Of a stretch of 64,000 nucleotides of DNA, positions 1-64,000 are shown piece after piece. The first letter of the stretch is position 1, and each line of letters begins with the position of its first letter. The notes under the pieces are model-generated. The model worked only from the letters and a program-made list of their open reading frames with translations. It had not been told where the DNA came from and ran no database searches. A program made the translations under genes and the position numbers. Source of the stretch: Candidatus Krumholzibacteriia bacterium (GTDB lineage Bacteria > Krumholzibacteriota > Krumholzibacteriia > Krumholzibacteriales > Krumholzibacteriaceae); the NCBI GenBank assembly GCA_963836185.1, contig CAWIIQ010000002.1, positions 1-64,000 on the forward strand, given 5' to 3'.

Positions 1-1
1 G

Positions 2-829
2 TATATCGACAGGGATGGCAACGAACTTAACAGCCTGAATCTAAGTGAGCTTGACCCTTCACTTCCTGATGTTGATCTGCAGATGAATCTGACGAGCTGG
101 GCAACCGTGCCTGCTGTTGCCTGGGGGTCGTATTTCGATCTTCTCGGAGGTGCGAGGTATGTCTTTGCCATCTCACCGAGCTATGCCTCGGCCGACGGCT
201 CGGTTGTTTCCGAGCGAGGCGCGGGAGTAGCGGACAGTACGATCACAGAATACGAGGAAGGGACGGTCTCGGGCTGGGGCGACCTCTTCGTCTCTCCTGT
301 GCAGCTCTACTGGACTTTCGAAAAGTTCGACGTCGCCGCGATGTATGGATTCTACGCCCCCACAGGACGATATGAGACCGGCGCTGACGACAACATGGGG
401 CTCGGATTCTGGACGCACCAGTTTCAGGGCTACGGGTATTACTATCCTGTAGCCGATAAGTCGACCGCTCTTATGGTCGGCCTCACCTACGAACTGACCG
501 GCGATATCAAGGACGAGGACATGAATCCGGGCAATCGTTTCACTCTCGAGTGGGGATTCAGCCAGTATCTCACCGATCAGTTCGAGATAGGTGTTCAGGG
601 CGGCCACAACTTCCAGATAAGCGATGACAGCGGAAGCGATGTCTACTGGAATGCCGGCGTGCATGACCGCAAGAGCACGGTCGCTTTCAGCGCCGGTTTC
701 TGGCCCTTCCCCGGTTGGCTGTACATTTCCGGGAAGTATGCCTTTGACTTCGGCTGCGTCCAGCGCTTCAAGACCGATACATGGATGATCAACCTGATCC
801 TGCTGACGAATGTTCTGACGGGAGAATAA
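2..829 (+). CDS. SphA/MetA-pathway-type outer-membrane beta-barrel protein (5' truncated by window edge)
   Basis: Frame is open from position 2 (YIDRDGNELN...). Motifs GWGDLFVSP, FYAPTGRY...NMGLGFWT and alternating aromatic beta-strands are typical of this transporter family. Confidence 0.7.
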   Translation, partial: YIDRDGNELNSLNLSELDPSLPDVDLQMNLTSWATVPAVAWGSYFDLLGGARYVFAISPSYASADGSVVSERGAGVADSTITEYEEGTVSGWGDLFVSPVQLYWTFEKFDVAAMYGFYAPTGRYETGADDNMGLGFWTHQFQGYGYYYPVADKSTALMVGLTYELTGDIKDEDMNPGNRFTLEWGFSQYLTDQFEIGVQGGHNFQISDDSGSDVYWNAGVHDRKSTVAFSAGFWPFPGWLYISGKYAFDFGCVQRFKTDTWMINLILLTNVLTGE

Positions 830-863
830 CGCTCCAGTCGGAGGACTGTTAACTGGAAGGAAG

Positions 864-3800
864 ATGATGAATGCCAGACAGCATAAATCCCGCAGAATGA
901 TGCCGGTCAAGGCAGCAGTGTTGCTGCTGTCAGCATTCATCGTGATACTTCCGGCGCTTCATGCCCGGGCGGATGGCGACGTAACAGATATAAAAGGCGA
1001 TGAGCTCGTCAGGTCGATGAGCTCTCCCGTCTACTGGAAACCTCATGCCGGGCTGAGCCTGACCTGGAACCAGTTTGGCGATACCGACAGGATAGAGGGC
1101 GAGTTCCGGCTCGGTATATACAAGGACCTGCTCAATCCGGCGATCGGCGCGTTCGGGCTCAACCTCGAGGGGTACGCCGGTTCCTTCGCCCACGAGTTCG
1201 ATGGCGGGGTCAGGCTTCTCGGTGAAATCAAGTTCTTCATGCTCCAGTTCGGAGCCGATTATCTCATAGGAGAGGAAAGTTGGACTTCCTGTTGTCATTG
1301 AAATTTCCGCTGCGGCGAGGCGGGCTTTTCGGCAGGGGCGGAAGCATGAGGATCGACTGGCTGCCTGGTCGTGACAACGCCCTCAGTGTCGGACTCGATG
1401 TGCCGCTGGGACAGCACTGGATGGGGAGGACCAGGCCGAAAGAATCGAATGTGGACCTTCCGAAACCCGCCAAGGTCAAGGATTCCGGTTTCATCCCTTC
1501 ACCTGAACTAAAGGTCGTTCTCGGCAATATCGGCGAGGGGATGGGGATGCTGCACGAGTACACGGTCCCATTCTTCGATGACGAGAGAAAGAAGGGGGAG
1601 AAAGAACTTGGCAAGCTGAAGGTCGAACTGGCGGATTTCAGGGAGTTTTACTACAGCAAGGATGAGGATTTTCCCGACGGGCATACCTACGATGCGACGA
1701 TAAAATATTATCACCGCGAGACTGAACGGGCCTTCGACATCGCATGCGGGCTGGATGCCGGGGACGAGACAGGAATTAAGATATGGCGTTCCGCCAGGGA
1801 GATCCTCCTCAAGGAGGTCATAATCCCTTACAACCGCCTCCTCGGAGAGCGCAAGAAGAGGGATACGGTGATCGGGCTCGGGCAGACTGCCGAGCTGAAG
1901 TTCCGGAAGTCGATGGAGTCAACTTCGCTCGTGCCGGCTGGCGACAGGGATGCGGCCCTTTATGTATTCCGCGGCCTTGTCGATCATATCGAGACAGAGC
2001 GGAAGTATCAGCAGACCCTGTGGGGAGATTCGCGAATCGTCTGGCTGCCTATGAATTTCGCTCTCAAGACAGAGGAGCACGATACCCAGAAAGAGATCGA
2101 TTCACTGATCGAGCTTGCCGTCGATCAGGAGTTCACCGGCGGGAACGACGTGCATTACGTGATGAACCAGCAGTTTCAGAATGAGCTCGCTCATTTTATA
2201 CACAGGGCCAGGGACTACCATGTTCTCTGGATCCATGATTACAGGGGCCTGAACGCCGTCAAGGAGCCCGACCTGATCGGGTACCGCATGACCCTCGAAG
2301 GATACCTCCGGGCACTGATCGATCGCGTCAAGGAGTACGACGAGACGGGCAGGATCCCCGTTTACATGATCTTCCTCGACCAGATCTACTTCGAGGCAAA
2401 CAAGGGGATCATCTGGCTCGAACTCCTCGAGAACCCCCTTGAGCACAAGCTCAAGCTTAAAAAGGGATATGAAGAATGGGAGGAAAAGATACGTTCCGCC
2501 CAGGATGAGTTGAGAAAGGCCGTCGCCGAATCAAAGGGACTGCAGGCGGGGCTTGAAAAATACGGAAAAGACTGGCTCAGGAACAGGGTAAAGGTACAGG
2601 TCAATATCACGAACCCGCCTGATTTCTCCTACCGAAGCGCTCACCTCGTCAAGTACCTCTTCTTCATGCCCGATATCGTGATGATGGATCACAGGAAGAT
2701 AAGCTTCTACGATGTGACGGAGCTCGATCCGGGAAAGGGCGAGGCTATCTATACCGGTATGGGTGTCGGGGAGCACTACGCCGGACCTACCTGGGAGGAC
2801 CGGGCGCTGCTGGCCAGGGGCCCCGCGCTTGTCGCCCTGAAGGACTGCGCCCGCGAGATGCTCACGGTACAGGGGTTCAGGAAGGATGAGATCCCTTACG
2901 TTCTCCGCCAGCAGAAGAAGCCGGAGAATTATGGCGATATGGTCAAGTCGCTCAAGGCGAAGGGCTGGCAGGTGGATGCGCTGCAGGTCCACAACAGGAC
3001 AGGATTCGGGTCGAAAAAGGCCAATGTCATCAAGGCTGCGATCTACAACCTGATGCCTGCCGGATCACATATGTATATCCCCGATTCGCTGTGGAACAGC
3101 TTCCTCTGGGGAGGGCTGCTGACCGGCGCCTCGACGCGGGGATGCAAGGTCTTCGTTGTGGCGCCTTCTCTCGCAAACGCTCCGAGTTCGGGGCTTCCGC
3201 AGATGTCGAGGGCGAACGAGCTCTTTACCCGGTTCGTGATGATACAGAACGAGGTGCAGGACATAATCGAAGATTCGGGCGGGATGTTCAGGGTCGGTAT
3301 CTATGACCCGGCGTTCGATGTCGACGACCAGATCGGCAGGGGCAAGGCATTGGAGGAAGCCTTCTCGAATGTGCCCTGGATGAAGGATGTCGTGCCCTTC
3401 GATCCTTCCGTCCTGGAAATGCTTGCTGAGCTACAAAAGGAATTCGAGGAGAGGGGCTTTAAGTCGAAATACCTCGCAGAAGATGTAGAGGCGAGAAGGC
3501 CGAAGCTTCACCGCAAGACTCAACTCTTTCTCTCCAGCGAAGTAGTGTCGACTCTCGTGCCTTTGCCAGGCTGGAGCGACTACCTGGAGGAGTATGCCTT
3601 TGCCCGTGCCGAGCAGGTGCAGAGCGATAAATATGTCGATGTCAAGAAGCTGCGCTACAGGGTTTCCTCGGGCGTAACGGAATTGGTGCGCGAATGGGAG
3701 GGGAATCTTGACGCCGAGCAGAGATCAAAGCTGGTCATCTATCTCATGGCGGGGTCACATAACCAGAACTACCGCAGCATAGCGCTGGACGGCGAGGCCC

Positions 3801-3964
3801 TATTTACAGTCACAGGCCTCGGGGCAATGGTCAGCTACCTGGATTTTGTCACTCTTCTGGGCAGCTGTACCTGGGTGGACAGTGTCGATCAGCTCGATAA
3901 GCTTCTCCCCGAGGTCGAAGGAACCGGATACAAGTTCAGCAGGGGATTGAAGAAGCTGTTCTGA
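864..3964 (+). CDS. Large exported phospholipase D-superfamily protein with N-terminal beta-strand-rich domain (frameshift near 1275 joins ORFs 864-1301 and 1280-3964)
   Basis: Signal peptide (AAVLLLSAFIVILPALHARA). HxKxxxxD motif HRKISFYD at ~2690, second HRK at ~3509, GSHNQNYRS..DGE at ~3752. Adding one A to GGAAAGTTG gives a continuous YLIGEEKLDFLLSL. Confidence 0.65.
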
Positions 3965-3981
3965 TCCTGGTGGTAATATAC

Positions 3982-4713
3982 ATGAAGGCAAGCAGGGTTG
4001 TCACAGGTATCAGCGCGGTATTGCTTATCCTCACCGGATCGAGCGGCCCGGTCATGTCCCAGTCATCCGGTGACGTCAACGAGCAGTTCTGGGTCGACTT
4101 CGATCCGAGCTATTATTTCAATCCTCACCTGAAGGTCTTCGGCGAGATCGGTGCGCGAACGCAGATCGGCAATAACGACTGGTGGCGCTTCGTGCTGGTC
4201 CCCGCGGTCAGGACAAGGATAAAGAATGGAAGGTTCTATTTCACCGGCGGAGTGGGGAATTACTACACATTCAACGAACTGATCAATGACAGGTACGAGT
4301 TGGCTCCATACCAGATGGTTGATTTCGTCTGGCCGAAATGGAGGGTCCCGTTTCATCACCATATACGAGTCGATGAGCGTTTTGACTTCAACACGGGAAC
4401 GTGGGATTCAAAGAACTCCGCCAGACTTCGATACAAGCTGCAGCTGTCATACAAGTGGGCCGCCGTTCGAAAGTATCGCTACTGGAAAGTAACTGCAGGA
4501 GCGGAAGGTTTCTATACATTCATCGGTGAGCAGGGGCAGTTCCAGGAGAAATCAAGGTTGACAGCGGGCGTCGACAGGAGTCTCGCCCGCAACAACCACC
4601 TGCGCTTCGAGGTCACGTGGCAGCAAAAAGCACGGTTTTTCGAGTATAGCGACATCTCCGACATCTACTTCAGGTTCCGGTATACGAGAAGCTGGGGGAA
4701 TATGAAGGGATGA
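3982..4713 (+). CDS. DUF2490-like outer-membrane beta-barrel protein
   Basis: Signal peptide; E-x-x-PYQ, HHIRVDERF and RLRYKL motifs; amphipathic strands. Confidence 0.65.
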   Translation: MKASRVVTGISAVLLILTGSSGPVMSQSSGDVNEQFWVDFDPSYYFNPHLKVFGEIGARTQIGNNDWWRFVLVPAVRTRIKNGRFYFTGGVGNYYTFNELINDRYELAPYQMVDFVWPKWRVPFHHHIRVDERFDFNTGTWDSKNSARLRYKLQLSYKWAAVRKYRYWKVTAGAEGFYTFIGEQGQFQEKSRLTAGVDRSLARNNHLRFEVTWQQKARFFEYSDISDIYFRFRYTRSWGNMKG

Positions 4714-4802
4714 TGACCTGTGGGTCCTCACAGGAGTCGAAAGGGGCCGCGCCTGGAGCATGGTTGCCCCGCCCCCGCAATTTTAAATGATGGAGTGCTG
4801 AT

Positions 4803-7256
4803 ATGAATTCATACGTATCTGTCAAGTCGCTACGCTTCTTTGTGTTCACTCTGTGTCTGGTGATCGGTATGATCGCTGGCTCTTCGGCCACAGCGCAGGG
4901 CGTGAACGGTCAGGCCGCTGATTCCGAGGCAGCATCCACTGTTACATCTCCGGACCTTGCCGACCTGATACCGATGGCCAGCGAACTGGCCGGCCGTCTG
5001 AAAGCTCTTGAAAATATTCTGACGGATCTGCCGGAAATCTCGACGCTTGAGGCGAAGTATTCTGCTATCGATTCCAGTCTCGCCTATCCAGCAGAGCGGT
5101 TTGAAAGACTCAAGGCCGCGGGGGATTTCCGTTATAACAGGATCATGGAGATAAGAGAGGAAATAAGGCGTGAGAAGAGGAAGTTCGAGGAGGCGAGCAG
5201 CCAGCTGAGCAGCGTAATCCGGATTCTGGGAGTTCAGAGGGACAAGTGGCTGACTGAGAAGGAAACATGGAATAAGTGGCAGGCCGCGATGAAGAGCGAT
5301 GCAGAGCTTGAGCAACTCGAATCGACCTTTGAAAAGGTCAACGGTACTGTCGAGACCGCTCTTGCCCTCATTCTTTCGAAGCTGAGCCCCATGCTGACCT
5401 TACAGATGAATGCCGGGAGCACCCACGAGAAGATCATCGCACTGACGGTGGAAATCGATGTAATTCTGGAGCGCAGGCAGAGCAGCGCCTTGACCGAATC
5501 TTCTCCCTTCATGCTGTCCTCCGAATTTATTGCCCAGGTTAAAACCGGTTTCTGGGATATTCATCGCCTTGGGCTCGATGAGTTATCCATTCCGGGTAGA
5601 GAATTTCTGTCAAGGCGGGGATGGCTCGTTACTATGCAGGTCCTGTTTTCGCTGTTGTTGATCGCGGCATTCTATAAGAAAAGGACGGTGCTGAAAGGTT
5701 CGGAGCGATGGCGTTTTCTCGGCGAGAGACCCTTATCGGCAGGACTCTTTTTTATCAGTATCGCAAATATGCTCATCTATGAATACGGCGAGGCTCCTGA
5801 AATATTGAAGCTGGTCAATATGACAGTCGCGGCGGTCACATTTGTCCGCCTTTCCTCAAGCCTTGTAGACAAATCCTGGAAAAGGATGGCGATCGCCGGG
5901 CTGATGGCAGTGCTGATCGTCACCTACTTTCTCTATTTCTTCGGCGTGGCCCAACCGTATTTCAGGATTTATACAGTACTGGTGTCTCTCCTCATGGTCA
6001 TACTGTGCCTGCGCTGGGTTTCGGTAAGCAGGAGAAGTGATGAATCGGTTCTTTATGCATATTTGCTTATCGTATGCTCTTTCATATTTGCCGTCGTAGT
6101 GGTCACAGAGATATGGGGAGTCGGCAAGCTGCCTATATTCCTGCTGATCTCATTTATTGAGACTGTCGCGACAGTTGTTGTCTTCATGCTTTTCCTCTAC
6201 ATCATCCGTGGAGGGATCGAGCGGCTGTTCCGCGGAGGGACGCTTCGGCAGACGTCACTGCTCAAGAATGTAGATACTGATAATGTAATCCGCAGGACGT
6301 CAAATTTTATCGATTTCGTGATATGCGGGCTTGTCCTGGTGCCCGGCATTCTGGTGATCTGGGGAGTATACCAGAGCCTGGGAGAAGCAACCGAGGAACT
6401 CCTGTCGCTGGGATTCACGCTGGGGTCAAAGCACATCAGTGTCGGACTGCTTATAACAACAACGGCCATTATATACGGGGTCTTCTTTATATCCTGGATT
6501 ATCCAAAGATCCCTGATGGAAGGCATGTTCGCCAAATTCAGGGCAGAAAGGGGTGTGCGATATTCCATAGCGCGACTGGTACACTATGTCATCGTCTTCA
6601 TTGGGTTCCTGATCGTGATATCTGTGCTGGGATTCGACATAACCAAGTTCACCATTCTGATCAGTGCGCTTGGTGTCGGCATCGGCTTCGGCCTGCAGGG
6701 CATAGTGAATAACTTCGTCAGCGGTCTCATTCTGCTCTTTGAACGCCCGGTGCGGGTCGGGGATTATATCGAGATAACCGGAAAGTGGGTTGAGATAAAG
6801 AAGATAGGTATCAGGTCTACGCTGGTCCATACGTTCGACGATGCAGATGTGATAATCCCCAACGCCGACCTTATTTCCAACCAGGTTGTCAACTGGACGC
6901 TCAGCAACCGTCAGATCAGGCTGATTGTTCCCCTGGGTGTCGCGTACGGATCGAACGTGGAACTGGTAATGGAGAGGCTGCTCGCCTGTGCCGCCGCCGT
7001 CCCGAAGATCGCTAAGTCACCTCTGCCCAGAGTGCTGTTCCGCAAGTTCGGTGAGATATCTCTCGAATTCGAGCTCTGGATCTGGATCGTGGATGCTGAC
7101 TACAGGATGTCGATAATTAGTGAAATCCACCAGGAGATAGACAGGGCCTTCAAGGAAGCGGGGATAGAGATCGCCTTCCCGCAGCTCGATCTGCATCTGC
7201 GGAGCGTCAATGACGACGCTGTACTGCGTATTGAGGAAGACATCGATCAATCATAA
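4803..7256 (+). CDS. Large MscS/MscK-like mechanosensitive channel
   Basis: Signal peptide, periplasmic coiled coil, multiple TM helices, and MscS signature ALGVGIGFGLQGIVNNFVSGLILLFERPVRVGD...IAFPQ. Confidence 0.92.
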   Translation: MNSYVSVKSLRFFVFTLCLVIGMIAGSSATAQGVNGQAADSEAASTVTSPDLADLIPMASELAGRLKALENILTDLPEISTLEAKYSAIDSSLAYPAERFERLKAAGDFRYNRIMEIREEIRREKRKFEEASSQLSSVIRILGVQRDKWLTEKETWNKWQAAMKSDAELEQLESTFEKVNGTVETALALILSKLSPMLTLQMNAGSTHEKIIALTVEIDVILERRQSSALTESSPFMLSSEFIAQVKTGFWDIHRLGLDELSIPGREFLSRRGWLVTMQVLFSLLLIAAFYKKRTVLKGSERWRFLGERPLSAGLFFISIANMLIYEYGEAPEILKLVNMTVAAVTFVRLSSSLVDKSWKRMAIAGLMAVLIVTYFLYFFGVAQPYFRIYTVLVSLLMVILCLRWVSVSRRSDESVLYAYLLIVCSFIFAVVVVTEIWGVGKLPIFLLISFIETVATVVVFMLFLYIIRGGIERLFRGGTLRQTSLLKNVDTDNVIRRTSNFIDFVICGLVLVPGILVIWGVYQSLGEATEELLSLGFTLGSKHISVGLLITTTAIIYGVFFISWIIQRSLMEGMFAKFRAERGVRYSIARLVHYVIVFIGFLIVISVLGFDITKFTILISALGVGIGFGLQGIVNNFVSGLILLFERPVRVGDYIEITGKWVEIKKIGIRSTLVHTFDDADVIIPNADLISNQVVNWTLSNRQIRLIVPLGVAYGSNVELVMERLLACAAAVPKIAKSPLPRVLFRKFGEISLEFELWIWIVDADYRMSIISEIHQEIDRAFKEAGIEIAFPQLDLHLRSVNDDAVLRIEEDIDQS

Positions 7257-7454
7257 GGGAAGATGGATGAAAAGAATCTGCAGGTGGGCGGCAGGATCGT
7301 AGAGACAAAGAAGATGGTGCTCCTGAAATGATGTTTCACGTACTGAGACGTATTCCTTGTTGATATCCCCGCTTCAATAGTGCATAAATTGCTCGGTACT
7401 TCCGAACCTCATTATTTCTCCGCATCCGCACGTTGAACTGAAGGGCCTGAGAGG

Positions 7455-8870
7455 ATGACATACAAGCACGCACTCGCGCTGTACCCATATTTCAAGGATT
7501 CCACGGCCACCATGGGTGTCTTTCCTCCCACCGGGCTCGAATACATAATCACGAACATGACCGACCTTGTCGAGAAGATCACCTTCCTCGATCTCCGGTA
7601 CGACATGGAATACCGCGACATCGACGTCCTGTCAGGATTCATCAATGAAGAGATAGACCTTATATGCATCGGGATCATGTGGGACACGCAGTTCGACGAG
7701 ATATGCGACCTGATCGCCAGCCTGCCCGCTGATGTCACCACAGTCGTGGGAGGGAGCAAGGCGACCGAGGAGGTCGAGACCCTGCTGGAGAGATGCCCCA
7801 ATATCGATTTCGTCGTCAGGGGCGAGGGAGAGGATACGATAAGGGAGATTATCAACGGTGTCCCCGCCAGGGATATCCTCGGGCTCTCGTTCCGGGAGAA
7901 CGGAGAGATGGTCCACAATGCGAACAGGGCCCTTCCCGAGATCCTCGGCACCGCATACCCGGACAGGTCGCTGCGCCGCCACGATTACCACTGGGTGCAG
8001 AACGGTGCGCGGATAGCGAGGTTCACATTCGATACCGTACTGACCTCGAGGGGCTGTCCCTACAACTGCAAGTTCTGCACGTTCAGCCTCAATCCCCTCG
8101 GACAGAAGAGGAAGTACACGGAGAGGCCCCTCGATCTTGTCATCGAGGAGCTGAAGAGCGTCACCGCCGATGTCGTCCTGTTCAGCGACGACAACTTCTT
8201 CACCAATCCGAGGCGAAGTGAAGAGCTCTGCGAGATGATCATCGATGCCGGGATTAAGAAGACATTCCTCGTCCAGACCCGGATCGAGATCTCGAAGAAT
8301 CCGAAGCTCCTGGAGCTGGCCGAGAAGGCGGGGTTCAAGGTATTCCTCATGGGCATCGAATCGCCCCATGACTGGATTCTCGAAGTGCTCAGCAAGGGAT
8401 TCAACCAGCAGCAGGTCAGGGACGCCTTCAAGGTCTTCAACAAGTTCAACTTCTACATCCACGGCTACTTCATCTACGGAAATATCGGTGAGACGGAAGA
8501 AGAGATGGTATACATCGCCCAGTTCGCCAAGGAACTGAAGCTCGATTCGATCAGCTTCCAGAAGCTGAGGGTGGAGAAGTTCTCTCCCCTGAAAGAAATT
8601 GTCGAGAACACACCGGGATATCACTGCGATTCAGTCGGCGGGCCGGTCTACTCCGACACGTACAGCCTCAGCGACCTGCGGCAGATCCGAAACAAGATAC
8701 GCAGCGAATTCTACAATCCGGCCCAGTTCCGCCAGATCCTCAAAAAGGCACATACCGCGGGGATATTCACTCCCTCCGATTTCGCGTACGCTTCACTCAA
8801 ACTGCCGAAGATCATCTACAAGCTCATCTGGAGAGAGTTCGAGAAAAAAGGTTGGGTCTCGGCAAGTTAG
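7455..8870 (+). CDS. B12-binding radical SAM protein
   Basis: PPTGLEY N-terminus, VVRGEGE, TSRGCPYNCKFC (CxxxCxxC), DDNFF, GIES. Confidence 0.9.
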   Translation: MTYKHALALYPYFKDSTATMGVFPPTGLEYIITNMTDLVEKITFLDLRYDMEYRDIDVLSGFINEEIDLICIGIMWDTQFDEICDLIASLPADVTTVVGGSKATEEVETLLERCPNIDFVVRGEGEDTIREIINGVPARDILGLSFRENGEMVHNANRALPEILGTAYPDRSLRRHDYHWVQNGARIARFTFDTVLTSRGCPYNCKFCTFSLNPLGQKRKYTERPLDLVIEELKSVTADVVLFSDDNFFTNPRRSEELCEMIIDAGIKKTFLVQTRIEISKNPKLLELAEKAGFKVFLMGIESPHDWILEVLSKGFNQQQVRDAFKVFNKFNFYIHGYFIYGNIGETEEEMVYIAQFAKELKLDSISFQKLRVEKFSPLKEIVENTPGYHCDSVGGPVYSDTYSLSDLRQIRNKIRSEFYNPAQFRQILKKAHTAGIFTPSDFAYASLKLPKIIYKLIWREFEKKGWVSAS

Positions 8871-8928
8871 CCTTTATCCTTCTGGAAGTAAGAGTGCTGT
8901 ATCTTGCCCCCCGGAAGAAGGGACAGTC

Positions 8929-10089
8929 ATGAGTAAGATTACGATCATGCTGGCGGTTCTTGGTCTTTTTCTGATTTCATGCGGGAGCGATTCGGACAGC
9001 CCGGTCGAACCGGACCCCGAAGTGTCGTTTAGCTTCGTCCATCACCAGGATATTGCCACTGAGGGGGCGGCAGACTTCGAGGCCTTCGAGATCGGTGGAC
9101 AACCATATCTCGCGGTGGCAAATGCTTCCGACGGAGGCAATCTGAATATAGATTCGAAGATATACATGTGGGACGCTGATTCCTTCGTGATCTTTCAGCT
9201 TATACCTACATCGCAGGCCTCCGACTGGGAATACTTCGAGATGGGCGGGGAGTCGTACCTTGCCGTAGCGAACCTTTATAACGGGAGCACGACCAATGTC
9301 GACTCGAAGATATACAGATGGAACGGTGCTTCTTTCCTGGAGTTCCAGTCGATCGTTACGAACGGCGCGGTCGACTGGGAGTATTTCGAGATCGGCACGG
9401 AGTCGTATCTCGCAGTAGCTAATGAGCATCAGGACTCCAACTACAACATCGATTCGAAGATATACCGCTGGGAAGTCGACTCATTCGTCGAATTCCAGTC
9501 GATCCCGACCAATGGCGCACTGGACTGGGAGTTCTTCACCGCCGGAACCGATTCATTCCTCGCTCTGGCAAACGGATTGAACGGGGGCTCGTACAATATC
9601 GACTCAAAGATATACCGATGGAACAGCAGCTCGTTCGTCGAGTTCCAGTCGATACCGACGAACAGGGCCAGGAGCTGGGAATCCTTCGAGACCGGAGGAG
9701 ATGTCTACCTGGCAGTCGCCAATTTCAGCAATGAAACCACCCAGGATATCGATTCGAAGATATATCTCTGGAACGGGATGTCGTTCACGGAGTATCAGTC
9801 GATCCCGACAAATGGTGCGACAGACTGGGAGTATTTTTCGATCGACGGGGATTCGTATCTTGCCGCCGCGAATTACTACAGCACCGCTGCGGGATCTTAT
9901 AATATCGATTCGAATATTTACCTCTGGAACGGTTCTTCCTTCCTGATTCATCAGGGGATAGCTTCGAGCGGAGCGCAGGACTGGGAACACTTCGTCATCG
10001 GCGGGGACCATTACCTCGGCTGCGCGAATCTGAGAAACGGACCGGCATTCCAGATAAACTCGATCATCCTGAAGGGGATCGCTGAATAG
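8929..10089 (+). CDS. Lipoprotein with seven EAR/EPTP (epitempin) repeats, predicted 7-bladed beta-propeller
   Basis: ATG 8929 after a purine-rich RBS; lipobox LFLISC; seven ~50-aa repeats FxxFQSIPTxGAxDWExFxIGxxxYLAVAN...NIDSKIYRW. Confidence 0.8.
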   Translation: MSKITIMLAVLGLFLISCGSDSDSPVEPDPEVSFSFVHHQDIATEGAADFEAFEIGGQPYLAVANASDGGNLNIDSKIYMWDADSFVIFQLIPTSQASDWEYFEMGGESYLAVANLYNGSTTNVDSKIYRWNGASFLEFQSIVTNGAVDWEYFEIGTESYLAVANEHQDSNYNIDSKIYRWEVDSFVEFQSIPTNGALDWEFFTAGTDSFLALANGLNGGSYNIDSKIYRWNSSSFVEFQSIPTNRARSWESFETGGDVYLAVANFSNETTQDIDSKIYLWNGMSFTEYQSIPTNGATDWEYFSIDGDSYLAAANYYSTAAGSYNIDSNIYLWNGSSFLIHQGIASSGAQDWEHFVIGGDHYLGCANLRNGPAFQINSIILKGIAE

Positions 10090-10109
10090 TCACCGGGAGC
10101 ATGCCCGGG

Positions 10110-11003
10110 TCATCGCCGGTTCCTGAATATCCCCACCACGCCTGACACGACGAGCGCCGCGCCTGTGATCGTATACCACGAGACGTCTTCACTGAGGACA
10201 AGCCATCCGAGGAAAACCGCAATCACCGGATTGACGTATGCGTATGTCATCACGACCTGGTAGGGGAGGAGCCGCAGGGTGGTCAGGTACGATGTGAAAC
10301 AGATCACCGAGCTCATCACCACGAGGTATCCCCACGCCATCCAGGCCTCGCCCGTTGGTGCGGGCAGAGGTTCCCTGCGGAGCAGTACAAACAGCAGGAG
10401 CCCCACACCTCCGAGAAGCTGCTGCCACCCCGACATCGCGCGGTCACTGAGGTCGAGCTTGCGTCGCTGAAGCCAGATCGAGCCGGCGGCCCAGGAAAGG
10501 GGCGCGAGAAGAAGGGCGATGACCGACAGGATATCGGCCGTGGTCCCCTGGCTGAGGACCGGCCATGACAGCACCCCTACGCCGATAAATCCGAGAACGA
10601 TAGAACCCGCCATGCTCCAGCCGGGCCATCTTCTGTCGACGATGCAGTTGACGCACTCCCCCCAGATCGGCATCGCCGCTACGAGAAGGGCCGCTAGCCC
10701 CGAAGAGACCCGCATCTCGGCCCAGCTCACCAGGCCGTTCCCCCCGACCCAGAGCATCAGGCCGCTTCCGAGCAGCAGGCCCAGTTCACCGCGGGTGAGC
10801 CTTATCCTTTCACCGCGAAGTTTTGCCCATGTCAGCAGAATCGCAGATGCTACGATAACGCGCATCAGCGCCATAGTGAAAGGGGGGAATCCGGAGCCGT
10901 CCCTTACCGCGACACGGATAGCGAGGTAGGTCGATCCCCAGACGATATAGACTATCGAGAGGTGCGCGAGTCCCCGCCTGTTGAGCTTGTTTTTTTCTTC
11001 CAT
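10110..11003 (-). CDS. EamA/DMT-family transporter (YedA-like)
   Basis: About 10 TM helices; VYIVWGSTYLAIR and YAYVNPVIAVFLG motifs. Confidence 0.9.
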   Translation of the reverse strand: MEEKNKLNRRGLAHLSIVYIVWGSTYLAIRVAVRDGSGFPPFTMALMRVIVASAILLTWAKLRGERIRLTRGELGLLLGSGLMLWVGGNGLVSWAEMRVSSGLAALLVAAMPIWGECVNCIVDRRWPGWSMAGSIVLGFIGVGVLSWPVLSQGTTADILSVIALLLAPLSWAAGSIWLQRRKLDLSDRAMSGWQQLLGGVGLLLFVLLRREPLPAPTGEAWMAWGYLVVMSSVICFTSYLTTLRLLPYQVVMTYAYVNPVIAVFLGWLVLSEDVSWYTITGAALVVSGVVGIFRNRR

Positions 11004-11004
11004 T

Positions 11005-12037
11005 CTACCTGTTTCTGATATGCGCGATCGCCTGGTCGATCATCTCCGGCAGGTTCTCGGGGTACCAGTGGCCTATGTTCGGAGTGATGATGAACTGGTA
11101 CTGGAGACCCGTGTCCCTGAAGAGATCGGCCATCTTTCTCTGGTCGGGGACCCTGCGGTCGAGCTCGGTCGTGATGAGCGTTCCGCGAACGCCTCTCTCC
11201 CTGGCCTTCGCTCGCTTCGACCTCGGTGATGTTCTCCGGCATAGGTGGGCAGAGGATAACGAACCCCTGCACCGGCACTGCCTCGAAGAATGTCGCGACG
11301 AGGGAGCCGTATCCGCCCGATGAGAAGCCGCCAATCAGTACCTCGGCCGTATCGACGGGATATTCGGCGCAGACCTTGTCGTAGGCCTCTCTGAGCTCCT
11401 TCTTTGTGACTTCCTGCTCCTCCCATGAGAAGCCGGTCATCGAGACGACCTGCGAGGACTGGACATAGGCGATGATGAACTCGCTTTCCATCACTGTCGA
11501 TTTCCAGTTCGGCCTGAATTCCCCGATGTTCTCGCCCCCGCCATGCAGGGCGATAAAGAGGGGATAGGTCCTGCCTTCCTCGAGTTCACCGGGAAGGGCC
11601 ACCTCTATCTTCATCTTCGATGTCTTCTGAGCCTCCGCTATCATCTCATCGTTTTTAGCGAGGATCTCGTCGAATCCTTCCGTTTCCCTGTACGGGGCCC
11701 AGAAGTCTCCGTTGAAGGCCCAGGCATTGAAGAACTGCCCCTTGTCCTGGGCCATCCCGAGATACTCGATCCCTTTTTCATGATCCCCGAGGTGCTGGCA
11801 GACTGCGGCCATGTTGTACGCCATCTTCCATTCCTCGCCCGGGAAGTCATCGAAGCTCTCTTCGATCATCTTTGCCGCTTCGGCATATTCCCCGGCATTG
11901 TATTTCTCTATCAGAACCTTCCTGAACTCCTGGTATCCGGTCTCTTCTGTTTCCTGGGCTAAGGTGGAGTCGAAGATGCTCGACAGCAGAGCGAGTGTGA
12001 CAGCCGTCGATAAAAGCCAGCGGGCAGGTCTTGTCAT
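11005..12037 (-). CDS. Exported TPR plus alpha/beta-hydrolase (esterase-like) protein; frameshift near 11225
   Basis: Signal peptide; TPR-like helix (AYNMAAVCQHLGDHEKGIEYL); IALHGGG; GGFSSGG nucleophile elbow. The catalytic-His segment (NIGHWYP) lies in the shifted frame ending at 11005. Confidence 0.7.
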
Positions 12038-12182
12038 GTCTCAGGCCTCCACAGTGAAGGAGAGTGTTGTCGTGGTGGGGTATTATACGGGAATTATAGT
12101 AATTGCAGGCGATTGCATCCAGATATATCTGGACAATTCCGGTTCTGGAGGGAATAATCAGGCTTGTAAGGAGAGGTCGATA

Positions 12183-13282
12183 ATGCCTGTAAGTCGAACA
12201 AAAACATCAATACTTGCATCCCTCTGTCTGGTCATGCTGCTGATCGGTACGGCCCTTCCGGTCTCTGCACAGGAATGGCACCCGACCGGGCCGGAGAAGG
12301 ACCAGAAGGACTGGGTCAAGCTGAAATCCGGTGAATGGGTCCGCGGCAAGATGGAACTCTTCCGCGACCTCAAGATGGAGTTCGACAGCGACGAGCTTGA
12401 CGATCTCAAGCTCGACTGGGATGACATAATCGGGTTCAGATTCCCCCGTGAGATGACGTTCGTCTTCGAGGGGCAGAGGATTTATACCGGGTCGGCGTCG
12501 ATGCTCGACGGGATGATCCGTATCAACGCGGAAGGCGGCCCTGTCGATCTTCCGCGCAGGGAACTTCTTTCGATCATAGAGGGAACCCCGAGGGAGCGGA
12601 ATTTCTGGTCTGCCAAGGTCAGCGTCGGATTCACACAGAGGACCGGGAACACGGAACAGATCGATCTGTCGACAAGGCTATCAGGCAAGAGGGAGGCGAC
12701 CCGTTCCCGCCTCAGCCTCGATTTTCGCGGCAATTTCAGCGAGTCCAAGGGTGAGGAGACCGTCAACAATCTCAATGGCACCGCGGAGCTGGACCTTTTC
12801 ATCAGCCGGAAATTCTATATAACAGCCGCTTCGTACGAATATTACGCCGACAAGTTCCAGAACATCGATTACAGGAACACGATCGGGGCCGGTGTCGGAT
12901 ACTATGTCTTCAGGAAGAGCAAGATAGACTGGTCTTTCGGGCTCGGCGGCGCGTACCAGGTCACCGAGTTCCTGTCTGTCAGGAGGGTGAGGATATCAAG
13001 CAGAAGTCCGGGTCCGTGATACCCTCGATGAATCTTGACTGGGATATCACAAAGAACATCGAGTGGGAGTTCTCATGGAGCTCAAAGATCGGCATTCCAG
13101 ATCCAAAGACCTCCACTCATCATGCCTCTTCAGATTTTTCGATCGACATATACAAGGATATCTTCGAGCTTGTGTTCTCGTTCGTGTGGGACCGCGTCGA
13201 TAATCCGCAGCCGTTCGAGGACGGCACCGTGCCGGAAAAGGACGATATAAAGATGGTATTCAGCTTCGGTATCGATATATAA
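12183..13282 (+). CDS. DUF481 (YdiY-like) outer-membrane beta-barrel; frameshift near 12980
   Basis: Signal peptide; DWVKLKSGEWVRG N-domain; DKFQNIDYRNTIGAGVGY. The barrel continues in ORF 13016-13282, ending FSFGIDI. Confidence 0.75.
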
Positions 13283-13297
13283 GGCTGCTCTCCTGAA

Positions 13298-15150
13298 ATG
13301 ATCATCGTAGAAAACATATCGAAGAGTTACGGCAGCCAGGAACTGTTCAGGGAGACCGGTTTCAGGCTGAACGCGAGAGAACGGCTCGGCATGGTCGGGC
13401 GGAACGGCTACGGCAAGACGACGCTGCTGCGCATGATCACCGGCGAGGAAGAGGCCGATTCGGGAAATATCATCATCCCGAAGGGGTACTCGATCGGCTA
13501 TGTCCGGCAGGAACCCGATTTTACCCGTGCCACGGTACTCGAGGAGGGGTGCGAGGGCCTTGCCGCTGAAGAACGGGGCCAGACCTGGAAGGTCGAGAAG
13601 GTCCTGGCCGGCCTCGGCTTCAGGGCGGCTGATCTGGAGAAGGATCCATTCGAGCTTTCAGGCGGCTTCCAGGTCAGGCTCAACCTCGCGAAGGTCCTTG
13701 TGAGGAATCCCGACCTTCTGCTCCTCGATGAGCCGAACAACTACCTCGATATCATATCGATCAGATGGCTGACGCGCTATCTCAATGGCCGCCAGGGCGA
13801 ACTGATCCTGATAACACACGATCGCGGGTTCATGGACAACGTGGTGACCCATACGATGGGGATCTACAGGAAGACGCTGCGAAAGATCAAGGGGGATACC
13901 GGCAAGCTCTACTCCCAGTTCGCGATGGAGGAAGAGGTCTACGAGAAGACGAGGCTCAACGACGAGAAGAAGAGAAAGAAGGCCGAGCTGTTCATCACAC
14001 GTTTCCGCGCCAAGGCGAGGCTCGGGGGGCTCGTGCAGTCGAGGATCAAGACGCTGGAGAAGCAGAAGAAACTCGAGAAGCTCGAGAAGGCAAAGGATCT
14101 CGATTTTTCCTTCAGGTCGAGCCCGTTTAACGGCAAGCGGGTAATGAATGTCACAGATCTGACCTTCGGGTACGATCCCGGCAGTCCCCTTTTTTCCGAC
14201 CTCTCCTTTTCCATAGGGCCTTACGACAGGGTCTGCGTTGTAGGCGAGAACGGCAGGGGAAAGACGACGCTGCTAAAATCCCTGGCCGGAAGGCTCGATC
14301 CTCAATCGGGCGAGGTATCGGTCAACGCGACGGTCAGGAGCGCCTATTACGAGCAGGCGAACGTCAATACCCTGGCAGACGACAGGACCGTCCTCGAGGA
14401 GATCGTAAGTTCCGATCCCGACATCGACCACAAGAGGGCGAGAAATATCTGCGGCATGATGATGTTCGAGGGAGACACCGCGCTGAAAAGGATAAAGATC
14501 CTCTCCGGCGGGGAAAAGAACAGGGTCCTGCTCGGAAAGATCATCGCTACACCGGTAAGTTTTCTTCTTCTCGACGAGCCGACAAATCATCTCGATCTCG
14601 AGGCCTGCGATGCCCTTCTCGAAGCGATAAACGAGTTCGAGGGGGCCGTTCTGATGGTGACGCATAACGAGATGCTTCTTCACGGGCTCGCGGAGAAGCT
14701 CATCGTCTTTCAGGATGGCAGGACCTTTGTCTTCGAGGGCGGGTACCAGGAATTTCTCGAGAGAAAGGGATGGGAGAGCGAGAAGGAGGCCCAGCCGAGG
14801 AAGAGGATGTTCAGGCGGCCGGGAAGAAAGCGGACAGAAAGGAGCTCAAGCGGCTCCGTTCCGAGCTTGTCCGCGAACGGTCGAAGGCGCTCAGGCCCCT
14901 GGAACGGACGATCGAGAAGACTGAGACGGCTATCGTGAAAGCCGAGGCCGAACTGGAGGATCTTCACGGCGAGATCGAAGCGGCCTCGCGGCAGGGCGAC
15001 AATGCCAGGATAGCCGCCCTGTCGAAGAGGATCCACGCCTGCGAAAAAGTGATCGAGACCGGGTTCGCAGAGCTCGAGACCGCATCTGAAGCCTACCACG
15101 AGAAGAAGCAGACATTCGAAAAACGGTTCGATGATCTCGATCGCGGGTGA
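13298..15150 (+). CDS. ABC-F family ATPase with C-terminal coiled coil; frameshift near 14790
   Basis: Two NBDs (GRNGYGKT, LSGG, LLLDEPNN; GENGRGKT, LSGGE, LLLDEPTNH), no TM segments. The Uup-like coiled-coil tail lies in ORF 14770-15150. Confidence 0.88.
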
Positions 15151-15176
15151 TTCCCGGCTGTCCGGCCGCTTATATC

Positions 15177-15205
15177 TTGCTTTTTTGCCGAAAAAAGGAT
15201 AAAAT
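15177..15205 (+). promoter_or_regulatory. Putative sigma70 promoter of the C25 peptidase gene
   Basis: TTGCTT-17 nt-TAAAAT. Confidence 0.45.
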
Positions 15206-15337
15206 GCTACTGAATCTGATAAGTTTCATCAAGTGCAGGACATTTTCAGGAGACACATCTTTCTGACCCACTGCTTCAGTTGTTAACTCGAATCCCCTGA
15301 CTTAAACACAATACATCTGTGCCGGGAGGTTCAGGTA

Positions 15338-18300
15338 ATGGGTCGTTCTATTTTCTTACTTCTCACATTGGCTGCATTTACAGTTCTTCCACCGGGCATG
15401 GTCTCAGCGTCTGTAGTCTCAGTCGGAGTCGACGTGGAGATATCGGCGATCAATATCGTCGAAGACGGCAGCGGAGCTTTCAGGATCGATGCCGCCGGGA
15501 TGAACCACACGAATTACCTCGATCTGCCTTCTATCCCGTACATGGTGATGAGCGTGCTGATACCGCAGGGGGAGGATGTTACCACTTTCCGGCTGGAAGG
15601 TGGCCGCGCGGTCGAACTGGCGGCATCCATATCGCTTGCCGCGTTCAACGGACAGCTTCTTAATGATGGGACAGCCAGAGGTGTCTTTCTTTCACCGGAA
15701 CAGGCAAGTGGCAGTGACTCGGTCTTTCCCGCCTGGAAAGTGAGGCATACAGGCACATCCGGATGGAATGGATACAGGGTCGCGATCTTCGAGGTCTATC
15801 CGGTCAGATACGATATTTCCGCGGGCCGGCTCACTGTAATCGAGGGCATGACTCTCGTTGTCGAAACCGCGCCCGGCGACATGAGCGGGGAAGCGAAAAG
15901 ACAGAGGCATGTAGACGGTTTCAGGGAGAGGTCCCGAAGGAAGATCCGCGGTGCTGTGGAGAATCCGATGGACGTTTCGGGCTATGTGTTCTCCGATATC
16001 GTGATCGAAGAGAGCAGCCGCGCTTTCATGCCCTCATATATGCCGGGGATGGAGGGAAGCGCTGTCCAGTACCTTATCGTCACGAACGAGGAGATGGAAC
16101 CGGAGTTCCAGCGGCTCGCGGACTGGAAGACGCGAAAGGGCGTCCCCGCAGTCGTCAGGACCGTCGAGTGGATCGAGCAGAACACGAGGGCAGGTTCAGA
16201 TCTCGGCGAGACGATCAGGAATTTCATGCGTGAGGCTTACGAGAAGTGGGGAGTGGAATACGTTCTCCTCGCCGGCGATACGGACGTGATACCGGAGAGG
16301 TTCGCTTACGTGTCTTTCTACACAGGTGATCTCATCCCTACAGATATGTACTACTCGTGCCTCGACGGGACCTGGAACGCCGACAGAGATTCGCTCTGGG
16401 GAGAGGGATTCCATTCACTGATCGATCCCGGAGACGACGCGGATCTCTACGCGGAAGTCTATGTCGGAAGACTGCCTGTCTCATCGGCGGCCGACGCCGG
16501 TCTTCTCGTTGACAAGACGATAGGCTATGAGGCGCCGTCGGACACGACGTACAAATCGGATTTCCTGCTGCTCGGTGAGGTGATCTCGCCATCTGACTAC
16601 ACACCGGGCGATCTGATAATCACCGACGGCGGCGAATATCTCCAGACTATCAATGACCTCTACCTGGACGCCGATCCGGATATCACGTCGATCAGGCTAT
16701 ACGAAAACTACCCCGGATTTCCGGGCGCCCTGGAACTCAGCAGGGCATCCTCGCTGAGCAGGATGGATGCCGGTGTCAATCACGTGATCCATGCCGGTCA
16801 TGGCGGAAAGTACAACATGTCCATGGGGGACGTCAGCATCCTCAACAGCGACGCGGGCAGCCTTGTAAACGGGACCGAGATCTTCTCGATGTATCTCCTG
16901 AACTGCAACAACGTCGCATTCGATACCGATTGTATCGCGGAGCATTTTCTGCTCAACCGTGATGGAGGCGCTTTCGCGGTCACCGGATCGAGCAGGACCG
17001 CGTTCCCGACATCCTCCAGGCTATATATGAACGAGTACTATAAACTGCTCTTTCAGGCTGATGTCGTGCAGCTCGGCAAGGTGCACGTGAAGTCCCGCGA
17101 GAAATTCACTCCGGCCGCGTACGGGGAAACGTCCGATCGCTGGGCACACTTCATCTACAATTATCTCGGTGATCCGGAGACGAACATGTACCGCGGCAAT
17201 CCCGGAACGTTCGATGTTTCCGCTCCAGGGACGGTTCCTTTCGGGCACAACGAGATCGTGATCCAGGTCGACAGCGACGGTTCTCCCTTCGATTCGGCCT
17301 ATGTCTGTCTTTTCAAGGACGGCGATGATTATCAGTACGGATACACGGACGCCGCGGGGCAGGTCACGTTCGATGATTTCCTCTGCAGGGATTCGGGGAC
17401 GATAGCGGTCACCGTTACAGGGATCGATCACTGCGCTTATTCGACATCTATCACGGTCGACCCTGAGGCGGCCGCATACCTCCGTGTCAACGGCAACATC
17501 CAGAACGATGGTCCCGGCGGTAACGGTGACGGCATCATCGATGCCGGTGAGACCGTCACGCTGGAGATCGAGCTGTTCAATTCCGGCAGCGCCGCGGGTG
17601 AGAAGCTGTGGGCCGGGATCTCGACTGCTGCTCCGGCGGTGATCGTCAACAGCGGCATCTCTACCTATCCGGACATACCTGCCGGAGGATCCGCGTTAAA
17701 CGACTCGCCGTTCTCCCTGACCTTCGATCCGGGGATGGCTGATGAGACACCGGTCGAATTCCTTGTCGAGATATTCGATTCGACGGGAGGGTACTGGGCG
17801 GAGAACATGGCCCTCGAGGTCCATGCGCCCGAGCTGGAGCTGTACGTGAATATGCTGGCCGACAGCGTGCCGTACGGTAACGGTGACGGTATCATCGGTG
17901 ACGGCGAGGGATTCCTGCTGCGCATCGGGATAAAGAACTTCGGCACGGGAACTGCCAGCGGGCTGCAGGGAAAGATAAGAGCTGAAGATGCCGGGATCAC
18001 CATCGTCGACAGCACGGCCGGTTACGGAGACCTCGAATCCATGGAGATGTTGTACGGAAGCGGTTTTGTCCTGTCTGAGGTGGACGTGTCGGTGCCGAAC
18101 CATTTCACGTTCGAGCTGACCGACGTCAACGGCACGACATTCACGCGCAGGATGGAGCTTCGGGAGCCGCAGCCGCCTGTCGGCCTGACCCTCGATTCAA
18201 GCGTGGGGCCCGACCAGATCCATGCCACCTGGCATGTGCCCGATTCCCTCGAGGTATACAGGTATCTCGTCTATCATTCTACGGTCCAGGGGGGGCCGTA

Positions 18301-20310
18301 CGAACAGGTCAGTCAGGATATGCTTCTGCATTGCCTCTTCCGGGATCGTGACCTGGAATTCAGCACCCGGTACTACATCGTCGCGGCTTGCGTCGATTCA
18401 TGCGGTAATACAGGCGGCTTCAGCGATGAGGTCTCGGAGACCACCAATCCGCCTCAGCTCGGCGGCTGGCCGAACCATGTCGACCAGGGCTCCTCGAGCA
18501 GTCCCGCCGTTGATGATATAGACGGGGACAACTATCCTGACATCGTCTTTGGAGCGGGAAACATCTTCGCGTGGCACAGCAATGGATTCGAACTTATCGA
18601 TGGCGACAACCAGCCTCTGACCTGGGGTGTCCTGGCGACACAAGGATCCACATATACAGCGTCAATCGCCCTCGGTGAACTGGACGGTGTCCCGGGATCA
18701 GAGATCGTGGGAGCGTCATGGGATACGAGGGAGATATATGTATTCACCCGGGATGGAAGTATCCTGCCCGGATGGCCGAAAAGTACCAAAGACATCGTAT
18801 GGGCGAGCCCGGTGATCGGTGATTTCGACGGGGACAGCGATCTGGAGGTAGTGGCGTACGACGTCGATGGAACCGTTTACGTCTGGCACCATGACGGGAC
18901 CGAGCTGATGGACGGGGATGACGATCCGGCGACGGACGGCCCCTTCTTCGCCGCGGGGCTGGCCGTCGGACGGATGGCACGTTTCCACTCCCGCTCTTGC
19001 CGACATGGATGAGGACGGAGTCGTCGAGATGATCGTCGCTGCTCCGGATGATTCGATCTATTGCCTCAATCATGACCGCACATATGTGACGGGGTGGCCT
19101 GTCCCAATAATCGATCCCGGCGCCGGAGTGGGGGCGAGTCCCGTGGTAGGGGACATCGACGGAGATTCCCGGCCCGAGGTCATAATCCAGAACACGGCGG
19201 CTCGGGTCCAGGGCCTGAATCACGATGGCACGAGCATGCCCGGCTGGCCCCAGTGGGTCAACAGCAACAGCTTTTTCGCCGGATCCTGCGCGCTGGCCGA
19301 TCTCACCGGTGACGGGAGGCTCGAGGTGGTAGTGCCGGGAATGAACGGCATGTGCTACATATTCCGTTATGACGGCTCCGCAATGCCGGGGTGGCCGCAG
19401 GAATACTCAGACAGCGGAGGGACCGAGTCCTCACCGGTGATCGCTGATATCACAGGCGATGGAAGCCTCGACATCATCCTCGGAGGAGAGAACGGCAGGA
19501 TCACTGCCTGGGATATTGATGGAGATTACATAGCTGGATTTCCCATCCAGCTCAAAAACTTCGTAAGAGGCACTCCAGTGGTCAAGGATGTAGACCTCGA
19601 TGGTGATCTCGAGTTGATAGCCTCCTGCTGGGACGAGAACATCTATGTGTGGGACCTCGACGCGAACGCCTACTACGGGTGCGCTCCGTGGACCGGGTTC
19701 CACGGCAACATCTATAACAGCGGCTGGAAAGAGCTCGCGGAGGTTACGGATGCTGATGTGACGGCATGGATGTATGAGCTCACCGGCAGCGCCCTGCGGC
19801 TCACCTGGTCCGTTGAGGGCAGCGACGGATGAGTGGGACCTTCTGCGCCGCGTGAAGGACGCGGAATTCGAACTCGTGGCGTCCGGCCTTCGAAAAGACG
19901 GGGCAGGGATCATCACATGGACAGACAGGTCGGTTGAGGAGGGACTGGTCTACGAGTACAGGCTGGAATCTGAGAACGGCCTGAATTCCGTGGAAACAGG
20001 GTGGATCGAGGTGCCTGTGGCGAGCGCCAGGCTCTATCAGAATCATCCGAATCCGTTCAATCCGGCCACGACGATAGTCTTTACCATCCCCGGCCAGGCT
20101 TCGGTGAAGAAAAATGCGATATTGAGCGTTTACGATGTAAGGGGTATCCTCGTAAAAACGCTGGTCAACGGTCCGGTCGCGGGAGGCAGGCACGAGATCT
20201 CCTGGGATGGCAGAAACAGCCGCGGCGCCGGCGTATCGAGCGGTGTGTACTTCGCGAGATTCGCGACAGGCGGATACAGCGAGGTCAAGAAGATGATACT
20301 CGTACGCTGA
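15338..20310 (+). CDS. Gingipain-like C25 cysteine peptidase with propeptide, Ig-like/FN3 domains, FG-GAP repeats and C-terminal FlgD-Ig/T9SS-type domain (~1650 aa; frameshifts near 18965 and 19825)
   Basis: YLIVT...LADWKTRKG, YVLLAGD, TDMYY, VGRLP, catalytic HAGHG and LNC, NYLGDP. DxDGD FG-GAP motifs alternate with GWP. Tail LYQNHPNPFNPATTI...WDGRN..G..VSSGVYF...KKMILVR. Confidence 0.85.
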
Positions 20311-20338
20311 TATCGGTCCATGAAAGGAGCCTCTCCTC

Positions 20339-20944
20339 ATGAGAAGAATGGCCGTGCTGCTGCTTCTGGCTATCGTGTCGATCGTTTCGAGCTGCGGTGA
20401 CGATGGGCCGGTCAAGAGGTCATGGGGGAAGATGGAGGGGCTCGACAGGATCGTCGGGAACATGAACGACGATTCGTATTCCTCTGGCAGGACCCAGGAG
20501 CCGAGGCTCAACGCATCGGGCCGCCCTGTTCACATGACAGATTTCGAGGGACGTTTCGTCTGGTCCGAGTACGCCGCTACATGGTGCTCCGTCTGCGCGA
20601 AGCAGACGCCCGAGACGGGAAAGGCAGAGGCGGAGTATGAGGAGATAGTCTTTCTCACCGTGATGACCGGCAAAAGCAACGCCTACGACGATCACGCCAC
20701 CGTCGAGACAGCGAAGCAGTGGGCCGGCCGTTTCCACCTCGATTCCCAGCGGGTGATCGCCGCCGAACTCTGGTACAAGACTGTCCCCGAGCACCGTTTC
20801 TATTCGCCGCAGGGGCATACCCTCTTCGTCCACGTCGGATATCTCTCTTCCGCCCAGATCCGGGAAGTCATCGATTACTACAGGACCGGATGGGAAGACT
20901 GGGCGAAGACGGGCCGGAAGGCGAAGTGGATGTCCTTCAGGTAG
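20339..20944 (+). CDS. Thioredoxin-fold (TlpA-like) lipoprotein
   Basis: Lipobox IVSSC; ATWCSVC CxxC motif; cis-Pro motif TVP. Confidence 0.75.
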   Translation: MRRMAVLLLLAIVSIVSSCGDDGPVKRSWGKMEGLDRIVGNMNDDSYSSGRTQEPRLNASGRPVHMTDFEGRFVWSEYAATWCSVCAKQTPETGKAEAEYEEIVFLTVMTGKSNAYDDHATVETAKQWAGRFHLDSQRVIAAELWYKTVPEHRFYSPQGHTLFVHVGYLSSAQIREVIDYYRTGWEDWAKTGRKAKWMSFR

Positions 20945-21073
20945 ACAGGCCCGACAGCATTTTCAGCCTGTAGATTCCTACTGAAAATTAAGAAACGCTT
21001 AAGTTGTGCCGCGGAATAATACCGGTATTATCAATATGAGAATGGGAACGCGCGTACATACAGGAGGGAGAGC

Positions 21074-21547
21074 GTGATGCCGAATAGAAGCCTGCGGATC
21101 TTCGCCGCGGCATTCCTGGTCGCCTGCGCAGCGGGTCCGCTTCTGGGCAATACGGGGACGGTCGAAGAGGTCCTCAGCGGAGATCTTGTCCGGATAGGGG
21201 ACTCGTTCATCGCCAGGTTGACCGGGATTAAAGCGCCGCCTCGAAATGAGATCATGGGATACAGGATATATGATTTCACGAAGAGGGAGATCGAGGGAAA
21301 GAAGATAAAGCTCTTCACGTGGACGACCGATAACACCGCCGCGGGGATCGTATATGACGAGGACGGCCGGGCGTTCGTCCAGATCTATTACGGCAGGGGG
21401 ATGGAGACGAGTTTTAACGAGGTCCTGCTGAAGAAGGGCTATGCCCGGGTGGACAGGGACCGTCTGCCCGACGATCTAGAGCACTATCTCAAACTGGAAA
21501 AAGAAGCGCGGGAAAAGGGGCTCGGTATCTGGGCTGATGAGGAGTAA
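21074..21547 (+). CDS. Exported thermonuclease (SNase-fold) homolog with altered active site
   Basis: VEEVLSGDLV, ARLTGIKAP, DEDGRAF, NEVLLKKGYA, EKEAREKGLGIW. Confidence 0.8.
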   Translation: MMPNRSLRIFAAAFLVACAAGPLLGNTGTVEEVLSGDLVRIGDSFIARLTGIKAPPRNEIMGYRIYDFTKREIEGKKIKLFTWTTDNTAAGIVYDEDGRAFVQIYYGRGMETSFNEVLLKKGYARVDRDRLPDDLEHYLKLEKEAREKGLGIWADEE

Positions 21548-21554
21548 GGTCCCT

Positions 21555-21953
21555 CTAGTCTTCTGCCTTCTGCCAGATCTCGTTGACCGTGAACTTGTGG
21601 CCGCCGATGTCGAATGTGCCCGAGTGGTACCACTTGTCGTCCTCGATGATGTACTTGAATTCCAGTTTCTGCCCGACGAGCCACCGCATTGTGTGATACT
21701 GGATCGATTCGGTGTAGGACGAGTCGGTGAGGGCATATGTCCCGACGCCGGCGAATATCCCGCCCCCGGCCGTCGGCGAACCGAAAGCGAAGTGCGTATC
21801 CGATACGACCTTGATGCTCCGGGGCGCCGTGGGGCCGTCCTCCGGTTCAGGATAGATCATCTCCCAGGTGCCTTTCACGGACCTGGACCCACCGCCGCAC
21901 CCGGTCGACATCACCAGGACCGACGCGATCAGAATCATCAATACAGTCTTCAT
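21555..21953 (-). CDS. Small lipocalin-like (DUF4488-like) lipoprotein
   Basis: GGAG RBS; lipobox MSTGC; GTWEM and GTY..YTE..EIW strands. Confidence 0.6.
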   Translation of the reverse strand: MKTVLMILIASVLVMSTGCGGGSRSVKGTWEMIYPEPEDGPTAPRSIKVVSDTHFAFGSPTAGGGIFAGVGTYALTDSSYTESIQYHTMRWLVGQKLEFKYIIEDDKWYHSGTFDIGGHKFTVNEIWQKAED

Positions 21954-22222
21954 CTATCTTCTCCCGTTGTTATTCAGCCGCTCTTTAAAGATCCGCCTGC
22001 AGGCACTATGGCATACCTGTGAGTCGATTTGAAAGCCTTATAGCGGCCCCTCATTTCCCGCTTCCGGAACATAATCTTGGTAATAATGTCCCATAATGGG
22101 TATATTTAATATGTAGCCTTTCTCCATATTCCCTTGCCGGTCTCAGACCCCGGACACATGTCGGTATTGGAACCTGGCCCTGGGCTTGAGACCTGTTACT
22201 TAACCGGCAAGGGAGACCACTG

Positions 22223-23710
22223 TTGAATATATTACTGATAGCGCCCGACTTTCCGGGCACCTTCTGGAGCTTTATCCACGCGCTCAAGTTCGTTAACAAG
22301 AAATCCTCACATCCGCCGCTGGGGCTCCTGACGGTCTCGTCACTTCTCCCTCAAAGCTGGGAACGGCGGCTCGTCGACCTGTCCGTGAGGAAACTCAAGG
22401 ACAGGGATATCGAATGGGCCGACATGATCTTCATCGGAGCGATGTCGATACAGCGGGATTCCACTGTCGAGATCATCGAACGGTGTCGAAGGCATGGGAA
22501 GAAGATAGTCGCGGGCGGACCTCTCTTCACCGCTTCTTACGACGAGTTCGAGGGTGTCGATCATTTTGTGCTCGACGAGGCCGAGATCACGCTGCCCCTC
22601 TTTCTCGCCGACCTGAAGCGGGGCGAGGCCGGGCAGGTTTACCGGGCAGATGAGCGCCCTTCTCTAGACCTGACCCCCATGCCGGACTGGGACCTGATAA
22701 GGATGAAGGACTACATGACATTGAGCGTGCAGTACTCGAGGGGCTGTCCCTTCGACTGCGAGTTCTGCGACATCTCTGTCCTGTTCGGGCGGAAGGTCAG
22801 GACGAAGAGCGCCGACAGCCTGATCGGTGAGATGGAAGAGCTCTACCGGCGAGGATGGCGGGGAGGACTCTTCTTCGTCGACGACAACTTCATAGGAAAC
22901 AGGGTCAAGCTGAAGCGCGAGGTCCTGCCGGCGATGATAGAGTGGCAGAAGTCGAGAAAATACCCCTACTACCTGACGACCGAGACATCGATCGATCTTG
23001 CCGATGACGACGAGCTGATGGAGATGATGTCGAAAGCGGGATTTTCCTCGCTATTCGTGGGAGTGGAGAGTCCCAACGACGAGAGCCTCAAGGAATGCAA
23101 CAAGGCCCAGAACAGGGGCCGCGACATGATCGCCAGCATCAGGAAGATGCAGCAGGCGGGCTTCGAGGTCCTCGGCGGTTTTATCATCGGGTTCGACAGC
23201 GATCCGCCGGCGATATTCGACAAGCTCAGCGAATTCATAAAGGAAAGCGGAATCGTGACCGCGATGGTCGGGCTGCTCAACGCCCCGAGGGGCACGAAGC
23301 TGTACAAGCGCCTCAAGGGCGAGGGCAGGCTTGTAGACAATATCTCTGGGAACAATACCGACATGACGATGAACTTCATCCCGAGGATGGACAGGAAGAA
23401 GCTTATAGAAGGTTACAGGAAGATCATAAACGATATCTACTCGGCCAAACCATACTACCGGCGGATCAGGGATTTTCTGAGGGATTTCGAGCCGCCGCGC
23501 GGGCAGGCATCGAGGTTCAGGCCGGCGGATGTCATGGCTCTGCTGAGATCGATGTTCAGGCTCGGCCTGGTAGACAGGGGCAGGCTGGAATACTGGAAGC
23601 TCTTCACCTGGACCCTGGTGAAGAAGCCGAGACTCTTCCCGCTGGCTATCACATTCGCTGTCTACGGGCTGCACTTCAGAAGGGTCTTTCAGCCTCTTAT
23701 AATGAAGTAA
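22223..23710 (+). CDS. B12-binding radical SAM protein with C-terminal DUF4070-like domain
   Basis: TFWSF, PPLGLLTV, SRGCPFDCEFC, VDDNFIGN, GFIIGFD. Confidence 0.92.
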   Translation: MNILLIAPDFPGTFWSFIHALKFVNKKSSHPPLGLLTVSSLLPQSWERRLVDLSVRKLKDRDIEWADMIFIGAMSIQRDSTVEIIERCRRHGKKIVAGGPLFTASYDEFEGVDHFVLDEAEITLPLFLADLKRGEAGQVYRADERPSLDLTPMPDWDLIRMKDYMTLSVQYSRGCPFDCEFCDISVLFGRKVRTKSADSLIGEMEELYRRGWRGGLFFVDDNFIGNRVKLKREVLPAMIEWQKSRKYPYYLTTETSIDLADDDELMEMMSKAGFSSLFVGVESPNDESLKECNKAQNRGRDMIASIRKMQQAGFEVLGGFIIGFDSDPPAIFDKLSEFIKESGIVTAMVGLLNAPRGTKLYKRLKGEGRLVDNISGNNTDMTMNFIPRMDRKKLIEGYRKIINDIYSAKPYYRRIRDFLRDFEPPRGQASRFRPADVMALLRSMFRLGLVDRGRLEYWKLFTWTLVKKPRLFPLAITFAVYGLHFRRVFQPLIMK

Positions 23711-23791
23711 GCAGGGACAGGACTCTTTCCGGCGATAAATCCCGGGTTTTCTCCATTCGCAAGGAATAATCAGAAAAATCTCATTTCGGGG

Positions 23792-23819
23792 TTGTATTTT
23801 CGGATATTTGTGGTATATT
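23792..23819 (+). promoter_or_regulatory. Putative sigma70 promoter (extended -10) upstream of the RRM gene
   Basis: TTGTAT-16 nt-TATATT, with TG immediately upstream of the -10. Confidence 0.5.
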
Positions 23820-23985
23820 CTCCGCGAAACGGATGGATTCGGGATTGATTTGTTTCAGTTGACCGAAAAGGACGATGAACGAGACCTGTCTAGTTGATCT
23901 TCTCTATTAGGGGACCTGGTAATATTCCGGAAAAATATCTGTTTGGTGTTTTTTTCGTTTAAGGCCTACTAGGAGGCTACTTGGT

Positions 23986-24291
23986 ATGAAGATTTATGTA
24001 GGAAACATGTCTTTTGACACGGAAGAAAGCGATCTCAGGAAAGCTTTCGAAGAGCACGGATCGGTTGATTCCGTAGCCATCATCACAGACAGGGACACTG
24101 GCCGTTCCAAGGGATTCGGTTTCGTCGAGATGTCTGATGACACTCAGGCTCAGACAGCTATCGACAGCATGAACGACAAGGAGTTCATGGGTCGTACGCT
24201 CAAGGTCAACAAGGCACGTCCTCGCAACGACAGCCGTGGTGGCGGCGGTGGCGGACGTGGCGGCGGCGGCGGATTCGGTCGCGGCTACTAG
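23986..24291 (+). CDS. RRM (RNP-1) RNA-binding protein with Gly-rich tail
   Basis: AGGAGG RBS; KIYVGNM (RNP2), KGFGFVEM (RNP1), RGG-rich tail. Confidence 0.95.
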   Translation: MKIYVGNMSFDTEESDLRKAFEEHGSVDSVAIITDRDTGRSKGFGFVEMSDDTQAQTAIDSMNDKEFMGRTLKVNKARPRNDSRGGGGGGRGGGGGFGRGY

Positions 24292-24352
24292 AGCTTATAG
24301 CTCGATAGCAACCGGGAGCTGAAAGACAGGGCGGCTCACCGGTCCAAATAAA

Positions 24353-24389
24353 GAGGGAAGCCGGCTATCCGGCTTCCCTCAATCTTTTT
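24353..24389 (+). terminator. Rho-independent terminator between convergent genes
   Basis: GAGGGAAGCCGG-CTAT-CCGGCTTCCCTC followed by AATCTTTTT. Confidence 0.75.
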
Positions 24390-24415
24390 CAGAGCTGATT
24401 TTTCCGAGAAGATGT

Positions 24416-24910
24416 TCAGACCGCGTCGCCAGCCGGTTCCCATTTCTCTGACAGCGCCGAGCAGATGTACTCGAGGAGTTCTCTGTCATCCCAGGAGAAG
24501 GGCCCGAGTTCGTGCGAGTCTATGTCTAGCTCGCCTACGATCTTCCCGTCGCTGAATATCGGAACGACGATCTCGGAAGTCACGTCGGGCGCGCAGGAGA
24601 GATAGTTCGTCACCTTTGTCACATCCTGGATGATGATCGTCTCCCCGGTCGCGGCAGCCTGTCCGCAGATCCCTTTGCCGAAAGGGATCCTCACATGTTC
24701 GGTCTCGGCTCCGACGAAAGGCCCGAGCACGAGCTCTTCCTTGCTCATATCCTCTACGAGATAGAATCCGACCCAGTCGTAATAGTCGATCTCATTCGCC
24801 AGAATATTGCAGATGCTTTCGAGCTTTCTTTCAAGTGAGCCTGGACCGGCGAGAAGTTTGTCGATGTCCATCCGGATCGATGCAAACAGCGTTTTCTTGT
24901 CTTCCATCAC
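24416..24910 (-). CDS. GAF-domain protein, free methionine-(R)-sulfoxide reductase (MsrC/YebR-like)
   Basis: WVGFY, LGPFVG, IPFGKGICG, YLSC...SEIVVP, ELDIDS. Confidence 0.8.
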   Translation of the reverse strand: MMEDKKTLFASIRMDIDKLLAGPGSLERKLESICNILANEIDYYDWVGFYLVEDMSKEELVLGPFVGAETEHVRIPFGKGICGQAAATGETIIIQDVTKVTNYLSCAPDVTSEIVVPIFSDGKIVGELDIDSHELGPFSWDDRELLEYICSALSEKWEPAGDAV

Positions 24911-25018
24911 ATTTTCCTTCTGTTAGACGTTCAAGGTCCCCGGATAATAACGCAAATGTCGTACCAGAATCGTATCTGGCTTGACTAAAGGGGCTACTGC
25001 CTGCATCAGGATCCAGTT

Positions 25019-26638
25019 CTACGGGCCAGGCTTGTGGTGGAACCCCAGGTCGGCCATTCCCGCGTCGAACACATCGTCTGTCCGCGTGGTTCTTGAGTCC
25101 AGGCCGTGCGATACCGCTGCGCTGTTTCCCATATCGATGCACGGGCTGTCATAGTTTTGCCCGGCCGCTGTATGGGAGAGATAGTAATATCCTGAAAATC
25201 CGGAAATAGCGAACAGCGGATCACTCCGCATGTTGTTCGTTCCGATGGGAAAAAAGCCATCCTGGTCGATGTCTGTGTAAGTAACGGTGGCGGTTGCGCC
25301 GGATATGTTCTGGATCTGCGGCGATCCTACCGTGGAATTATTGCCCCAGAGGATGCTATTTGTCACCGTCAGTGAGGCAATCGGGAAGACATTATAGATT
25401 CCGGCGCCCTCCCTCGCTTTATTATAGGCGAAGGTACAGAACTCGATCTCTATACTGGCAGCATTGTTGAATATCGCACCTCCAGCCTTTTCGCTATCGC
25501 CGTTTGAATAGAAGAGGCAGTTGAAAATGCGAGGAGTGGAACCTATATGGTACAGTGTGTGGAGAGCGGAGACACCGTTTTTAGCTACGATGCAATGCTC
25601 CATCCGGAACGAGCTGAGATGCAGGAACAGAGCTGATCCTGCAGCCGTAGCTTCGTTAGTATGAAAGTTGCAGTCTCTGAACTCGATGTTCGACAGTTCC
25701 GTTGCGATCCCGCCGCCCCTGGTCGCGGTGTTAACGCATATCGTGCAGTCACTGAAATCTGTTATTAATTCTAATGCTTCGCCGTTGTAGACGTATATGC
25801 CGCCGCCGTTGTTGTCGGATCCTGCGAGGCTGTTCTCGCAGATCGTCGATCTGCTGACATCAGCGCTCGAATTATAGAGAAGCAGGCCTCCGCCGTTGTT
25901 GCCTGAAGTGTTGTAAATGATCGAGCATGCGTCAATCTCAGCTCTCCCTGCCATGATGCTGATACCTCCGCCTCCAGCCTCGTCGATATCTGCCTGATAA
26001 GTGAGATTGTCGTCGATTTGACATGAGTCTATGACCACCGTATCACCCTCTGCATAGATCCCGGCGCCCAGGTAGGCTTCGCATTGGCTTATGTTGCATC
26101 GAGCGATCCTCATCTTCGCGTTCAGGCAGTATATCCCGCCGCCCCTCATCTCCGGGTCGGATAAAAGGTTTGTTGCTCTCCCTCTAGCCACCCTTATTCC
26201 GTGAAGCAGGGCACTGTCTGCGCCGGTCACTACATGATAAAGGGTATCACCACCGCTGAATGTCGCACGATCATGATGATCTCGCTGCGAGAGATCGGTC
26301 TCGCCGCCTGCAAATCCGCCGTACAGCGCTACGCCCGCCTTGAATGCTACTACAGGCTCGTGCCTGTTCCCGGGGCCGTAGAATGTGCTCTCGGCGACCC
26401 AGATCTGGTCGCCTGCGGATGCGGCGTCCATAGCGTCTGACGGATGTATAAAGGCGTTTCCCCAGCTTCTGCCGCTGCCGGTCCCAATCGCGTCGTTGTC
26501 GACGTACCAGGTACGCGGGCCCGAAGGATCGTCGTCTCCGCCGGGAGCGGTCGTGCTGTCGGAACCGCAGCCTGTGATCAGCAGAACAGCCAGTAAGGAT
26601 AAGACTGCGGGCAGAAGGCCGAAATCGCGGCGATTCAT
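25019..26638 (-). CDS. Lipoprotein with right-handed parallel beta-helix (pectin-lyase/Pmp-like GGxI repeats)
   Basis: AGGAGG RBS before ATG 26638; lipobox LITGC; WYVD...GxSWxxAF, LYGGFAGGE, repeated N...GGGI; C-terminal SPCIDMG...DLG. Confidence 0.8.
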   Translation of the reverse strand: MNRRDFGLLPAVLSLLAVLLITGCGSDSTTAPGGDDDPSGPRTWYVDNDAIGTGSGRSWGNAFIHPSDAMDAASAGDQIWVAESTFYGPGNRHEPVVAFKAGVALYGGFAGGETDLSQRDHHDRATFSGGDTLYHVVTGADSALLHGIRVARGRATNLLSDPEMRGGGIYCLNAKMRIARCNISQCEAYLGAGIYAEGDTVVIDSCQIDDNLTYQADIDEAGGGGISIMAGRAEIDACSIIYNTSGNNGGGLLLYNSSADVSRSTICENSLAGSDNNGGGIYVYNGEALELITDFSDCTICVNTATRGGGIATELSNIEFRDCNFHTNEATAAGSALFLHLSSFRMEHCIVAKNGVSALHTLYHIGSTPRIFNCLFYSNGDSEKAGGAIFNNAASIEIEFCTFAYNKAREGAGIYNVFPIASLTVTNSILWGNNSTVGSPQIQNISGATATVTYTDIDQDGFFPIGTNNMRSDPLFAISGFSGYYYLSHTAAGQNYDSPCIDMGNSAAVSHGLDSRTTRTDDVFDAGMADLGFHHKPGP

Positions 26639-26847
26639 CGAGGACCTCCTCGTAAAGACCGATTGCGATTTGTCTGAATGGTATATGACCGGCCGATTCA
26701 CCGGCCATCCCCTTGAGTTATTGTATCACAGGAAAGCAGGCAGTCAAGATTTAGACAGTTTAGCTAGCGGATAAGTATCATCCGAGTTGATCCCCGCCTC
26801 GAATTCGTCGTCTACGAGGAATCTGACCGGTCTGCCAGGTTGGACGC

Positions 26848-26898
26848 AAAACGGGGACCCTTCCGTTTCCGTTGCCGGTAGCGGAAAGATCCCCGTTT
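26848..26898 (-). terminator. Terminator-like hairpin after the SWGAIK protein gene
   Basis: Minus strand reads AAACGGGGATCTTTCCG...CGGAAGGGTCCCCGTTTT. Confidence 0.6.
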
Positions 26899-26914
26899 CT
26901 GAAATGCGGTCTGT

Positions 26915-27499
26915 CTAGCGGCCGATCTGCTTGATAGCGCCCCAGCTGTTCTCCTCATTGCCGACGGCGCATTCATGGATGAGCACACCGTTGGTGATGA
27001 TGAAGTTGCAGCCCATCACGTCGATAGAGACCCACTCGGGATTGTAGTCCCATACGATGAAGTCCCATGCTACGTGCTGTACTTCAGGGAAGATGTCGCA
27101 CTCGTCAAGAAAGATCTCCCGCTCGATATAGAGGGCCTCGTCCTCGCCGGGAAGCGGAGGGAGTTCCTCGCCGTGGCCGAGAGCCGACCATGCGCCGTTC
27201 GTATAATTGAAGGCGACGGTGATGTCGGTCGTGCAGGTCGGGTCCATAGCGACCCAGTCGAATTCGATATGGACGATCTTGCCGCGTTCCTCGTCATACG
27301 GATGATCGTAGAACCACTGGTTGATCCAGTTTGAAGGATAGACGTACCACGTACCGTTCTCGTACCCGGTTCCGCCTCCCTCGAGGACGATTCCCGATCC
27401 TACGGTCACGAAAAAATCGTCGATGACCTGCTGGGCCGTGGCAGGCACGGTGCCGAGCAGGAGCAGTCCAAGCATTAATGCGATAACAAATCTCTTCAT
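26915..27499 (-). CDS. Secreted protein of unknown function ending in AV...SWGAIK motif
   Basis: GAGGTG RBS; signal peptide MKRFVIALMLGLLLLGTVPATA; C-terminus AVGNEENSWGAIKQIGR. Confidence 0.75.
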   Translation of the reverse strand: MKRFVIALMLGLLLLGTVPATAQQVIDDFFVTVGSGIVLEGGGTGYENGTWYVYPSNWINQWFYDHPYDEERGKIVHIEFDWVAMDPTCTTDITVAFNYTNGAWSALGHGEELPPLPGEDEALYIEREIFLDECDIFPEVQHVAWDFIVWDYNPEWVSIDVMGCNFIITNGVLIHECAVGNEENSWGAIKQIGR

Positions 27500-27768
27500 T
27501 GATGTACACCTCATTCGTCAGGCTCTGAAGTAATTCCGCGACATCTTTTCCCCTCCTGGCGCATCGAGATATCCTGCGTTTACCTCCTTGTCGGCTCGAG
27601 TCACATCTTTAAAAACATCGGCGGCGACCCGGCAGGACCCGGCAGGACCTGCAGGCTGACCTTTTATCACTAATAATTGTAATCTAACTGGCGAGGGCTG
27701 TATTATAGCATATTGCGCTATGGCGTGTAAACAAATAAGTTACATATGATAATAACATAGCGAAAGGG

Positions 27769-30736
27769 TCAGTTTTTGCTGATCGCCGCTGCGCTGTTAC
27801 GGCCGTCCATCATCACCGTGAGGGGGGTCTCGGTCCTTACATGGATGAAATGATCCGGTCCGCTCGATCTCAGGGAGGCCGGAAAGGTACTCCCAGTCTA
27901 CGAAACTGTCCTTCGATGCGTGCGGGACGGAGAAGTAGCCTACCCCTTTCGAGGTGACGTTATGGAAGAAGTGTGAGCCGAGCGAGGCGTCAAAATGGAA
28001 GTCCTCGAGTTCCACTTCGGCGATTACCTGCGCGTTTGATATGTCCGACCACCTGACGGGGATCCCGAGGAACCTGTCCCTTGTCCCCCATCGGCCGGGA
28101 CCGAGGAGGATGTATTTCTCGCCGCGTTCTCTCATCTTCGCGTTGAGTCTTTCGAGCTCGGCCTTCATCTCGACAGTCCTGCTCCTGTCGAACTTCCCGA
28201 TGTCTGCGTAGATGATGTGATGGAGATCGCGGATGATACCGTTGCCCATCGCGTGCTCGGAATAAAGGATCATATCTTCCCGGTCGATTCTGCCGAGGTC
28301 GAGCCTGTAATCCTTCATGTCCCCGAGCAGGGGTTTGATCTGCAGGATGTAGAAGTTGCTCCTGCCGTCCGCTCCCTTGTCGAGGTCGACGGCGAATTCG
28401 ATCTGGACCGGCATTCCCATCGAACTGGTGATGATCTCGAGTACCGCTTCGAGGATCTGGGAGAGTGGGAAATGTCCATATTTCAGGACGGAGGCGAAAT
28501 TCACGACACGGGGGCCTGTTTGATGCGATCCCGATTTCAGGCTCCCCGAGTTCATGTCCCAGACCGAGATCAGGTGTTCAGCGGTCCCGTCACTTTCCGC
28601 CTCGGAGATATCGAGCGTTGTGATCGTGGCGTCGCTTCCCGACAGCAGATCGAAATCAGCGTTATCGAGGTCCACCGCGTAGAAGCGCGTCTGGGACTCC
28701 TTGAGCATATCCTCCTGTGAGATGAAATCCATCTTCGGGTATTTCGGGCAGAATCGCCACGACCGTTCACCTTCGACGACATATTTTCCCATTCCCAGCC
28801 CGAGAAGGGCGATGCCGTCCTCCGGCTTGAGATATGAGACGGGGTAGTAGTTGTAAGACTGGGCGAGGCCCGAGATATGGGGGTAGAACCTGCCGCCGTG
28901 CTTCGTTCCGGCAACGCCCTGCAGCAGGACAGCCATCTTCTCCTCGCCGATCTTGTAGTTGACCGCTTCGAGGTAGGAGCGTGCGTCGCTCGAGTATACG
29001 GAGGCGTAGACGAGCTTGACAGCTTCCTCGAGATGTCTTTGTCGTACGCGGGGGTCCGGGTCGTTATTCGGAAGAAAGTATGTCTCGTAGATGCCCGAGA
29101 ATGGCTGGGATTTCGAATCCTCAAACAGGCTCGACGACCTTACCGCGAGCGGATAATCGGCATGCCTGAGATACAGGGCGAGCTTCTCCCTCAACTCGTC
29201 GGACAGTCCGGCTTCGAGAAAGGCCCCGGTGACGTCATCCGGCTCTTCGCCTCCGGTCAGCTGATCGACGAACTCGTTGTCGTCCATGAACCGGTCGTAT
29301 TCATCGGTTCCGATGATAGCGGTGCGGGGGATGATGACATTTACGTCCGGGTGGATCGTGAAAAGCTCCCGGTTCTCGATCATCATATTGAGGAAGACCA
29401 TCCCCCGGCCCTTGCCGCCGACCGACCCTCCTGAGAGCTGGAAGAGGTTCTCCTCCCCGGATACGACCGATTCGTCGAAATGGATGACCTTGCCCCTCGT
29501 CTTCTGCCGGTGGACGATGTCGCAGATCTCGATAAGGTGCCTTCTCAGGTCGTCGTAAGATGGGAAATCGGATATCTTCAGCGGTTGGATGAACTTGGCG
29601 ATCTGGATCTCGCCCCTTGCCATCAGCCAGCTCGAGAAATGGTTTCGATCGGAGTGATAGATCAGGGATTCGTCGGGGACGGTATGGAGGAGGTCCCTGA
29701 ATTCGGCCATCTTCGCCGCCTTCGCGATCTTTGTCCCCGACCTGTCGCGGAAGACGAAATCCCCGAATCCGAGGTTGTCGAATATAAAGGATGTCAGGTC
29801 GTGCGCGAGGTTATCGGAATTCTTGTCAAGAAAGGAAGAGCCCAGCCCGTCGGCCAGGGAGGCGTTCTCCGGATTTGACGACTGGAGCAGGACCGGCAGG
29901 GAGTCGATCTCTTTCTTGAACTTTTTGACCAGCTTTATCCCGGCCCGTTCGTCGACCTTTCCCTTCCGCGGGAATTTCACGTCGGAGATGACGCAGAGGA
30001 GGTAGTCGCGGTACCTGTCGAATATCTCGACAGCCTCTTCGTAGGTCGCCGCTATCAGCACCTTCGGCCTCGTCCGCATCCGCAGGAGCTTTTTCATCTC
30101 ATCGAGGTTCTCGTCGGCGATCAGTTTCTGGGTCTGTTTCATTATCTGCGTGTTGAGGACCGGGAGGTAGCGTGAGTAATAGTGTATCGAGTCCTCGACG
30201 AGGAGGATCACCCGCACCAGCCCGATCCGCGTGTCGTTGACGACATTTATCTTGTCCTCGATATATTTGATCATAGCGAGCAGGACCTTCGCATCCCCGT
30301 TCCATGTGAAGATCCTGTCGAAGAGGCGGAGGCGTTCCCCCTCGTTTTCGATGAGGGCGAGGTCCTTGTCGTCGCTCAGCAGGAGCAGCACGGGGATATC
30401 TGCCTCCTTTTCCCTGATCTTCGTGCAGAGCTCGAAGGGGCTCATCTCATCGATTCGCATCGTGAGGATCACCATGTCGAACCGGCGCTTGTCGAGCATC
30501 GCGAGAGCTTCCTCTCCGAAGGCGACGCTCGTCACGCGCGGAGCGGTCGAGAGGTTGAGCTGGTAGTACTCTCCGAAGATCAGCTCGGTGAGCTTGCCCT
30601 CCTGCTCGAGGATGAAGGCGTCGTAGATCGTGGCGACGAGCAGGATCTCCCTGACCCTGAACTGCATCAGGTCGTGGTAGATCTCGTCGTCAGACTTGTA
30701 GCTCGTAAAGAGCCTGGAGATCATCTCCTTGTACAT
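27769..30736 (-). CDS. PEP-synthase/PPDK N-terminal (ATP-grasp) domain protein with N-terminal receiver-like domains; frameshift near 27855
   Basis: ILLVEDS and CVISD receiver-like segments, GGKGRG, AVRSSSLFED...FSGIYET, IEFAVD, GPGRWG, SHFFHN. Removing one G gives the expected tail HFIHVRTETPLTVMMDGR with a stop at 27769. Confidence 0.8.
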
Positions 30737-30958
30737 GGCGCGGTCCTCGGGACGGTGTGACGGTCAGTGTACGGACTGGGAGTGTATGTCAAAGGGCGCC
30801 AGCAGTCAACCTGCAGGCTCAGGGAGGATGGCCCTCATGACCGCCCGCATTATCGTGGTTTTTTCGCATGACAGCCTCTGAAAAGGCCGCTATAATGGCC
30901 GGGTTGCAAAAACTGTAAACAGAGACCTCACTGGATAGATCTTTGGAAGGAGACTCAG

Positions 30959-31528
30959 ATGTCGAAGCGGATAATCGTATTGACCCTCGTTCTTCTCGTC
31001 CTGGCGGCGACTGCCGTGATGGCGGAGCCGGTCCCCGACAAGTGGATGCTCACGCCAAGGTTTGGATATGTCTGGATGACGAGTAACGATGATGGCGATC
31101 CGTTTGAGGGTATGTCCGCGACCCTGGCGATAGAGCACAATATCTACGGTCAGCACTATGCCCTCGGCCTGATGACGGGATACGGCTGGGCGACGGACGA
31201 GATTACTGCAGAGACCGGCAACTTCGATATCGATCACACGTCGATCCCGATACTGGCGACATTCAAATATATGTTCGGCAACCAGAGGTTCACCGGGCAT
31301 CTCGGCTTCGGGATGGGTGTACACATATCGTCGACTAAGGCCCCTGATGTCACCTATGAGGAGGAATCGACTACCGGATTCGCGATGGCGTTTCCCCTCG
31401 GAGTGATGTTCTGGGTCACGGAAAATATCAATATAAACGCGGCCTACCAGTTCAACTGGATGCTGAGCAGCTATCTGTCTGACGACGCGTCGCAGTCGGC
31501 CAATCTCGGAATCGGCTTCCAGTTCTAG
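30959..31528 (+). CDS. Small outer-membrane beta-barrel (OmpA/OmpW-like)
   Basis: AAGGAG RBS; signal peptide; about 8 amphipathic strands; terminal Phe (GIGFQF). Confidence 0.75.
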   Translation: MSKRIIVLTLVLLVLAATAVMAEPVPDKWMLTPRFGYVWMTSNDDGDPFEGMSATLAIEHNIYGQHYALGLMTGYGWATDEITAETGNFDIDHTSIPILATFKYMFGNQRFTGHLGFGMGVHISSTKAPDVTYEEESTTGFAMAFPLGVMFWVTENININAAYQFNWMLSSYLSDDASQSANLGIGFQF

Positions 31529-31543
31529 ATCGCAGATCATTTT

Positions 31544-31572
31544 CGGGGCGGGTCATTGTCTGGTCCGCCCCG
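31544..31572 (+). terminator. GC-rich hairpin, probable terminator
   Basis: CGGGGCGGGTCA-TTGTC-TGGTCCGCCCCG with a weak U-tract. Confidence 0.45.
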
Positions 31573-31716
31573 GAGTTTCAGCCTCAATCGTGGCACGATT
31601 TTTATATTGATATTACGCAATGGGATGATGGATACTGTTCCCGTGAACCGGGGATCTCTTATGATCAGGTCCCTTCGTTCTTCAAGACGCTGTTTTTACA
31701 ATGGAGAGGAGACGTA

Positions 31717-32616
31717 ATGAAAGGTTCATTATTCTGTCTGCTGGCTGTGGTCCTTCTCACGAATATCCTGCCTGTTGACGTTTCGGCCGAAAAGCCGGTC
31801 GTCTACACGGTCAACTACCCGCTCTACTACTTCGCTTCGCGGATAGCGGGAGACGCGGTGGAGGTAGTCTTCCCCGCGCCGGAAGATATCGATCCCGCGT
31901 TCTGGATGCCGGACGCTGAAGAGATCGCCGCGTTCCAGAAGGCCGACATGATACTACTCAACGGCGCCGGTTATGCGAAGTGGATCCCGGAGGCGGCTCT
32001 GCCGGAAGACAGGATGGTCAATACCTCGGAGTCATTCAGCGACAGGTATATAAAGACTCGCGGAGATGTGACACACAGCCATGGCTCCGCCGGTGAGCAT
32101 TCACATGCCGGCATCGCATTTACGACATGGCTCGATCCCACCCTCGCCGTCATCCAGGCGAACACGATCTACGAGGCGCTCCTTAAGATGATGCCAGGCA
32201 GTGAGAAGGAACTGAGCAAGAATCTCAAGTCGCTGAAGAAAGACCTCGAATGGCTCGACGCGGAGCTCGAGCAGGTCGTGGCGGGAAAACAGGGAATGCC
32301 GGTGATCATGTCTCATCCCGTCTACCAGTACCTCGCAGGGCGGTACAGCCTCAATTTCGGAAGCCTGCAGTGGGAGCCGGGCGAGTATCCGCCCGAGGAG
32401 GAATGGGCAAGGGTCGCTTCCGTGCTCGAGAAGTATGACTACCAGGCGAAGTGGATGATCTGGGAGGGCACTCCTCTCGAGAAAACGGCGAAGAAACTCG
32501 AATCGCACGGGATCGGCAGCACGGTCTTCGATCCATGCGCCAACCGTCCCGCCGAAGGGGACTATATCGATGTGATGAAGGCGAACGTGGCGAATCTGAA
32601 GAAGGTCTATGAATAG
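31717..32616 (+). CDS. Orphan cluster A-I metal ABC substrate-binding protein (ZnuA/TroA-like)
   Basis: VYTVNYPLYYFA, ADMILLNGAG, His-rich loop HSHGSAGEHSH, WLDP, SHPVYQYL, YIDVMKAN. Confidence 0.8.
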   Translation: MKGSLFCLLAVVLLTNILPVDVSAEKPVVYTVNYPLYYFASRIAGDAVEVVFPAPEDIDPAFWMPDAEEIAAFQKADMILLNGAGYAKWIPEAALPEDRMVNTSESFSDRYIKTRGDVTHSHGSAGEHSHAGIAFTTWLDPTLAVIQANTIYEALLKMMPGSEKELSKNLKSLKKDLEWLDAELEQVVAGKQGMPVIMSHPVYQYLAGRYSLNFGSLQWEPGEYPPEEEWARVASVLEKYDYQAKWMIWEGTPLEKTAKKLESHGIGSTVFDPCANRPAEGDYIDVMKANVANLKKVYE

Positions 32617-32862
32617 AGATATATGCCGCTGCCTGCTGAAAGCGGTAGGCGCCCAGGGGCATGCCCTGTGGCTGGAGAGGGGCGAAGGGGGATCTCATCC
32701 CCTCTGACCGATGGTCTCGAGATGATCTCACACGGGGGGCCTTCCGGACATCTTCTGATACGTACCGGTCGCCGCGGACCTTATTTACCTTTCAGGAGAT
32801 CTATGGCCTCCATATATTTATTCATGTGGATCCCGCCATATATCTTCTGAGGAGGGGTAATA

Positions 32863-33849
32863 ATGAGCGACCGGCTTTTTGCCAGCTGGCTGGTGACGGA
32901 ACGCTGCAACTTCAGATGTTCATACTGCTGGATCTTCAAGCCTCATACACGCCGGAAACGTTTTCTGCGAAATTTCAAGAAACTCGTCACTCACAGAAAG
33001 TGGCCCTTGCCGAAGTACGACATCGCCAGGCACCTCGATGACATCATCGACAGATTCAAGAAGACCGGCAGGGAAGTGACCTTCGGGTTTACCGGTGGAG
33101 AACCGCTGGTATATCCCGGCATCCTTGAAATAATGTCAAGGCTCGCCGAGCACGATGAATTCATGCTGGCGCTCGATACGAACCTGGCGATCGGTGACGT
33201 GGGCCGGTTGATGAACGCAGTGCCGCCGGAGAAGATGGAGTACATATTCGCCTCCCTTCACGCCGCTGAAAGAGAAAGGCTTTACGGAAGTTACGACAAG
33301 TTCATCGATGATGTGCTGACACTGAGGGAGGGTGGATACAACATAGGGGTCAGCTACCCTCTGCCTCCGTATCACTATGACCGGTTCAGGGCCGATATCG
33401 AATACTGCGAGAGCAGGGGGATCAAACCGATATTGAGGATGTTTTCGGGGTGGCACGAGGGCAAGTTTTATCCCGAGGCGTATTCGGAGGAAGAACTTCA
33501 GGATATCTTTCTCGGTCTCTCGCCTGAATACAACAGGGAGCGTGCCAACAGGGGGACCCTTTACGGCCGCAGGTGCAACGCCGGGATAGATCTTGTCAGG
33601 GTGCGATGCAACGGCGATGTGATCCCGTGCCTTCACGATTATACCCTGCTGGGAAATGTATTCAGTGAGCTCGAGTTGCGTAAGGATCCCGTCGTCTGCA
33701 GATCGCCATACTGCGGGGCATGGTCTTACGAGACACTGTTCGGTGAGTCCGGGGAGCTGCCCGAGATCGAAGATATACCTCCCATGACGTTCATGGAAAG
33801 ACAGAGGCAGACGTTCAACCAGTTCAAGGGTTGGTGGCAGGGAGACTAG
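32863..33849 (+). CDS. Radical SAM protein with C-terminal Twitch/SPASM-like Cys cluster
   Basis: CNFRCSYC, TGGEP, DTNL, SLH; CNAG...NGDVIPC...CRSPYC. Confidence 0.85.
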   Translation: MSDRLFASWLVTERCNFRCSYCWIFKPHTRRKRFLRNFKKLVTHRKWPLPKYDIARHLDDIIDRFKKTGREVTFGFTGGEPLVYPGILEIMSRLAEHDEFMLALDTNLAIGDVGRLMNAVPPEKMEYIFASLHAAERERLYGSYDKFIDDVLTLREGGYNIGVSYPLPPYHYDRFRADIEYCESRGIKPILRMFSGWHEGKFYPEAYSEEELQDIFLGLSPEYNRERANRGTLYGRRCNAGIDLVRVRCNGDVIPCLHDYTLLGNVFSELELRKDPVVCRSPYCGAWSYETLFGESGELPEIEDIPPMTFMERQRQTFNQFKGWWQGD

Positions 33850-33998
33850 GGTTCTGACCGATTGATAAACCGGGCTGAATCTGATACAATATCCGCCAGA
33901 AAAGCGGCTTTCGCATTCAACACAACTCAATAAATCCGCCGTATCGTATGGCCGCGAGGCCGGCCGTATGCCGGTCCGTGATACAGGGGAGGGCAGAG

Positions 33999-34325
33999 AT
34001 GGTCGTTCAGGCTCACGGCGAACCGGCCGAACAGGGTTTCGGCAAGTGGTTCGACGATTTCAGAGAGATGGTGTCGCACGGGATAATATCGAGACGCAGT
34101 AAGGACTATAACGCGTGGAGCATCCCCGCGTGGTGGTTTCAGCTCCAGGCGGGAAGGTACGCCGCCAAGGGTCCGGAGCGCGGCGGTATCCCCCCCGAAT
34201 TCGTCATCATGGTGACCGACGAGGAGGGGAATCTCATCGATACATCGAAGCACAGGCTCTGGATCCGCGGATACAGGAGCTACGAGTCGGTATGCGAGGA
34301 TTTTCCGCCGATCTCCTGGCCATAG
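33999..34325 (+). CDS. Small Trp-rich hypothetical protein
   Basis: GGGGAGG RBS before ATG 33999; codon style resembles neighbouring genes; no family recognised. Confidence 0.5.
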   Translation: MVVQAHGEPAEQGFGKWFDDFREMVSHGIISRRSKDYNAWSIPAWWFQLQAGRYAAKGPERGGIPPEFVIMVTDEEGNLIDTSKHRLWIRGYRSYESVCEDFPPISWP

Positions 34326-34483
34326 GCCGCACAGGAACCTCCGGAAAGTGCTGGATACTCCCGGATGATCGTTGAATATTCGGACAACGGACTGTTCTTG
34401 TCTGTTTCAACGAGGTGGCGGGATATGCTACAATCGCCGCCACTGAATCCGGACTTCAGCACTTCAGACGGAGGTACCTCTTA

Positions 34484-36120
34484 ATGAGAACCTTGCTCAT
34501 CACGGCCCTGCTGCTCGTCGCGGCCCTTACTCTCGCGGCCCCGCCGGCGGGGGCCTGCACCAACTTCCTTATCACAAAGGGCGCTTCGACCGACGGCTCG
34601 ACGATGATCACGTACGCCGCCGACGCGCATGTGCTCTACGGCGAGCTGTACTACTGGCCGGCGCGCGATCATCTGCCCGGCACGATGCTTGACATATACG
34701 AGTGGGACACCGGGAAGTATCTCGGGAAGATTCCGCAGGTCGAACATACATATTCGGTCATCGGCCTGATGAACGAGCACCAGGTGACGATCGGCGAGAC
34801 AACCTGGGGCGGACGCAAGGAGCTTCGCGACAGCACGGCGATCGTCGACTACGGCAGCCTGATGTTCCTTGCCCTGCAGAGGTCGAAGACGGCCCGCGAG
34901 GCGATAGAGGTCATGACGAGCCTCGTCGCCGAACATGGATACGCCAGCTCCGGCGAGTCGTTCTCGATAGCCGACCCGAACGAGGTCTGGTTCATGGACC
35001 TTATCGGCAAGACGCGCCTCGAATCCCGGCGCGGTCTGGGTCGCCCGCCGCGTTCCCGACGGATATATCTCGGCCCACGCCAACCAGGCACGCATCAGGC
35101 AGTTTCCCCGCAAGGACAAGAACTGTCTCTACGCCCCTGACGTCGTCGATTTTGCCCGTGAGATGGGATTCTACGATGGCTCGGACAAGGACTTCAGCTT
35201 TGCCGATGCCTACGCGCCCCTCGATTACGGCTCTCTTCGATTCTGCGAGGCGCGCGTCTACGCGATGTTCAACCGCGCCGCTCCCTCGCTCGAGATGTCG
35301 ATGGATTACGTGAAGGGCGTCGAGGGCTCCGAGCCGATGCCCCTCTGGATCAAGCCCGACAGGAAGCTCTCGGTGCATGACATCATGGAGTTCATGCGCG
35401 ACCATTTCGAGGGTACAGATTTCGACATGACTAAAGACATCGGTTCCGGCCCTTACGAGTGCCCCTATCGCTGGCGTCCGCTGACCTGGAAGGTCGACGA
35501 CGTCCAGTACGTCAACGAGCGCGCCACCTCGACCCAGCAGACCGGATTCTCGTTCGTCTCTCAGTGCCGCTCGTGGCTTCCCGATCCGATAGGCGGGGTG
35601 CACTGGTTCGGCGTCGACGATACGTACAGCACCGTCTACAACCCGATCTACTGCGGAAGCAGGAGGGTTCCCGAAGTCGTACGCGGTCGGTAACGGCGAC
35701 TTCCATGACTTCACGTGGGACTCGGCGTTCTGGGTCTTCAACTGGGTCTCGAACTACGCTTATTCCCGCTACAGCGAGATGATCGTCGATATCAGGCTTC
35801 TGCAGAGCGAGCTCGAGGGGACCTATCTCGCCGACCAGAGGAGGATAGACGAGGCGGCAGCGGCGCTTTACGAGCAGTCGCCCAATCTCGCGATCGAGTA
35901 TGTTACCGAATACTCTACCCGTACGGCCGATTCCACAGTCGACCGCTGGCGCAGGCTCGGTACCGACCTGCTGGTCAAGTACATGGACGGCAATCTCAAG
36001 GACGAGCTGGGTAACGTCAAGCATATCGGCTATCCCGAGTCGTGGTACAGGAAGGTCTCGGAATCGACCGGCGACCATCTCAAGTATAAGGCGCTCGAGG
36101 GTGAGGAGGGCGGCCACTAG
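34484..36120 (+). CDS. C69-family (Ntn-hydrolase) exported dipeptidase; frameshifts near 35010 and 35675
   Basis: GGAGG RBS; signal peptide followed by nucleophile C-TNFLIT; MNEHQVTIGETT; SGESFSIADPNEVW. Shifted frames supply GAVWVARRVPDGYISAHANQARI and SAFWVFNWVSN. Confidence 0.85.
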
Positions 36121-36156
36121 GCCCTGTCCCGGATCCTGAAATACGATATGACAGAT

Positions 36157-36185
36157 GCGCCGCGGACCGGTTCCGCGGCGCTTTT
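36157..36185 (+). terminator. Rho-independent terminator
   Basis: GCGCCGCGGA-CCGGT-TCCGCGGCGC followed by TTTT. Confidence 0.7.
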
Positions 36186-36389
36186 CTGTAAGGAACCGGT
36201 CTTGCATGTAAACTGGATGTTACAGTCCGGGCCGGGAAAGGGATCCGGCTCTGAAAGCCTAAATCCGGGCTAACGAGAGTAAAAACAAATAGATACGCCG
36301 ATGTTGGTCCCCGGGGAACAACGGGGAACGATGAGGAATTATGCAACACGGGCTTGTGCTTTGCCACACCGGGTAAAACAGGGATGGAT

Positions 36390-37370
36390 ATGATGAAGGA
36401 ACTGACTATCAAATGTGTCGACGCTTTCACCAACAGGTCGTTTTCCGGCAACCCGGCGGGGATAATAATGGGCGCCGACAGCCTGTCCACAGAAGTGATG
36501 CAGTCCATAGCGAGCCAGATGTATCTCAACATCATCGAATGCGGATTCGTGATGGAGTCGAAGGACAGCGACACGGCGTGCCGCATCAGGTATTTCACGC
36601 CGAGACGCGAGATGGCGTGCAGCGGCCATGTGACGATAGCGGCATGCTACTCGATGATCGAGGACTGGAGTATCCCTCTTTCTGACGGAGTGACGGATGT
36701 CACATTCGAGACAGGTATGGGCAAGGTGAAGGTCGATATACACGCAAACTCGAGCGGCAGTAACGTGACAGATCTGAGTTGTCTCGAAAGAATCATGATG
36801 CACCAGCCATTCCAGCGATATCGCGAGGCCGACATCCCTGTCGATGAGATAGCGGATGTATTATGCATAGACCGCAGCGAGATTACGATGACCGGCCTTC
36901 CCGTTGTGATCGCGTCGGCAGATGTCGACTGGCTGCTTATCCCGATAAACAGCAAGGAAACGATCTCGAACCTTCAGCCCGACCTAATAAAGCTCGGGAT
37001 GTTCAACAAGAAATACAACACATTCACAAATCACATCTTTACTCTCGATACTTTCAGCGAGGAATGCATCTCGTACGCGAGGCATTTCGGCCCCGCGATG
37101 GGCCTATGGGAGGATCCCGCGACAGCGATGTCGTCGGGGGGACTCGGGGAGTACCTGATGAAGTACGGGGTTACGAGATCGGGCTCGATGATAATGGAGC
37201 AGGGAAGCGACATCGATCGCCTCGCCAGGATATTTGTCGAGATCGAGCCGGACAATAGCGGTATTAATAAGGTTAAGATAGGGGGTACTGCTACAACCTC
37301 TATCGTCAGGAAGCTGCAGATCGACGGTAACGCCCTAGAGATAGTCGACGAGCCCGTGACTGTCTCCTGA
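36390..37370 (+). CDS. PhzF-family isomerase/epimerase
   Basis: VDAFT..FSGNPAG, RIRYFTP..E...GH, ARHFGP..G..EDPAT, MEQG. Confidence 0.85.
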   Translation: MMKELTIKCVDAFTNRSFSGNPAGIIMGADSLSTEVMQSIASQMYLNIIECGFVMESKDSDTACRIRYFTPRREMACSGHVTIAACYSMIEDWSIPLSDGVTDVTFETGMGKVKVDIHANSSGSNVTDLSCLERIMMHQPFQRYREADIPVDEIADVLCIDRSEITMTGLPVVIASADVDWLLIPINSKETISNLQPDLIKLGMFNKKYNTFTNHIFTLDTFSEECISYARHFGPAMGLWEDPATAMSSGGLGEYLMKYGVTRSGSMIMEQGSDIDRLARIFVEIEPDNSGINKVKIGGTATTSIVRKLQIDGNALEIVDEPVTVS

Positions 37371-37408
37371 CACTGATTATATGACGCCGGTCGCCCGTTC
37401 GGGCACGA

Positions 37409-38068
37409 CTATTCCCTGTATTTATCAGCGAGCTCGCCGACACCGCCGATGCGTCCGCCGAGGCCGTAGAAACCATATCCCCCGATGCTCCAGATGAACG
37501 GTTTATGCTTGCCAGGGTCAGGAGAGCCTCCCTCGCCGAGTATTTCCTCGTCCGCCTTGACGTCGATTATCTCCCCGATGAACATCGTATGGAGGCCGAG
37601 CTCGACCGTCTTTATAAGCTTACATTCGATTACCAGCTCGCATTCCTTTATATAGGGGGCGTCGACAAGTTCGCTTTTCACGGCGGTCAGGCCTGTGTCG
37701 GCAAACTTGTCCGTATCCCTTCCAGAGACTACTCCGGCGTATGCCGTAGCGGCGGCCAGTTTCTCCGAGGGGATGTTCACCGTGTATGCCCCGTGCTCCT
37801 TTATATTGCCGAATGTATATGTCGCTTCTCTCAGGGAGATAGTGACGCACGGCGGCTTGGAGCAGGCCATCCCCACCCAGGAGGCCGTCATCATGTTCGG
37901 CTTGCCTTCGGCGTCGTACGTGCAGATCAACCATGCCGGCGCCGGCGGCGCTATCGTCTTCGCCCCGAGCGATTTCTTTTCCGCTCCGGCAGGGCCTGCC
38001 GCGGTCATTACCAGGGCTGCGGCGACAGCGGTCAGTATTATTATGGATGCGATACGGGTTGCTTTCAT
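37409..38068 (-). CDS. Flavin reductase-like (flavoredoxin) protein with N-terminal signal peptide
   Basis: AGGAG RBS; signal peptide; PNMMTASW, SGRDTDKF, APYIKEC, HTMFIGEI. Confidence 0.85.
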   Translation of the reverse strand: MKATRIASIIILTAVAAALVMTAAGPAGAEKKSLGAKTIAPPAPAWLICTYDAEGKPNMMTASWVGMACSKPPCVTISLREATYTFGNIKEHGAYTVNIPSEKLAAATAYAGVVSGRDTDKFADTGLTAVKSELVDAPYIKECELVIECKLIKTVELGLHTMFIGEIIDVKADEEILGEGGSPDPGKHKPFIWSIGGYGFYGLGGRIGGVGELADKYRE

Positions 38069-38505
38069 CTGGTGTCTCCTTCTGTAAGTGGATGTCCGGA
38101 CAGAGATCCGGCTGAATCAACGGTTCCTTATTATCGGTTCAGACAGCGGGTCGTTGTCAAGCGGCATTCTTTCCTCGCATTCCGCCGGAGGCCTCATCGG
38201 AGACGTCCGGGTCCGCATCTGACCTGTTGGACTCGGTGGTGGATTCGCATCTTTCATGGATATTGGCATATTTATTCCTCGCCGAAGACTCACCCGGGGC
38301 GCCCTGTTGCACATGATTCCGCATGGCACCTCGTCAACTATACCGGAATACTTCCTTGAAAAAATAAGCGTTTCGGCTCCCTTTTCGGGGGAAGATTTAT
38401 GACGCTGTAACAGGTTGTGGGTACGAAGCTTGCACTTCCCGCATGAGACAGGCTCCGGCGGCAGCGATGGCTGATGAATCTGCGCGGCGGCGCCTGGCCG
38501 GGGCA

Positions 38506-38521
38506 AGGCACGCTTTTTGCG
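38506..38521 (+). promoter_or_regulatory. Putative sigma54 (-24/-12) promoter of the pilin operon
   Basis: AGGCACGCTTTTTGCG matches TGGCACG-N4-TTGC with exact GG-N10-GC spacing, about 40 nt before the first pilin ATG. Confidence 0.65.
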
Positions 38522-38558
38522 TTATGGCGGGTGGAAGTAACATATGGATGGAGCGATC

Positions 38559-39032
38559 ATGAATAAGATTAGAAGAAATATCAGAGGATTCACTCTCACA
38601 GAGCTGATGATCGCCATAACGATCCTCGGGCTCATCGCGGTGCTGTCAGTTCCTAACTACCAGCGGTTCATGATGGGGTGGAGGCTCAACGGAGAGACGC
38701 AGCAGCTTGCCAGCGCTCTCAGGACGGCCCGTTCATCGGCTGTTATGAAGAACATCGATGTCGTTTTCACCTTCGATCCTGATGCCAACACGTACTCATG
38801 GTTCGAGGATATGAACAGGAACGGCAATCTGGACAACGGCGAATACGAGAGTGCAGAATTCGAGCTCACAGATACGGTGGAGATCGCCGCACATACTCTC
38901 TCGAGCACTGTCCTGACCTTCGGAAGCAAGGGCAATACGAGAGAGAGCGGTTCGATAACGTTGCGAAATCCGCTGAACAATGTAAGAAGCGTAAGGATCT
39001 TCGGCGGGACCGGGAACGTCACCGTCGACTGA
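38559..39032 (+). CDS. FimT/FimU (GspH-like) minor pilin
   Basis: Class III signal RRNIRG|FTLTELMIAITILG; LASALRTARSSAV; TFGSKG...GSITL. Confidence 0.85.
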   Translation: MNKIRRNIRGFTLTELMIAITILGLIAVLSVPNYQRFMMGWRLNGETQQLASALRTARSSAVMKNIDVVFTFDPDANTYSWFEDMNRNGNLDNGEYESAEFELTDTVEIAAHTLSSTVLTFGSKGNTRESGSITLRNPLNNVRSVRIFGGTGNVTVD

Positions 39033-39049
39033 CAAGGGAAGTAAGAACG

Positions 39050-39433
39050 ATGTTGAAGTCAGAAAAAGGCATAGGGCTCATAGAGATCATCATCGCGATG
39101 CTTATATTCGCCATCGGCATAACGGCCGCGATAAGGACGCTGCCGGTCAGCAATACAGCGACGACCCGCTCCAGGAATCTGACGATGTCGACGAATCTTG
39201 CCCAGCAGAAGATCGAGGAGCTTATGGGCACGCCGTTCACCAGCACTGATCTGAATGCGGGAGCCCACGATGATCCGGATAATCCAATAGAACGTATTTA
39301 CACGCGTACCTGGAACGTCACGGACAACGACCCTGTTTCCGACATGAAGACGGTCACCGTAACAGTGACCTACCTGTCGGGCAACAGCGATAACTCGGTG
39401 ACTCTTTCCACGTACCTGACATCCAGACGGTAG
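39050..39433 (+). CDS. PilV-like minor pilin
   Basis: KSEKG|IGLIEIIIAMLIFAIG; LAQQKIEEL; YTRTWNV...KTVTVTVTY. Confidence 0.8.
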   Translation: MLKSEKGIGLIEIIIAMLIFAIGITAAIRTLPVSNTATTRSRNLTMSTNLAQQKIEELMGTPFTSTDLNAGAHDDPDNPIERIYTRTWNVTDNDPVSDMKTVTVTVTYLSGNSDNSVTLSTYLTSRR

Positions 39434-39440
39434 GTTTGCC

Positions 39441-42413
39441 ATGAGAATCTTCAGAAAGAACAGAGATGCAGGGTTCACGCTGATCGAGATCATGATGAGT
39501 ATGATCGTAATGGGATTCGTCCTGATCTCGGTGGCGGGCATATTCGCCCTCTACCAGAAAGGGTCGGCCAAGACACGTGACTACGCCGAGGCACAGCAGA
39601 ACTCAAGGGCTGCGCTCGACTGCATCACTGATCATCTCAGGCAGGCTGGATCGCAGACTGATTATTTCAGGGGGCAGAGGCCTATAGTCCATGCCGGCCC
39701 CTACCAGGTCGCTTTGAACGCCGATATAGACAACGGAAGGACCATCGACGGCCTGGCGCCGTTGGTGGCGATCAATCCGGCTACGGCGCCCAATACGGTC
39801 CCTTCCGGCGGTACTACTATGTACGCGCCCACCTCGATGTTCGACTCGGAGGCGGAGACGATCGTCTTCAGCCTCGACTCGAACGCCGACGGGGTCATAA
39901 ATGCCGGCGACCGTGGTGACGATATCGAGGAGGACGGCGCGAACGACAACCTCTTCGTGATGAAGAAATACACGTACGGATTCGACGGCGCCCGCAACGA
40001 GGTCCGTGACGCGAATATCGCGATAGTCCGCGGGCCGAACCTGCAGGCGACATGGACGATACCTCAGCCGCTCTTCCAGTACTGGTACGATCATGACGAT
40101 AACCCCGCCACCGATAACCGGCTCTGGGGTGACTCCAACGGAAGCGGACAGCTCGAGGACTCGGAATCGCTCGCCGTTACGGCGATGCCGGACAACCTCC
40201 TTGCCCAGATACGCAGGATCAAGGTCACGACGATCTCCGAGTCGGACCGGTACGACAAGAACTACGAGACTAACGGCGGATACCTCGACGTCACGATGAC
40301 TTCAGAGGTCTATGTGAGGAACTCGCAGATCGCGAGCTCGATAATCCGTGGAAAGGTATTCCATGACGCGGACAAGGACGGCAAGATCGACAACGGCGAA
40401 TCGGGTATCCCGAACGTCAAGGTCCGTCTCGCCGGCCAGAACCGCGACGTGATAACCGATAACTTCGGGGTGTTCTACTTCCCGCTGCCGGCTGGAACGT
40501 ATTCGATCCAGGAAGTCGATCCTCCCGGCTACACGTCTACGACGAACAACCTCGTATCGATCACGCTCGCTTCGGGACAGTCACAGGTCGTCAACTTCGG
40601 CGATATCGCTACGGCGCCGTTCGGCGTGATAAACGGGTACATCTTCGAGGACGAGGACAAGGACGGAGTAAAGGGGCTTGGAGAGAAGGGCCTTCCCGGC
40701 GTGCTGATGTCGCTCGATGACGGGTCACAGGTCATGTCGGACAATATGGGTTACTACGCTTTTACCGCCATGCAGGGCGAATATGTCATCGTAGAGACCG
40801 ACCCGGTCGGCTACTCGTCGACGACTTCCAACTCCGCGACCGCGTCTATCGTCGATCAGGACGATACAGTGACGGTGAATTTCGGTGACTTTGCCGGGCC
40901 GACTTCCGGCGTTCTCGAGGGATACGTCTTTATCGATGAGAACGATGACGGGATCAGGAACTCGATGGAAGAGGGTATCCCCAACGTCACCATCACCGTC
41001 TCGAACTACGACTCGACACTGACGAACGCGAGCGGGTACTACCTGTTCAACCTCGAGCCGAACACGTACTCGGTGACCGAGAGGGATCCGACAGGATATA
41101 CATCGACTACTGTGAATACTTATTCAGACATCGTCATCACTGCCGATACTACCGTTGCGCGCAACTTCGGCGATGTGCTCGAAAACCGCCAGGACTTCGT
41201 GGAGATCCACATCTCGAACACCGAGAGGGTGCTGTCCGTGACGACAGGCAACCTCTCCGAGGATAATAACCACGACCAGGATATCGTCCTCGGGACGGCC
41301 CTGGGCGGCGGGATCGGGAACATGCTTGTCTTCTACAATGAATGGGAGAACTCCACGACGCCGGTCCACGAGCTCTTCAATTCTGATCCCGCATACAGGC
41401 GCGACGCGGGGTACAACATCAACGCGATGGTGAGGCTCGACCTCTCCGGCGACGGGGTCCCCGACATCGTGACAGGGCTCGACACAGATACCGAACGGAA
41501 CATCCAGGTCTGGATGACAGAGGATGAGGGTGTCCTCACTACCTCGCCAGTCTACTCTTTCACTTCCGACGGCTCGAATGAAGCGATGGACCTGAAGCTC
41601 GTCGATCTCGACGACGATGGCCGCGAGGATCTCGTCGTGGGGCTCAAGTCGCCCTTCGGATCGGTCGGAGGCTTCCAGGTATTCAGGGGGATGGGTAACG
41701 GAGACTTCATGCCGATGCAGTATATAATTCAGGCGCTGAGTGAGACCGAGGTGCCCCTTGGCGAGATATGGGCCGTGGAAACGGGCGACATGGATGGAGA
41801 CGGAGACCAGGATATCGTCGTGGGTTCGCACACCTCGCCGTACTATGGATACATCGACATATATGAGAACGTCGGTTACGCCTCAGGTGATTTCAAGTGG
41901 GCCCAGCGCTACCAGGCATGGGGCGCGGTCAACGACCTGAAGGTCCTCGATATGATGGAGGACGACTCAGGCGATGATGACATCGTAGCGGCCCTCACGA
42001 TGGGAAATAACTACGGGCACATCATGCTCTGGCACAACGAGGGCGGGCTGATGGGAATCCCCGATACGACGGGTTATTCCTTCGGCTCCGAGGTGCAGGC
42101 TACGCTGCCCGACGACTGGCTGTACGCCGATGGCGAAGCGCTCTGCCTCGCTGTTCTTCATCTCAATAACGACGTGTTCCCCGACCTGGCGTACGGGACG
42201 AGGGATTCTGATGTGTATACCGGCAATGTCTACGTACTTGCCGCTTACGGAACGCTTCCGGCGTACGGCGACCAGATCAACCAGACCGTGTCTGGAGAGG
42301 TCGTATCACTCGCCGTCGCTGATTTCAACAAGGATGTCAGACCGGACATAGTCGTGGGTACCAGGTCCACGGCTACCCAGGGAAGGCTTGTAGCCTATTT
42401 CGGCAGGGACTAA
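39441..42413 (+). CDS. Giant PilW-like minor pilin (990 aa) with three SdrD-B-like repeats and a C-terminal FG-GAP beta-propeller
   Basis: RDAG|FTLIEIMMSM; AQQNSRAALD...LRQAG; three GxVFxDxDxDG..D..ExGxPxVxxxL repeats from ~40341; seven DxxxDGxxDIVxG-type motifs from ~41240. Confidence 0.85.
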   Translation: MRIFRKNRDAGFTLIEIMMSMIVMGFVLISVAGIFALYQKGSAKTRDYAEAQQNSRAALDCITDHLRQAGSQTDYFRGQRPIVHAGPYQVALNADIDNGRTIDGLAPLVAINPATAPNTVPSGGTTMYAPTSMFDSEAETIVFSLDSNADGVINAGDRGDDIEEDGANDNLFVMKKYTYGFDGARNEVRDANIAIVRGPNLQATWTIPQPLFQYWYDHDDNPATDNRLWGDSNGSGQLEDSESLAVTAMPDNLLAQIRRIKVTTISESDRYDKNYETNGGYLDVTMTSEVYVRNSQIASSIIRGKVFHDADKDGKIDNGESGIPNVKVRLAGQNRDVITDNFGVFYFPLPAGTYSIQEVDPPGYTSTTNNLVSITLASGQSQVVNFGDIATAPFGVINGYIFEDEDKDGVKGLGEKGLPGVLMSLDDGSQVMSDNMGYYAFTAMQGEYVIVETDPVGYSSTTSNSATASIVDQDDTVTVNFGDFAGPTSGVLEGYVFIDENDDGIRNSMEEGIPNVTITVSNYDSTLTNASGYYLFNLEPNTYSVTERDPTGYTSTTVNTYSDIVITADTTVARNFGDVLENRQDFVEIHISNTERVLSVTTGNLSEDNNHDQDIVLGTALGGGIGNMLVFYNEWENSTTPVHELFNSDPAYRRDAGYNINAMVRLDLSGDGVPDIVTGLDTDTERNIQVWMTEDEGVLTTSPVYSFTSDGSNEAMDLKLVDLDDDGREDLVVGLKSPFGSVGGFQVFRGMGNGDFMPMQYIIQALSETEVPLGEIWAVETGDMDGDGDQDIVVGSHTSPYYGYIDIYENVGYASGDFKWAQRYQAWGAVNDLKVLDMMEDDSGDDDIVAALTMGNNYGHIMLWHNEGGLMGIPDTTGYSFGSEVQATLPDDWLYADGEALCLAVLHLNNDVFPDLAYGTRDSDVYTGNVYVLAAYGTLPAYGDQINQTVSGEVVSLAVADFNKDVRPDIVVGTRSTATQGRLVAYFGRD

Positions 42414-42451
42414 TCATCCCGCCTGGAGGGACAGGAAAGGACTGAATAGAA

Positions 42452-43714
42452 ATGAACGGCAAGATCAACGGAAAGCTGAAGGCGGAAAGCGGGAACGTCC
42501 TCGTGGTGACGCTGCTCGTCCTGTTCGCCATATCGGTGATAGGAGCGACGCTGGCGATGGTCTCCTCGATGGACCTGAAGATATCGGGTAACCAGAGAAC
42601 GACCACCCAGTCGCTGTTCATCGCCGAGGCGGGGCTGAACGAGGCGATCCACAGGCTGTCGCTGCCCAACCCGACAGATGTCGCCATCGGCGGCTGGACG
42701 GGAAACGTCGCGATCGGCGACACCGAGCCGTACGATCCGAACTGGAAGACGTACGTGTACCTTACGGCGCCGGGATCGGCTCCGACGCTCGGCGGGAGTA
42801 ATATCTCGACCGGGACACTCCAGGATCCTAACGGAGATTATCTCGGGTACAGCCAGACGACTGGCACCGATGGTGTCCTGGTCGTCGAGCACAAGTGGGA
42901 GGACCTCGATGGTGACGGGGCGAGGGACGTAAACGAGATCGTCCGGTACGATCCGATGAAGATCCCCCCGGAGAACTTTTCGTCGGGATTCCCCGTTGAA
43001 CTGATAACCGTGACTGGTGAATCGGCCAACGGTGAAAGGGTCATCCAGGCAGAGGTGACGAAGAGGACGATGATAGCCCGGACGCTCGGCGCGCTGTATG
43101 TCGACAAAGCGGTCAAGCTGACCGGTAACTGCGCCTTCTGCGGACACAACCATGACCTGGCCACTCCGCCGGGCACCCAGCCAAATGCATGCAAGGCATG
43201 GCATCTGCCTACGGGAAACCTGCCGGGAGTGACTAGTACCGGTGACGTCGTCAAGACGCAGGGATCGGCCGATATTCTCGGCGATCCACAGCCTATCGAC
43301 GATGACGCGGGCAACCCGTTTTATTCGCTTGCCGAGGTGCTCGGGCTCTCCGATTCCGAGGTGGCCAGCATCCTCGCCAAGGCGGATAACACCTCGATGG
43401 TAGATCCGCTCAACGGCATCACCTACATACAGGGTGACGCCAAGATCACGAGCAACCTGACCGGCAAGGGCCTGATCTATGTCACGGGCGACCTGCAGGC
43501 GGCGGGAAGCTTCCATTTCCAGGGCCTGATCTACGTCGAGGGGGATGTCCACTTTACAGGTACGCCGTGGGTCCTCGGCTCGATGATCGTGCGCGGGACC
43601 TCCGACTTCAACTTCTCCTCCGGTAACGCGGGCGTACTCTACAGCAAGGACGCTATCTCACAGGCGCTGAGCGGCATGATGCCGTGCATAGTACTCTCGT
43701 GGAGGGAGATGTAG
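42452..43714 (+). CDS. PilX-like minor pilin with extended C-terminal beta-solenoid
   Basis: ESG|NVLVVTLLVL without Glu5, as in PilX; SLFIAEAGLNEA; repeated GLIYVxGD. Confidence 0.8.
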   Translation: MNGKINGKLKAESGNVLVVTLLVLFAISVIGATLAMVSSMDLKISGNQRTTTQSLFIAEAGLNEAIHRLSLPNPTDVAIGGWTGNVAIGDTEPYDPNWKTYVYLTAPGSAPTLGGSNISTGTLQDPNGDYLGYSQTTGTDGVLVVEHKWEDLDGDGARDVNEIVRYDPMKIPPENFSSGFPVELITVTGESANGERVIQAEVTKRTMIARTLGALYVDKAVKLTGNCAFCGHNHDLATPPGTQPNACKAWHLPTGNLPGVTSTGDVVKTQGSADILGDPQPIDDDAGNPFYSLAEVLGLSDSEVASILAKADNTSMVDPLNGITYIQGDAKITSNLTGKGLIYVTGDLQAAGSFHFQGLIYVEGDVHFTGTPWVLGSMIVRGTSDFNFSSGNAGVLYSKDAISQALSGMMPCIVLSWREM

Positions 43715-43754
43715 GCTCGATAAGCCTGCTTTAAGACCGAATCACGAAATCAAC

Positions 43755-43784
43755 AGCCCGCTGCCGGATATCCGGCAGCGGGCT
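43755..43784. terminator. Perfect 30-bp palindrome, bidirectional terminator between convergent operons
   Basis: AGCCCGCTGCCGGATATCCGGCAGCGGGCT followed by TTCTT on the plus strand. Confidence 0.75.
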
Positions 43785-43808
43785 TTCTTATGCGCTGACA
43801 TATGAGTT

Positions 43809-44396
43809 TTATTTGCCCTTGCGCCATCTGCTTGGAAAGGAACCGAACATCTTCGGCGAAGAGTCGGGGAAAGCTCCCTCGCTCACTGCCCTGACGTTCT
43901 CCACCGTGTAGAAGGCGCCAGGATTGTGTCTTTCGATAATAGCCAGTACTGCCGGAAGCGATGATCTCCTGACCACCGTATATACTACGCACACCTTTCC
44001 TTCCGCCCCCTCGGCCGGTACGTTTGTGACGCCGTAATTCTCTTCTCTCAGGGCCTGCCTGAGAGCCAGGGCGTCTTTTCGAGTAATGATCCTGACGAGG
44101 TAGGTGCCGATGGCGAGCTTCTCCTCTATGATCAGACCTATATATGTGCCCGCCGCGAATCCGCCGCCGTATGCGAGGTAGCAAAGTGGATTTGACAGGT
44201 TCTTGATGATCTGGCTTATCGCCAGCAACCAGATCAGGACCTCGAAGAAGCCGAGTGCCGGCGCGATGATCTTGTGCCCCCTCGAGACGAACACGATCCG
44301 GATCGTCTGGATCGATACGTCCAGTATGCGGGCAACGAAGATCATCAGCGGCAGCGCCGCCCAGCGAAACAGCTCCGAATCTAGGAATTCAGTCAT
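43809..44396 (-). CDS. DUF5698/DUF2179 (YebE-like) membrane protein
   Basis: IFVARILDVSIQTIRI, GFFEVLIW, YGGGFAAG, GVT...EG, P.AFYTV. Confidence 0.85.
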   Translation of the reverse strand: MTEFLDSELFRWAALPLMIFVARILDVSIQTIRIVFVSRGHKIIAPALGFFEVLIWLLAISQIIKNLSNPLCYLAYGGGFAAGTYIGLIIEEKLAIGTYLVRIITRKDALALRQALREENYGVTNVPAEGAEGKVCVVYTVVRRSSLPAVLAIIERHNPGAFYTVENVRAVSEGAFPDSSPKMFGSFPSRWRKGK

Positions 44397-44463
44397 CTTT
44401 TCATCTCACCTTGAGTTGTTGTAATAATTTCTGCCGGTCCTGGCGCCCGGGCCTTATAACCGG

Positions 44464-45531
44464 TCAGAAGACCGGATCGAATCCGAGCCCCGGCTTTCCC
44501 GTGGTATGGAGCACTCCGTCCTTAAGTATCACTGCGCCGTCGGAAGGGTCGCCGATGAGGTCGAAGTGACCATCCAGGTCGGCATAAAGGACGTTGGGCC
44601 TGGCCAGCGCGAAATGAAGTCCGGCGGCTATCGCCAGGGCCGACTCGTCCATGCATCCGACCATTACCTCCAGCCCGGCCGATCTGGCCACGGCATTGAC
44701 CTGCAGGGCCTCGAATATTCCACCCACCTTCATGAGCTTGATATTGACCATGTCGACCAGCTCGCGCCTCGCGAGCCGGAATGCGTCCCGAAGATTCATG
44801 AGGCTCTCGTCCGCCATGATCGGGATAGGTACGTCGGTCGTCACCCGGCCGAGCATGTCGGGATGCCCCTTCGGTGTCGGCTGCTCGATAAGTTCGATTT
44901 TCGCCGCTTTCGTTCCCTTGAAGAATCTGAGCGATTCATCGACGGTGTACCCCTGGTTGGCGTCAAACCTGATCTCTATCCTGGCGCCGACAGCCTCCCT
45001 GACCTTTGACACCCTTTCGATGTCGAGATCGACGTCCTTTCCCCCTTTGATCTTGAGGCATTTGAATCCATCGGCGATGAATCCGGCTGCTCTCTCGACA
45101 GTCTCCCCGGTGGAAAGTATGCCGATCGTGATGCTTGTCTTCATGTGTTCGCGGAATCCGCCGAGCAGTTTGTAGAGAGGGATGCCGGCAGCCTTTCCCA
45201 GGATATCGTGAAGAGCCATGTCGACCATGCACATCGCTGAGGGATGATCCTTAAGGTCCGGCAGCATCCTGAAAAGGATCTTCGATATGCGCAGCGGGTC
45301 GACTCCCTTCATGGCGGGACGGATGACCCGATCGCAGACCTCAAGAACACTCTCGGCTGTCTCCCCGGTGACTTCACTGTCGGGAGCGGCGCATCCGAAT
45401 CCCTTTATCCCGGTGCTGGTATTGACCATCAGGAAGACGTTCTCCGCCGTGTCAATCTTCTCGTACGCTATCTCGTACGGCTCGGAAAGCCGCATCGTCA
45501 CGCACTGCCATTCAACATCAGTGATGCGCAC
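44464..45531 (-). CDS. Enolase-superfamily dipeptide epimerase (L-Ala-D/L-Glu epimerase or DgcA-like)
   Basis: KIK, DANQG, EQP, ADES, NIKLMKVGG, GCMDES, DLDG (DxD). Confidence 0.9.
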   Translation of the reverse strand: MRITDVEWQCVTMRLSEPYEIAYEKIDTAENVFLMVNTSTGIKGFGCAAPDSEVTGETAESVLEVCDRVIRPAMKGVDPLRISKILFRMLPDLKDHPSAMCMVDMALHDILGKAAGIPLYKLLGGFREHMKTSITIGILSTGETVERAAGFIADGFKCLKIKGGKDVDLDIERVSKVREAVGARIEIRFDANQGYTVDESLRFFKGTKAAKIELIEQPTPKGHPDMLGRVTTDVPIPIMADESLMNLRDAFRLARRELVDMVNIKLMKVGGIFEALQVNAVARSAGLEVMVGCMDESALAIAAGLHFALARPNVLYADLDGHFDLIGDPSDGAVILKDGVLHTTGKPGLGFDPVF

Positions 45532-45539
45532 TTTTAGCC

Positions 45540-47867
45540 TCAGTACTTTCTCTGGTAGATCTCATCGAGTGTCATGTTCTTCAGGTCCTCCACCAGCGCT
45601 ACGAGATGGGCGATCATGATCTTCCAGAACTTCTCACCCTTCTCGGCAGTCGCTTTAGTGGGATCACCGAGCACTCCGCTCCTGGATATCTTTTCGGTGT
45701 GGACGTACCAGGCGACCCCCCTCTTGGATGTGAAATTCAGGTAGCGGCTCGAGAACTGCGGGACTGCCTTGACGGCCTTCCCGAACCTTACCAGGTGGGG
45801 CCTGACAGCCAGTGATGTGCTTGTCTCGATCTCGCCGGCGTGAATGTCATTCGGCGTCTCGACGAGGCGATAAAGGTCTACATCGCTTGTCTCGCCTGTG
45901 TCGACGCATACGAAGATCTTCGTGTCGCGGGTAAGCATCTGGGCCGCGTAGTTCAGGGCGGGATTGTTGCCGCCGTGGCCGTTGATGATCACTAGCTTCT
46001 TTATCCCGTTCCTCGCGACGCTCATCCCTATGTCGTAGATCAGTTTCGAGAGGGTGTCGTTCCCGATCCCGACCGTGCCGGCAAAATCGTCATGTTCGTA
46101 GGAGACGCCATACGGGACCAGGGGCAGCACGAGCGGCCTGGGTTCGCTGCATGCCTCAGCGATCCGACGAGCGAGATAACCGGCGTCGAACGCGTCGCTG
46201 TCGAGAGGAAGATGGGGGCCGTGTTGCTCGATCGAACCTACTGGCAGAAGCGCTATGTCGACCTGCCCGAAACGCTTTTTCGCCTCCGGCCAGGTCATCT
46301 CGCCCCAGAGATAGTCGCTGGGCTCGGCGTCCAGGGCTTCGATGGCGATATTGTCTGATCCCGGAAGGTCGAACTCGAACGGGTACGGATTCATCAGCGA
46401 TGAATCGTCCAGTACATCGAACTCCTCCCATTTTCTTCCCGAGTACCGCAGCGCCCCCTCGGCATGTTGAAGCAGGATCCTGTACAGGTCCTCACGCAGG
46501 TCCAGGGGAATGCTCTCGACAGGAGAGAGACGTGGATGGAACCTGAGTTTCATTATCTCCGGGGACGGCCGGAGTTTCTTCGCCTCTCCGGGAGGCAGAT
46601 CGATCAGTCCCCGGCCGGATAGCAGATATGCCATATGGCGCTGTCCGCCTGCTTCCTGGTTATCGCCCTTCTTTACGATGTCGGCCAGGCATTTCGCCGT
46701 CTGCTCCGCGGTATAACCACAGACGGAGGGGTCGATGTCAAAAGCCGACAGCATCCCTACGATCCTCCGGCACTTCTCGCATCGCCCGCACGGCCTGAAA
46801 CTGTCTCCATCCTTGTGAGCGGCATGACACGATATCTGATGCTTCTGGTAACGCGGATATCTCTCCGCGAGCGTTTTCTCGATCAGGATCTCGGCCATCG
46901 GCCTTAGGATCGAGAACTGGCAGATGGACCAGCCTTTTCTCATGAAGTATCTCGACATGGCGTTGTCGAAATATATGCTCTGGTCGTAATACCCGTTGTA
47001 ATGCGTGATGCCTTTGGTCGAAGTCTTCTGGGTCGTGTCGTACTCGTCGCCTATCACTATCCTGCCGATGCCGCGGGAGATTGTGACAGGAAGGACGCCG
47101 AAGAGAAAGATGGCCACCGTCCACAGCCGCAGAGGGTACTGGTCGGCTCTCAATGTGGCGAAATCCTGCCTGATGAAGGGGAAATGCCTCAACATCCAAG
47201 CGAAGACACGGTCGGAGTTTACCCAGACTCTGGACGTGTCCGGAACATTATCCTTGAAGAACCTGTACGCGTTCAGAGCGGTGAACCAGTGACGGCCCGA
47301 TTCGTTTACGAATACCGGATGGACATCCCTGCCCATCTCTTCCAGAAGCCCGAAGGTCAGAAGGCTGTCCTTTCCTCCGCTTGAAAGGATAGCGTGGCTG
47401 TCCTTGTGAGACGGCCTGAGGCTCCATGACGGTGGCCGCGACGGGGTAGACGGCCCCTCGAACACCAGTTTTGCCGCGCAGTACGTCTTCTTCTTGACCG
47501 GCTTCAGCCCGACGGCGGCGCCGGTCAGGAAAGGGTTGGGCTCGAGGAGTTTCTTGACGTAGATCTCCCTGCAGGTATTCTCGGTCATATCCCTTATGAA
47601 ACGGGTGTCGGTCTCATCGTATTCTCCCTTGAATACGATCTTGCCGCAGAAGAGCCCGTAGTTCATCGCTACCTGCGCGGCCATCAGGGAGGCGAGGTTG
47701 CGCGAGACCGGATCATCCGGATCGAAGACGTCCTCCTCGAAGCGGTAGATAAAGTCGATACTGTCCTCTTTGCCGCCGTAGAAGACGCGGTAAGGAGCTG
47801 TCAGCTTCCGCTTTTCGAGCCTGACCGGGCCGACTTCGAGCCGGTCGATAGTGACAAGGCCTTTCAC
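45540..47867 (-). CDS. Fusion of an N-terminal PP-loop adenylating domain (MurL/QueC-like) and a C-terminal creatininase-family amidohydrolase
   Basis: SSGGKDS PP-loop, FSILRP..E, ISCH...CGRCEKC; then GSIEQHGPHLPLDSD, NGHGGN, HAGEIETS, GVLGDP. Confidence 0.85.
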   Translation of the reverse strand: MKGLVTIDRLEVGPVRLEKRKLTAPYRVFYGGKEDSIDFIYRFEEDVFDPDDPVSRNLASLMAAQVAMNYGLFCGKIVFKGEYDETDTRFIRDMTENTCREIYVKKLLEPNPFLTGAAVGLKPVKKKTYCAAKLVFEGPSTPSRPPSWSLRPSHKDSHAILSSGGKDSLLTFGLLEEMGRDVHPVFVNESGRHWFTALNAYRFFKDNVPDTSRVWVNSDRVFAWMLRHFPFIRQDFATLRADQYPLRLWTVAIFLFGVLPVTISRGIGRIVIGDEYDTTQKTSTKGITHYNGYYDQSIYFDNAMSRYFMRKGWSICQFSILRPMAEILIEKTLAERYPRYQKHQISCHAAHKDGDSFRPCGRCEKCRRIVGMLSAFDIDPSVCGYTAEQTAKCLADIVKKGDNQEAGGQRHMAYLLSGRGLIDLPPGEAKKLRPSPEIMKLRFHPRLSPVESIPLDLREDLYRILLQHAEGALRYSGRKWEEFDVLDDSSLMNPYPFEFDLPGSDNIAIEALDAEPSDYLWGEMTWPEAKKRFGQVDIALLPVGSIEQHGPHLPLDSDAFDAGYLARRIAEACSEPRPLVLPLVPYGVSYEHDDFAGTVGIGNDTLSKLIYDIGMSVARNGIKKLVIINGHGGNNPALNYAAQMLTRDTKIFVCVDTGETSDVDLYRLVETPNDIHAGEIETSTSLAVRPHLVRFGKAVKAVPQFSSRYLNFTSKRGVAWYVHTEKISRSGVLGDPTKATAEKGEKFWKIMIAHLVALVEDLKNMTLDEIYQRKY

Positions 47868-48967
47868 TTCTTCTTCACCTCACGTTTCGGATCGTCTATC
47901 CATGGGCGTATCGCAGCGGCGAGATCCGCCGCGCCGTCCCTGAGCACATCAAACGCGGGAATCCCGGTTTCCTTGCGGATATTCTCGCAGGAGGCGGTGA
48001 TATCTTCATCGCCGAGCCCCTCATGGTTGACCGTTACGGCCAGGACAGGCCTTCCGGAGACCGTCTCGATAGCTCTTATCTGATGCTCGAGAGGCTGGAT
48101 CGGGTAGCCGGGGAACCCGTCATACTCCTTTCGAGCCGGAGCGTGCTGCAGGATCACGACCTCCGGCCTGCCGGCGGCAAGGATCTCGAATCCACCGGGA
48201 TAGGCGGGATTCATCAGGCTTCCCTGTCCCTCGATCACGATCATATCAGGTTTCGCGTCTTTCCATGCCGACCACACAGCATGCTCTATCTCACCGGTCA
48301 CAAAATCATTGATAAGCGAGTCGAGCATGATCGAATATTTCGCCCCCTGCATCCAGGCGGTCTGTCCCGTACCTACCATCTCTACATGATATCCTTCCGT
48401 CCTGAGCGCCTGGACCAGGATCCACGCTGTCGTTCGCTTGCCGATGGCTGAATCCGTGCCGAGAACGGCCACCTTAAGGCACTTGACCTCTTCGATCTTT
48501 CCGCTGAAGAAATGGAGCTTCTCGCGCGGCGGCGTTTTGCGCACGTCCGTGATCCTGACCCCGTTCTTTTTCGCGGCCGCAGCCAGTTCCACGTCTTCAG
48601 AAAGGAAATCGTGCAGTCCGCAATCGACATTGAGCCCTGTCTCGAGGGCGCGCAGGACATCCTCGCGCGCGGAAGGCTCGAGCCTTCCTCCGTCCGGAGC
48701 AATACCGATGACCAGATGAGTAGCAGCCCGCCCCGTGTCCCTGGCGGCAGCGACCGCCTCAGCGATACTCCCGTATACGGATATGCCGCTGCTCCTGCCG
48801 TCGAGCACCTCCCCGGCGTCTTTTCCAGCATGTTTCGAATCGATCACCGAGAGCACGCTGTACCTTTGAGTGAAACGTACCAGCCCGTGCGCCGTCTTTC
48901 CGTTTGGAGTGTTGAAGGCTCCTTCGCAGTATACTATCGCGTTGCCCTCCAGTTTCGACGACATCAT
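47864..48967 (-). CDS. DUF1611 (DgcN-like) P-loop protein
   Basis: GKTAHGLVR, GIAPDGG, GLHDFL, GTDSAIGKRTT, GTGQT, IEGQGSL..PAY. Confidence 0.9.
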   Translation of the reverse strand: MMSSKLEGNAIVYCEGAFNTPNGKTAHGLVRFTQRYSVLSVIDSKHAGKDAGEVLDGRSSGISVYGSIAEAVAAARDTGRAATHLVIGIAPDGGRLEPSAREDVLRALETGLNVDCGLHDFLSEDVELAAAAKKNGVRITDVRKTPPREKLHFFSGKIEEVKCLKVAVLGTDSAIGKRTTAWILVQALRTEGYHVEMVGTGQTAWMQGAKYSIMLDSLINDFVTGEIEHAVWSAWKDAKPDMIVIEGQGSLMNPAYPGGFEILAAGRPEVVILQHAPARKEYDGFPGYPIQPLEHQIRAIETVSGRPVLAVTVNHEGLGDEDITASCENIRKETGIPAFDVLRDGAADLAAAIRPWIDDPKREVKKK

Positions 48968-50097
48968 TTCCTCCCGGTCATTATGACGACATACCTGTCG
49001 CCTGCCAGAGCTTCTTTCTTGTGCCTGTCAGCGAGAGCGATCAGCCCCGCGGTGGAAGCGGGGAGGACGCTGAGCCCTTCGCGTTCCCGTATCATTCTGG
49101 CGAACATCGTCATGCTCCTGTCAGACGCGTCGGCGGCCCAGCCGCCGGTTTCCCTGATGGCATCGAGCGCGAGGTCGCCGTCTATCGAGCGCCAGTTGAT
49201 GAGCGGTTCGTTGACCGACGTTTCTTTTATCCTCAGCGGTTCCAGGTCTTCACACCGGTCGAGGTTCTTGCGGAAGGCCTGGACGATCGGATTCTTTCTA
49301 AAGGACGATCCTGCTATCATATGCGGCATGCGGGATGTTTTTCCCCTGCGGTAGAGGCTAAGAAAACCCTTGTATATTCCAGCGAACGTCGTTCCGTTCG
49401 AGACAGGCACGGCCACCGCCGCGGGGGCGTCCCGCAGCTCGTCGTAGATCTCCCACGCTATCTGGCCGTACGCCTTGAGCTGAAGGGTCGTATTGTCCCC
49501 TCCCGGATTCGCATCGTAGATCTCCTCGCGGGCCGCGAACTCCCCCGACACCTCGACAGCGCGCTCGTAATCGCCCGGCACCCTTCTGATCTCGGCACCC
49601 GCCTTCTCGATTTCCGATACCCGCTTTGTATGATAAGTCTCGGGGATGAAGACGACACATTTTATACCCGCGAACGAGGCCGCCAGGGCCATGGCCACCC
49701 CGTAGTTCCCGCAGGTGGCTATCGTTATGGCGTCGAACCCCCTGCGCATGGCATCCATCGACTGCGCGAAGGCTATCCTGTCCTTCTGTGTACCGCTGGG
49801 ATTGCCTCCCTCGAACTTCATGAATATCTGTCTGAATCCTATTTCCTTCTCGAGGTTCCTGGCCCTGACAAGGACTGTGTCTCCGACCTCGGAATCCATG
49901 ATATCCTCATACGCCTCAAGCCTCTCCTCGAGGCTGTACCCTGCGTCGGCAGCGACCGCGCGAAGCTTCTCGGCGTTCTCGAGCAGTTCCGTTATCTGCC
50001 CGGTCGCCCCGTCGATCAGTGTATAGGGAAGCACTATGACGTCACGTCCGGCATCATTCTCGCGGACTTCCTTTTCTTCTTCTCGTTCCTCGCTCAT
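48964..50097 (-). CDS. Threonine-synthase-like fold-type II PLP enzyme
   Basis: GDT.L, KFEGGNPSGTQKDR (PLP Lys), TCGNYG, PVSNGT, EG...PAS, TG. Confidence 0.85.
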   Translation of the reverse strand: MSEEREEEKEVRENDAGRDVIVLPYTLIDGATGQITELLENAEKLRAVAADAGYSLEERLEAYEDIMDSEVGDTVLVRARNLEKEIGFRQIFMKFEGGNPSGTQKDRIAFAQSMDAMRRGFDAITIATCGNYGVAMALAASFAGIKCVVFIPETYHTKRVSEIEKAGAEIRRVPGDYERAVEVSGEFAAREEIYDANPGGDNTTLQLKAYGQIAWEIYDELRDAPAAVAVPVSNGTTFAGIYKGFLSLYRRGKTSRMPHMIAGSSFRKNPIVQAFRKNLDRCEDLEPLRIKETSVNEPLINWRSIDGDLALDAIRETGGWAADASDRSMTMFARMIREREGLSVLPASTAGLIALADRHKKEALAGDRYVVIMTGRK

Positions 50098-50335
50098 CGC
50101 GTTTCTCCAGGAAAGCAGGCCGCTGGCTCAGGTATATCCTCGCCGTTTACGTGGGCGATTCTGCTACTACATCATCGTATGAGCAAGAGAATAGTTGGCT
50201 GGACGTAAAATATTGACTGCCGGCAAGTAGTGGTCACGGGAGCATCGTCCAGACTGCTTGTTTTTATCACAATAAAACACTATTTTTATAAGACATGCTG
50301 ATTCGGCCGGTCGATCCCCTGGAAGGAAGTGTGAG

Positions 50336-51511
50336 ATGTATAAAAAACTTACCTCGATGGCGATTGCCGTTATTATGATAATTCTTGTCCAGGGCATGAA
50401 TATCCAGGGAGCGGATGCGAAGATGAGTTCGAAGAATAATAAAGAGAACAGGGCCGAGGCGACCTTCGCGGGCGGGTGCTTCTGGTGCACCGAGGCAGAT
50501 TTCGAGAAACTGCCCGGTGTGATCGAGGCTGTTTCAGGTTATACCGGGGGGCACGTCGAAGATCCTACGTATAAAGAGGTCTGTTCGGGGACTACCGGCC
50601 ATACCGAGGCGGTCTTAGTCCGGTTCGATCCGTCGAAGGTCAGCTACGCCGAGCTGCTCAAGTATTTCTGGAAGCACATCGATCCGGTCGATGCAGGGGG
50701 GCAGTTCGTCGACCGCGGTTCCCAGTACCGCAGCGCGATCTTCTATCACGGCGACGAACAGAAGCACCTCGCCGAACTGTCGAAGGAGGCGCTCGAGAAG
50801 TCCGGCGTGTTCGACAGGGCGGTAGCCACCGAGATCACGGCGGCCTCGAAGTTCTACTCCGCCGAGGACTACCACCAGGGCTACTTCCAGACCTGTCCAG
50901 TGCAGTACGGTGCGTACAGGGCAGGCTCGGGAAGGGACGGTTTCCTCGAGGGGGCCTGGACTGCGGAATCGGCGGCGAAGTTCGATGCTGAGTTCGACAG
51001 GAGGCTCAAGGAGGCAGGCGGGAGTGGTTATAGTGCAGACGGCGAGAGCGAACATAGGGGGGCAGGCGGGAGTGACTACTCGAAGCCGGATGAATCATCC
51101 CTTAAGGCCGCCCTCACTCCGGAGCAGTACAGGGTCACCCAGCAGTGCGGCACTGAGCCTCCATTTCAGAACGAGTTCTGGGACAACAAGCGAGAGGGGA
51201 TCTATGTCGACGTCGTGAGCGGTGAGCCCCTTTTCAGCTCGAACTCGAAGTATGCGTCCGGTTCGGGCTGGCCGAGCTTCTATCAGCCGCTGGAACCTGA
51301 GAACATAGTCGAGAAGAAGGACAACACCCACGGAATGACGCGCGTCGAGGTACGGAGCGCGGACGGCGACTCCCATCTCGGGCATGTCTTCCCTGACGGC
51401 CCGGAGCCTACGGGACTTCGATACTGCATCAACTCGGCATCGCTGAGGTTCATCCCGAAAGAGGACATGGAGAAGGAAGGGTACGGGAATTACCTGAAGC
51501 TCTTCGAGTAA
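50336..51511 (+). CDS. msrAB: Exported bifunctional peptide-methionine sulfoxide reductase MsrA/MsrB
   Basis: Signal peptide; AGGCFWC, GYTGG, QYRSAIF, AEDYHQ; GTEPPF, GWPSF, HLGHVF.DGP..TG.RYCINSA. Confidence 0.95.
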
Positions 51512-51579
51512 TCGTTGCTTTACTTTCTGCCGCATTATACGGAAGAATACCTCCGGGAGAAGGAATCCGGGGGTATTTT

Positions 51580-52566
51580 ATGTCAATCAGACTGATCGAG
51601 GTATCGATTCCCGATAGTCACGTGGCGGCTGTTGTCGAACTGGCCGAGGACGAGAACGTATTTCTCTTTGACAAGGACCGTTCTTCACCCGGACGGTTCC
51701 TCGTAAAGCTTGTGCTTCCCGCAAAGAAAACTGAACACGTAATGGAACTCCTCTCAAAAGAGTTTTCCACGATCAGTGGCTTCCGGGCAGTGATCCTGCC
51801 CGTCGATGCGACTCTTCCGATGATTGAGGAGAAGAAGGATGTCGAGGAGGAGAAGAAATCCAGGCTGGGAGTCAGCAAGGAAGAGCTGTATTCGAGGATA
51901 AGCGACGGAGCGAAGCTGTCATGGGCCTTTGTGACTTTCGTGGCGTTATCAACGATAGTCGCCGCGTTCGGATTGATAAGGGACAATGTCGCTGTGGTCA
52001 TCGGGGCGATGGTAATAGCGCCGCTTCTCGGCCCTAATGTGGGACTGTCGCTTGCGTCAGCGCTTGGTGACAGAAAGCTCGGGCGCTCAGCGATTGTGAC
52101 GCTGCTTCTCGGTATAATTATCGCCCTTGCGATCGCGGTCAGTATCGGAGCGCTGGTGAGGGCCGATTTCAGCACCTCTCAGATCCTCCTCAGGACCGAC
52201 GTCCATTTCTACGATATCATCCTTGCTCTATCTGCAGGTGCTGCTGGTGTTCTCGCCTTCACCACTGGAGTATCAGCCACCCTCATCGGAGTGATGGTCG
52301 CCGTTGCGCTGTTGCCCCCTCTGGTGACGCTTGGGCTATTACTGGGTACGGGAGATTACAATCTCGCGACTGGCGCTCTTCTGCTTCTCATCACGAACCT
52401 TATCTGCATCAACCTCTCCGGGGTCATAGTCTTCTACATACAGGGAGTGAGGCCGAGGAAGTGGTGGGAAGTGGAGAAGGCACGCAGAGCCTCGCGCCAG
52501 GCACTCGTTATATGGTCGATTCTGCTCGCAGCGCTTGTTGTGGTGATTTATCTTTCTCGCCGTTGA
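51580..52566 (+). CDS. TIGR00341/DUF389 membrane protein
   Basis: VVIGAMVIAPLLGP, GVMVAVALLPP, about 7 TM helices. Confidence 0.9.
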   Translation: MSIRLIEVSIPDSHVAAVVELAEDENVFLFDKDRSSPGRFLVKLVLPAKKTEHVMELLSKEFSTISGFRAVILPVDATLPMIEEKKDVEEEKKSRLGVSKEELYSRISDGAKLSWAFVTFVALSTIVAAFGLIRDNVAVVIGAMVIAPLLGPNVGLSLASALGDRKLGRSAIVTLLLGIIIALAIAVSIGALVRADFSTSQILLRTDVHFYDIILALSAGAAGVLAFTTGVSATLIGVMVAVALLPPLVTLGLLLGTGDYNLATGALLLLITNLICINLSGVIVFYIQGVRPRKWWEVEKARRASRQALVIWSILLAALVVVIYLSRR

Positions 52567-52711
52567 ATCTTTGGCGCTGACCGACCTTAGGCACCGGTGA
52601 ACGATTTTCTGACGGGGACAACCACGAGTTCACCAGGATTAATGTCTTTACTTCCTTTGAGAGACAAAAGAGAATACACTCAGTGATATTAATTTCAAGG
52701 GGGCTATCCCT

Positions 52712-53776
52712 ATGCCAGGGCTTGTGAGAAACAGAAGCAGGAAGGTCGGCCTCCCGCCTGGTACCGTCGTCTACAGCGGCGAGGTGCGGAAGCGGGATAT
52801 CGGTATAACCGTATTCGATTACGACGAGGACCATGTCGACGAGAAATCCGTCAGCAGCATCGATGAGGTCCTGGCGTTTCGTGACAGCAAGGCCGTTACC
52901 TGGATCAACGTCGACGGCATCCACGACACATCGATAATAGAGAGCCTCGGGGACCATTTCGGGATCCACCCCCTTGTACAGGAGGATATCGTAAGCGTCG
53001 GTCAGCGGCCCAAGTTCGAGGATTTCGACGACTACTTTTTCATCGTGCTGAAAATGTTGTCATACGACGACAAGAAGGATGAAATAGAATCGGAACAGGT
53101 CAGTTTTATCGTGGGGAATAATTACGTCATCTCATTTCAGGAACATGTGGGGGATGTGCTCGACCCAGTAAGAAACCGGATCAGGCAGAGAAAGGGACGT
53201 ATCGCCAGAATGGGGCCGGACTATCTGGCTTACGCCCTGATCGACATCATCATAGATAATTACTACTCGATCCTCGAGAAGATCGGAGACAGGATCGAGA
53301 GCATGGAGGAGGACCTCCTCGGGAATCCCTCGATCGATACCCTGCACTCGATACAGAGATCGAAGAGGGATATGATCTACCTGCGTAAATCGATATGGCC
53401 CCTGAGGGAGGCTATCAACGGGCTGGAACGCTGTGAATCAAAGCTGATCAGCAAACAGACAAGGATCTTCCTGCGGGATGTCTACGACCATACCATTCAG
53501 GTAATCGATACGGTGGAGTCGCTCAGGGACATGGTGTCCGGCATGCTCGATATGTATATGTCGAGCGCGAGCAACAGGATGAACGAGGTGATGAAGGTAC
53601 TGACGATCATAGCGACCATATTCATACCGCTGACATTCATCGCGGGCATCTACGGGATGAACTTCGAATTCATGCCTGAGCTTTCTGTCCGGTGGGCCTA
53701 TCCTGCCGTGTTGGGAGTGATGGGTGTCGTTGGGCTCGCCATGCTGATGTATTTCAAGAAAAAAAACTGGTTCTGA
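52712..53776 (+). CDS. corA: Magnesium/cobalt transporter CorA
   Basis: GLPPGT, HPLVQEDI...QRPK, MNEVMKVLT...IAGIYGMNF..MPEL. Confidence 0.95.
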   Translation: MPGLVRNRSRKVGLPPGTVVYSGEVRKRDIGITVFDYDEDHVDEKSVSSIDEVLAFRDSKAVTWINVDGIHDTSIIESLGDHFGIHPLVQEDIVSVGQRPKFEDFDDYFFIVLKMLSYDDKKDEIESEQVSFIVGNNYVISFQEHVGDVLDPVRNRIRQRKGRIARMGPDYLAYALIDIIIDNYYSILEKIGDRIESMEEDLLGNPSIDTLHSIQRSKRDMIYLRKSIWPLREAINGLERCESKLISKQTRIFLRDVYDHTIQVIDTVESLRDMVSGMLDMYMSSASNRMNEVMKVLTIIATIFIPLTFIAGIYGMNFEFMPELSVRWAYPAVLGVMGVVGLAMLMYFKKKNWF

Positions 53777-53784
53777 TCCATCAA

Positions 53785-55386
53785 TTATCTCAGCAGGATG
53801 AACTTCCCTGATCCTGTCCAGCCCGCACCGCTCGTCCTCAGAAAATACACTCCTGCGGAGAATCCTCTCGTGTCAAGCGTCAGTGTCTGGCGGCCCTCTG
53901 TCAGAGAGCCACTTACCATTCTTCTCTTGAGGCGGCCCGCCGCGTCATAGATCGTTATCTCGACCCGGCCCGGGCTCGTAAGGTAGAGGTGCACAAGCGA
54001 GGAGCTGTTCACCGGGTTGGGGCTGATGACCGCGCGGGAATCCCATACTCTTTCGGATGCCTCGTCCGCGGTCGTACTGTTTACGATCAGAGCTATTCGG
54101 TCGGCAGAAGCAAAGCCGCTTCCATCGACCGCCCTTGCCGTAAGCGTGTGAGTGCCGAGGGGCAGGTCTGCGACCGGGAACGACCAGGGTGATATCGTAT
54201 CCTCTCCTATCTTTAGCTGGTCGAGGAAGAATTCGACCTTATCTATTCCATACGCGGAAGAGGCGTCAGCCTCGATTAATACCATTTCGTCCGTCCAGTA
54301 CTCGGAATTGTCGGCCGGGGCTGTGATCGCGATGGCTGGAAGCGGCCCAGGAGCGGTGACTGTCAGGCCGGAAGCGTTGCCGATAGTCGAGCCCGGCACC
54401 TGTCCCAGTCCCAGTAGATCCGCCGCAAGATTTGCAGCCTCGCCGTTTCTGACAGGCGGAATGGCTGCATCGCATTGAAGCTGATCTTCCCCGGGATCGA
54501 GGCGTGATCCGGTGTTGAGTCCGTAGATATCAGAGCCAGCCGGAATGCCGGGGCCCCACGCGTGGAACTGTATCGTGTAGTTGAATCGATCTGACGCGTC
54601 GCTGTGGTCCGTTCCGGTGCCTCCATGATCCGCAGTCACTATCAGAGATGTCCTTCCCGACAGGACAGGGTCCGACTCGACAGCATCTAGCACTCGGCCG
54701 ATCGCGGCATCCATCCGCTTTATCGAGTCGAGATATTCGAGGCTTTCCCAGCCGTAAGCGTGGCCGTCCGAATCGGGGTCGCGGAGATGCAGCAACGAAT
54801 AGCCGGGTCTTGCAGAGTCGAGGATCAAAAGGAACGAGTCGACAAGATCAGAGGTGTTCCCCAGATATAGATAATCATCTATTTTGTCCCTGCCGTTGTC
54901 CTGGTCCGTGATGTCGGGAGCTCCGTTTGCCTCATCCCAGCTTCTCTCAAAGAGGGCGAACTTGTCCTTGCCGGTAAAGAGCGCCGTCACCAGTCCGTTG
55001 TCGTGCGCTACATCGAAAATTCCGGCGACGTATGAGCCGTGCGCGTCCTCGATCGTTCCCCCTGTATCGGAGTTGAATGAGACGCCGTGGCCATCGGGGC
55101 CGAGTACGGCGCGGCCGGTCATCTGGCAGGCGTGGTTTGGCAAAGTGTTTGTGTAGTCGCAGTCAGAGCGCGCGTTGAGCGTGAAGGCGCCTTCGACCAT
55201 CAGCATATGAAAGTTCGGGCAGTGCGCCGGGCCGAGAGACATGACCGCGTCGGGCCTGAGCCCGTCGACGCTGATATGTATCACATGTTCGACAGTCTGC
55301 GCAAAAGCGGCTTTCGGGAATACGCAGGACAGTGCCGATGCCGCGATGACCGCGAAGAGAAGTTTATTCCTGAACATGACCATCAT
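53785..55386 (-). CDS. Secreted alkaline-phosphatase-superfamily (NPP-type) protein with Ig-like domain and T9SS-type C-terminal domain
   Basis: ISVDGLR, TLPNH (Thr nucleophile), DPDSDGH, TADHGG; ITAP...VEFF Big domain; SPNP...IYDAAGR...AGVYFL tail. Confidence 0.85.
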   Translation of the reverse strand: MMVMFRNKLLFAVIAASALSCVFPKAAFAQTVEHVIHISVDGLRPDAVMSLGPAHCPNFHMLMVEGAFTLNARSDCDYTNTLPNHACQMTGRAVLGPDGHGVSFNSDTGGTIEDAHGSYVAGIFDVAHDNGLVTALFTGKDKFALFERSWDEANGAPDITDQDNGRDKIDDYLYLGNTSDLVDSFLLILDSARPGYSLLHLRDPDSDGHAYGWESLEYLDSIKRMDAAIGRVLDAVESDPVLSGRTSLIVTADHGGTGTDHSDASDRFNYTIQFHAWGPGIPAGSDIYGLNTGSRLDPGEDQLQCDAAIPPVRNGEAANLAADLLGLGQVPGSTIGNASGLTVTAPGPLPAIAITAPADNSEYWTDEMVLIEADASSAYGIDKVEFFLDQLKIGEDTISPWSFPVADLPLGTHTLTARAVDGSGFASADRIALIVNSTTADEASERVWDSRAVISPNPVNSSSLVHLYLTSPGRVEITIYDAAGRLKRRMVSGSLTEGRQTLTLDTRGFSAGVYFLRTSGAGWTGSGKFILLR

Positions 55387-55404
55387 TCAGGATTATAGCA
55401 CATG

Positions 55405-58194
55405 TCAGCCCGCAGTTTCATGTTTCGCTCTGGCCCTCTTGAAGATCTTGAGGATCTCGAAAGCGGCGAGGTAGACGCCGGCCGCCCCGAGTACATATCC
55501 CCAGTCGGCTGCACTCGGCGGGTGGAACCTGAGGAACTCGCGGACCCCGGGCAGATATATCGCCAGCAGTATCAGGACGATCGATCCCAGGATCGAGAGA
55601 AGCAGGATCCGATTCGAGAAGAAGTTCCTGTTGAAGATCGATGCCTTCTCGTACCTGCGCGAGAGGATGTTGACGAACTGGCAGAATCCGATAGTCAGGT
55701 ATGTGACCGTGGTCGCCTGCGCGTACTGGACCACGAGGGATGGATCGATCGATCCCGAGCCCTCGAGGATATTGAACGAGACGCCGTGACGCGTCATGAA
55801 CAGCGCGTAGTTGGCGAACGAGAGGGCGCCAATAAGAAATCCGAGGAATATGACCTCGATGGAGTTCCCGCGGTTGAGTATATGGTCCTTCGGGTTTCGC
55901 GGAGGGGTCTGCATCACGTCATCCGGCGGCGGGTCGTAGGTGAGGTATGTCAGCGGCATGATCTCGGCAAGCAGATCGATGGCGAGGATCTGTATCGCGA
56001 GGATCGGGATCGCCCAGTCGGTCATCGCGACCCCTGCCAGGCCGAGGAGCACGACGACGAGCTCCGCGGCGTTCGTAGTCATCGAAGCGAGCACCGTTTT
56101 TTTGAGGTTGCGGTAGATCGTCCGCCCCTCGCGGACGGCATGTACGAGCGTGGGGAACGAATCGTCGAGGAGGACTAGCTCCGATGCCTCCTTCGAGACG
56201 TCCGTGCCTATCCTTCCCATCGCCACGCCTATGTCGGCCTTGCGCAGGGCCGGGGCATCGTTGACGCCGTCTCCCGTTACGGCCACCACCTCCCCGTATT
56301 CCTCCAGAAGAGTGACGATACGCAATTTGTCCTCGGGGTCGACCCTCGAGAAGATCAGCGACTGCTCATGCTCCATGACTTCGGTGAGCCTGGCGTCGTC
56401 CATCTCCTTCAGCTCGGTCCCCGTGAAGACGCGGGATGGATGGCCGCCGGCGTCGAGGCCGATCTCGTTTCCTATCGCCTGGGCCGTGATCGCGTGATCG
56501 CCTGTCATGATGAATGTCCGGATGCCCGCGTTGTGGCACTCTTCCATCGCTTCCCGGACACCTTCGCGCGGCGGGTCCATCATTCCCACGAGCCCGAGGA
56601 AGGTGACGTCCTTTTCGACCGATTCCATCGTGTAATCCCTGCCGTCGCTCTCGAGCGGCCTGTATGCGATCGCCAGGACGCGAAGTGCCTGGCCGGAGAA
56701 CTCTTCCATGACAGACATTATATTGCTGCGGTCTTCGTCCGTGATCGGTTCGGCTTTGCCATCCCGGTATATATGCCGGCTCACTGACAGTACTGCCGCC
56801 GCGGCCCCTTTCATCGCGAGCTGCTCACGGTCGCCGAACTGGCGCACCGAGCTCATAAGCTTGCGCTCGGAATCGAAGGGGAATTCCTTCAGCTCGGGAT
56901 TTTCCTCGTCTTCGATGGGGGAGCGTGTTCCAAGCTTGGTCGACATCGTGACAAGCGCCGCTTCCGTAGGGTCGCCGACGGGGTACCATCCGTGGTGGTC
57001 TTCGTCCGGTTCGTGTATCTCGGCGTTCGATGCCATCGTTGCCGCATCCATCATTATCTCGATCTCGTCGATGCCGGCCTGGTCGACGACATTCCCGGCA
57101 TCGTCAAGAAGCTGTCCCTCCGGCTCGTATCCGGTGCCCGACATCCCGTATTGTTTCCCGTTGAACCAGAGGGCAGTCACGGTCATCTCGTTCTTCGTCA
57201 GAGTACCTGTCTTGTCTGTGCTGATCACGCTCGTCGAGCCCAGCGTCTCGACAGCGGGCAGGCTCTTGACGACAGCGTTCATATCGGCGAGCCTCTTGCT
57301 CGTAGTGGACATCGCGACGGTGACCTGTGCCGGCAGTGCCTGGGGGACGAGCGCCACGGCGATGCCGAGAGCGAGGACCATGCTCGTCATCAGGGTGAAC
57401 CCCTGCCACAGGGCTATTCCGAATAGAACCCCTCCTATGATGACTACAGCCATCGTGAGCCACTTCGCCAGCGAACCGAGCTCCCGCTCGAGCGGAGACG
57501 GGGACTGCTTCGTTTCCTGGGTCATGCCGGCGATCTTTCCCATCTCGGTGTCCATGCCTGTACGGACGACGACGCCTGTCGCACTGCCCGAGGTAGCGGT
57601 GGTCCCGGTGAACGCCATGTTGTCCCGGTCTCCGATGACACTCGCCTCTTTTATCACATTACTTGTCTTTCCCTGCGGCATCGACTCGCCAGTCAGAGCG
57701 AAATCGTCGGTGCGCAGGTCGAACGATTCCAGGATCCTCAGGTCGGCGGGGATCTTGTCGCCGGCCTCGATCTGCACGATATCTCCCGGGACGAGTCTGC
57801 CCTGCGGAATCTCAGCCATCTCTCCGCCGCGTAACACCTTGGCGGGCGACTGTATGAGATTCTTCAGGCTGTCGAGAATTCGGCTGACCTTGTATACCTG
57901 CACGAATCCGATTATCGCGTTGATCATCACGATGACGACCATGACGACGCCGTCCCTGTACGAGCCGATCACGAAAGAAATCGCCGCGGCCACTATCAGG
58001 ACGATTACGAGGAGGTCCCTGAACTGTGAGAGGAAGATAAGCCATTTGGGGGTGCTGATATCAGCCGTGAGCTCATTGGGGCCCGACTCGGCGAGTTTCT
58101 TCTCCGCGTCCTCAGCCGACAGTCCCTTTGCGCTTGTGCCCAGGTCGGCGAAGACCTCTTCAGCTGTCATCTGGTAATATTTTTTGTCACTCAT
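55405..58194 (-). CDS. P2-type cation-transporting ATPase (non-canonical PQALP motif)
   Basis: LTGES, DKTGTLT, KGA, DPPR, TGD, GDGVNDAP. Confidence 0.93.
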   Translation of the reverse strand: MSDKKYYQMTAEEVFADLGTSAKGLSAEDAEKKLAESGPNELTADISTPKWLIFLSQFRDLLVIVLIVAAAISFVIGSYRDGVVMVVIVMINAIIGFVQVYKVSRILDSLKNLIQSPAKVLRGGEMAEIPQGRLVPGDIVQIEAGDKIPADLRILESFDLRTDDFALTGESMPQGKTSNVIKEASVIGDRDNMAFTGTTATSGSATGVVVRTGMDTEMGKIAGMTQETKQSPSPLERELGSLAKWLTMAVVIIGGVLFGIALWQGFTLMTSMVLALGIAVALVPQALPAQVTVAMSTTSKRLADMNAVVKSLPAVETLGSTSVISTDKTGTLTKNEMTVTALWFNGKQYGMSGTGYEPEGQLLDDAGNVVDQAGIDEIEIMMDAATMASNAEIHEPDEDHHGWYPVGDPTEAALVTMSTKLGTRSPIEDEENPELKEFPFDSERKLMSSVRQFGDREQLAMKGAAAAVLSVSRHIYRDGKAEPITDEDRSNIMSVMEEFSGQALRVLAIAYRPLESDGRDYTMESVEKDVTFLGLVGMMDPPREGVREAMEECHNAGIRTFIMTGDHAITAQAIGNEIGLDAGGHPSRVFTGTELKEMDDARLTEVMEHEQSLIFSRVDPEDKLRIVTLLEEYGEVVAVTGDGVNDAPALRKADIGVAMGRIGTDVSKEASELVLLDDSFPTLVHAVREGRTIYRNLKKTVLASMTTNAAELVVVLLGLAGVAMTDWAIPILAIQILAIDLLAEIMPLTYLTYDPPPDDVMQTPPRNPKDHILNRGNSIEVIFLGFLIGALSFANYALFMTRHGVSFNILEGSGSIDPSLVVQYAQATTVTYLTIGFCQFVNILSRRYEKASIFNRNFFSNRILLLSILGSIVLILLAIYLPGVREFLRFHPPSAADWGYVLGAAGVYLAAFEILKIFKRARAKHETAG

Positions 58195-58402
58195 CTGTTC
58201 AGGCTCTTTCTTTATTATTGGCTCGTTGACACAGCAATATCCGGTTTTGCCGAGAATAAATCTGAATCAGGTGTTCTACAAGTGAATTGTCCCCTGAAGA
58301 GGTCTGTTGTGTTGACCTTTGAGATTTAAAGCGCTTCTTGAACAGCCGGTTCCGATGGAGTAATATCCCGTAGGAACCCCATTCAAACGGAGGATAATTA
58401 CA

Positions 58403-59254
58403 GTGATCAGATTCAGGCAGGATTCAGGAGTCGTATTAAGGTGCGTGTCCGCTGTGATGATCGTAGCGCTCGCGGTGATAATGAACTCCTGCTCCGAAGA
58501 AAAGATCGAGTGGAACGAGCAGATGGTCCATGAGGCGCTGAAATCGGCCAATCCGGCCTATGACGGAGGCGCGATCATACAGATAATGGGCGGAGACGTG
58601 ATCTCCCTCAGCCTCGAGGATACGGGAGTGAAAGACCTGTCGCCACTTACAAAGATGGGCATCAGGAGGCTCGATCTCAGGCTGCTTGACGTATCGGACC
58701 TGGGGCCGCTCAAGGGTCTCAAACTGACGGAGCTGTATCTCGAAGGCACCGCCGTCACCGATCTGTCTCCCCTTCGGGGTATGCCCCTGACGAAGCTCTA
58801 TCTGAACGCGACGGAGGTCAGCGACCTTGCGCCTCTTGCCGGCACGCCGCTCGAAACGCTCAGCCTGTTCAGGACAAAGGTAAAGGATGTCACGCCGCTT
58901 GCCGAAACGCAGATGAAGATGCTCTGGCTCAATGAGACGCCTGTAAATGACATATCGCCTCTCGCCGGCCTGCCCCTTGTCAGCCTGACTCTCCACCGGA
59001 CGTATGTGATCGATATCTCGCCTCTCGCCGGCTCGGGGCTTGAGAGGCTACATATCGCCGAGACAGGGGTGACGGATTTGAGGCCGATAGCGGATCTGAA
59101 GTTGACCAGGCTGATATTCACTCCTGAAAATATAGTCAAGGGCCTTGAGATTGCCCGGAATATGGATACTATCTACGAGATAGGTACGAGCTTCGATAAC
59201 AAGACCACTCCGGATGCCTTCTGGAGTAGGTACGGCCATCTGCTGAAGGAATAA
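58403..59254 (+). CDS. Leucine-rich-repeat lipoprotein (internalin-like 22-aa repeats)
   Basis: GGAGG RBS; lipobox IMNSC; about 8 repeats of LxxLxLxxTxVxDLSPLxGx. Confidence 0.85.
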   Translation: MIRFRQDSGVVLRCVSAVMIVALAVIMNSCSEEKIEWNEQMVHEALKSANPAYDGGAIIQIMGGDVISLSLEDTGVKDLSPLTKMGIRRLDLRLLDVSDLGPLKGLKLTELYLEGTAVTDLSPLRGMPLTKLYLNATEVSDLAPLAGTPLETLSLFRTKVKDVTPLAETQMKMLWLNETPVNDISPLAGLPLVSLTLHRTYVIDISPLAGSGLERLHIAETGVTDLRPIADLKLTRLIFTPENIVKGLEIARNMDTIYEIGTSFDNKTTPDAFWSRYGHLLKE

Positions 59255-59277
59255 TCGGAAAGCGGGGATCGATCGAG

Positions 59278-60792
59278 ATGAACAGGTATTTTGCTCATGG
59301 ACGGTTATGGCGGGTTCTGGTCATCATCGGGATCTTCTCGATCGCAGCCGCGATCCTGACTGCAGATTCACAGGCAGCAGATAATGAGCAGTACTACAAG
59401 GAGAGGAAGACCCTGGCCGATGTCGAGGGACTCGTATGGTATGGCGAGGATTCACTTCTTACCTTCGAGAAACTCGCGGCGCTCTGTGCGCCGATACTAT
59501 GGTTCTCTCCCGATGAACCTCTCATTGCCGGAAAGAAATGGGGCGAGATACGGGTGCCGATGGCTTTCCCTTTCGAGGAGCCGGTCGACACACCGGTCGT
59601 GTACTACCGTATCAGAAGGCTGCTTGTCAGGGAGGGCGCCGGAGGGCACAACCTCGTGAAGGACCCGTACGATCCGGGAAAGACAGTGGTCGATATCAGC
59701 AGGCTGCAGGGCCTGGATATCGACTTTTTCTTCTATTACCCGACAGAGGAAGGCTTCGGCGGGCACGACCACGATGTCGAGTCGGTCGAGATGAAGGTCC
59801 TGTTCGGCAGAAAGGACCTTCTGGATGAGGGCGTATATGCCATGGCCATCTGGAAGGTGGTGGGAAAAGCTCACGGCCTTCTCTGGTACGATAATACTCT
59901 CGTTGTAGATGAATACACGAAATTTCCTCTAACGATCCTTGTAGAGGAGGGCAAACACGCCTCGTGTACCGACAAGAACGGCGATGGTTATTACACGCGC
60001 GGATTCGATGTCAACAGACGGATAAACGACGCCTGGGGAGTGCGCGATATCATCCGCAGCGGCGGACTGGCCACCGGCGGATTCGAGTCCTGGATGGCTA
60101 AGGTCCGCCAGGAAGGCGACGGTGTCTTCCCGCCTCTGCCGGAGGACAGCCCCCACTGGGAGGAACGCGCCGTGGACGGTGTATACGTACCGAAATACGC
60201 CAAGTACGAACTCAGGCCCTTCCCGACTTCCGAAATGGCCGCAGATGATCTCAAGCCTTTCATCGATTCGAAGGAGTATCCTGTCTGGCCGGAATCCGAG
60301 GAGATGGATGATTTCAACCAGTTCGCCTCCTGGTTCAGCGATGAGAGTTTCATGAAATCGCTGGCGATAGCATACAGGTATGACGGGGATAACGGGGTCG
60401 TGTTCACTTTCCCGCTCTTCTTCGTCAAGAACTTCGAAGAGAAGATGAGCGGCGGCTGGATCGTCAACAGGCTCTATTTCAAGGACAAGAACCTCAGGGA
60501 CATCGGCTACAACCTTCTCTACACGACTTCAGCGTCTAGATGGGTCGACGGGTATTTCGCCATCGGGTTCGAAAGCGATGCTTATGATACGCCGGATGGG
60601 CAGGAACGCAGGTGGCTCTTTGTCACCGAGCCGGGAATCAAGTTCAGGGCGAACCTGAAGCATTCAAAGCTGAAATTCCTGACGAAGCTCGGAACCGATT
60701 TCTGGGGTCTTCGGATAGGCGTCAAATACACCGGGGCATGGGAATTCTCAGAGATCGGGTACGTCGTGGAGATCGGCGCGGGAGTCTGGTAG
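59278..60792 (+). CDS. Exported hypothetical protein with NPP1/Vps62-like N-domain and probable C-terminal beta-barrel
   Basis: Signal peptide; APILWFSPDE, FFFYY...GHDHDVESV, GKHAS; amphipathic strands ending EIGAGVW. Confidence 0.55.
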   Translation: MNRYFAHGRLWRVLVIIGIFSIAAAILTADSQAADNEQYYKERKTLADVEGLVWYGEDSLLTFEKLAALCAPILWFSPDEPLIAGKKWGEIRVPMAFPFEEPVDTPVVYYRIRRLLVREGAGGHNLVKDPYDPGKTVVDISRLQGLDIDFFFYYPTEEGFGGHDHDVESVEMKVLFGRKDLLDEGVYAMAIWKVVGKAHGLLWYDNTLVVDEYTKFPLTILVEEGKHASCTDKNGDGYYTRGFDVNRRINDAWGVRDIIRSGGLATGGFESWMAKVRQEGDGVFPPLPEDSPHWEERAVDGVYVPKYAKYELRPFPTSEMAADDLKPFIDSKEYPVWPESEEMDDFNQFASWFSDESFMKSLAIAYRYDGDNGVVFTFPLFFVKNFEEKMSGGWIVNRLYFKDKNLRDIGYNLLYTTSASRWVDGYFAIGFESDAYDTPDGQERRWLFVTEPGIKFRANLKHSKLKFLTKLGTDFWGLRIGVKYTGAWEFSEIGYVVEIGAGVW

Positions 60793-61188
60793 GAGGCTTC
60801 GGCTGGTCAGTCGAACAACTTCCGGGATAACCGGGGATGGAATTCTGCCCAGTGTGGGGCTTGGCGCAAGGTGGCGCATGATCTAGGATCCGCCCGTCGG
60901 GGTCGAGTGTCGATTACGCGTGGGACAAGGAGGAGTGTGCGGTCTACTTCAGCTCCCCAGGCATTCAATTATAGCCACCGGGGTTCATCAAAATATTCCC
61001 CAAAAACCAAAAATAATCCTTGACGGCTTTTTCGGGCCCGATTCTCCAACCTGCGTGCCCGCCGTAGATTACGCCGCCAGGCGGCTCTCAGCGCCCCTCT
61101 CTTCGCCTCTCTCGAAGATTCCGGCATCCGGCTTATCCCGGCCCCCGGCGAGGCGCCACGGGCCATCTGTTTTGCCGCCAGAAGTCCG

Positions 61189-61197
61189 TGTTATAAT
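61189..61197 (+). promoter_or_regulatory. Extended -10 promoter upstream of the HNH gene
   Basis: TGTTATAAT, a perfect TGnTATAAT, about 70 nt before the start codon. Confidence 0.5.
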
Positions 61198-61265
61198 GTC
61201 CTCAGATGGAGAGGGCAAATGGGGGGCAGAGATAAATAGCCTGATCTCACCCGGAGGTGACGATG

Positions 61266-62855
61266 ATGAGGACGACGAAGAGCTCGATCCGTTCCAGCAG
61301 TAGATCCACAAAGACCATCCCGGAAGTAAAAGCCCTCAAAGGTGTCTCAAACAGGGCCCTTCTATCCGGTATACGTAAGCTCTCTGAGACTGAGAGAAAG
61401 ACCGTGCTTTCTATCCTCGTCCACCTGATCGAGATAGACAGAAGAAAGCTCTATCTTCCTCTCGGCTTCAGCTCTCTCTATGAGTTCTGCACAGAGCGTC
61501 TCGGGTACTCCGAGTCCACGGCCAGCAGGAGGATAAGTATCGCCAGGTGCATCAGGGACTACCCGGCTGTCTATCGCTCGCTCTGCTGCGGGAAGATCAG
61601 CATGACCAACCTCGCGATGATCACCAGGATCATGACACCGGAGAATGTCTCTGATCTTCTTTGCCGGATAGAGGGAGCCTCGAAGAGAGAGGTCGAGCTT
61701 CTTGTCAGCAGCCGCAGGCCGAAGAGCGCTATCCGAGACAGGGTCACCCCTGTATATGTAAAAACTCTGCTCGAGGTCCGAGATGGCGATTGCAAGAGTG
61801 ACGGAGACAAGACGAACGATGGCAACAGCTTCAGAGACAATACATTAGACGGGGGTGGTAAATTCTCCACCGCCACCGGTGGCGGTAAAGATCCTGCCAC
61901 TTCGAAGGGGAGCAGAGCTGGCAGCGGCGAAGGGCCGGCAGCCAGCCCTGATACTGGCAGCAGGCCCTTCGCCGTACAGACAGTGGTTTTCGAGGAGAGG
62001 CTGAAGGTCACGTTCGGCGCGGACCCTGACTTCATGCGAAAGATCGAGAGGATCCGCTCTCTTCTCTCCTCGAAGTATCACAGGCATCTTGAGCTGGGCG
62101 AGCTCTTCTCTCTTCTGATGGACGAGTACATCGAAAGACAAAGCCCTGAGGGGAGGATCAGGAGAAAAGAGAAGCGTGAGAAGAGGGCCGAGAAGGGGTC
62201 ATCGGGGACGGCCGCAGGAAGATCGAATATACAGGACCCCAGGTCAGACAAGGTCCCTGATCGATCCCGTCATATCCCCCGGAAGGTCCGTGACGAGGTA
62301 TACGCCAGGGACAAGGGGCGATGTTCCTTTCTCTCCCCCGGTGGCAGGAGATGCGGGTCCACGTGGGACCTGCAGATAGACCACAAGGTCCCCTTTGCCA
62401 GGGGCGGGGACGACTCACCGGAGAATCTCAGGCTGCTGTGCGGGAAGCACAACCGGCTCGAGGCCGAGAGGGCCTACGGAAAGAAGCACATGGAGCAGTA
62501 TGTCAAAGAACCGCCAGGACAATATGCCAGAGAACCTGTCGGGTGGTATCTCAAGAAAGCGCCAGGACAGTATGCCAAAGAGCCCGTCGGATGGTATCTC
62601 AAGGAACAGACGGGACAGCACTACCTGGATCATACGGATATAAAGAAACCTGGGGATCGCGTTAAAAAACAAAGAGGGCAGTATCGATGTGGGGTGCAGC
62701 GCAAGTGTCCCGGGCAGTACCGATGGGAACCAATTAATAAAACAAAACTACTGACAGATTGGAAACGACGGACAAAAGGAAAGACCCGGCTACTGAGTCT
62801 CTTAACTCCAGGGCCGGGTCTATTTTCGAATCGATCTGTAGATGCAGCCTGCTGA
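61266..62855 (+). CDS. DUF222-like/HNH endonuclease, probably a selfish element
   Basis: GGAGG RBS; HLIEIDRRKLYL.LGFSSLYEFC...LGYSE N-domain; RHIP..VR..V..RD..RC...C.....QIDH..PFARGG.....NLRLLC..HN. Confidence 0.85.
   Translation: MRTTKSSIRSSSRSTKTIPEVKALKGVSNRALLSGIRKLSETERKTVLSILVHLIEIDRRKLYLPLGFSSLYEFCTERLGYSESTASRRISIARCIRDYPAVYRSLCCGKISMTNLAMITRIMTPENVSDLLCRIEGASKREVELLVSSRRPKSAIRDRVTPVYVKTLLEVRDGDCKSDGDKTNDGNSFRDNTLDGGGKFSTATGGGKDPATSKGSRAGSGEGPAASPDTGSRPFAVQTVVFEERLKVTFGADPDFMRKIERIRSLLSSKYHRHLELGELFSLLMDEYIERQSPEGRIRRKEKREKRAEKGSSGTAAGRSNIQDPRSDKVPDRSRHIPRKVRDEVYARDKGRCSFLSPGGRRCGSTWDLQIDHKVPFARGGDDSPENLRLLCGKHNRLEAERAYGKKHMEQYVKEPPGQYAREPVGWYLKKAPGQYAKEPVGWYLKEQTGQHYLDHTDIKKPGDRVKKQRGQYRCGVQRKCPGQYRWEPINKTKLLTDWKRRTKGKTRLLSLLTPGPGLFSNRSVDAAC
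62496..62615 (+). repeat. Five tandem degenerate 24-nt units (48-nt higher-order period) encoding 8-aa repeats
   Basis: CAGTATGTCAAAGAACCGCCAGGA / CAATATGCCAGAGAACCTGTCGGG / TGGTATCTCAAGAAAGCGCCAGGA / CAGTATGCCAAAGAGCCCGTCGGA / TGGTATCTCAAGGAACAGACGGGA. Confidence 0.85.
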
Positions 62856-62867
62856 AACGTAACTATA

Positions 62868-64000: not shown

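Follow-up and report, generated by a model that had tools for sequence, protein, structure and literature searches.

A core minor-pilin operon of Krumholzibacteriota predicted to prime and cap a type IVa pilus without PilY1, with two enlarged pilins

How type IV pili (T4P) acquire a tip adhesin and how their assembly is licensed is an active question, and the 2026 beta-strand-addition papers address both points. Among the closest described systems are those of PilY1/PilC with FimU-PilVWX, from P. aeruginosa, Neisseria, Kingella and M. xanthus, which share with the locus analysed here a large calcium-loop propeller and an H-I-J-K priming complex. The tail of PilC/PilY proteins follows a simple rule, with a conserved Trp, either one charged residue or two, and a hydrophobic one after them at the very C-terminal end (PMC13711793). 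According to PMC13533445, the PilY1 tail completes the sheet of PilK/PilX in trans; in GspK, CpaL, ComZ-type proteins and V. cholerae PilK the sheet is completed in cis, and a large insertion lies ahead of the donor strand. A solenoid PilX from cyanobacteria has been proposed (PMC13759059) to assume the capping role of PilY1. Modular type IV pilins have also been described, such as Streptococcus sanguinis PilB with a vWA module and PilC with a lectin module (Raynaud et al. 2021, PMC8179133), and Dataset S1 of that work includes the domain strings IPR012902-IPR033764-IPR013517 (3 proteins) and IPR012902-IPR033764 x3-IPR013517 (1 protein). This architecture is only counted there, with no organism, operon position or function given. 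We take IPR033764 and IPR013517 in these strings to be SdrD-B and FG-GAP, respectively. Modular pilins and the solenoid PilX are already published, and the domain architecture that we report was already in this 2021 supplementary table. Literature searches for fusions of PilY1, PilW or minor pilins found no PilW-propeller fusion described in titles and abstracts, those combining a minor pilin with FG-GAP gave no match, and those for Krumholzibacteriota and type IV pili found nothing related.

Within the window (the whole stretch of 64,000 nt that was analysed, from an uncultured member of Krumholzibacteriota represented by MAGs only), ORFs and their translations define four co-directional genes between positions 38559 and 43714, coding for a GspH/FimT-like protein, a GspI/PilV-like protein, a pilin of 990 aa and a PilX_N protein of 420 aa. 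They are separated by gaps of 17, 7 and 38 nt, in that order, and are flanked in this genome by unrelated metabolic genes. The locus comprises the following elements; the Pfam scores quoted for all four proteins, here and below, exceed the curated cut-offs.

38507..38520, + strand: putative operon promoter, a sigma-54-type -24/-12 element (GGCACG-N4-TTGC), 52 nt upstream of the fimT ATG
38559..39032, + strand: fimT-like gene for a GspH/FimT-like minor pilin of 157 aa, with class III signal NIRG/FTLTE (Pfam GspH 44.4 bits, N_methyl 32.4 bits)
39050..39433, + strand: pilV-like gene for a GspI/PilV-like minor pilin of 127 aa, with signal SEKG/IGLIE (Pfam N_methyl 23.7 bits)
39441..42413, + strand: gene for the J-position (PilW-type) modular pilin of 990 aa, assigned from Pfam, homologues and an AF2 model
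42452..43714, + strand: gene for the K-position PilX/ComZ-type subunit of 420 aa, without Glu+5 (Pfam PilX_N 41.4 bits)
43755..43784, both strands: bidirectional intrinsic-terminator-like hairpin of 13 pairs, 11 of them G-C, between convergent genes

The preliminary description had claimed a FimT-PilV-PilW-PilX order closed by a terminator, with neither pilY1 nor pilE in the operon, and the ORFs, the Pfam matches and the hairpin bear this out. With NCBIfam, every match of the FimT-like protein was under the cut-off, as were those of the PilV-like protein to PilV (30.3 bits) and GspI (26 bits). The -24/-12 pattern occurs 19 times genome-wide, both strands counted, and the element upstream of fimT is kept in 8 of the 18 orthologous loci examined; additionally, a gene for a PilR-type sigma-54 activator adjoins pilA. 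The gene order is the same as in the T2SS GspH-I-J-K pseudopilus tip (3CI0, 5VTM) and in Tad CpaL/TadG, with which the operon would also share the logic of a terminal strand acting in cis.

The genome encodes one T4aP machine and one minor-pilin set. It has one secretin, one PilC platform protein, one prepilin peptidase, PilB plus two PilT-like ATPases and one PilX_N protein, as well as a cluster with the order pilB-pilT-pilC-pilS-pilR-pilA...pilMNOPQ, and a motif scan found only the minor-pilin set at 38559-43714. A genome search for pilBCQ, as had been recommended with the initial reading, thus returned the genes of a T4aP (PilB, PilC and the single secretin).

The product of the third gene can be divided into three parts.

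39441..40322, + strand: pilin module, aa 1-294, with signal peptide, alpha1 helix (14-67) and globular domain (82-291) in the AF2 model
40338..41180, + strand: SdrD-B-type beta-sandwich domains, three in number (aa 300-580), with a D-x-D/N-x-D/N-G...E loop in each (Pfam SdrD_B)
41193..42410, + strand: FG-GAP beta-propeller, aa 585-990, with conserved acidic loops

This protein has the leader, hydrophobic +1 residue, Glu+5 and long alpha1 helix of type IV pilins. Its class III signal, RDAG/FTLIEIMM, can be read from the sequence with G-1, F+1 and E+5; residues G11, F12 and E16 are conserved in homologues, and N_methyl is matched over residues 7-31 with 25.5 bits (cut-off 21.2). In the AF2 model (mean pLDDT 86.6) the helix and the pilin domain are followed by a low-confidence linker (295-298), by beta-sandwiches at 300-390, 394-485 and 490-580, and by a propeller at 585-989. 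The class III signal and pilin domain originally attributed to the protein were therefore confirmed by the sequence, Pfam and the model. It also agrees with the definition of modular pilins in PMC8179133, having an N-terminal pilin module, a short linker and non-pilus domains that are recognised by Pfam and separate in the model, and it is likewise a predicted tip adhesin. In the present operon, the modular pilin is the J-position subunit in the core set of a diderm T4aP, its partner is a solenoid PilX, and at one locus it and a PilY1 cassette alternate.

Its original designation as PilW held by operon position and homology, but not for the curated PilW and GspJ models. Its gene stands third in an H-I-J-K operon, and hhalign shows homology between its pilin module and the canonical ca. 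200-aa PilW from PilY1-type operons (probability 98.9%, E 3e-17, residues 7-100 against 13-107). The Pfam PilW family did not match it at E 0.01, NCBIfam GspJ was not reached, and the matches to PRK10557, ComGF and TIGR02599 were all under the cut-off; the canonical PilW proteins of the sister PilY1 operons show the same under-cut-off pattern in curated families. A profile of the N-terminal 298 residues matched sequences of solved structures only over alpha1-helix stretches (best E 0.0067), and searches with the whole model using Foldseek and VIA gave lists filled by propellers, in which the matches listed correspond to stalk and propeller only, with no PilY1 chain among those listed. The C-terminus, ...LVAYFGRD, lacks a PilC/PilY-type tail.

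The placement of the 990-aa protein in a pilus rests on prediction, and with NCBIfam it weakly matches HpsC and Verru_Chthon cassette protein C, both under the cut-off. These observations would be compatible with an unassembled protein whose pilin-like N-terminus acts only as a cleavable membrane anchor, or for the export, of a calcium-binding protein in the periplasm or on the cell surface, or with a component of a short pseudopilus like that of a T2SS or one for polysaccharide secretion. We consider this highly improbable, because E+5 and a full 54-residue alpha1 helix are retained, homology links the pilin module to canonical PilW, the gene has the J position in an H-I-J-K operon that is conserved and that in the sister genus lies directly behind pilQ, and only one secretin and one platform protein occur in the genome.

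Beyond the pilin module, SdrD_B was matched in 3 stretches with 111.4 bits (cut-off 29.7), and the stalk is structurally similar to B. anthracis TIE (6fwv) and SdrD (10ps) in Foldseek. In its EF-hand-like acidic loops, D309, D404 and D499 are each kept in 57 of 57 sequences, and E320, E415 and E510 in 56, 54 and 55 of the 57, respectively; calcium binding is predicted from these motifs. The C-terminal part matched FG-GAP_3 (56.7 bits, 3 stretches) and FG-GAP (39 bits), is modeled with the seven-bladed fold of integrin alpha-type propellers, and has acidic loops that are nearly invariant among homologues. Profile matches, model and loop conservation thus support the three SdrD-B-like repeats with predicted calcium loops and the seven FG-GAP blades noted at the outset. 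The label of an MSCRAMM-like stalk is valid for the B-like domains and their loops but not for full MSCRAMM family models: the NCBIfam model MSCRAMM_SdrD has a cut-off of 2500 bits and reached 67.9, and another model with a cut-off of 1700 reached 62.7, the match covering the B-like repeats only. The 990-aa pilin has the same domain folds and calcium-loop motifs as the B domains of staphylococcal MSCRAMM SdrD and the FG-GAP propellers of integrin alpha type; unlike staphylococcal MSCRAMMs, it has no A domain, SD repeats or LPXTG anchor, so that the resemblance is one of building blocks only. These results suggest that the 990-aa pilin is likely a built-in adhesin, its tip location, adhesion and calcium binding being predicted from models and motifs.

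Full-length homologues of ca. 990 aa form more than 110 protein clusters with 35-85% identity, all from Krumholzibacteriota-type MAGs. The fusion was found in 44 of 151 genomes of the phylum; these genomes are related, and neither this count nor those for PilY1 below are independent. The order FimT-PilV-PilW-PilX is kept in every class-1 locus with sufficient flank (L008-L027, L040), and the frame of the big-pilin gene is broken at only two examined loci, L014 and L015 (the same place as L041). This indicates that the fusion is genuine and not an assembly artefact, in agreement with the preliminary description. Among the best 150 representatives matching the pilin module, 91 have at least 780 aa, and paralogous giant pilins bear differing C-terminal modules: choice-of-anchor J, Big_1/Invasin_D3, Big_2 and BNR.

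A profile search for PilY1 (PF05567), which proteins outside this family would escape, gave no match in this genome (92.5% complete), and Pfam gave none in any of the four operon proteins. The null result for the genome is uninformative alone, because 14 control genomes also gave 0 matches. The phylum-wide run served as positive control: the same search found PF05567 in 56 of 151 genomes, showing that it works in this phylum, and in 0 of 32 genomes of the family. By this search, the absence of a cognate PilY1 elsewhere in the genome, on which the initial reading depended, is borne out. PilY1 and the fusion occur together in only 3 of the 44 fusion genomes (G029, G042 and G057), so exclusion is not absolute; in G057 both kinds are present as complete sets, with 11 kb between them.

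In the sister genus g26, 5 genomes have only the fusion, 5 only PilY1 and 2 neither. The locus of g26 genome G019 is arranged as pilQ-fimT-pilV-pilW-pilX (153 aa)-pilY1 (744 aa)-two ORFs-rsmD, and that of G099 as pilQ-fimT-pilV-pilW fusion-pilX (420 aa)-rsmD, with flanking genes that are 56-86% identical. The fusion cassette and the canonical PilY1 cassette therefore alternate at one pilQ-rsmD locus in different species of g26. Comparison with the sister PilY1 gave an hhalign probability of 5.5% for the fusion-family PilW, with no detectable propeller homology, and of 0.2% for the PilX family, with nothing in common beyond a short tail. This lack of homology between the FG-GAP and PilY1 propellers, together with a likeness of PilX to PilY1 limited to the short tail, points to replacement by analogy. 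Two other proposals were dropped: that the 990-aa PilW or PilX is a remnant of a PilY1 fusion, given these same values and a likeness confined to the short tail and to loop motifs, and a synteny with the canonical operon of G114 through a shared flavin-reductase neighbour, which was not confirmed at E 1e-10; the pilQ-rsmD synteny in g26 held.

The interchange of the two cassettes and the near invariance of the acidic loops would also suit a propeller that acts chiefly inside the machine, regulating assembly, retraction or the gating of the secretin in dependence on calcium rather than serving as a ligand-binding adhesin; for the PilY1 propeller, a role in speeding or stabilising formation of the tip complex, or in gating the secretin, is proposed in PMC13533445. 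This seems unlikely to us: a three-domain stalk that keeps propeller and pilin module apart is more in line with display than with docking on the tip complex, the varied C-terminal modules of the paralogous giant pilins fit variable adhesins and not a conserved machine part, and the propeller has no homology to that of PilY1. A built-in adhesin thus remains our preferred reading for the 990-aa pilin.

The 420-aa PilX, whose unusual nature was overlooked in the preliminary description, contains two further elements.

43064..43651, + strand: ice-binding-protein-like (DUF3494-type) beta-solenoid of PilX, aa 205-400, an insertion
43685..43711, + strand: terminal beta-strand of PilX, aa 412-420, CIVLSWREM, with a PilC/PilY-type motif (W-charged-charged-hydrophobic)

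The protein matches the PilX_N profile, lacks Glu+5 and has a pilin-like fold, as expected for the PilX/PilK/GspK type. Its model is ComZ/GspK-like, with the solenoid placed as an insert after the pilin sheet and ahead of the last strand (412-419), as in the solenoid PilX/ComZ class; GspK and XcpX align to it over 43..420 and 51..420, ranges that extend to residue 420. The protein ends in W417-R-E-M420, in accordance with the PilC/PilY tail rule. LSW[RKS]E plus one or two more residues forms the C-terminus of 37 of 39 aligned PilX homologues, and SW[RKQ]E occurs within the last 20 residues of only 4 of the 6812 ORFs of the genome. In the sister PilY1 proteins, [RQ]SW is found near the C-terminus in 10 of 10 examined, and RSW[QKR]E is a motif of their C-terminal regions. 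Among the homologues aligned, identity within the PilX family is 64-90%, except at two distant loci, where it is 40 and 42%; the solenoid PilX is found together with the 990-aa PilW and is the more conserved of the two. The tail motif of PilY1/PilC systems thus occurs in the Krumholzibacteriota operon too, and sister species have the canonical form at the same locus. Unlike in those systems, no separate PilY1 was found, the tail is on PilX itself, and the propeller is of FG-GAP type, lies covalently in PilW and is not detectably homologous to PF05567. As PilX carries a PilY1-type tail, it would supply the licensing strand of PilY1 in cis. We consider this enlarged, solenoid-bearing and putatively self-complementing protein of PilK/ComZ type the likelier heir of the priming role of PilY1.

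The solenoid also recalls ComZ of Thermus thermophilus, and the pilus could be a Thermus-like one for DNA uptake (competence), with PilX as DNA receptor and the large pilin as an accessory. This is rather improbable, since the same type of solenoid PilX is used by motility pili of cyanobacteria, according to PMC13759059, and the fold therefore does not single out DNA uptake; besides, the one T4aP found has just this minor-pilin set and includes PilT. The passages of PMC6561018 and PMC13759059 consulted, on ComZ and the cyanobacterial solenoid PilX, describe no giant J-position pilin.

A mechanism can be proposed for a pilus primed and capped by this operon. PilX, folding like ComZ/GspK in the model, would complete its own pilin beta-sheet in cis with its last strand, CIVLSWREM, and this strand would give the licensing signal that PilY1 canonically gives in trans, while the solenoid would serve as a cap for the tip. 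PilX would be joined by PilV and by PilW, the latter with its pilin module; the connection of this complex to the PilA fibre would be made by FimT. Prediction of a complex of FimT(10-157), PilV(7-127) and PilW(11-298) with PilX(1-420) as partner gave a score of 0.76, and a control with chain 3 replaced 0.59, values that we do not weigh on either side of the question of binding. At the C-terminus of PilW, three SdrD-B sandwiches, predicted to be stiffened by calcium, would form a stalk and hold the calcium-loop FG-GAP propeller off the tip as a ligand-binding adhesin. How such a protein passes the secretin had been raised as a puzzle; the problem is no greater than for the PilY1 of ca. 900 aa of sister species, and the flexible linker at 295-298 would let stalk and propeller go first through the PilQ channel, as the similar-sized PilY1 must in relatives.

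Overall, we consider it probable that the operon, the single core minor-pilin operon of this genome and with GspH/I/J/K-type order, primes and caps one type IVa pilus without PilY1, the two jobs of PilY1 likely being split between two enlarged pilins. The tip architecture first proposed, with the adhesin propeller built into a core minor pilin, is supported in that the fusion is real and no PF05567 was found; it is amended in that PilX is also enlarged and modular pilins were already known, and adhesion and tip location stay predictions. Tentatively, and with somewhat less confidence than doubt, Krumholzibacteriota, and probably other uncultured lineages too, may possess a large family of giant pilins for the J position, 800-2200 aa long and so far undescribed, built of one PilW-type module of ca. 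300 aa and interchangeable adhesin modules, which would work with a self-licensing solenoid PilX bearing the tail of PilY1. The giant pilins and this PilX would together make up a full substitute for the PilY1 tip that could be swapped horizontally, priming and adhesion being placed on two separate pilins.

The locus offers a natural experiment, as close relatives carry either PilY1 or a PilY1-free cassette at the same place. If our reading is true, priming and adhesion can be separated and transferred from one subunit to another, and there would be a wide unstudied reservoir of giant modular pilins, which could explain surface attachment in uncultured phyla of sediment and soil.

The minor-pilin operon consists of four genes on the + strand (window 38559–43714), with intergenic gaps of 17, 7 and 38 nt according to the ORFs and their translations. 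In order, and with the adjoining elements, these are:

38507–38520, sigma-54-type element GGCAC-N5-TTGC followed by GTTAT, putative promoter 52 nt 5′ of fimT
First gene, + strand, GspH/FimT-like pilin of 157 aa, with Pfam GspH and N_methyl
Second gene, + strand, PilV/GspI-like pilin of 127 aa, with Pfam N_methyl and below-cut-off PilV/GspI matches
Third gene, + strand, PilW-type fusion of 990 aa, with N_methyl (residues 7–31), SdrD_B (111.4 bits, three stretches) and repeats of FG-GAP/FG-GAP_3
Fourth gene, + strand, PilX-like protein of 420 aa, with Pfam PilX_N
43755–43784, hairpin of 13 pairs that ends the operon, facing a convergent gene

The flanking genes are unrelated to pili: upstream lie a PhzF-like gene and one for a flavin reductase, both shared with loci of the same and of other genera, and downstream lie DUF5698/DUF2179 and a gene of the enolase superfamily. 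ORFs, Pfam matches, hairpin and flanks bear out the preliminary description of the operon on every testable point. Also in the window, two adjacent + strand ORFs (34415–35140 and 35163–35693) match positions 72–167 and 216–362 of the Peptidase_C69 profile and may represent a dipeptidase gene that has been split or frameshifted, and a 979-aa protein (27797–30736, − strand) shows an unusual combination of a response-regulator receiver and a PEP-utilising (PPDK_N) domain.

The 990-aa protein, previously described as a pilin-adhesin fusion, is genuine and old. Its length is covered to 98–100% by over 110 protein clusters (976–998 aa, 35–85% identity), their named sources being MAGs of Candidatus Krumholzibacteriota, Krumholzibacteria or Latescibacterota, and the fusion occurs in 44 of the 151 genomes sampled from the phylum, across six families (E < 1e-100). 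The order FimT-PilV-PilW-PilX is kept in all loci of this class whose flanks are long enough; exceptions are the two most distant ones, L043 with FimT last and L035, which is cut. Two loci carry the gene in two frames, broken at differing places, near residues 380–445 in L014 (9998–12906) and near residues 361–372 in L015 (9968–12951, the same site as L041 4801–7784), which may reflect sequencing error or decay to a pseudogene. The AlphaFold2 (AF2) model (mean pLDDT 86.6) comprises an alpha1 helix of 54 residues, a globular pilin domain (82–291), a four-residue low-confidence linker, three beta-sandwiches and a propeller (585–989), and the acidic loops of sandwiches and propeller are retained in 54–57 of 57 aligned homologues. 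Past the helix, the pilin module is homologous to the ca. 200-aa PilW of PilY1 operons (hhalign 98.9%, E 3e-17, residues 7–100).

A profile of this module (ca. 300 aa), searched against 1.84 billion representatives, gave 898 matches at E < 1e-10. Among the best 150 of these, 91 were at least 780 aa long, 25 measured 1400–2300 aa, and 125 had a G-F-T-L-x-E signal within the first 45 residues. Pfam scanning of 40 long proteins, picked to avoid the ca. 990-aa class, identified SdrD_B alone in eight, SdrD_B with FG-GAP in four, Big_1/Invasin_D3 in five, Big_2 in three and a BNR/sortilin propeller in one, with nothing known in the remainder. In proteins P0243–P0389 the module heads giants that reach 2192 aa, their C-terminal parts being either unknown or of the Big_1/Invasin_D3, Big_2 or BNR type. 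A second class from the same phylum, a PilW of 1051–1065 aa ending in a choice-of-anchor J domain, has its own paralogous FimT-PilV-PilW-PilX operon, carried by at least 19 of the 151 genomes (e.g., L039, G065:C1:4030001-4046000, 4314–10043, − strand; also L034 and L042), sometimes beside the propeller class. Its PilX (449–472 aa) contains PilX_N and DUF4900, and I[AS]W[SNQ]EI occurs as a motif close to its end. The query used did not detect the second-class operon in the genome from which the window comes.

The own genome (3.5 Mb, 6 contigs, 92.5% complete) encodes a single machine, with one secretin, one PilC, one prepilin peptidase, PilB and two PilT-like ATPases; its cluster on contig 1 reads pilB-pilT-pilC-pilS-pilR-pilA...pilM-N-O-(P)-Q, and the window's PilX is the sole PilX_N protein. 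Scanned for pilin motifs, the genome yielded the PilA of this cluster, the pilins of the window and, on contig 3, a single orphan GspG/PilA-like ORF. The latter (C3:260641-261180; L006:6620-7180) has the signal GFTLLE, matches GspG/PilA below cut-off and lies among peptidase genes; it could represent a PilE-like or an accessory pilin.

The PilY1 profile PF05567 had no match in this 92.5% complete genome, a result that alone says little because 14 control genomes likewise had none. The same search was positive in 56 of the 151 phylum genomes (families f6, 38/61; f7, 10/17; f8, 7/9; f9, 1/9) and negative in the own family f1 (0/32) and in f2 (0/6), f3 (0/1), f4 (0/10) and f5 (0/5). PilY1 and the fusion co-occur only in G029, G042 and G057, the last with a full canonical set (PilV, PilW, 160-aa PilX, 918-aa PilY1) 11 kb from a full fusion set; the sampled genomes being kin, these counts describe a pattern rather than a statistic.

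Within genus g26 of family f7, five genomes have only the fusion (G095, G099, G129, G133, G144), five only PilY1 (G012, G019, G084, G109, G114) and two neither. In G019, pilQ is followed by fimT, pilV, pilW, pilX (153 aa), pilY1 (744 aa), two ORFs and an rsmD-like methyltransferase gene; in G099, by fimT, pilV, the pilW fusion, pilX (420 aa) and the same rsmD-like gene. The flanks are collinear over ca. 7 kb on the pilQ side and ca. 5 kb on the rsmD side, with 56–86% protein identity, and recur on partial contigs of G095 and G133. The fusion cassette is thus physically tied to the T4aP machine genes, and these shared flanks show that the two cassettes are alternatives. The two ORFs after pilY1 in G019 (L052 on G019:C1, 6448–7867, − strand), a 133-aa one without family and a 308-aa one containing a He_PIG Ig domain, are missing from the fusion cassette at that locus. 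In the own genome the rsmD-like gene directly follows pilQ, and the minor-pilin operon lies elsewhere, in the window.

The preliminary description listed PilX but overlooked that this partner, too, is unusual; it measures 420–431 aa in fusion-type operons versus 153–164 aa in PilY1-type operons of the phylum. Its AF2 model (pLDDT 79) shows a helix (13–70), a pilin-like sheet, a beta-helical domain (215–396), a short helix and a last strand (412–419). The protein ends in CIVLSWREM, and 37 of 39 aligned homologues terminate in LSW[RKS]E followed by one or two more residues; SW[RKQ]E occurs within the last 20 residues of only four of 6812 own-genome ORFs (≥100 aa). All ten PilY1 proteins examined from sister genomes have [RQ]SW, mostly RSWQEN[FY], at or near the C-terminus, a tail absent from the short canonical PilX proteins of the sister genomes examined; beyond the tail, PilX and PilY1 have no detectable homology. 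The last ca. 10 residues of PilC/PilY1 complete the PilK/PilX beta-sheet in trans, whereas completion is in cis in GspK, CpaL and PilY1-free T4aP PilK, frequently with a large insert ahead of the donor strand (Ellison et al., PMC13533445). [quoted passage not shown] All three descriptions apply to the PilX of the window.

A solenoid PilX and strand addition in cis have both been published already, and modular pilins are established (>1,200 proteins, 264 architectures), Dataset S1 of that study including this exact domain string, uncommented, for 3 + 1 proteins (PMC8179133). Our literature search, mostly outside subscription journals and preprint supplements, found no description of a core J-position pilin with a propeller, of such a pilin paired with a solenoid PilX that has a PilY-type tail, or of within-genus alternation of such a cassette with a PilY1 cassette, three points that appear to be new.

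The sigma-54-type element 5′ of fimT is retained in 8 of 18 orthologous loci, and a second GGCAC-N5-TTGC plus GTTAT lies upstream of pilM (pilMNOPQ) at C1:2001707 on the − strand; the own genome has 19 matches to the pattern, against roughly 13 expected by a rough estimate. Together with the PilS/PilR pair adjoining pilA, which includes a PilR-type activator, this putative promoter suggests that the operon is co-regulated with the machine.

Overall, the feature is real and conserved, and the initial reading is supported and extended; we infer the following functions. PilX would license itself through cis strand addition and cap the fibre; it would be joined by PilV and the PilW module, and FimT would connect the complex to PilA. 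How the fusion passes the secretin had been raised as a question; it is not special to the fusion, since the PilY1 of sister species (744–983 aa, with a propeller of similar size) must pass too. From general knowledge of T4aP tips, the flexible linker would let the module go first through the secretin, and the stalk and propeller of PilW would be displayed as a calcium-dependent adhesin.

Follow-up and report, generated by a model that had tools for sequence, protein, structure and literature searches.

A conserved cassette of PLP enzyme, DUF1611, PP-loop::creatininase, and epimerase genes that may form an undescribed D-amino-acid pathway

Introduction

What might a PLP enzyme, a DUF1611 protein, a PP-loop domain fused to a creatininase-like domain, a dipeptide epimerase, and a DUF2179 membrane protein do together in one operon? 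Genes for all five lie side by side in a 64,000-nucleotide stretch of a Candidatus Krumholzibacteriia contig (CAWIIQ010000002.1), hereafter the window. A sequence-only reading had proposed that they form an undescribed operon concerned with amino-acid stereochemistry and including an amidohydrolase. Each part has characterized relatives, and our literature search found no published description of this combination of enzymes or of the route that they would make up.

Results

Layout of the operon. Five intact ORFs occupy the minus strand at 43809-50097. They encode a 377-aa PLP enzyme (50097-48964), a 367-aa DUF1611 protein (48967-47864), a 775-aa PP-loop::creatininase fusion (47867-45540), a 355-aa enolase-superfamily dipeptide epimerase (MR_MLE; 45531-44464), and a 195-aa DUF5698+DUF2179 membrane protein (44396-43809; NCBIfam PRK04164.1-2). 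The co-oriented arrangement first noted, with its 4-nt overlaps and its 8-nt gap, was located in full: ATGA joins the PLP and DUF1611 genes (48964-48967), GTGA joins DUF1611 to the fusion (47864-47867), and 8 nt separate the fusion from the epimerase. The DUF2179 gene follows after 67 nt and is probably cotranscribed with the operon here. Beyond it, a 13-bp G+C-rich hairpin (43755-43784), a candidate bidirectional terminator by consensus match only, lies between DUF2179 and a convergent pilX-like gene. The consensus scan revealed no such hairpin between the five genes, and a consensus scan for promoters returned 3 sites against 2.8 expected, none of them upstream of the operon. Among the listed sequencing runs, no RNA run matched, and the best share in a DNA run was 0.27.

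Conservation of the cassette. The PLP, DUF1611, fusion, and epimerase genes were whole and in this order in 54 of 80 GTDB loci, and a further 13 loci were interrupted by contig ends. Among 151 genomes of the host phylum, all four genes were present in 29 of the 34 that carry any signature gene. The order is fixed across many, mostly uncultured, bacterial phyla; named carriers include many Desulfobacterales and other uncultured lineages, and the full cassette also occurs in cultured Desulfosarcina (loci L004, L055, and L064). Linkage of these genes is far above chance, and with no description found in the literature, the proposal of a single conserved and undescribed operon is upheld. The conserved unit is nonetheless four genes, not the five originally claimed: the DUF2179 family of the operon occurred in 7/80 loci, and in 5/34 cassette genomes it lay no more than about 2 kb away. 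We rejected DUF2179 as a core gene and regard it as an occasional, accessory companion. Nor is the four-gene set obligate. The PLP enzyme and the fusion occurred without DUF1611 or the epimerase in 7/80 loci; in two genomes with the PLP enzyme and the fusion but no local DUF1611, the sole DUF1611 was encoded elsewhere and was 40% identical; and one genome (G075) had the PLP, DUF1611, and epimerase genes with no PP-loop match.

The PLP enzyme as a predicted racemase. This fold-type II enzyme belongs to the PRK06381 subfamily (PALP; 431 bits, cut-off 266), and threonine synthases come closest to it in both sequence and fold (ThrC structures, TM ∼0.72, 23-26% identity). It missed the ThrC model TIGR00260 (101 bits, cut-off 167) and has QKDR in place of the FKxRG of ThrC. 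The N-S-x-N-x-x-R stretch of ThrC, which we take to bind phosphate, was found in 0/108 PLP homologues; the other ThrC-like protein of the genome keeps the Arg and likewise lacks N-S-x-N. Fold and catalytic lysine, here Lys105, are common to serine and aspartate racemases and to ThrC. Cys129 lies in A-T-C-G-N-Y-G, and CGN[YF]G with an invariant Cys was present in 108/108 homologues. The residue preceding G-N is Ser in serine racemases, Thr in ThrC, Ala in threonine dehydratases, and Asp in diaminopropionate ammonia-lyase. Ser84 of human serine racemase is the re-face base, according to an excerpted account (PMC6424897). Cys129 makes a racemase more likely than a β/γ-replacement enzyme; of the earlier suggestion that a fold-II PLP enzyme makes or degrades a nonstandard amino acid by β/γ chemistry, the class is confirmed and the chemistry appears less probable. 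Our literature search found neither a precedent for a Lys/Cys fold-II racemase nor a paper on the PRK06381 model.

DUF1611 and the epimerase are unlike a D-glutamate pair. A DUF1611 protein and an enolase-superfamily epimerase encoded in a single operon constitute the DgcN-DgcA D-Glu pathway, as described in excerpts of accounts that cite Yu et al. 2023 (PMC12363236, PMC10845958, and PMC11747546; NF041892 and NF042940). The cassette has the same pairing, and the sequence-only reading related it to the D-Glu pair; several observations speak against such a pair here. The DUF1611 protein (Rossmann-like plus P-loop, with both N and C domains matched) is a distant homologue of DgcN (structure 7XRJ, E 1.4e-31) and a predicted acyl-CoA-dependent N-acyltransferase, but it fell below the DgcN cut-off (NF041892; 155 bits against 480), as the epimerase did for DgcA (158 against 400) and for the rest of the DgcA/L-Ala-D/L-Glu epimerase set (228 against 500 and 93 against 343). 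A second DUF1611/epimerase pair in the host phylum, sometimes in the same genomes, is more DgcN/DgcA-like (231-246 bits for DgcN and 228-253 for DgcA). Cassette DUF1611s formed their own branch (SH-aLRT 93), apart from that second pair, in a quick tree from which DgcN itself is absent. The two DUF1611 genes closest to that clade (L184 and L190) both lie directly beside an Orr-like (ornithine-racemase-like) PLP racemase, and 7/9 of the more distant ones adjoin an enolase-family epimerase. Unlike DgcN-DgcA, the cassette also brings two or three additional enzymes and an acidic epimerase pocket.

That pocket is set in an otherwise canonical active site. The catalytic set (K160/K162, D190, E216, D241, K265/K268, and D318-x-D320) includes both catalytic lysines, the three Mg ligands, and the DxD motif, all in common with the dipeptide epimerases 3RIT, Bacillus subtilis YkfB, and Escherichia coli YcjG. 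The excerpted literature names positions 24, 51, and 296 as determinants of epimerase specificity (PMC3965090). In the cassette enzyme the specificity positions are acidic (E24, D51, and D295); GCxDE was found in 58/59 and AYE in 48/59 cassette epimerases, and 7/8 epimerases from other contexts have Arg in that loop. Glu-specific epimerases have Arg24 for the Glu side chain; the Arg24 of YkfB aligns to Glu24. The best PDB match, 3RIT, shares GCMDE with the cassette enzyme and itself has Arg24; a preference of 3RIT for cationic substrates is said to have been described by Lukk et al. in 2012. The acidic pocket argues against glutamate as the substrate. Dipeptide epimerase systems differ further in having NlpC/P60 or murein-peptide transport neighbors, which the cassette lacks.

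The PP-loop domain is a distant MurL homologue. The N-terminal 505 aa of the fusion (46353..47867, minus strand), a predicted carboxylate-adenylating enzyme, did not reach the cut-off of any Pfam or NCBIfam family. They contain the PP-loop signature SSGGKDS (47364-47384) and the zinc motif C-x12-CGxCxKC (46770-46829); among PP-loop homologues, the SGGx[DE]S loop was kept in 155/157 and the four-Cys motif in 157/157. The family numbers at least 2938 relatives, and GTDB genomes contain no fewer than 551 stretches that match it. The match to MurL is weak: the domain scored 29.5 bits on NF041275 (cut-off 700) and was colinear with a MurL-like protein over 367 columns at 23% identity under relaxed settings (HHalign probability 92.6; no match for the reversed control), and MurL clusters were its nearest named Atlas matches (0.96). 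An N-terminal subdomain, the GGKDS loop, FSxxRP, and SC..CGxCxKC occur in the same order in MurL, from which the domain differs in its ∼23% identity, the lack of a murD neighbor, and its usual fusion to a creatininase domain. Excerpts on MurL describe a one-way inversion that uses ATP and releases AMP (PMC5808125). The MurL-like label holds as distant homology over the N- and C-terminal domains of MurL, and peptidoglycan synthesis of the MurL type does not follow from it: the host has MurI, the family is present in Thermoplasmatota, and no Mur ligase (the murD2 context) was found among recurrent neighbors.

Solved structural neighbors of the domain are QatC, QueC, and Cap9, of which QatC is the best full-length match (E 3.5e-6, 462 columns); a PDB profile search with the N-domain alignment gave nothing below E 0.07. 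The PP-loop, the four-Cys zinc motif, and a QatC-like overall size are shared with the QueC family, but QueC itself has ∼220 aa and a queD/queE context, and the 505-aa domain has no que, qat, or CBASS neighbors. The motifs YxQxHxxE, VPxRN, and YPDC of QueC, kept by Cap9 (PMC13329287), each occurred in 0/157 homologues. Excerpts of that survey describe QueC, QatC, and Cap9 as amide-forming enzymes, and in its main text, as excerpted, MurL, creatininase, epimerase, and DUF1611 go unmentioned (PMC13329287). The structural kinship raises the question of whether the cassette is a QatC/Cap9-like system that alters a protein or RNA instead of a free metabolite, and a RimI-like GNAT gene adjoining the PP-loop gene in 50/80 archaeal-type loci would suit such a role. 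We judge it very improbable. The partners here are small-molecule amino-acid enzymes; the recurrent neighbor clusters include neither a conserved small partner nor an ATPase, a nuclease, or a nucleotidyltransferase, and the partners of QatABCD and type IV CBASS (ATPase, TatD, QatB, and CD-NTase) are absent from them; and the motifs that Cap9 keeps are missing.

The fused creatininase-like domain. The C-terminal domain (45540..46301, minus strand; Pfam match at residues 523-759) is a creatininase-family metal amidohydrolase. E547, H549, and D558 (77/77), H631 (74/74), and H676 and E681 (72/72), presumably the ligands of a binuclear metal site, form a set that is intact here as in the creatininase/MftE/ArfB family. 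With these residues, the retention of catalytic motifs noted from the window extends to conservation among homologues. Two features set the domain apart from that family: its fusion to a PP-loop domain and the replacement of creatininase Glu122 by Gly (66/73) or Asp (NGHGGN versus NGHYEN). It missed TIGR04448 for creatininase (107 bits, cut-off 235), and its best NCBIfam match, the MftE HMM, also stayed below cut-off (161 against 172). The creatininase half of the fusion was modeled poorly, with pLDDT <50 at 659-746.

Creatininase opens a cyclic amide, and this activity fits an alternative in which the PP-loop domain works as an amide ligase or as a cyclase and the PLP enzyme makes a nonstandard amino acid by β/γ-replacement. 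The product would be an amide or lactam resembling a compatible solute, and the fused hydrolase would open it again. The amide-forming neighbors of the PP-loop domain and the ThrC-type fold of the PLP enzyme agree with it, as do YitT/DUF2179 membrane genes in 25/80 loci and CorA in 11/80. It explains neither why Cys is invariant at the second-base position nor why DUF1611 is paired time and again with racemases or epimerases, and the ThrC stretch is absent from all 108 PLP homologues; we think it unlikely.

A trivial explanation would be that ThrC, QueC, a creatininase, and an Ala-Glu epimerase, all of the ordinary kind, lie side by side by chance, and the PLP enzyme did pass the cut-off of a model labeled "threonine synthase." This reading is largely refuted and, in our estimate, highly improbable: signature motifs are absent, the order is fixed across phyla, and elsewhere the genome encodes MurI, another ThrC-like PALP protein, and a QueC that passes its cut-off. 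The earlier view that none of these enzymes is an ordinary ThrC, QueC, or creatininase is sustained, since cut-offs or motifs fail and gene order is conserved.

Archaeal-type loci. These loci keep the PLP, DUF1611, and PP-loop genes and lack creatininase; some gain GNAT, epimerase, and M14 peptidase genes. The epimerase (16/80) and the M14 peptidase (15/80) co-occur in the same loci and are an optional module. A D-aminoacyl-tRNA deacylase was present in 9/80 loci, and nine loci had no PLP gene nearby. The archaeal carriers of this trimmed cassette are likely wall-less.

Discussion

The enzyme set bears out the theme of amino-acid stereochemistry with an amidohydrolase. The reading that we favor, tentatively and short of thinking it probable, is that the four genes form one pathway that would build and recycle an N-acylated D-amino acid or dipeptide whose side chain is basic. 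Lys105 and Cys129 would be the pair of bases with which the PLP enzyme racemizes a free amino acid, and DUF1611, acting like DgcN, would transfer an acyl group from acyl-CoA to an amino group. The MurL-like domain could adenylate the carboxylate (ATP to AMP) and invert the α-carbon one way, or join the carboxylate to an amine. The creatininase-like domain, or the M14 peptidase in some archaeal-type loci, would strip the acyl group or cut the amide, and the enolase-family enzyme would re-epimerize the released dipeptide. N-acylation would separate the substrates of the one-way and two-way inverting enzymes, and there would therefore be no futile cycle. The C-terminal residue of the product would be D-configured and probably basic (Lys/Orn/Arg-like). 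The weak MurL match weighs on this scheme, as do the amide-forming structural neighbors of the PP-loop domain, the ThrC kinship of the PLP enzyme, and the loci with incomplete gene sets. The pathway may also not need as many as three stereo-inverting enzymes.

The same enzymes could run toward salvage as an extended Dgc-type route, which we hold to be unlikely: DUF1611 would acetylate a scavenged D-amino acid, the PP-loop enzyme or the epimerase would invert it, and the hydrolase would free the L form, in sediment microbes feeding on necromass that contains D-amino acids. DgcN-DgcA does this for D-Glu, irreversibly and at a cost, according to the excerpted account (PMC12363236), and the Desulfobacterales and other uncultured lineages among the carriers would suit such a life. 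For energy-limited anaerobes, however, spending ATP to AMP and acetyl-CoA beside a PLP racemase and a reversible epimerase would seem a poor bargain, and among the recurrent neighbors of the cassette there is no constant transporter family. The epimerase with an M14 peptidase recalls the adjacent ycjG and mpaA of E. coli, but BLASTP found no detectable likeness between the archaeal M14 protein and MpaA (E 0.18); the D-aminoacyl-tRNA deacylase neighbor also points to salvage but may reflect synteny among close relatives.

If the biosynthetic model is true, ATP-driven epimerization reaches beyond peptidoglycan, the PRK06381 "threonine synthases," which look misannotated, gain a function, and sediment microbes, archaea without a cell wall included, have a D-amino-acid route. 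A bolder form of the model, possible but doubtful, is that sediment bacteria and wall-less archaea share one undescribed D-amino-acid metabolite, made by two new types of enzyme. One would be a Lys/Cys fold-II PLP racemase; the other, related to MurL and fused to a deacylase of its own, would be an ATP-driven epimerase or ligase with a role beyond peptidoglycan.

Two minor observations concern neighbors and domain fusions. A polyamine link has little behind it: an Orn/Arg decarboxylase with an arginase-family gene (4/80 loci) and deoxyhypusine synthase (4/80) are weak hints because they come from close relatives. Finally, and in favor of one shared pathway, DUF1611 and the PP-loop domain also occur joined in a single DUF1611::PP-loop fusion protein (P0130).

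Gene layout and conservation of the cassette

All five ORFs are intact on the minus strand: a PLP enzyme, a DUF1611 protein, a PP-loop::creatininase fusion, and an epimerase (50097-44464), followed by a DUF2179 gene (44396-43809). ATGA and GTGA overlaps join the first three, with gaps of 8 nt to the epimerase and then 67 nt to DUF2179; ORF positions and junctions bear out the arrangement described from the sequence alone. Pfam/NCBIfam assignments are PALP/PRK06381, DUF1611, a creatininase domain after 505 unmodelled residues, an enolase-superfamily enzyme, and DUF5698 plus DUF2179, and the 3.5-Mb genome holds one close copy of each gene. A consensus scan placed a 13-bp G+C hairpin at 43755-43784, between DUF2179 and a convergent pilX-like gene. 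This hairpin is common to the operon and a convergent type IV pilin/pseudopilin cluster (38544-43714, plus strand) comprising a GspH with an N-methyl motif, a PilV-like ORF, a 990-amino-acid protein with SdrD_B and FG-GAP repeats, and a PilX_N protein. A PhzF-family protein is encoded on the other strand (36354-37370, plus) at a distance of 6.4 kb; related loci do not have it as a recurrent neighbor. At 50336-51511 and 52712-53776 (plus strand) we noted an MsrA-MsrB fusion that diverges from the operon and has a signal-like stretch at its N terminus, and CorA nearby; CorA is present in 11 of the best 80 GTDB loci.

A search with the PP-loop N-terminal domain scored 7994 candidates and yielded 2938 relatives, with a creatininase domain in 117 of 120 relatives among the matches listed. 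A GTDB scan with this domain confirmed at least 551 of at least 587 stretches; locus counts rest on the best 80 of these, which are closest to the query and so favor the full form. Taxa named among them are Desulfobacterales, Ignavibacteria, Gemmatimonadota, Zixiibacteriota, Aminicenantes, Latescibacterota, Krumholzibacteriales, Calditrichaceae, Bacteroidales, and Acidobacteria. The order PLP enzyme-DUF1611-PP-loop::creatininase-epimerase is kept on a single strand in 54 of the best 80; contig ends truncate 13, and another 13 truly lack some part nearby (7 DUF1611 and epimerase, 2 the creatininase domain, and 4 others). As an unselected check, the same set of 151 host-phylum genomes, in which kin are not independent and assemblies are incomplete, was searched with each cassette part: PRK06381, the model matched by the PLP enzyme, was carried by 32, the PP-loop domain by 31, a close epimerase by 32, DUF1611 by 72, and the DUF2179 family by 33. 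At least one of PRK06381, the PP-loop domain, and the close epimerase occurs in 34 genomes and none in 117, and all four cassette parts occur in 29 of the 34. Conservation, which the sequence-only reading had set as a check on its proposed pathway, thus holds for the four genes. Their distribution is patchy, since only one of five other genomes of the host genus carries the cassette. We conclude that the cassette is real, widespread, and assembled from known superfamilies; it was not described in the literature searched (most subscription papers were out of reach).

DUF2179, proposed as a fifth pathway member, drops out. The family appears in 7 of the best 80 GTDB loci. Of the 34 host-phylum genomes with the cassette, 5 have it at a distance of about 2 kb or less, and 22 of its 33 carriers among the 151 genomes have no signature gene. 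It is accessory rather than core, and because a different DUF2179-domain membrane protein, YitT, occurs in another 18 of the best 80 loci, such a protein is a recurring, though optional, companion.

DUF1611 and the DgcN-DgcA system

The DUF1611 and epimerase genes of the cassette had been likened to DgcN and DgcA, a system known here from passages citing it. The cassette DUF1611 scores 155 against the DgcN cut-off of 480, and in a quick tree of 36 DUF1611 rows, 25 cassette and archaeal-type sequences (the latter from metagenome loci of a distant PP-loop subfamily) fall on one side of a branch with SH-aLRT 93. In the two nearest outside rows (loci L184, 4585-6710, and L190, 3705-6519), DUF1611 is directly followed by an Orr-like, alanine-racemase-family gene, a second DUF1611 operon type; a further ORF of L190 is VanX-like by eye, with no NCBIfam match at 1e-15. 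A further group comprises nine more distant rows, and in seven of these nine loci an enolase-family epimerase is adjacent. Two tested pairs of this group score higher against DgcN and DgcA than the cassette does, still under cut-off, and genomes G079, G065, and G029 carry a DUF1611 of this group plus the cassette. With a separate DgcN/DgcA-like pair in the phylum, the cassette is, judged by sequence, not a simple DgcN-DgcA. As the Orr-like and epimerase neighbors show, DUF1611 accompanies stereo-inverting enzymes of different folds. More DgcN/DgcA-like DUF1611 genes, mostly with an epimerase, were seen at loci L176-L183, L185, L189, and L191, several of them lying downstream of pal-like, cpoB-like, and CNNM-type ORFs, which suggests an envelope-recycling role for those genes.

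Predicted activities of the cassette enzymes

Of 157 PP-loop sequences that lack a stop and have coverage of at least 80%, all 157 keep the zinc motif, 156 keep NESGxHW, and 155 keep SGGx[DE]S. The QueC motifs YxQxHxxE, VPxRN, and YPDC (PMC13329287) are each found in 0 of 157, and separate MurI and QueC genes score above cut-off elsewhere in the host genome; ordinary QueC was therefore rejected. An AlphaFold model of the fusion (mean pLDDT 73) matches creatininases first and then QatC (E 3.5e-6, 462 columns), QueC, and Cap9, and the Atlas clusters nearest to the PP-loop domain are those of the MurL N and C domains (0.96). One of 121 genomes of another phylum (that of genome G154) encodes a MurL-like protein (347 bits; locus L194, G158:C12), followed by an ORF that we take, from its motifs, to be MurD-like. 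The PP-loop domain aligns with this protein at a probability of 92.6 and, under relaxed settings, over 367 columns in the same order (23%); the reversed sequence, as a control, gave no match. MurL requires ATP and Mg, releases AMP, and inverts L to D only (PMC5808125), and this chemistry together with the distant alignment leads us to predict that the PP-loop domain is a distant MurL/QueC-type carboxylate-adenylating enzyme, either epimerase or ligase. The earlier MurL-like reading thus stands as distant homology and falls as an ordinary MurL setting, the genome having MurI.

The PLP enzyme is closest to ThrC in fold and sequence (23-26% identity). [QH]KDR and CGN[YF]G occur in 108 of 108 sequences and the ThrC stretch N-S-x-N-x-x-R in none of the 108. 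Besides a homoserine dehydrogenase, the host genome has two further PALP genes, of which one is ThrC-like and the other, by alignment, diaminopropionate ammonia-lyase-like. With separate QueC and ThrC-like genes present, the cassette enzymes are not ordinary ThrC and QueC, and a chance gathering of unrelated ordinary genes is barely credible. Immediately before G-N, threonine dehydratases have Ala, serine racemases Ser, diaminopropionate ammonia-lyase Asp, ThrC Thr, and the cassette enzyme Cys; from the motif and the residue numbering, we take this Ser to be serine racemase residue 84. The Ser serves as re-face base in serine racemase, where its replacement by Ala abolishes racemization (PMC6424897). 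Because an invariant Cys sits at this position, the cassette enzyme is predicted to be a Lys/Cys racemase; no precedent for a Lys/Cys fold-II racemase was found in the literature searched.

The epimerase keeps all catalytic residues and the DxD motif. Its best PDB match is 3RIT, with GCMDE common to both; 3RIT reportedly prefers cationic substrates. Of 59 cassette-type epimerases, 58 have GCxDE and 48 have AYE. The specificity residues of dipeptide epimerases, positions 24, 51, and 296 (PMC3965090), are Glu, Asp, and Asp in the cassette enzyme, whereas 7 of 8 other-context epimerases keep an Arg in the loop; a glutamate substrate is therefore unlikely and one with a basic side chain likely. 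In every aligned sequence the creatininase domain retains its metal ligands; it lacks Glu122 and is thus probably an amidohydrolase of a specificity other than creatininase. An amide or lactam solute as the product of the cassette is unlikely.

Distant members and pathway readings

A profile search with the PP-loop family gave 613 representatives (E up to 0.001), among them stand-alone forms of 460-520 amino acids and fusions (PP-loop::methyltransferase in P0129; DUF1611::PP-loop in P0130). A 1026-amino-acid ORF at locus L057 joins half a DUF1611 to the PP-loop::creatininase fusion. In representatives P0154, P0163, P0138, P0187, P0192, and P0230, some of which retain the creatininase fusion, the PP-loop or the zinc motif is degenerate, and these PP-loop domains are possibly inactive. 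By name, 2 of 10 representatives looked up are Thermoplasmatota proteins, one cluster includes Methylomirabilales, and one Atlas cluster is 67% archaeal.

A metagenome scan with the distant subfamily confirmed 423 of 539 stretches, of which the best 80, many of them near-copies, were analyzed; the label archaeal-type rests on the Thermoplasmatota names and on neighbors such as Tsr3 and deoxyhypusine synthase, the contigs being without taxonomy. Of these 80, DUF1611 is present in 69 and absent from 1, with 10 leaving no room for it; the corresponding figures are 48, 9, and 23 for the PLP enzyme and 16, 38, and 26 for the epimerase. The creatininase domain is found in none, 62 having had room. 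A convergent RimI-like GNAT occurs in 50, a D-aminoacyl-tRNA deacylase in 9, and an M14 peptidase in 15, always beside the epimerase. Thermoplasmatota have no peptidoglycan. Modification of a macromolecule is a highly improbable role.

Bacterial and archaeal-type loci thus share a recurrent PP-loop enzyme, DUF1611, and PLP enzyme; the hydrolase and epimerase are variable and co-occur in archaeal-type loci. This pattern fits a building part formed by the three constant enzymes and a recycling part formed by the hydrolase and epimerase. Peptidoglycan metabolism offers a parallel: MurL gives an acylated peptide a D residue at its terminus, which an enolase-family epimerase and an M14 amidase undo; the latter two are adjacent in E. 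coli as ycjG and mpaA. We tentatively favor a system that would build and recycle an N-acylated D-amino acid or dipeptide with a basic side chain; D-to-L salvage is somewhat unlikely. Partial sets count against any strict single pathway: the PLP enzyme and fusion stand alone in 7 of the best 80 GTDB loci (in two such genomes the sole DUF1611 lies elsewhere and is 40% identical), the operon is split in two in genomes G279 and G280, and genome G075 has PLP-DUF1611-epimerase with no PP-loop match.

About 6 kb upstream in four archaeal-type loci without a PLP gene (L105, L110, L112, and L114) lies a gene for an Orr-like racemase, probably a single event because these loci are close relatives. Polyamine-related neighbors were also seen: Orn/DAP/Arg decarboxylase and arginase family genes at loci L010, L015, L039, and L054, paired deoxyhypusine synthases at L129, L135, L164, and L169, and, by eye, an arginine-decarboxylase-like ORF at L170.
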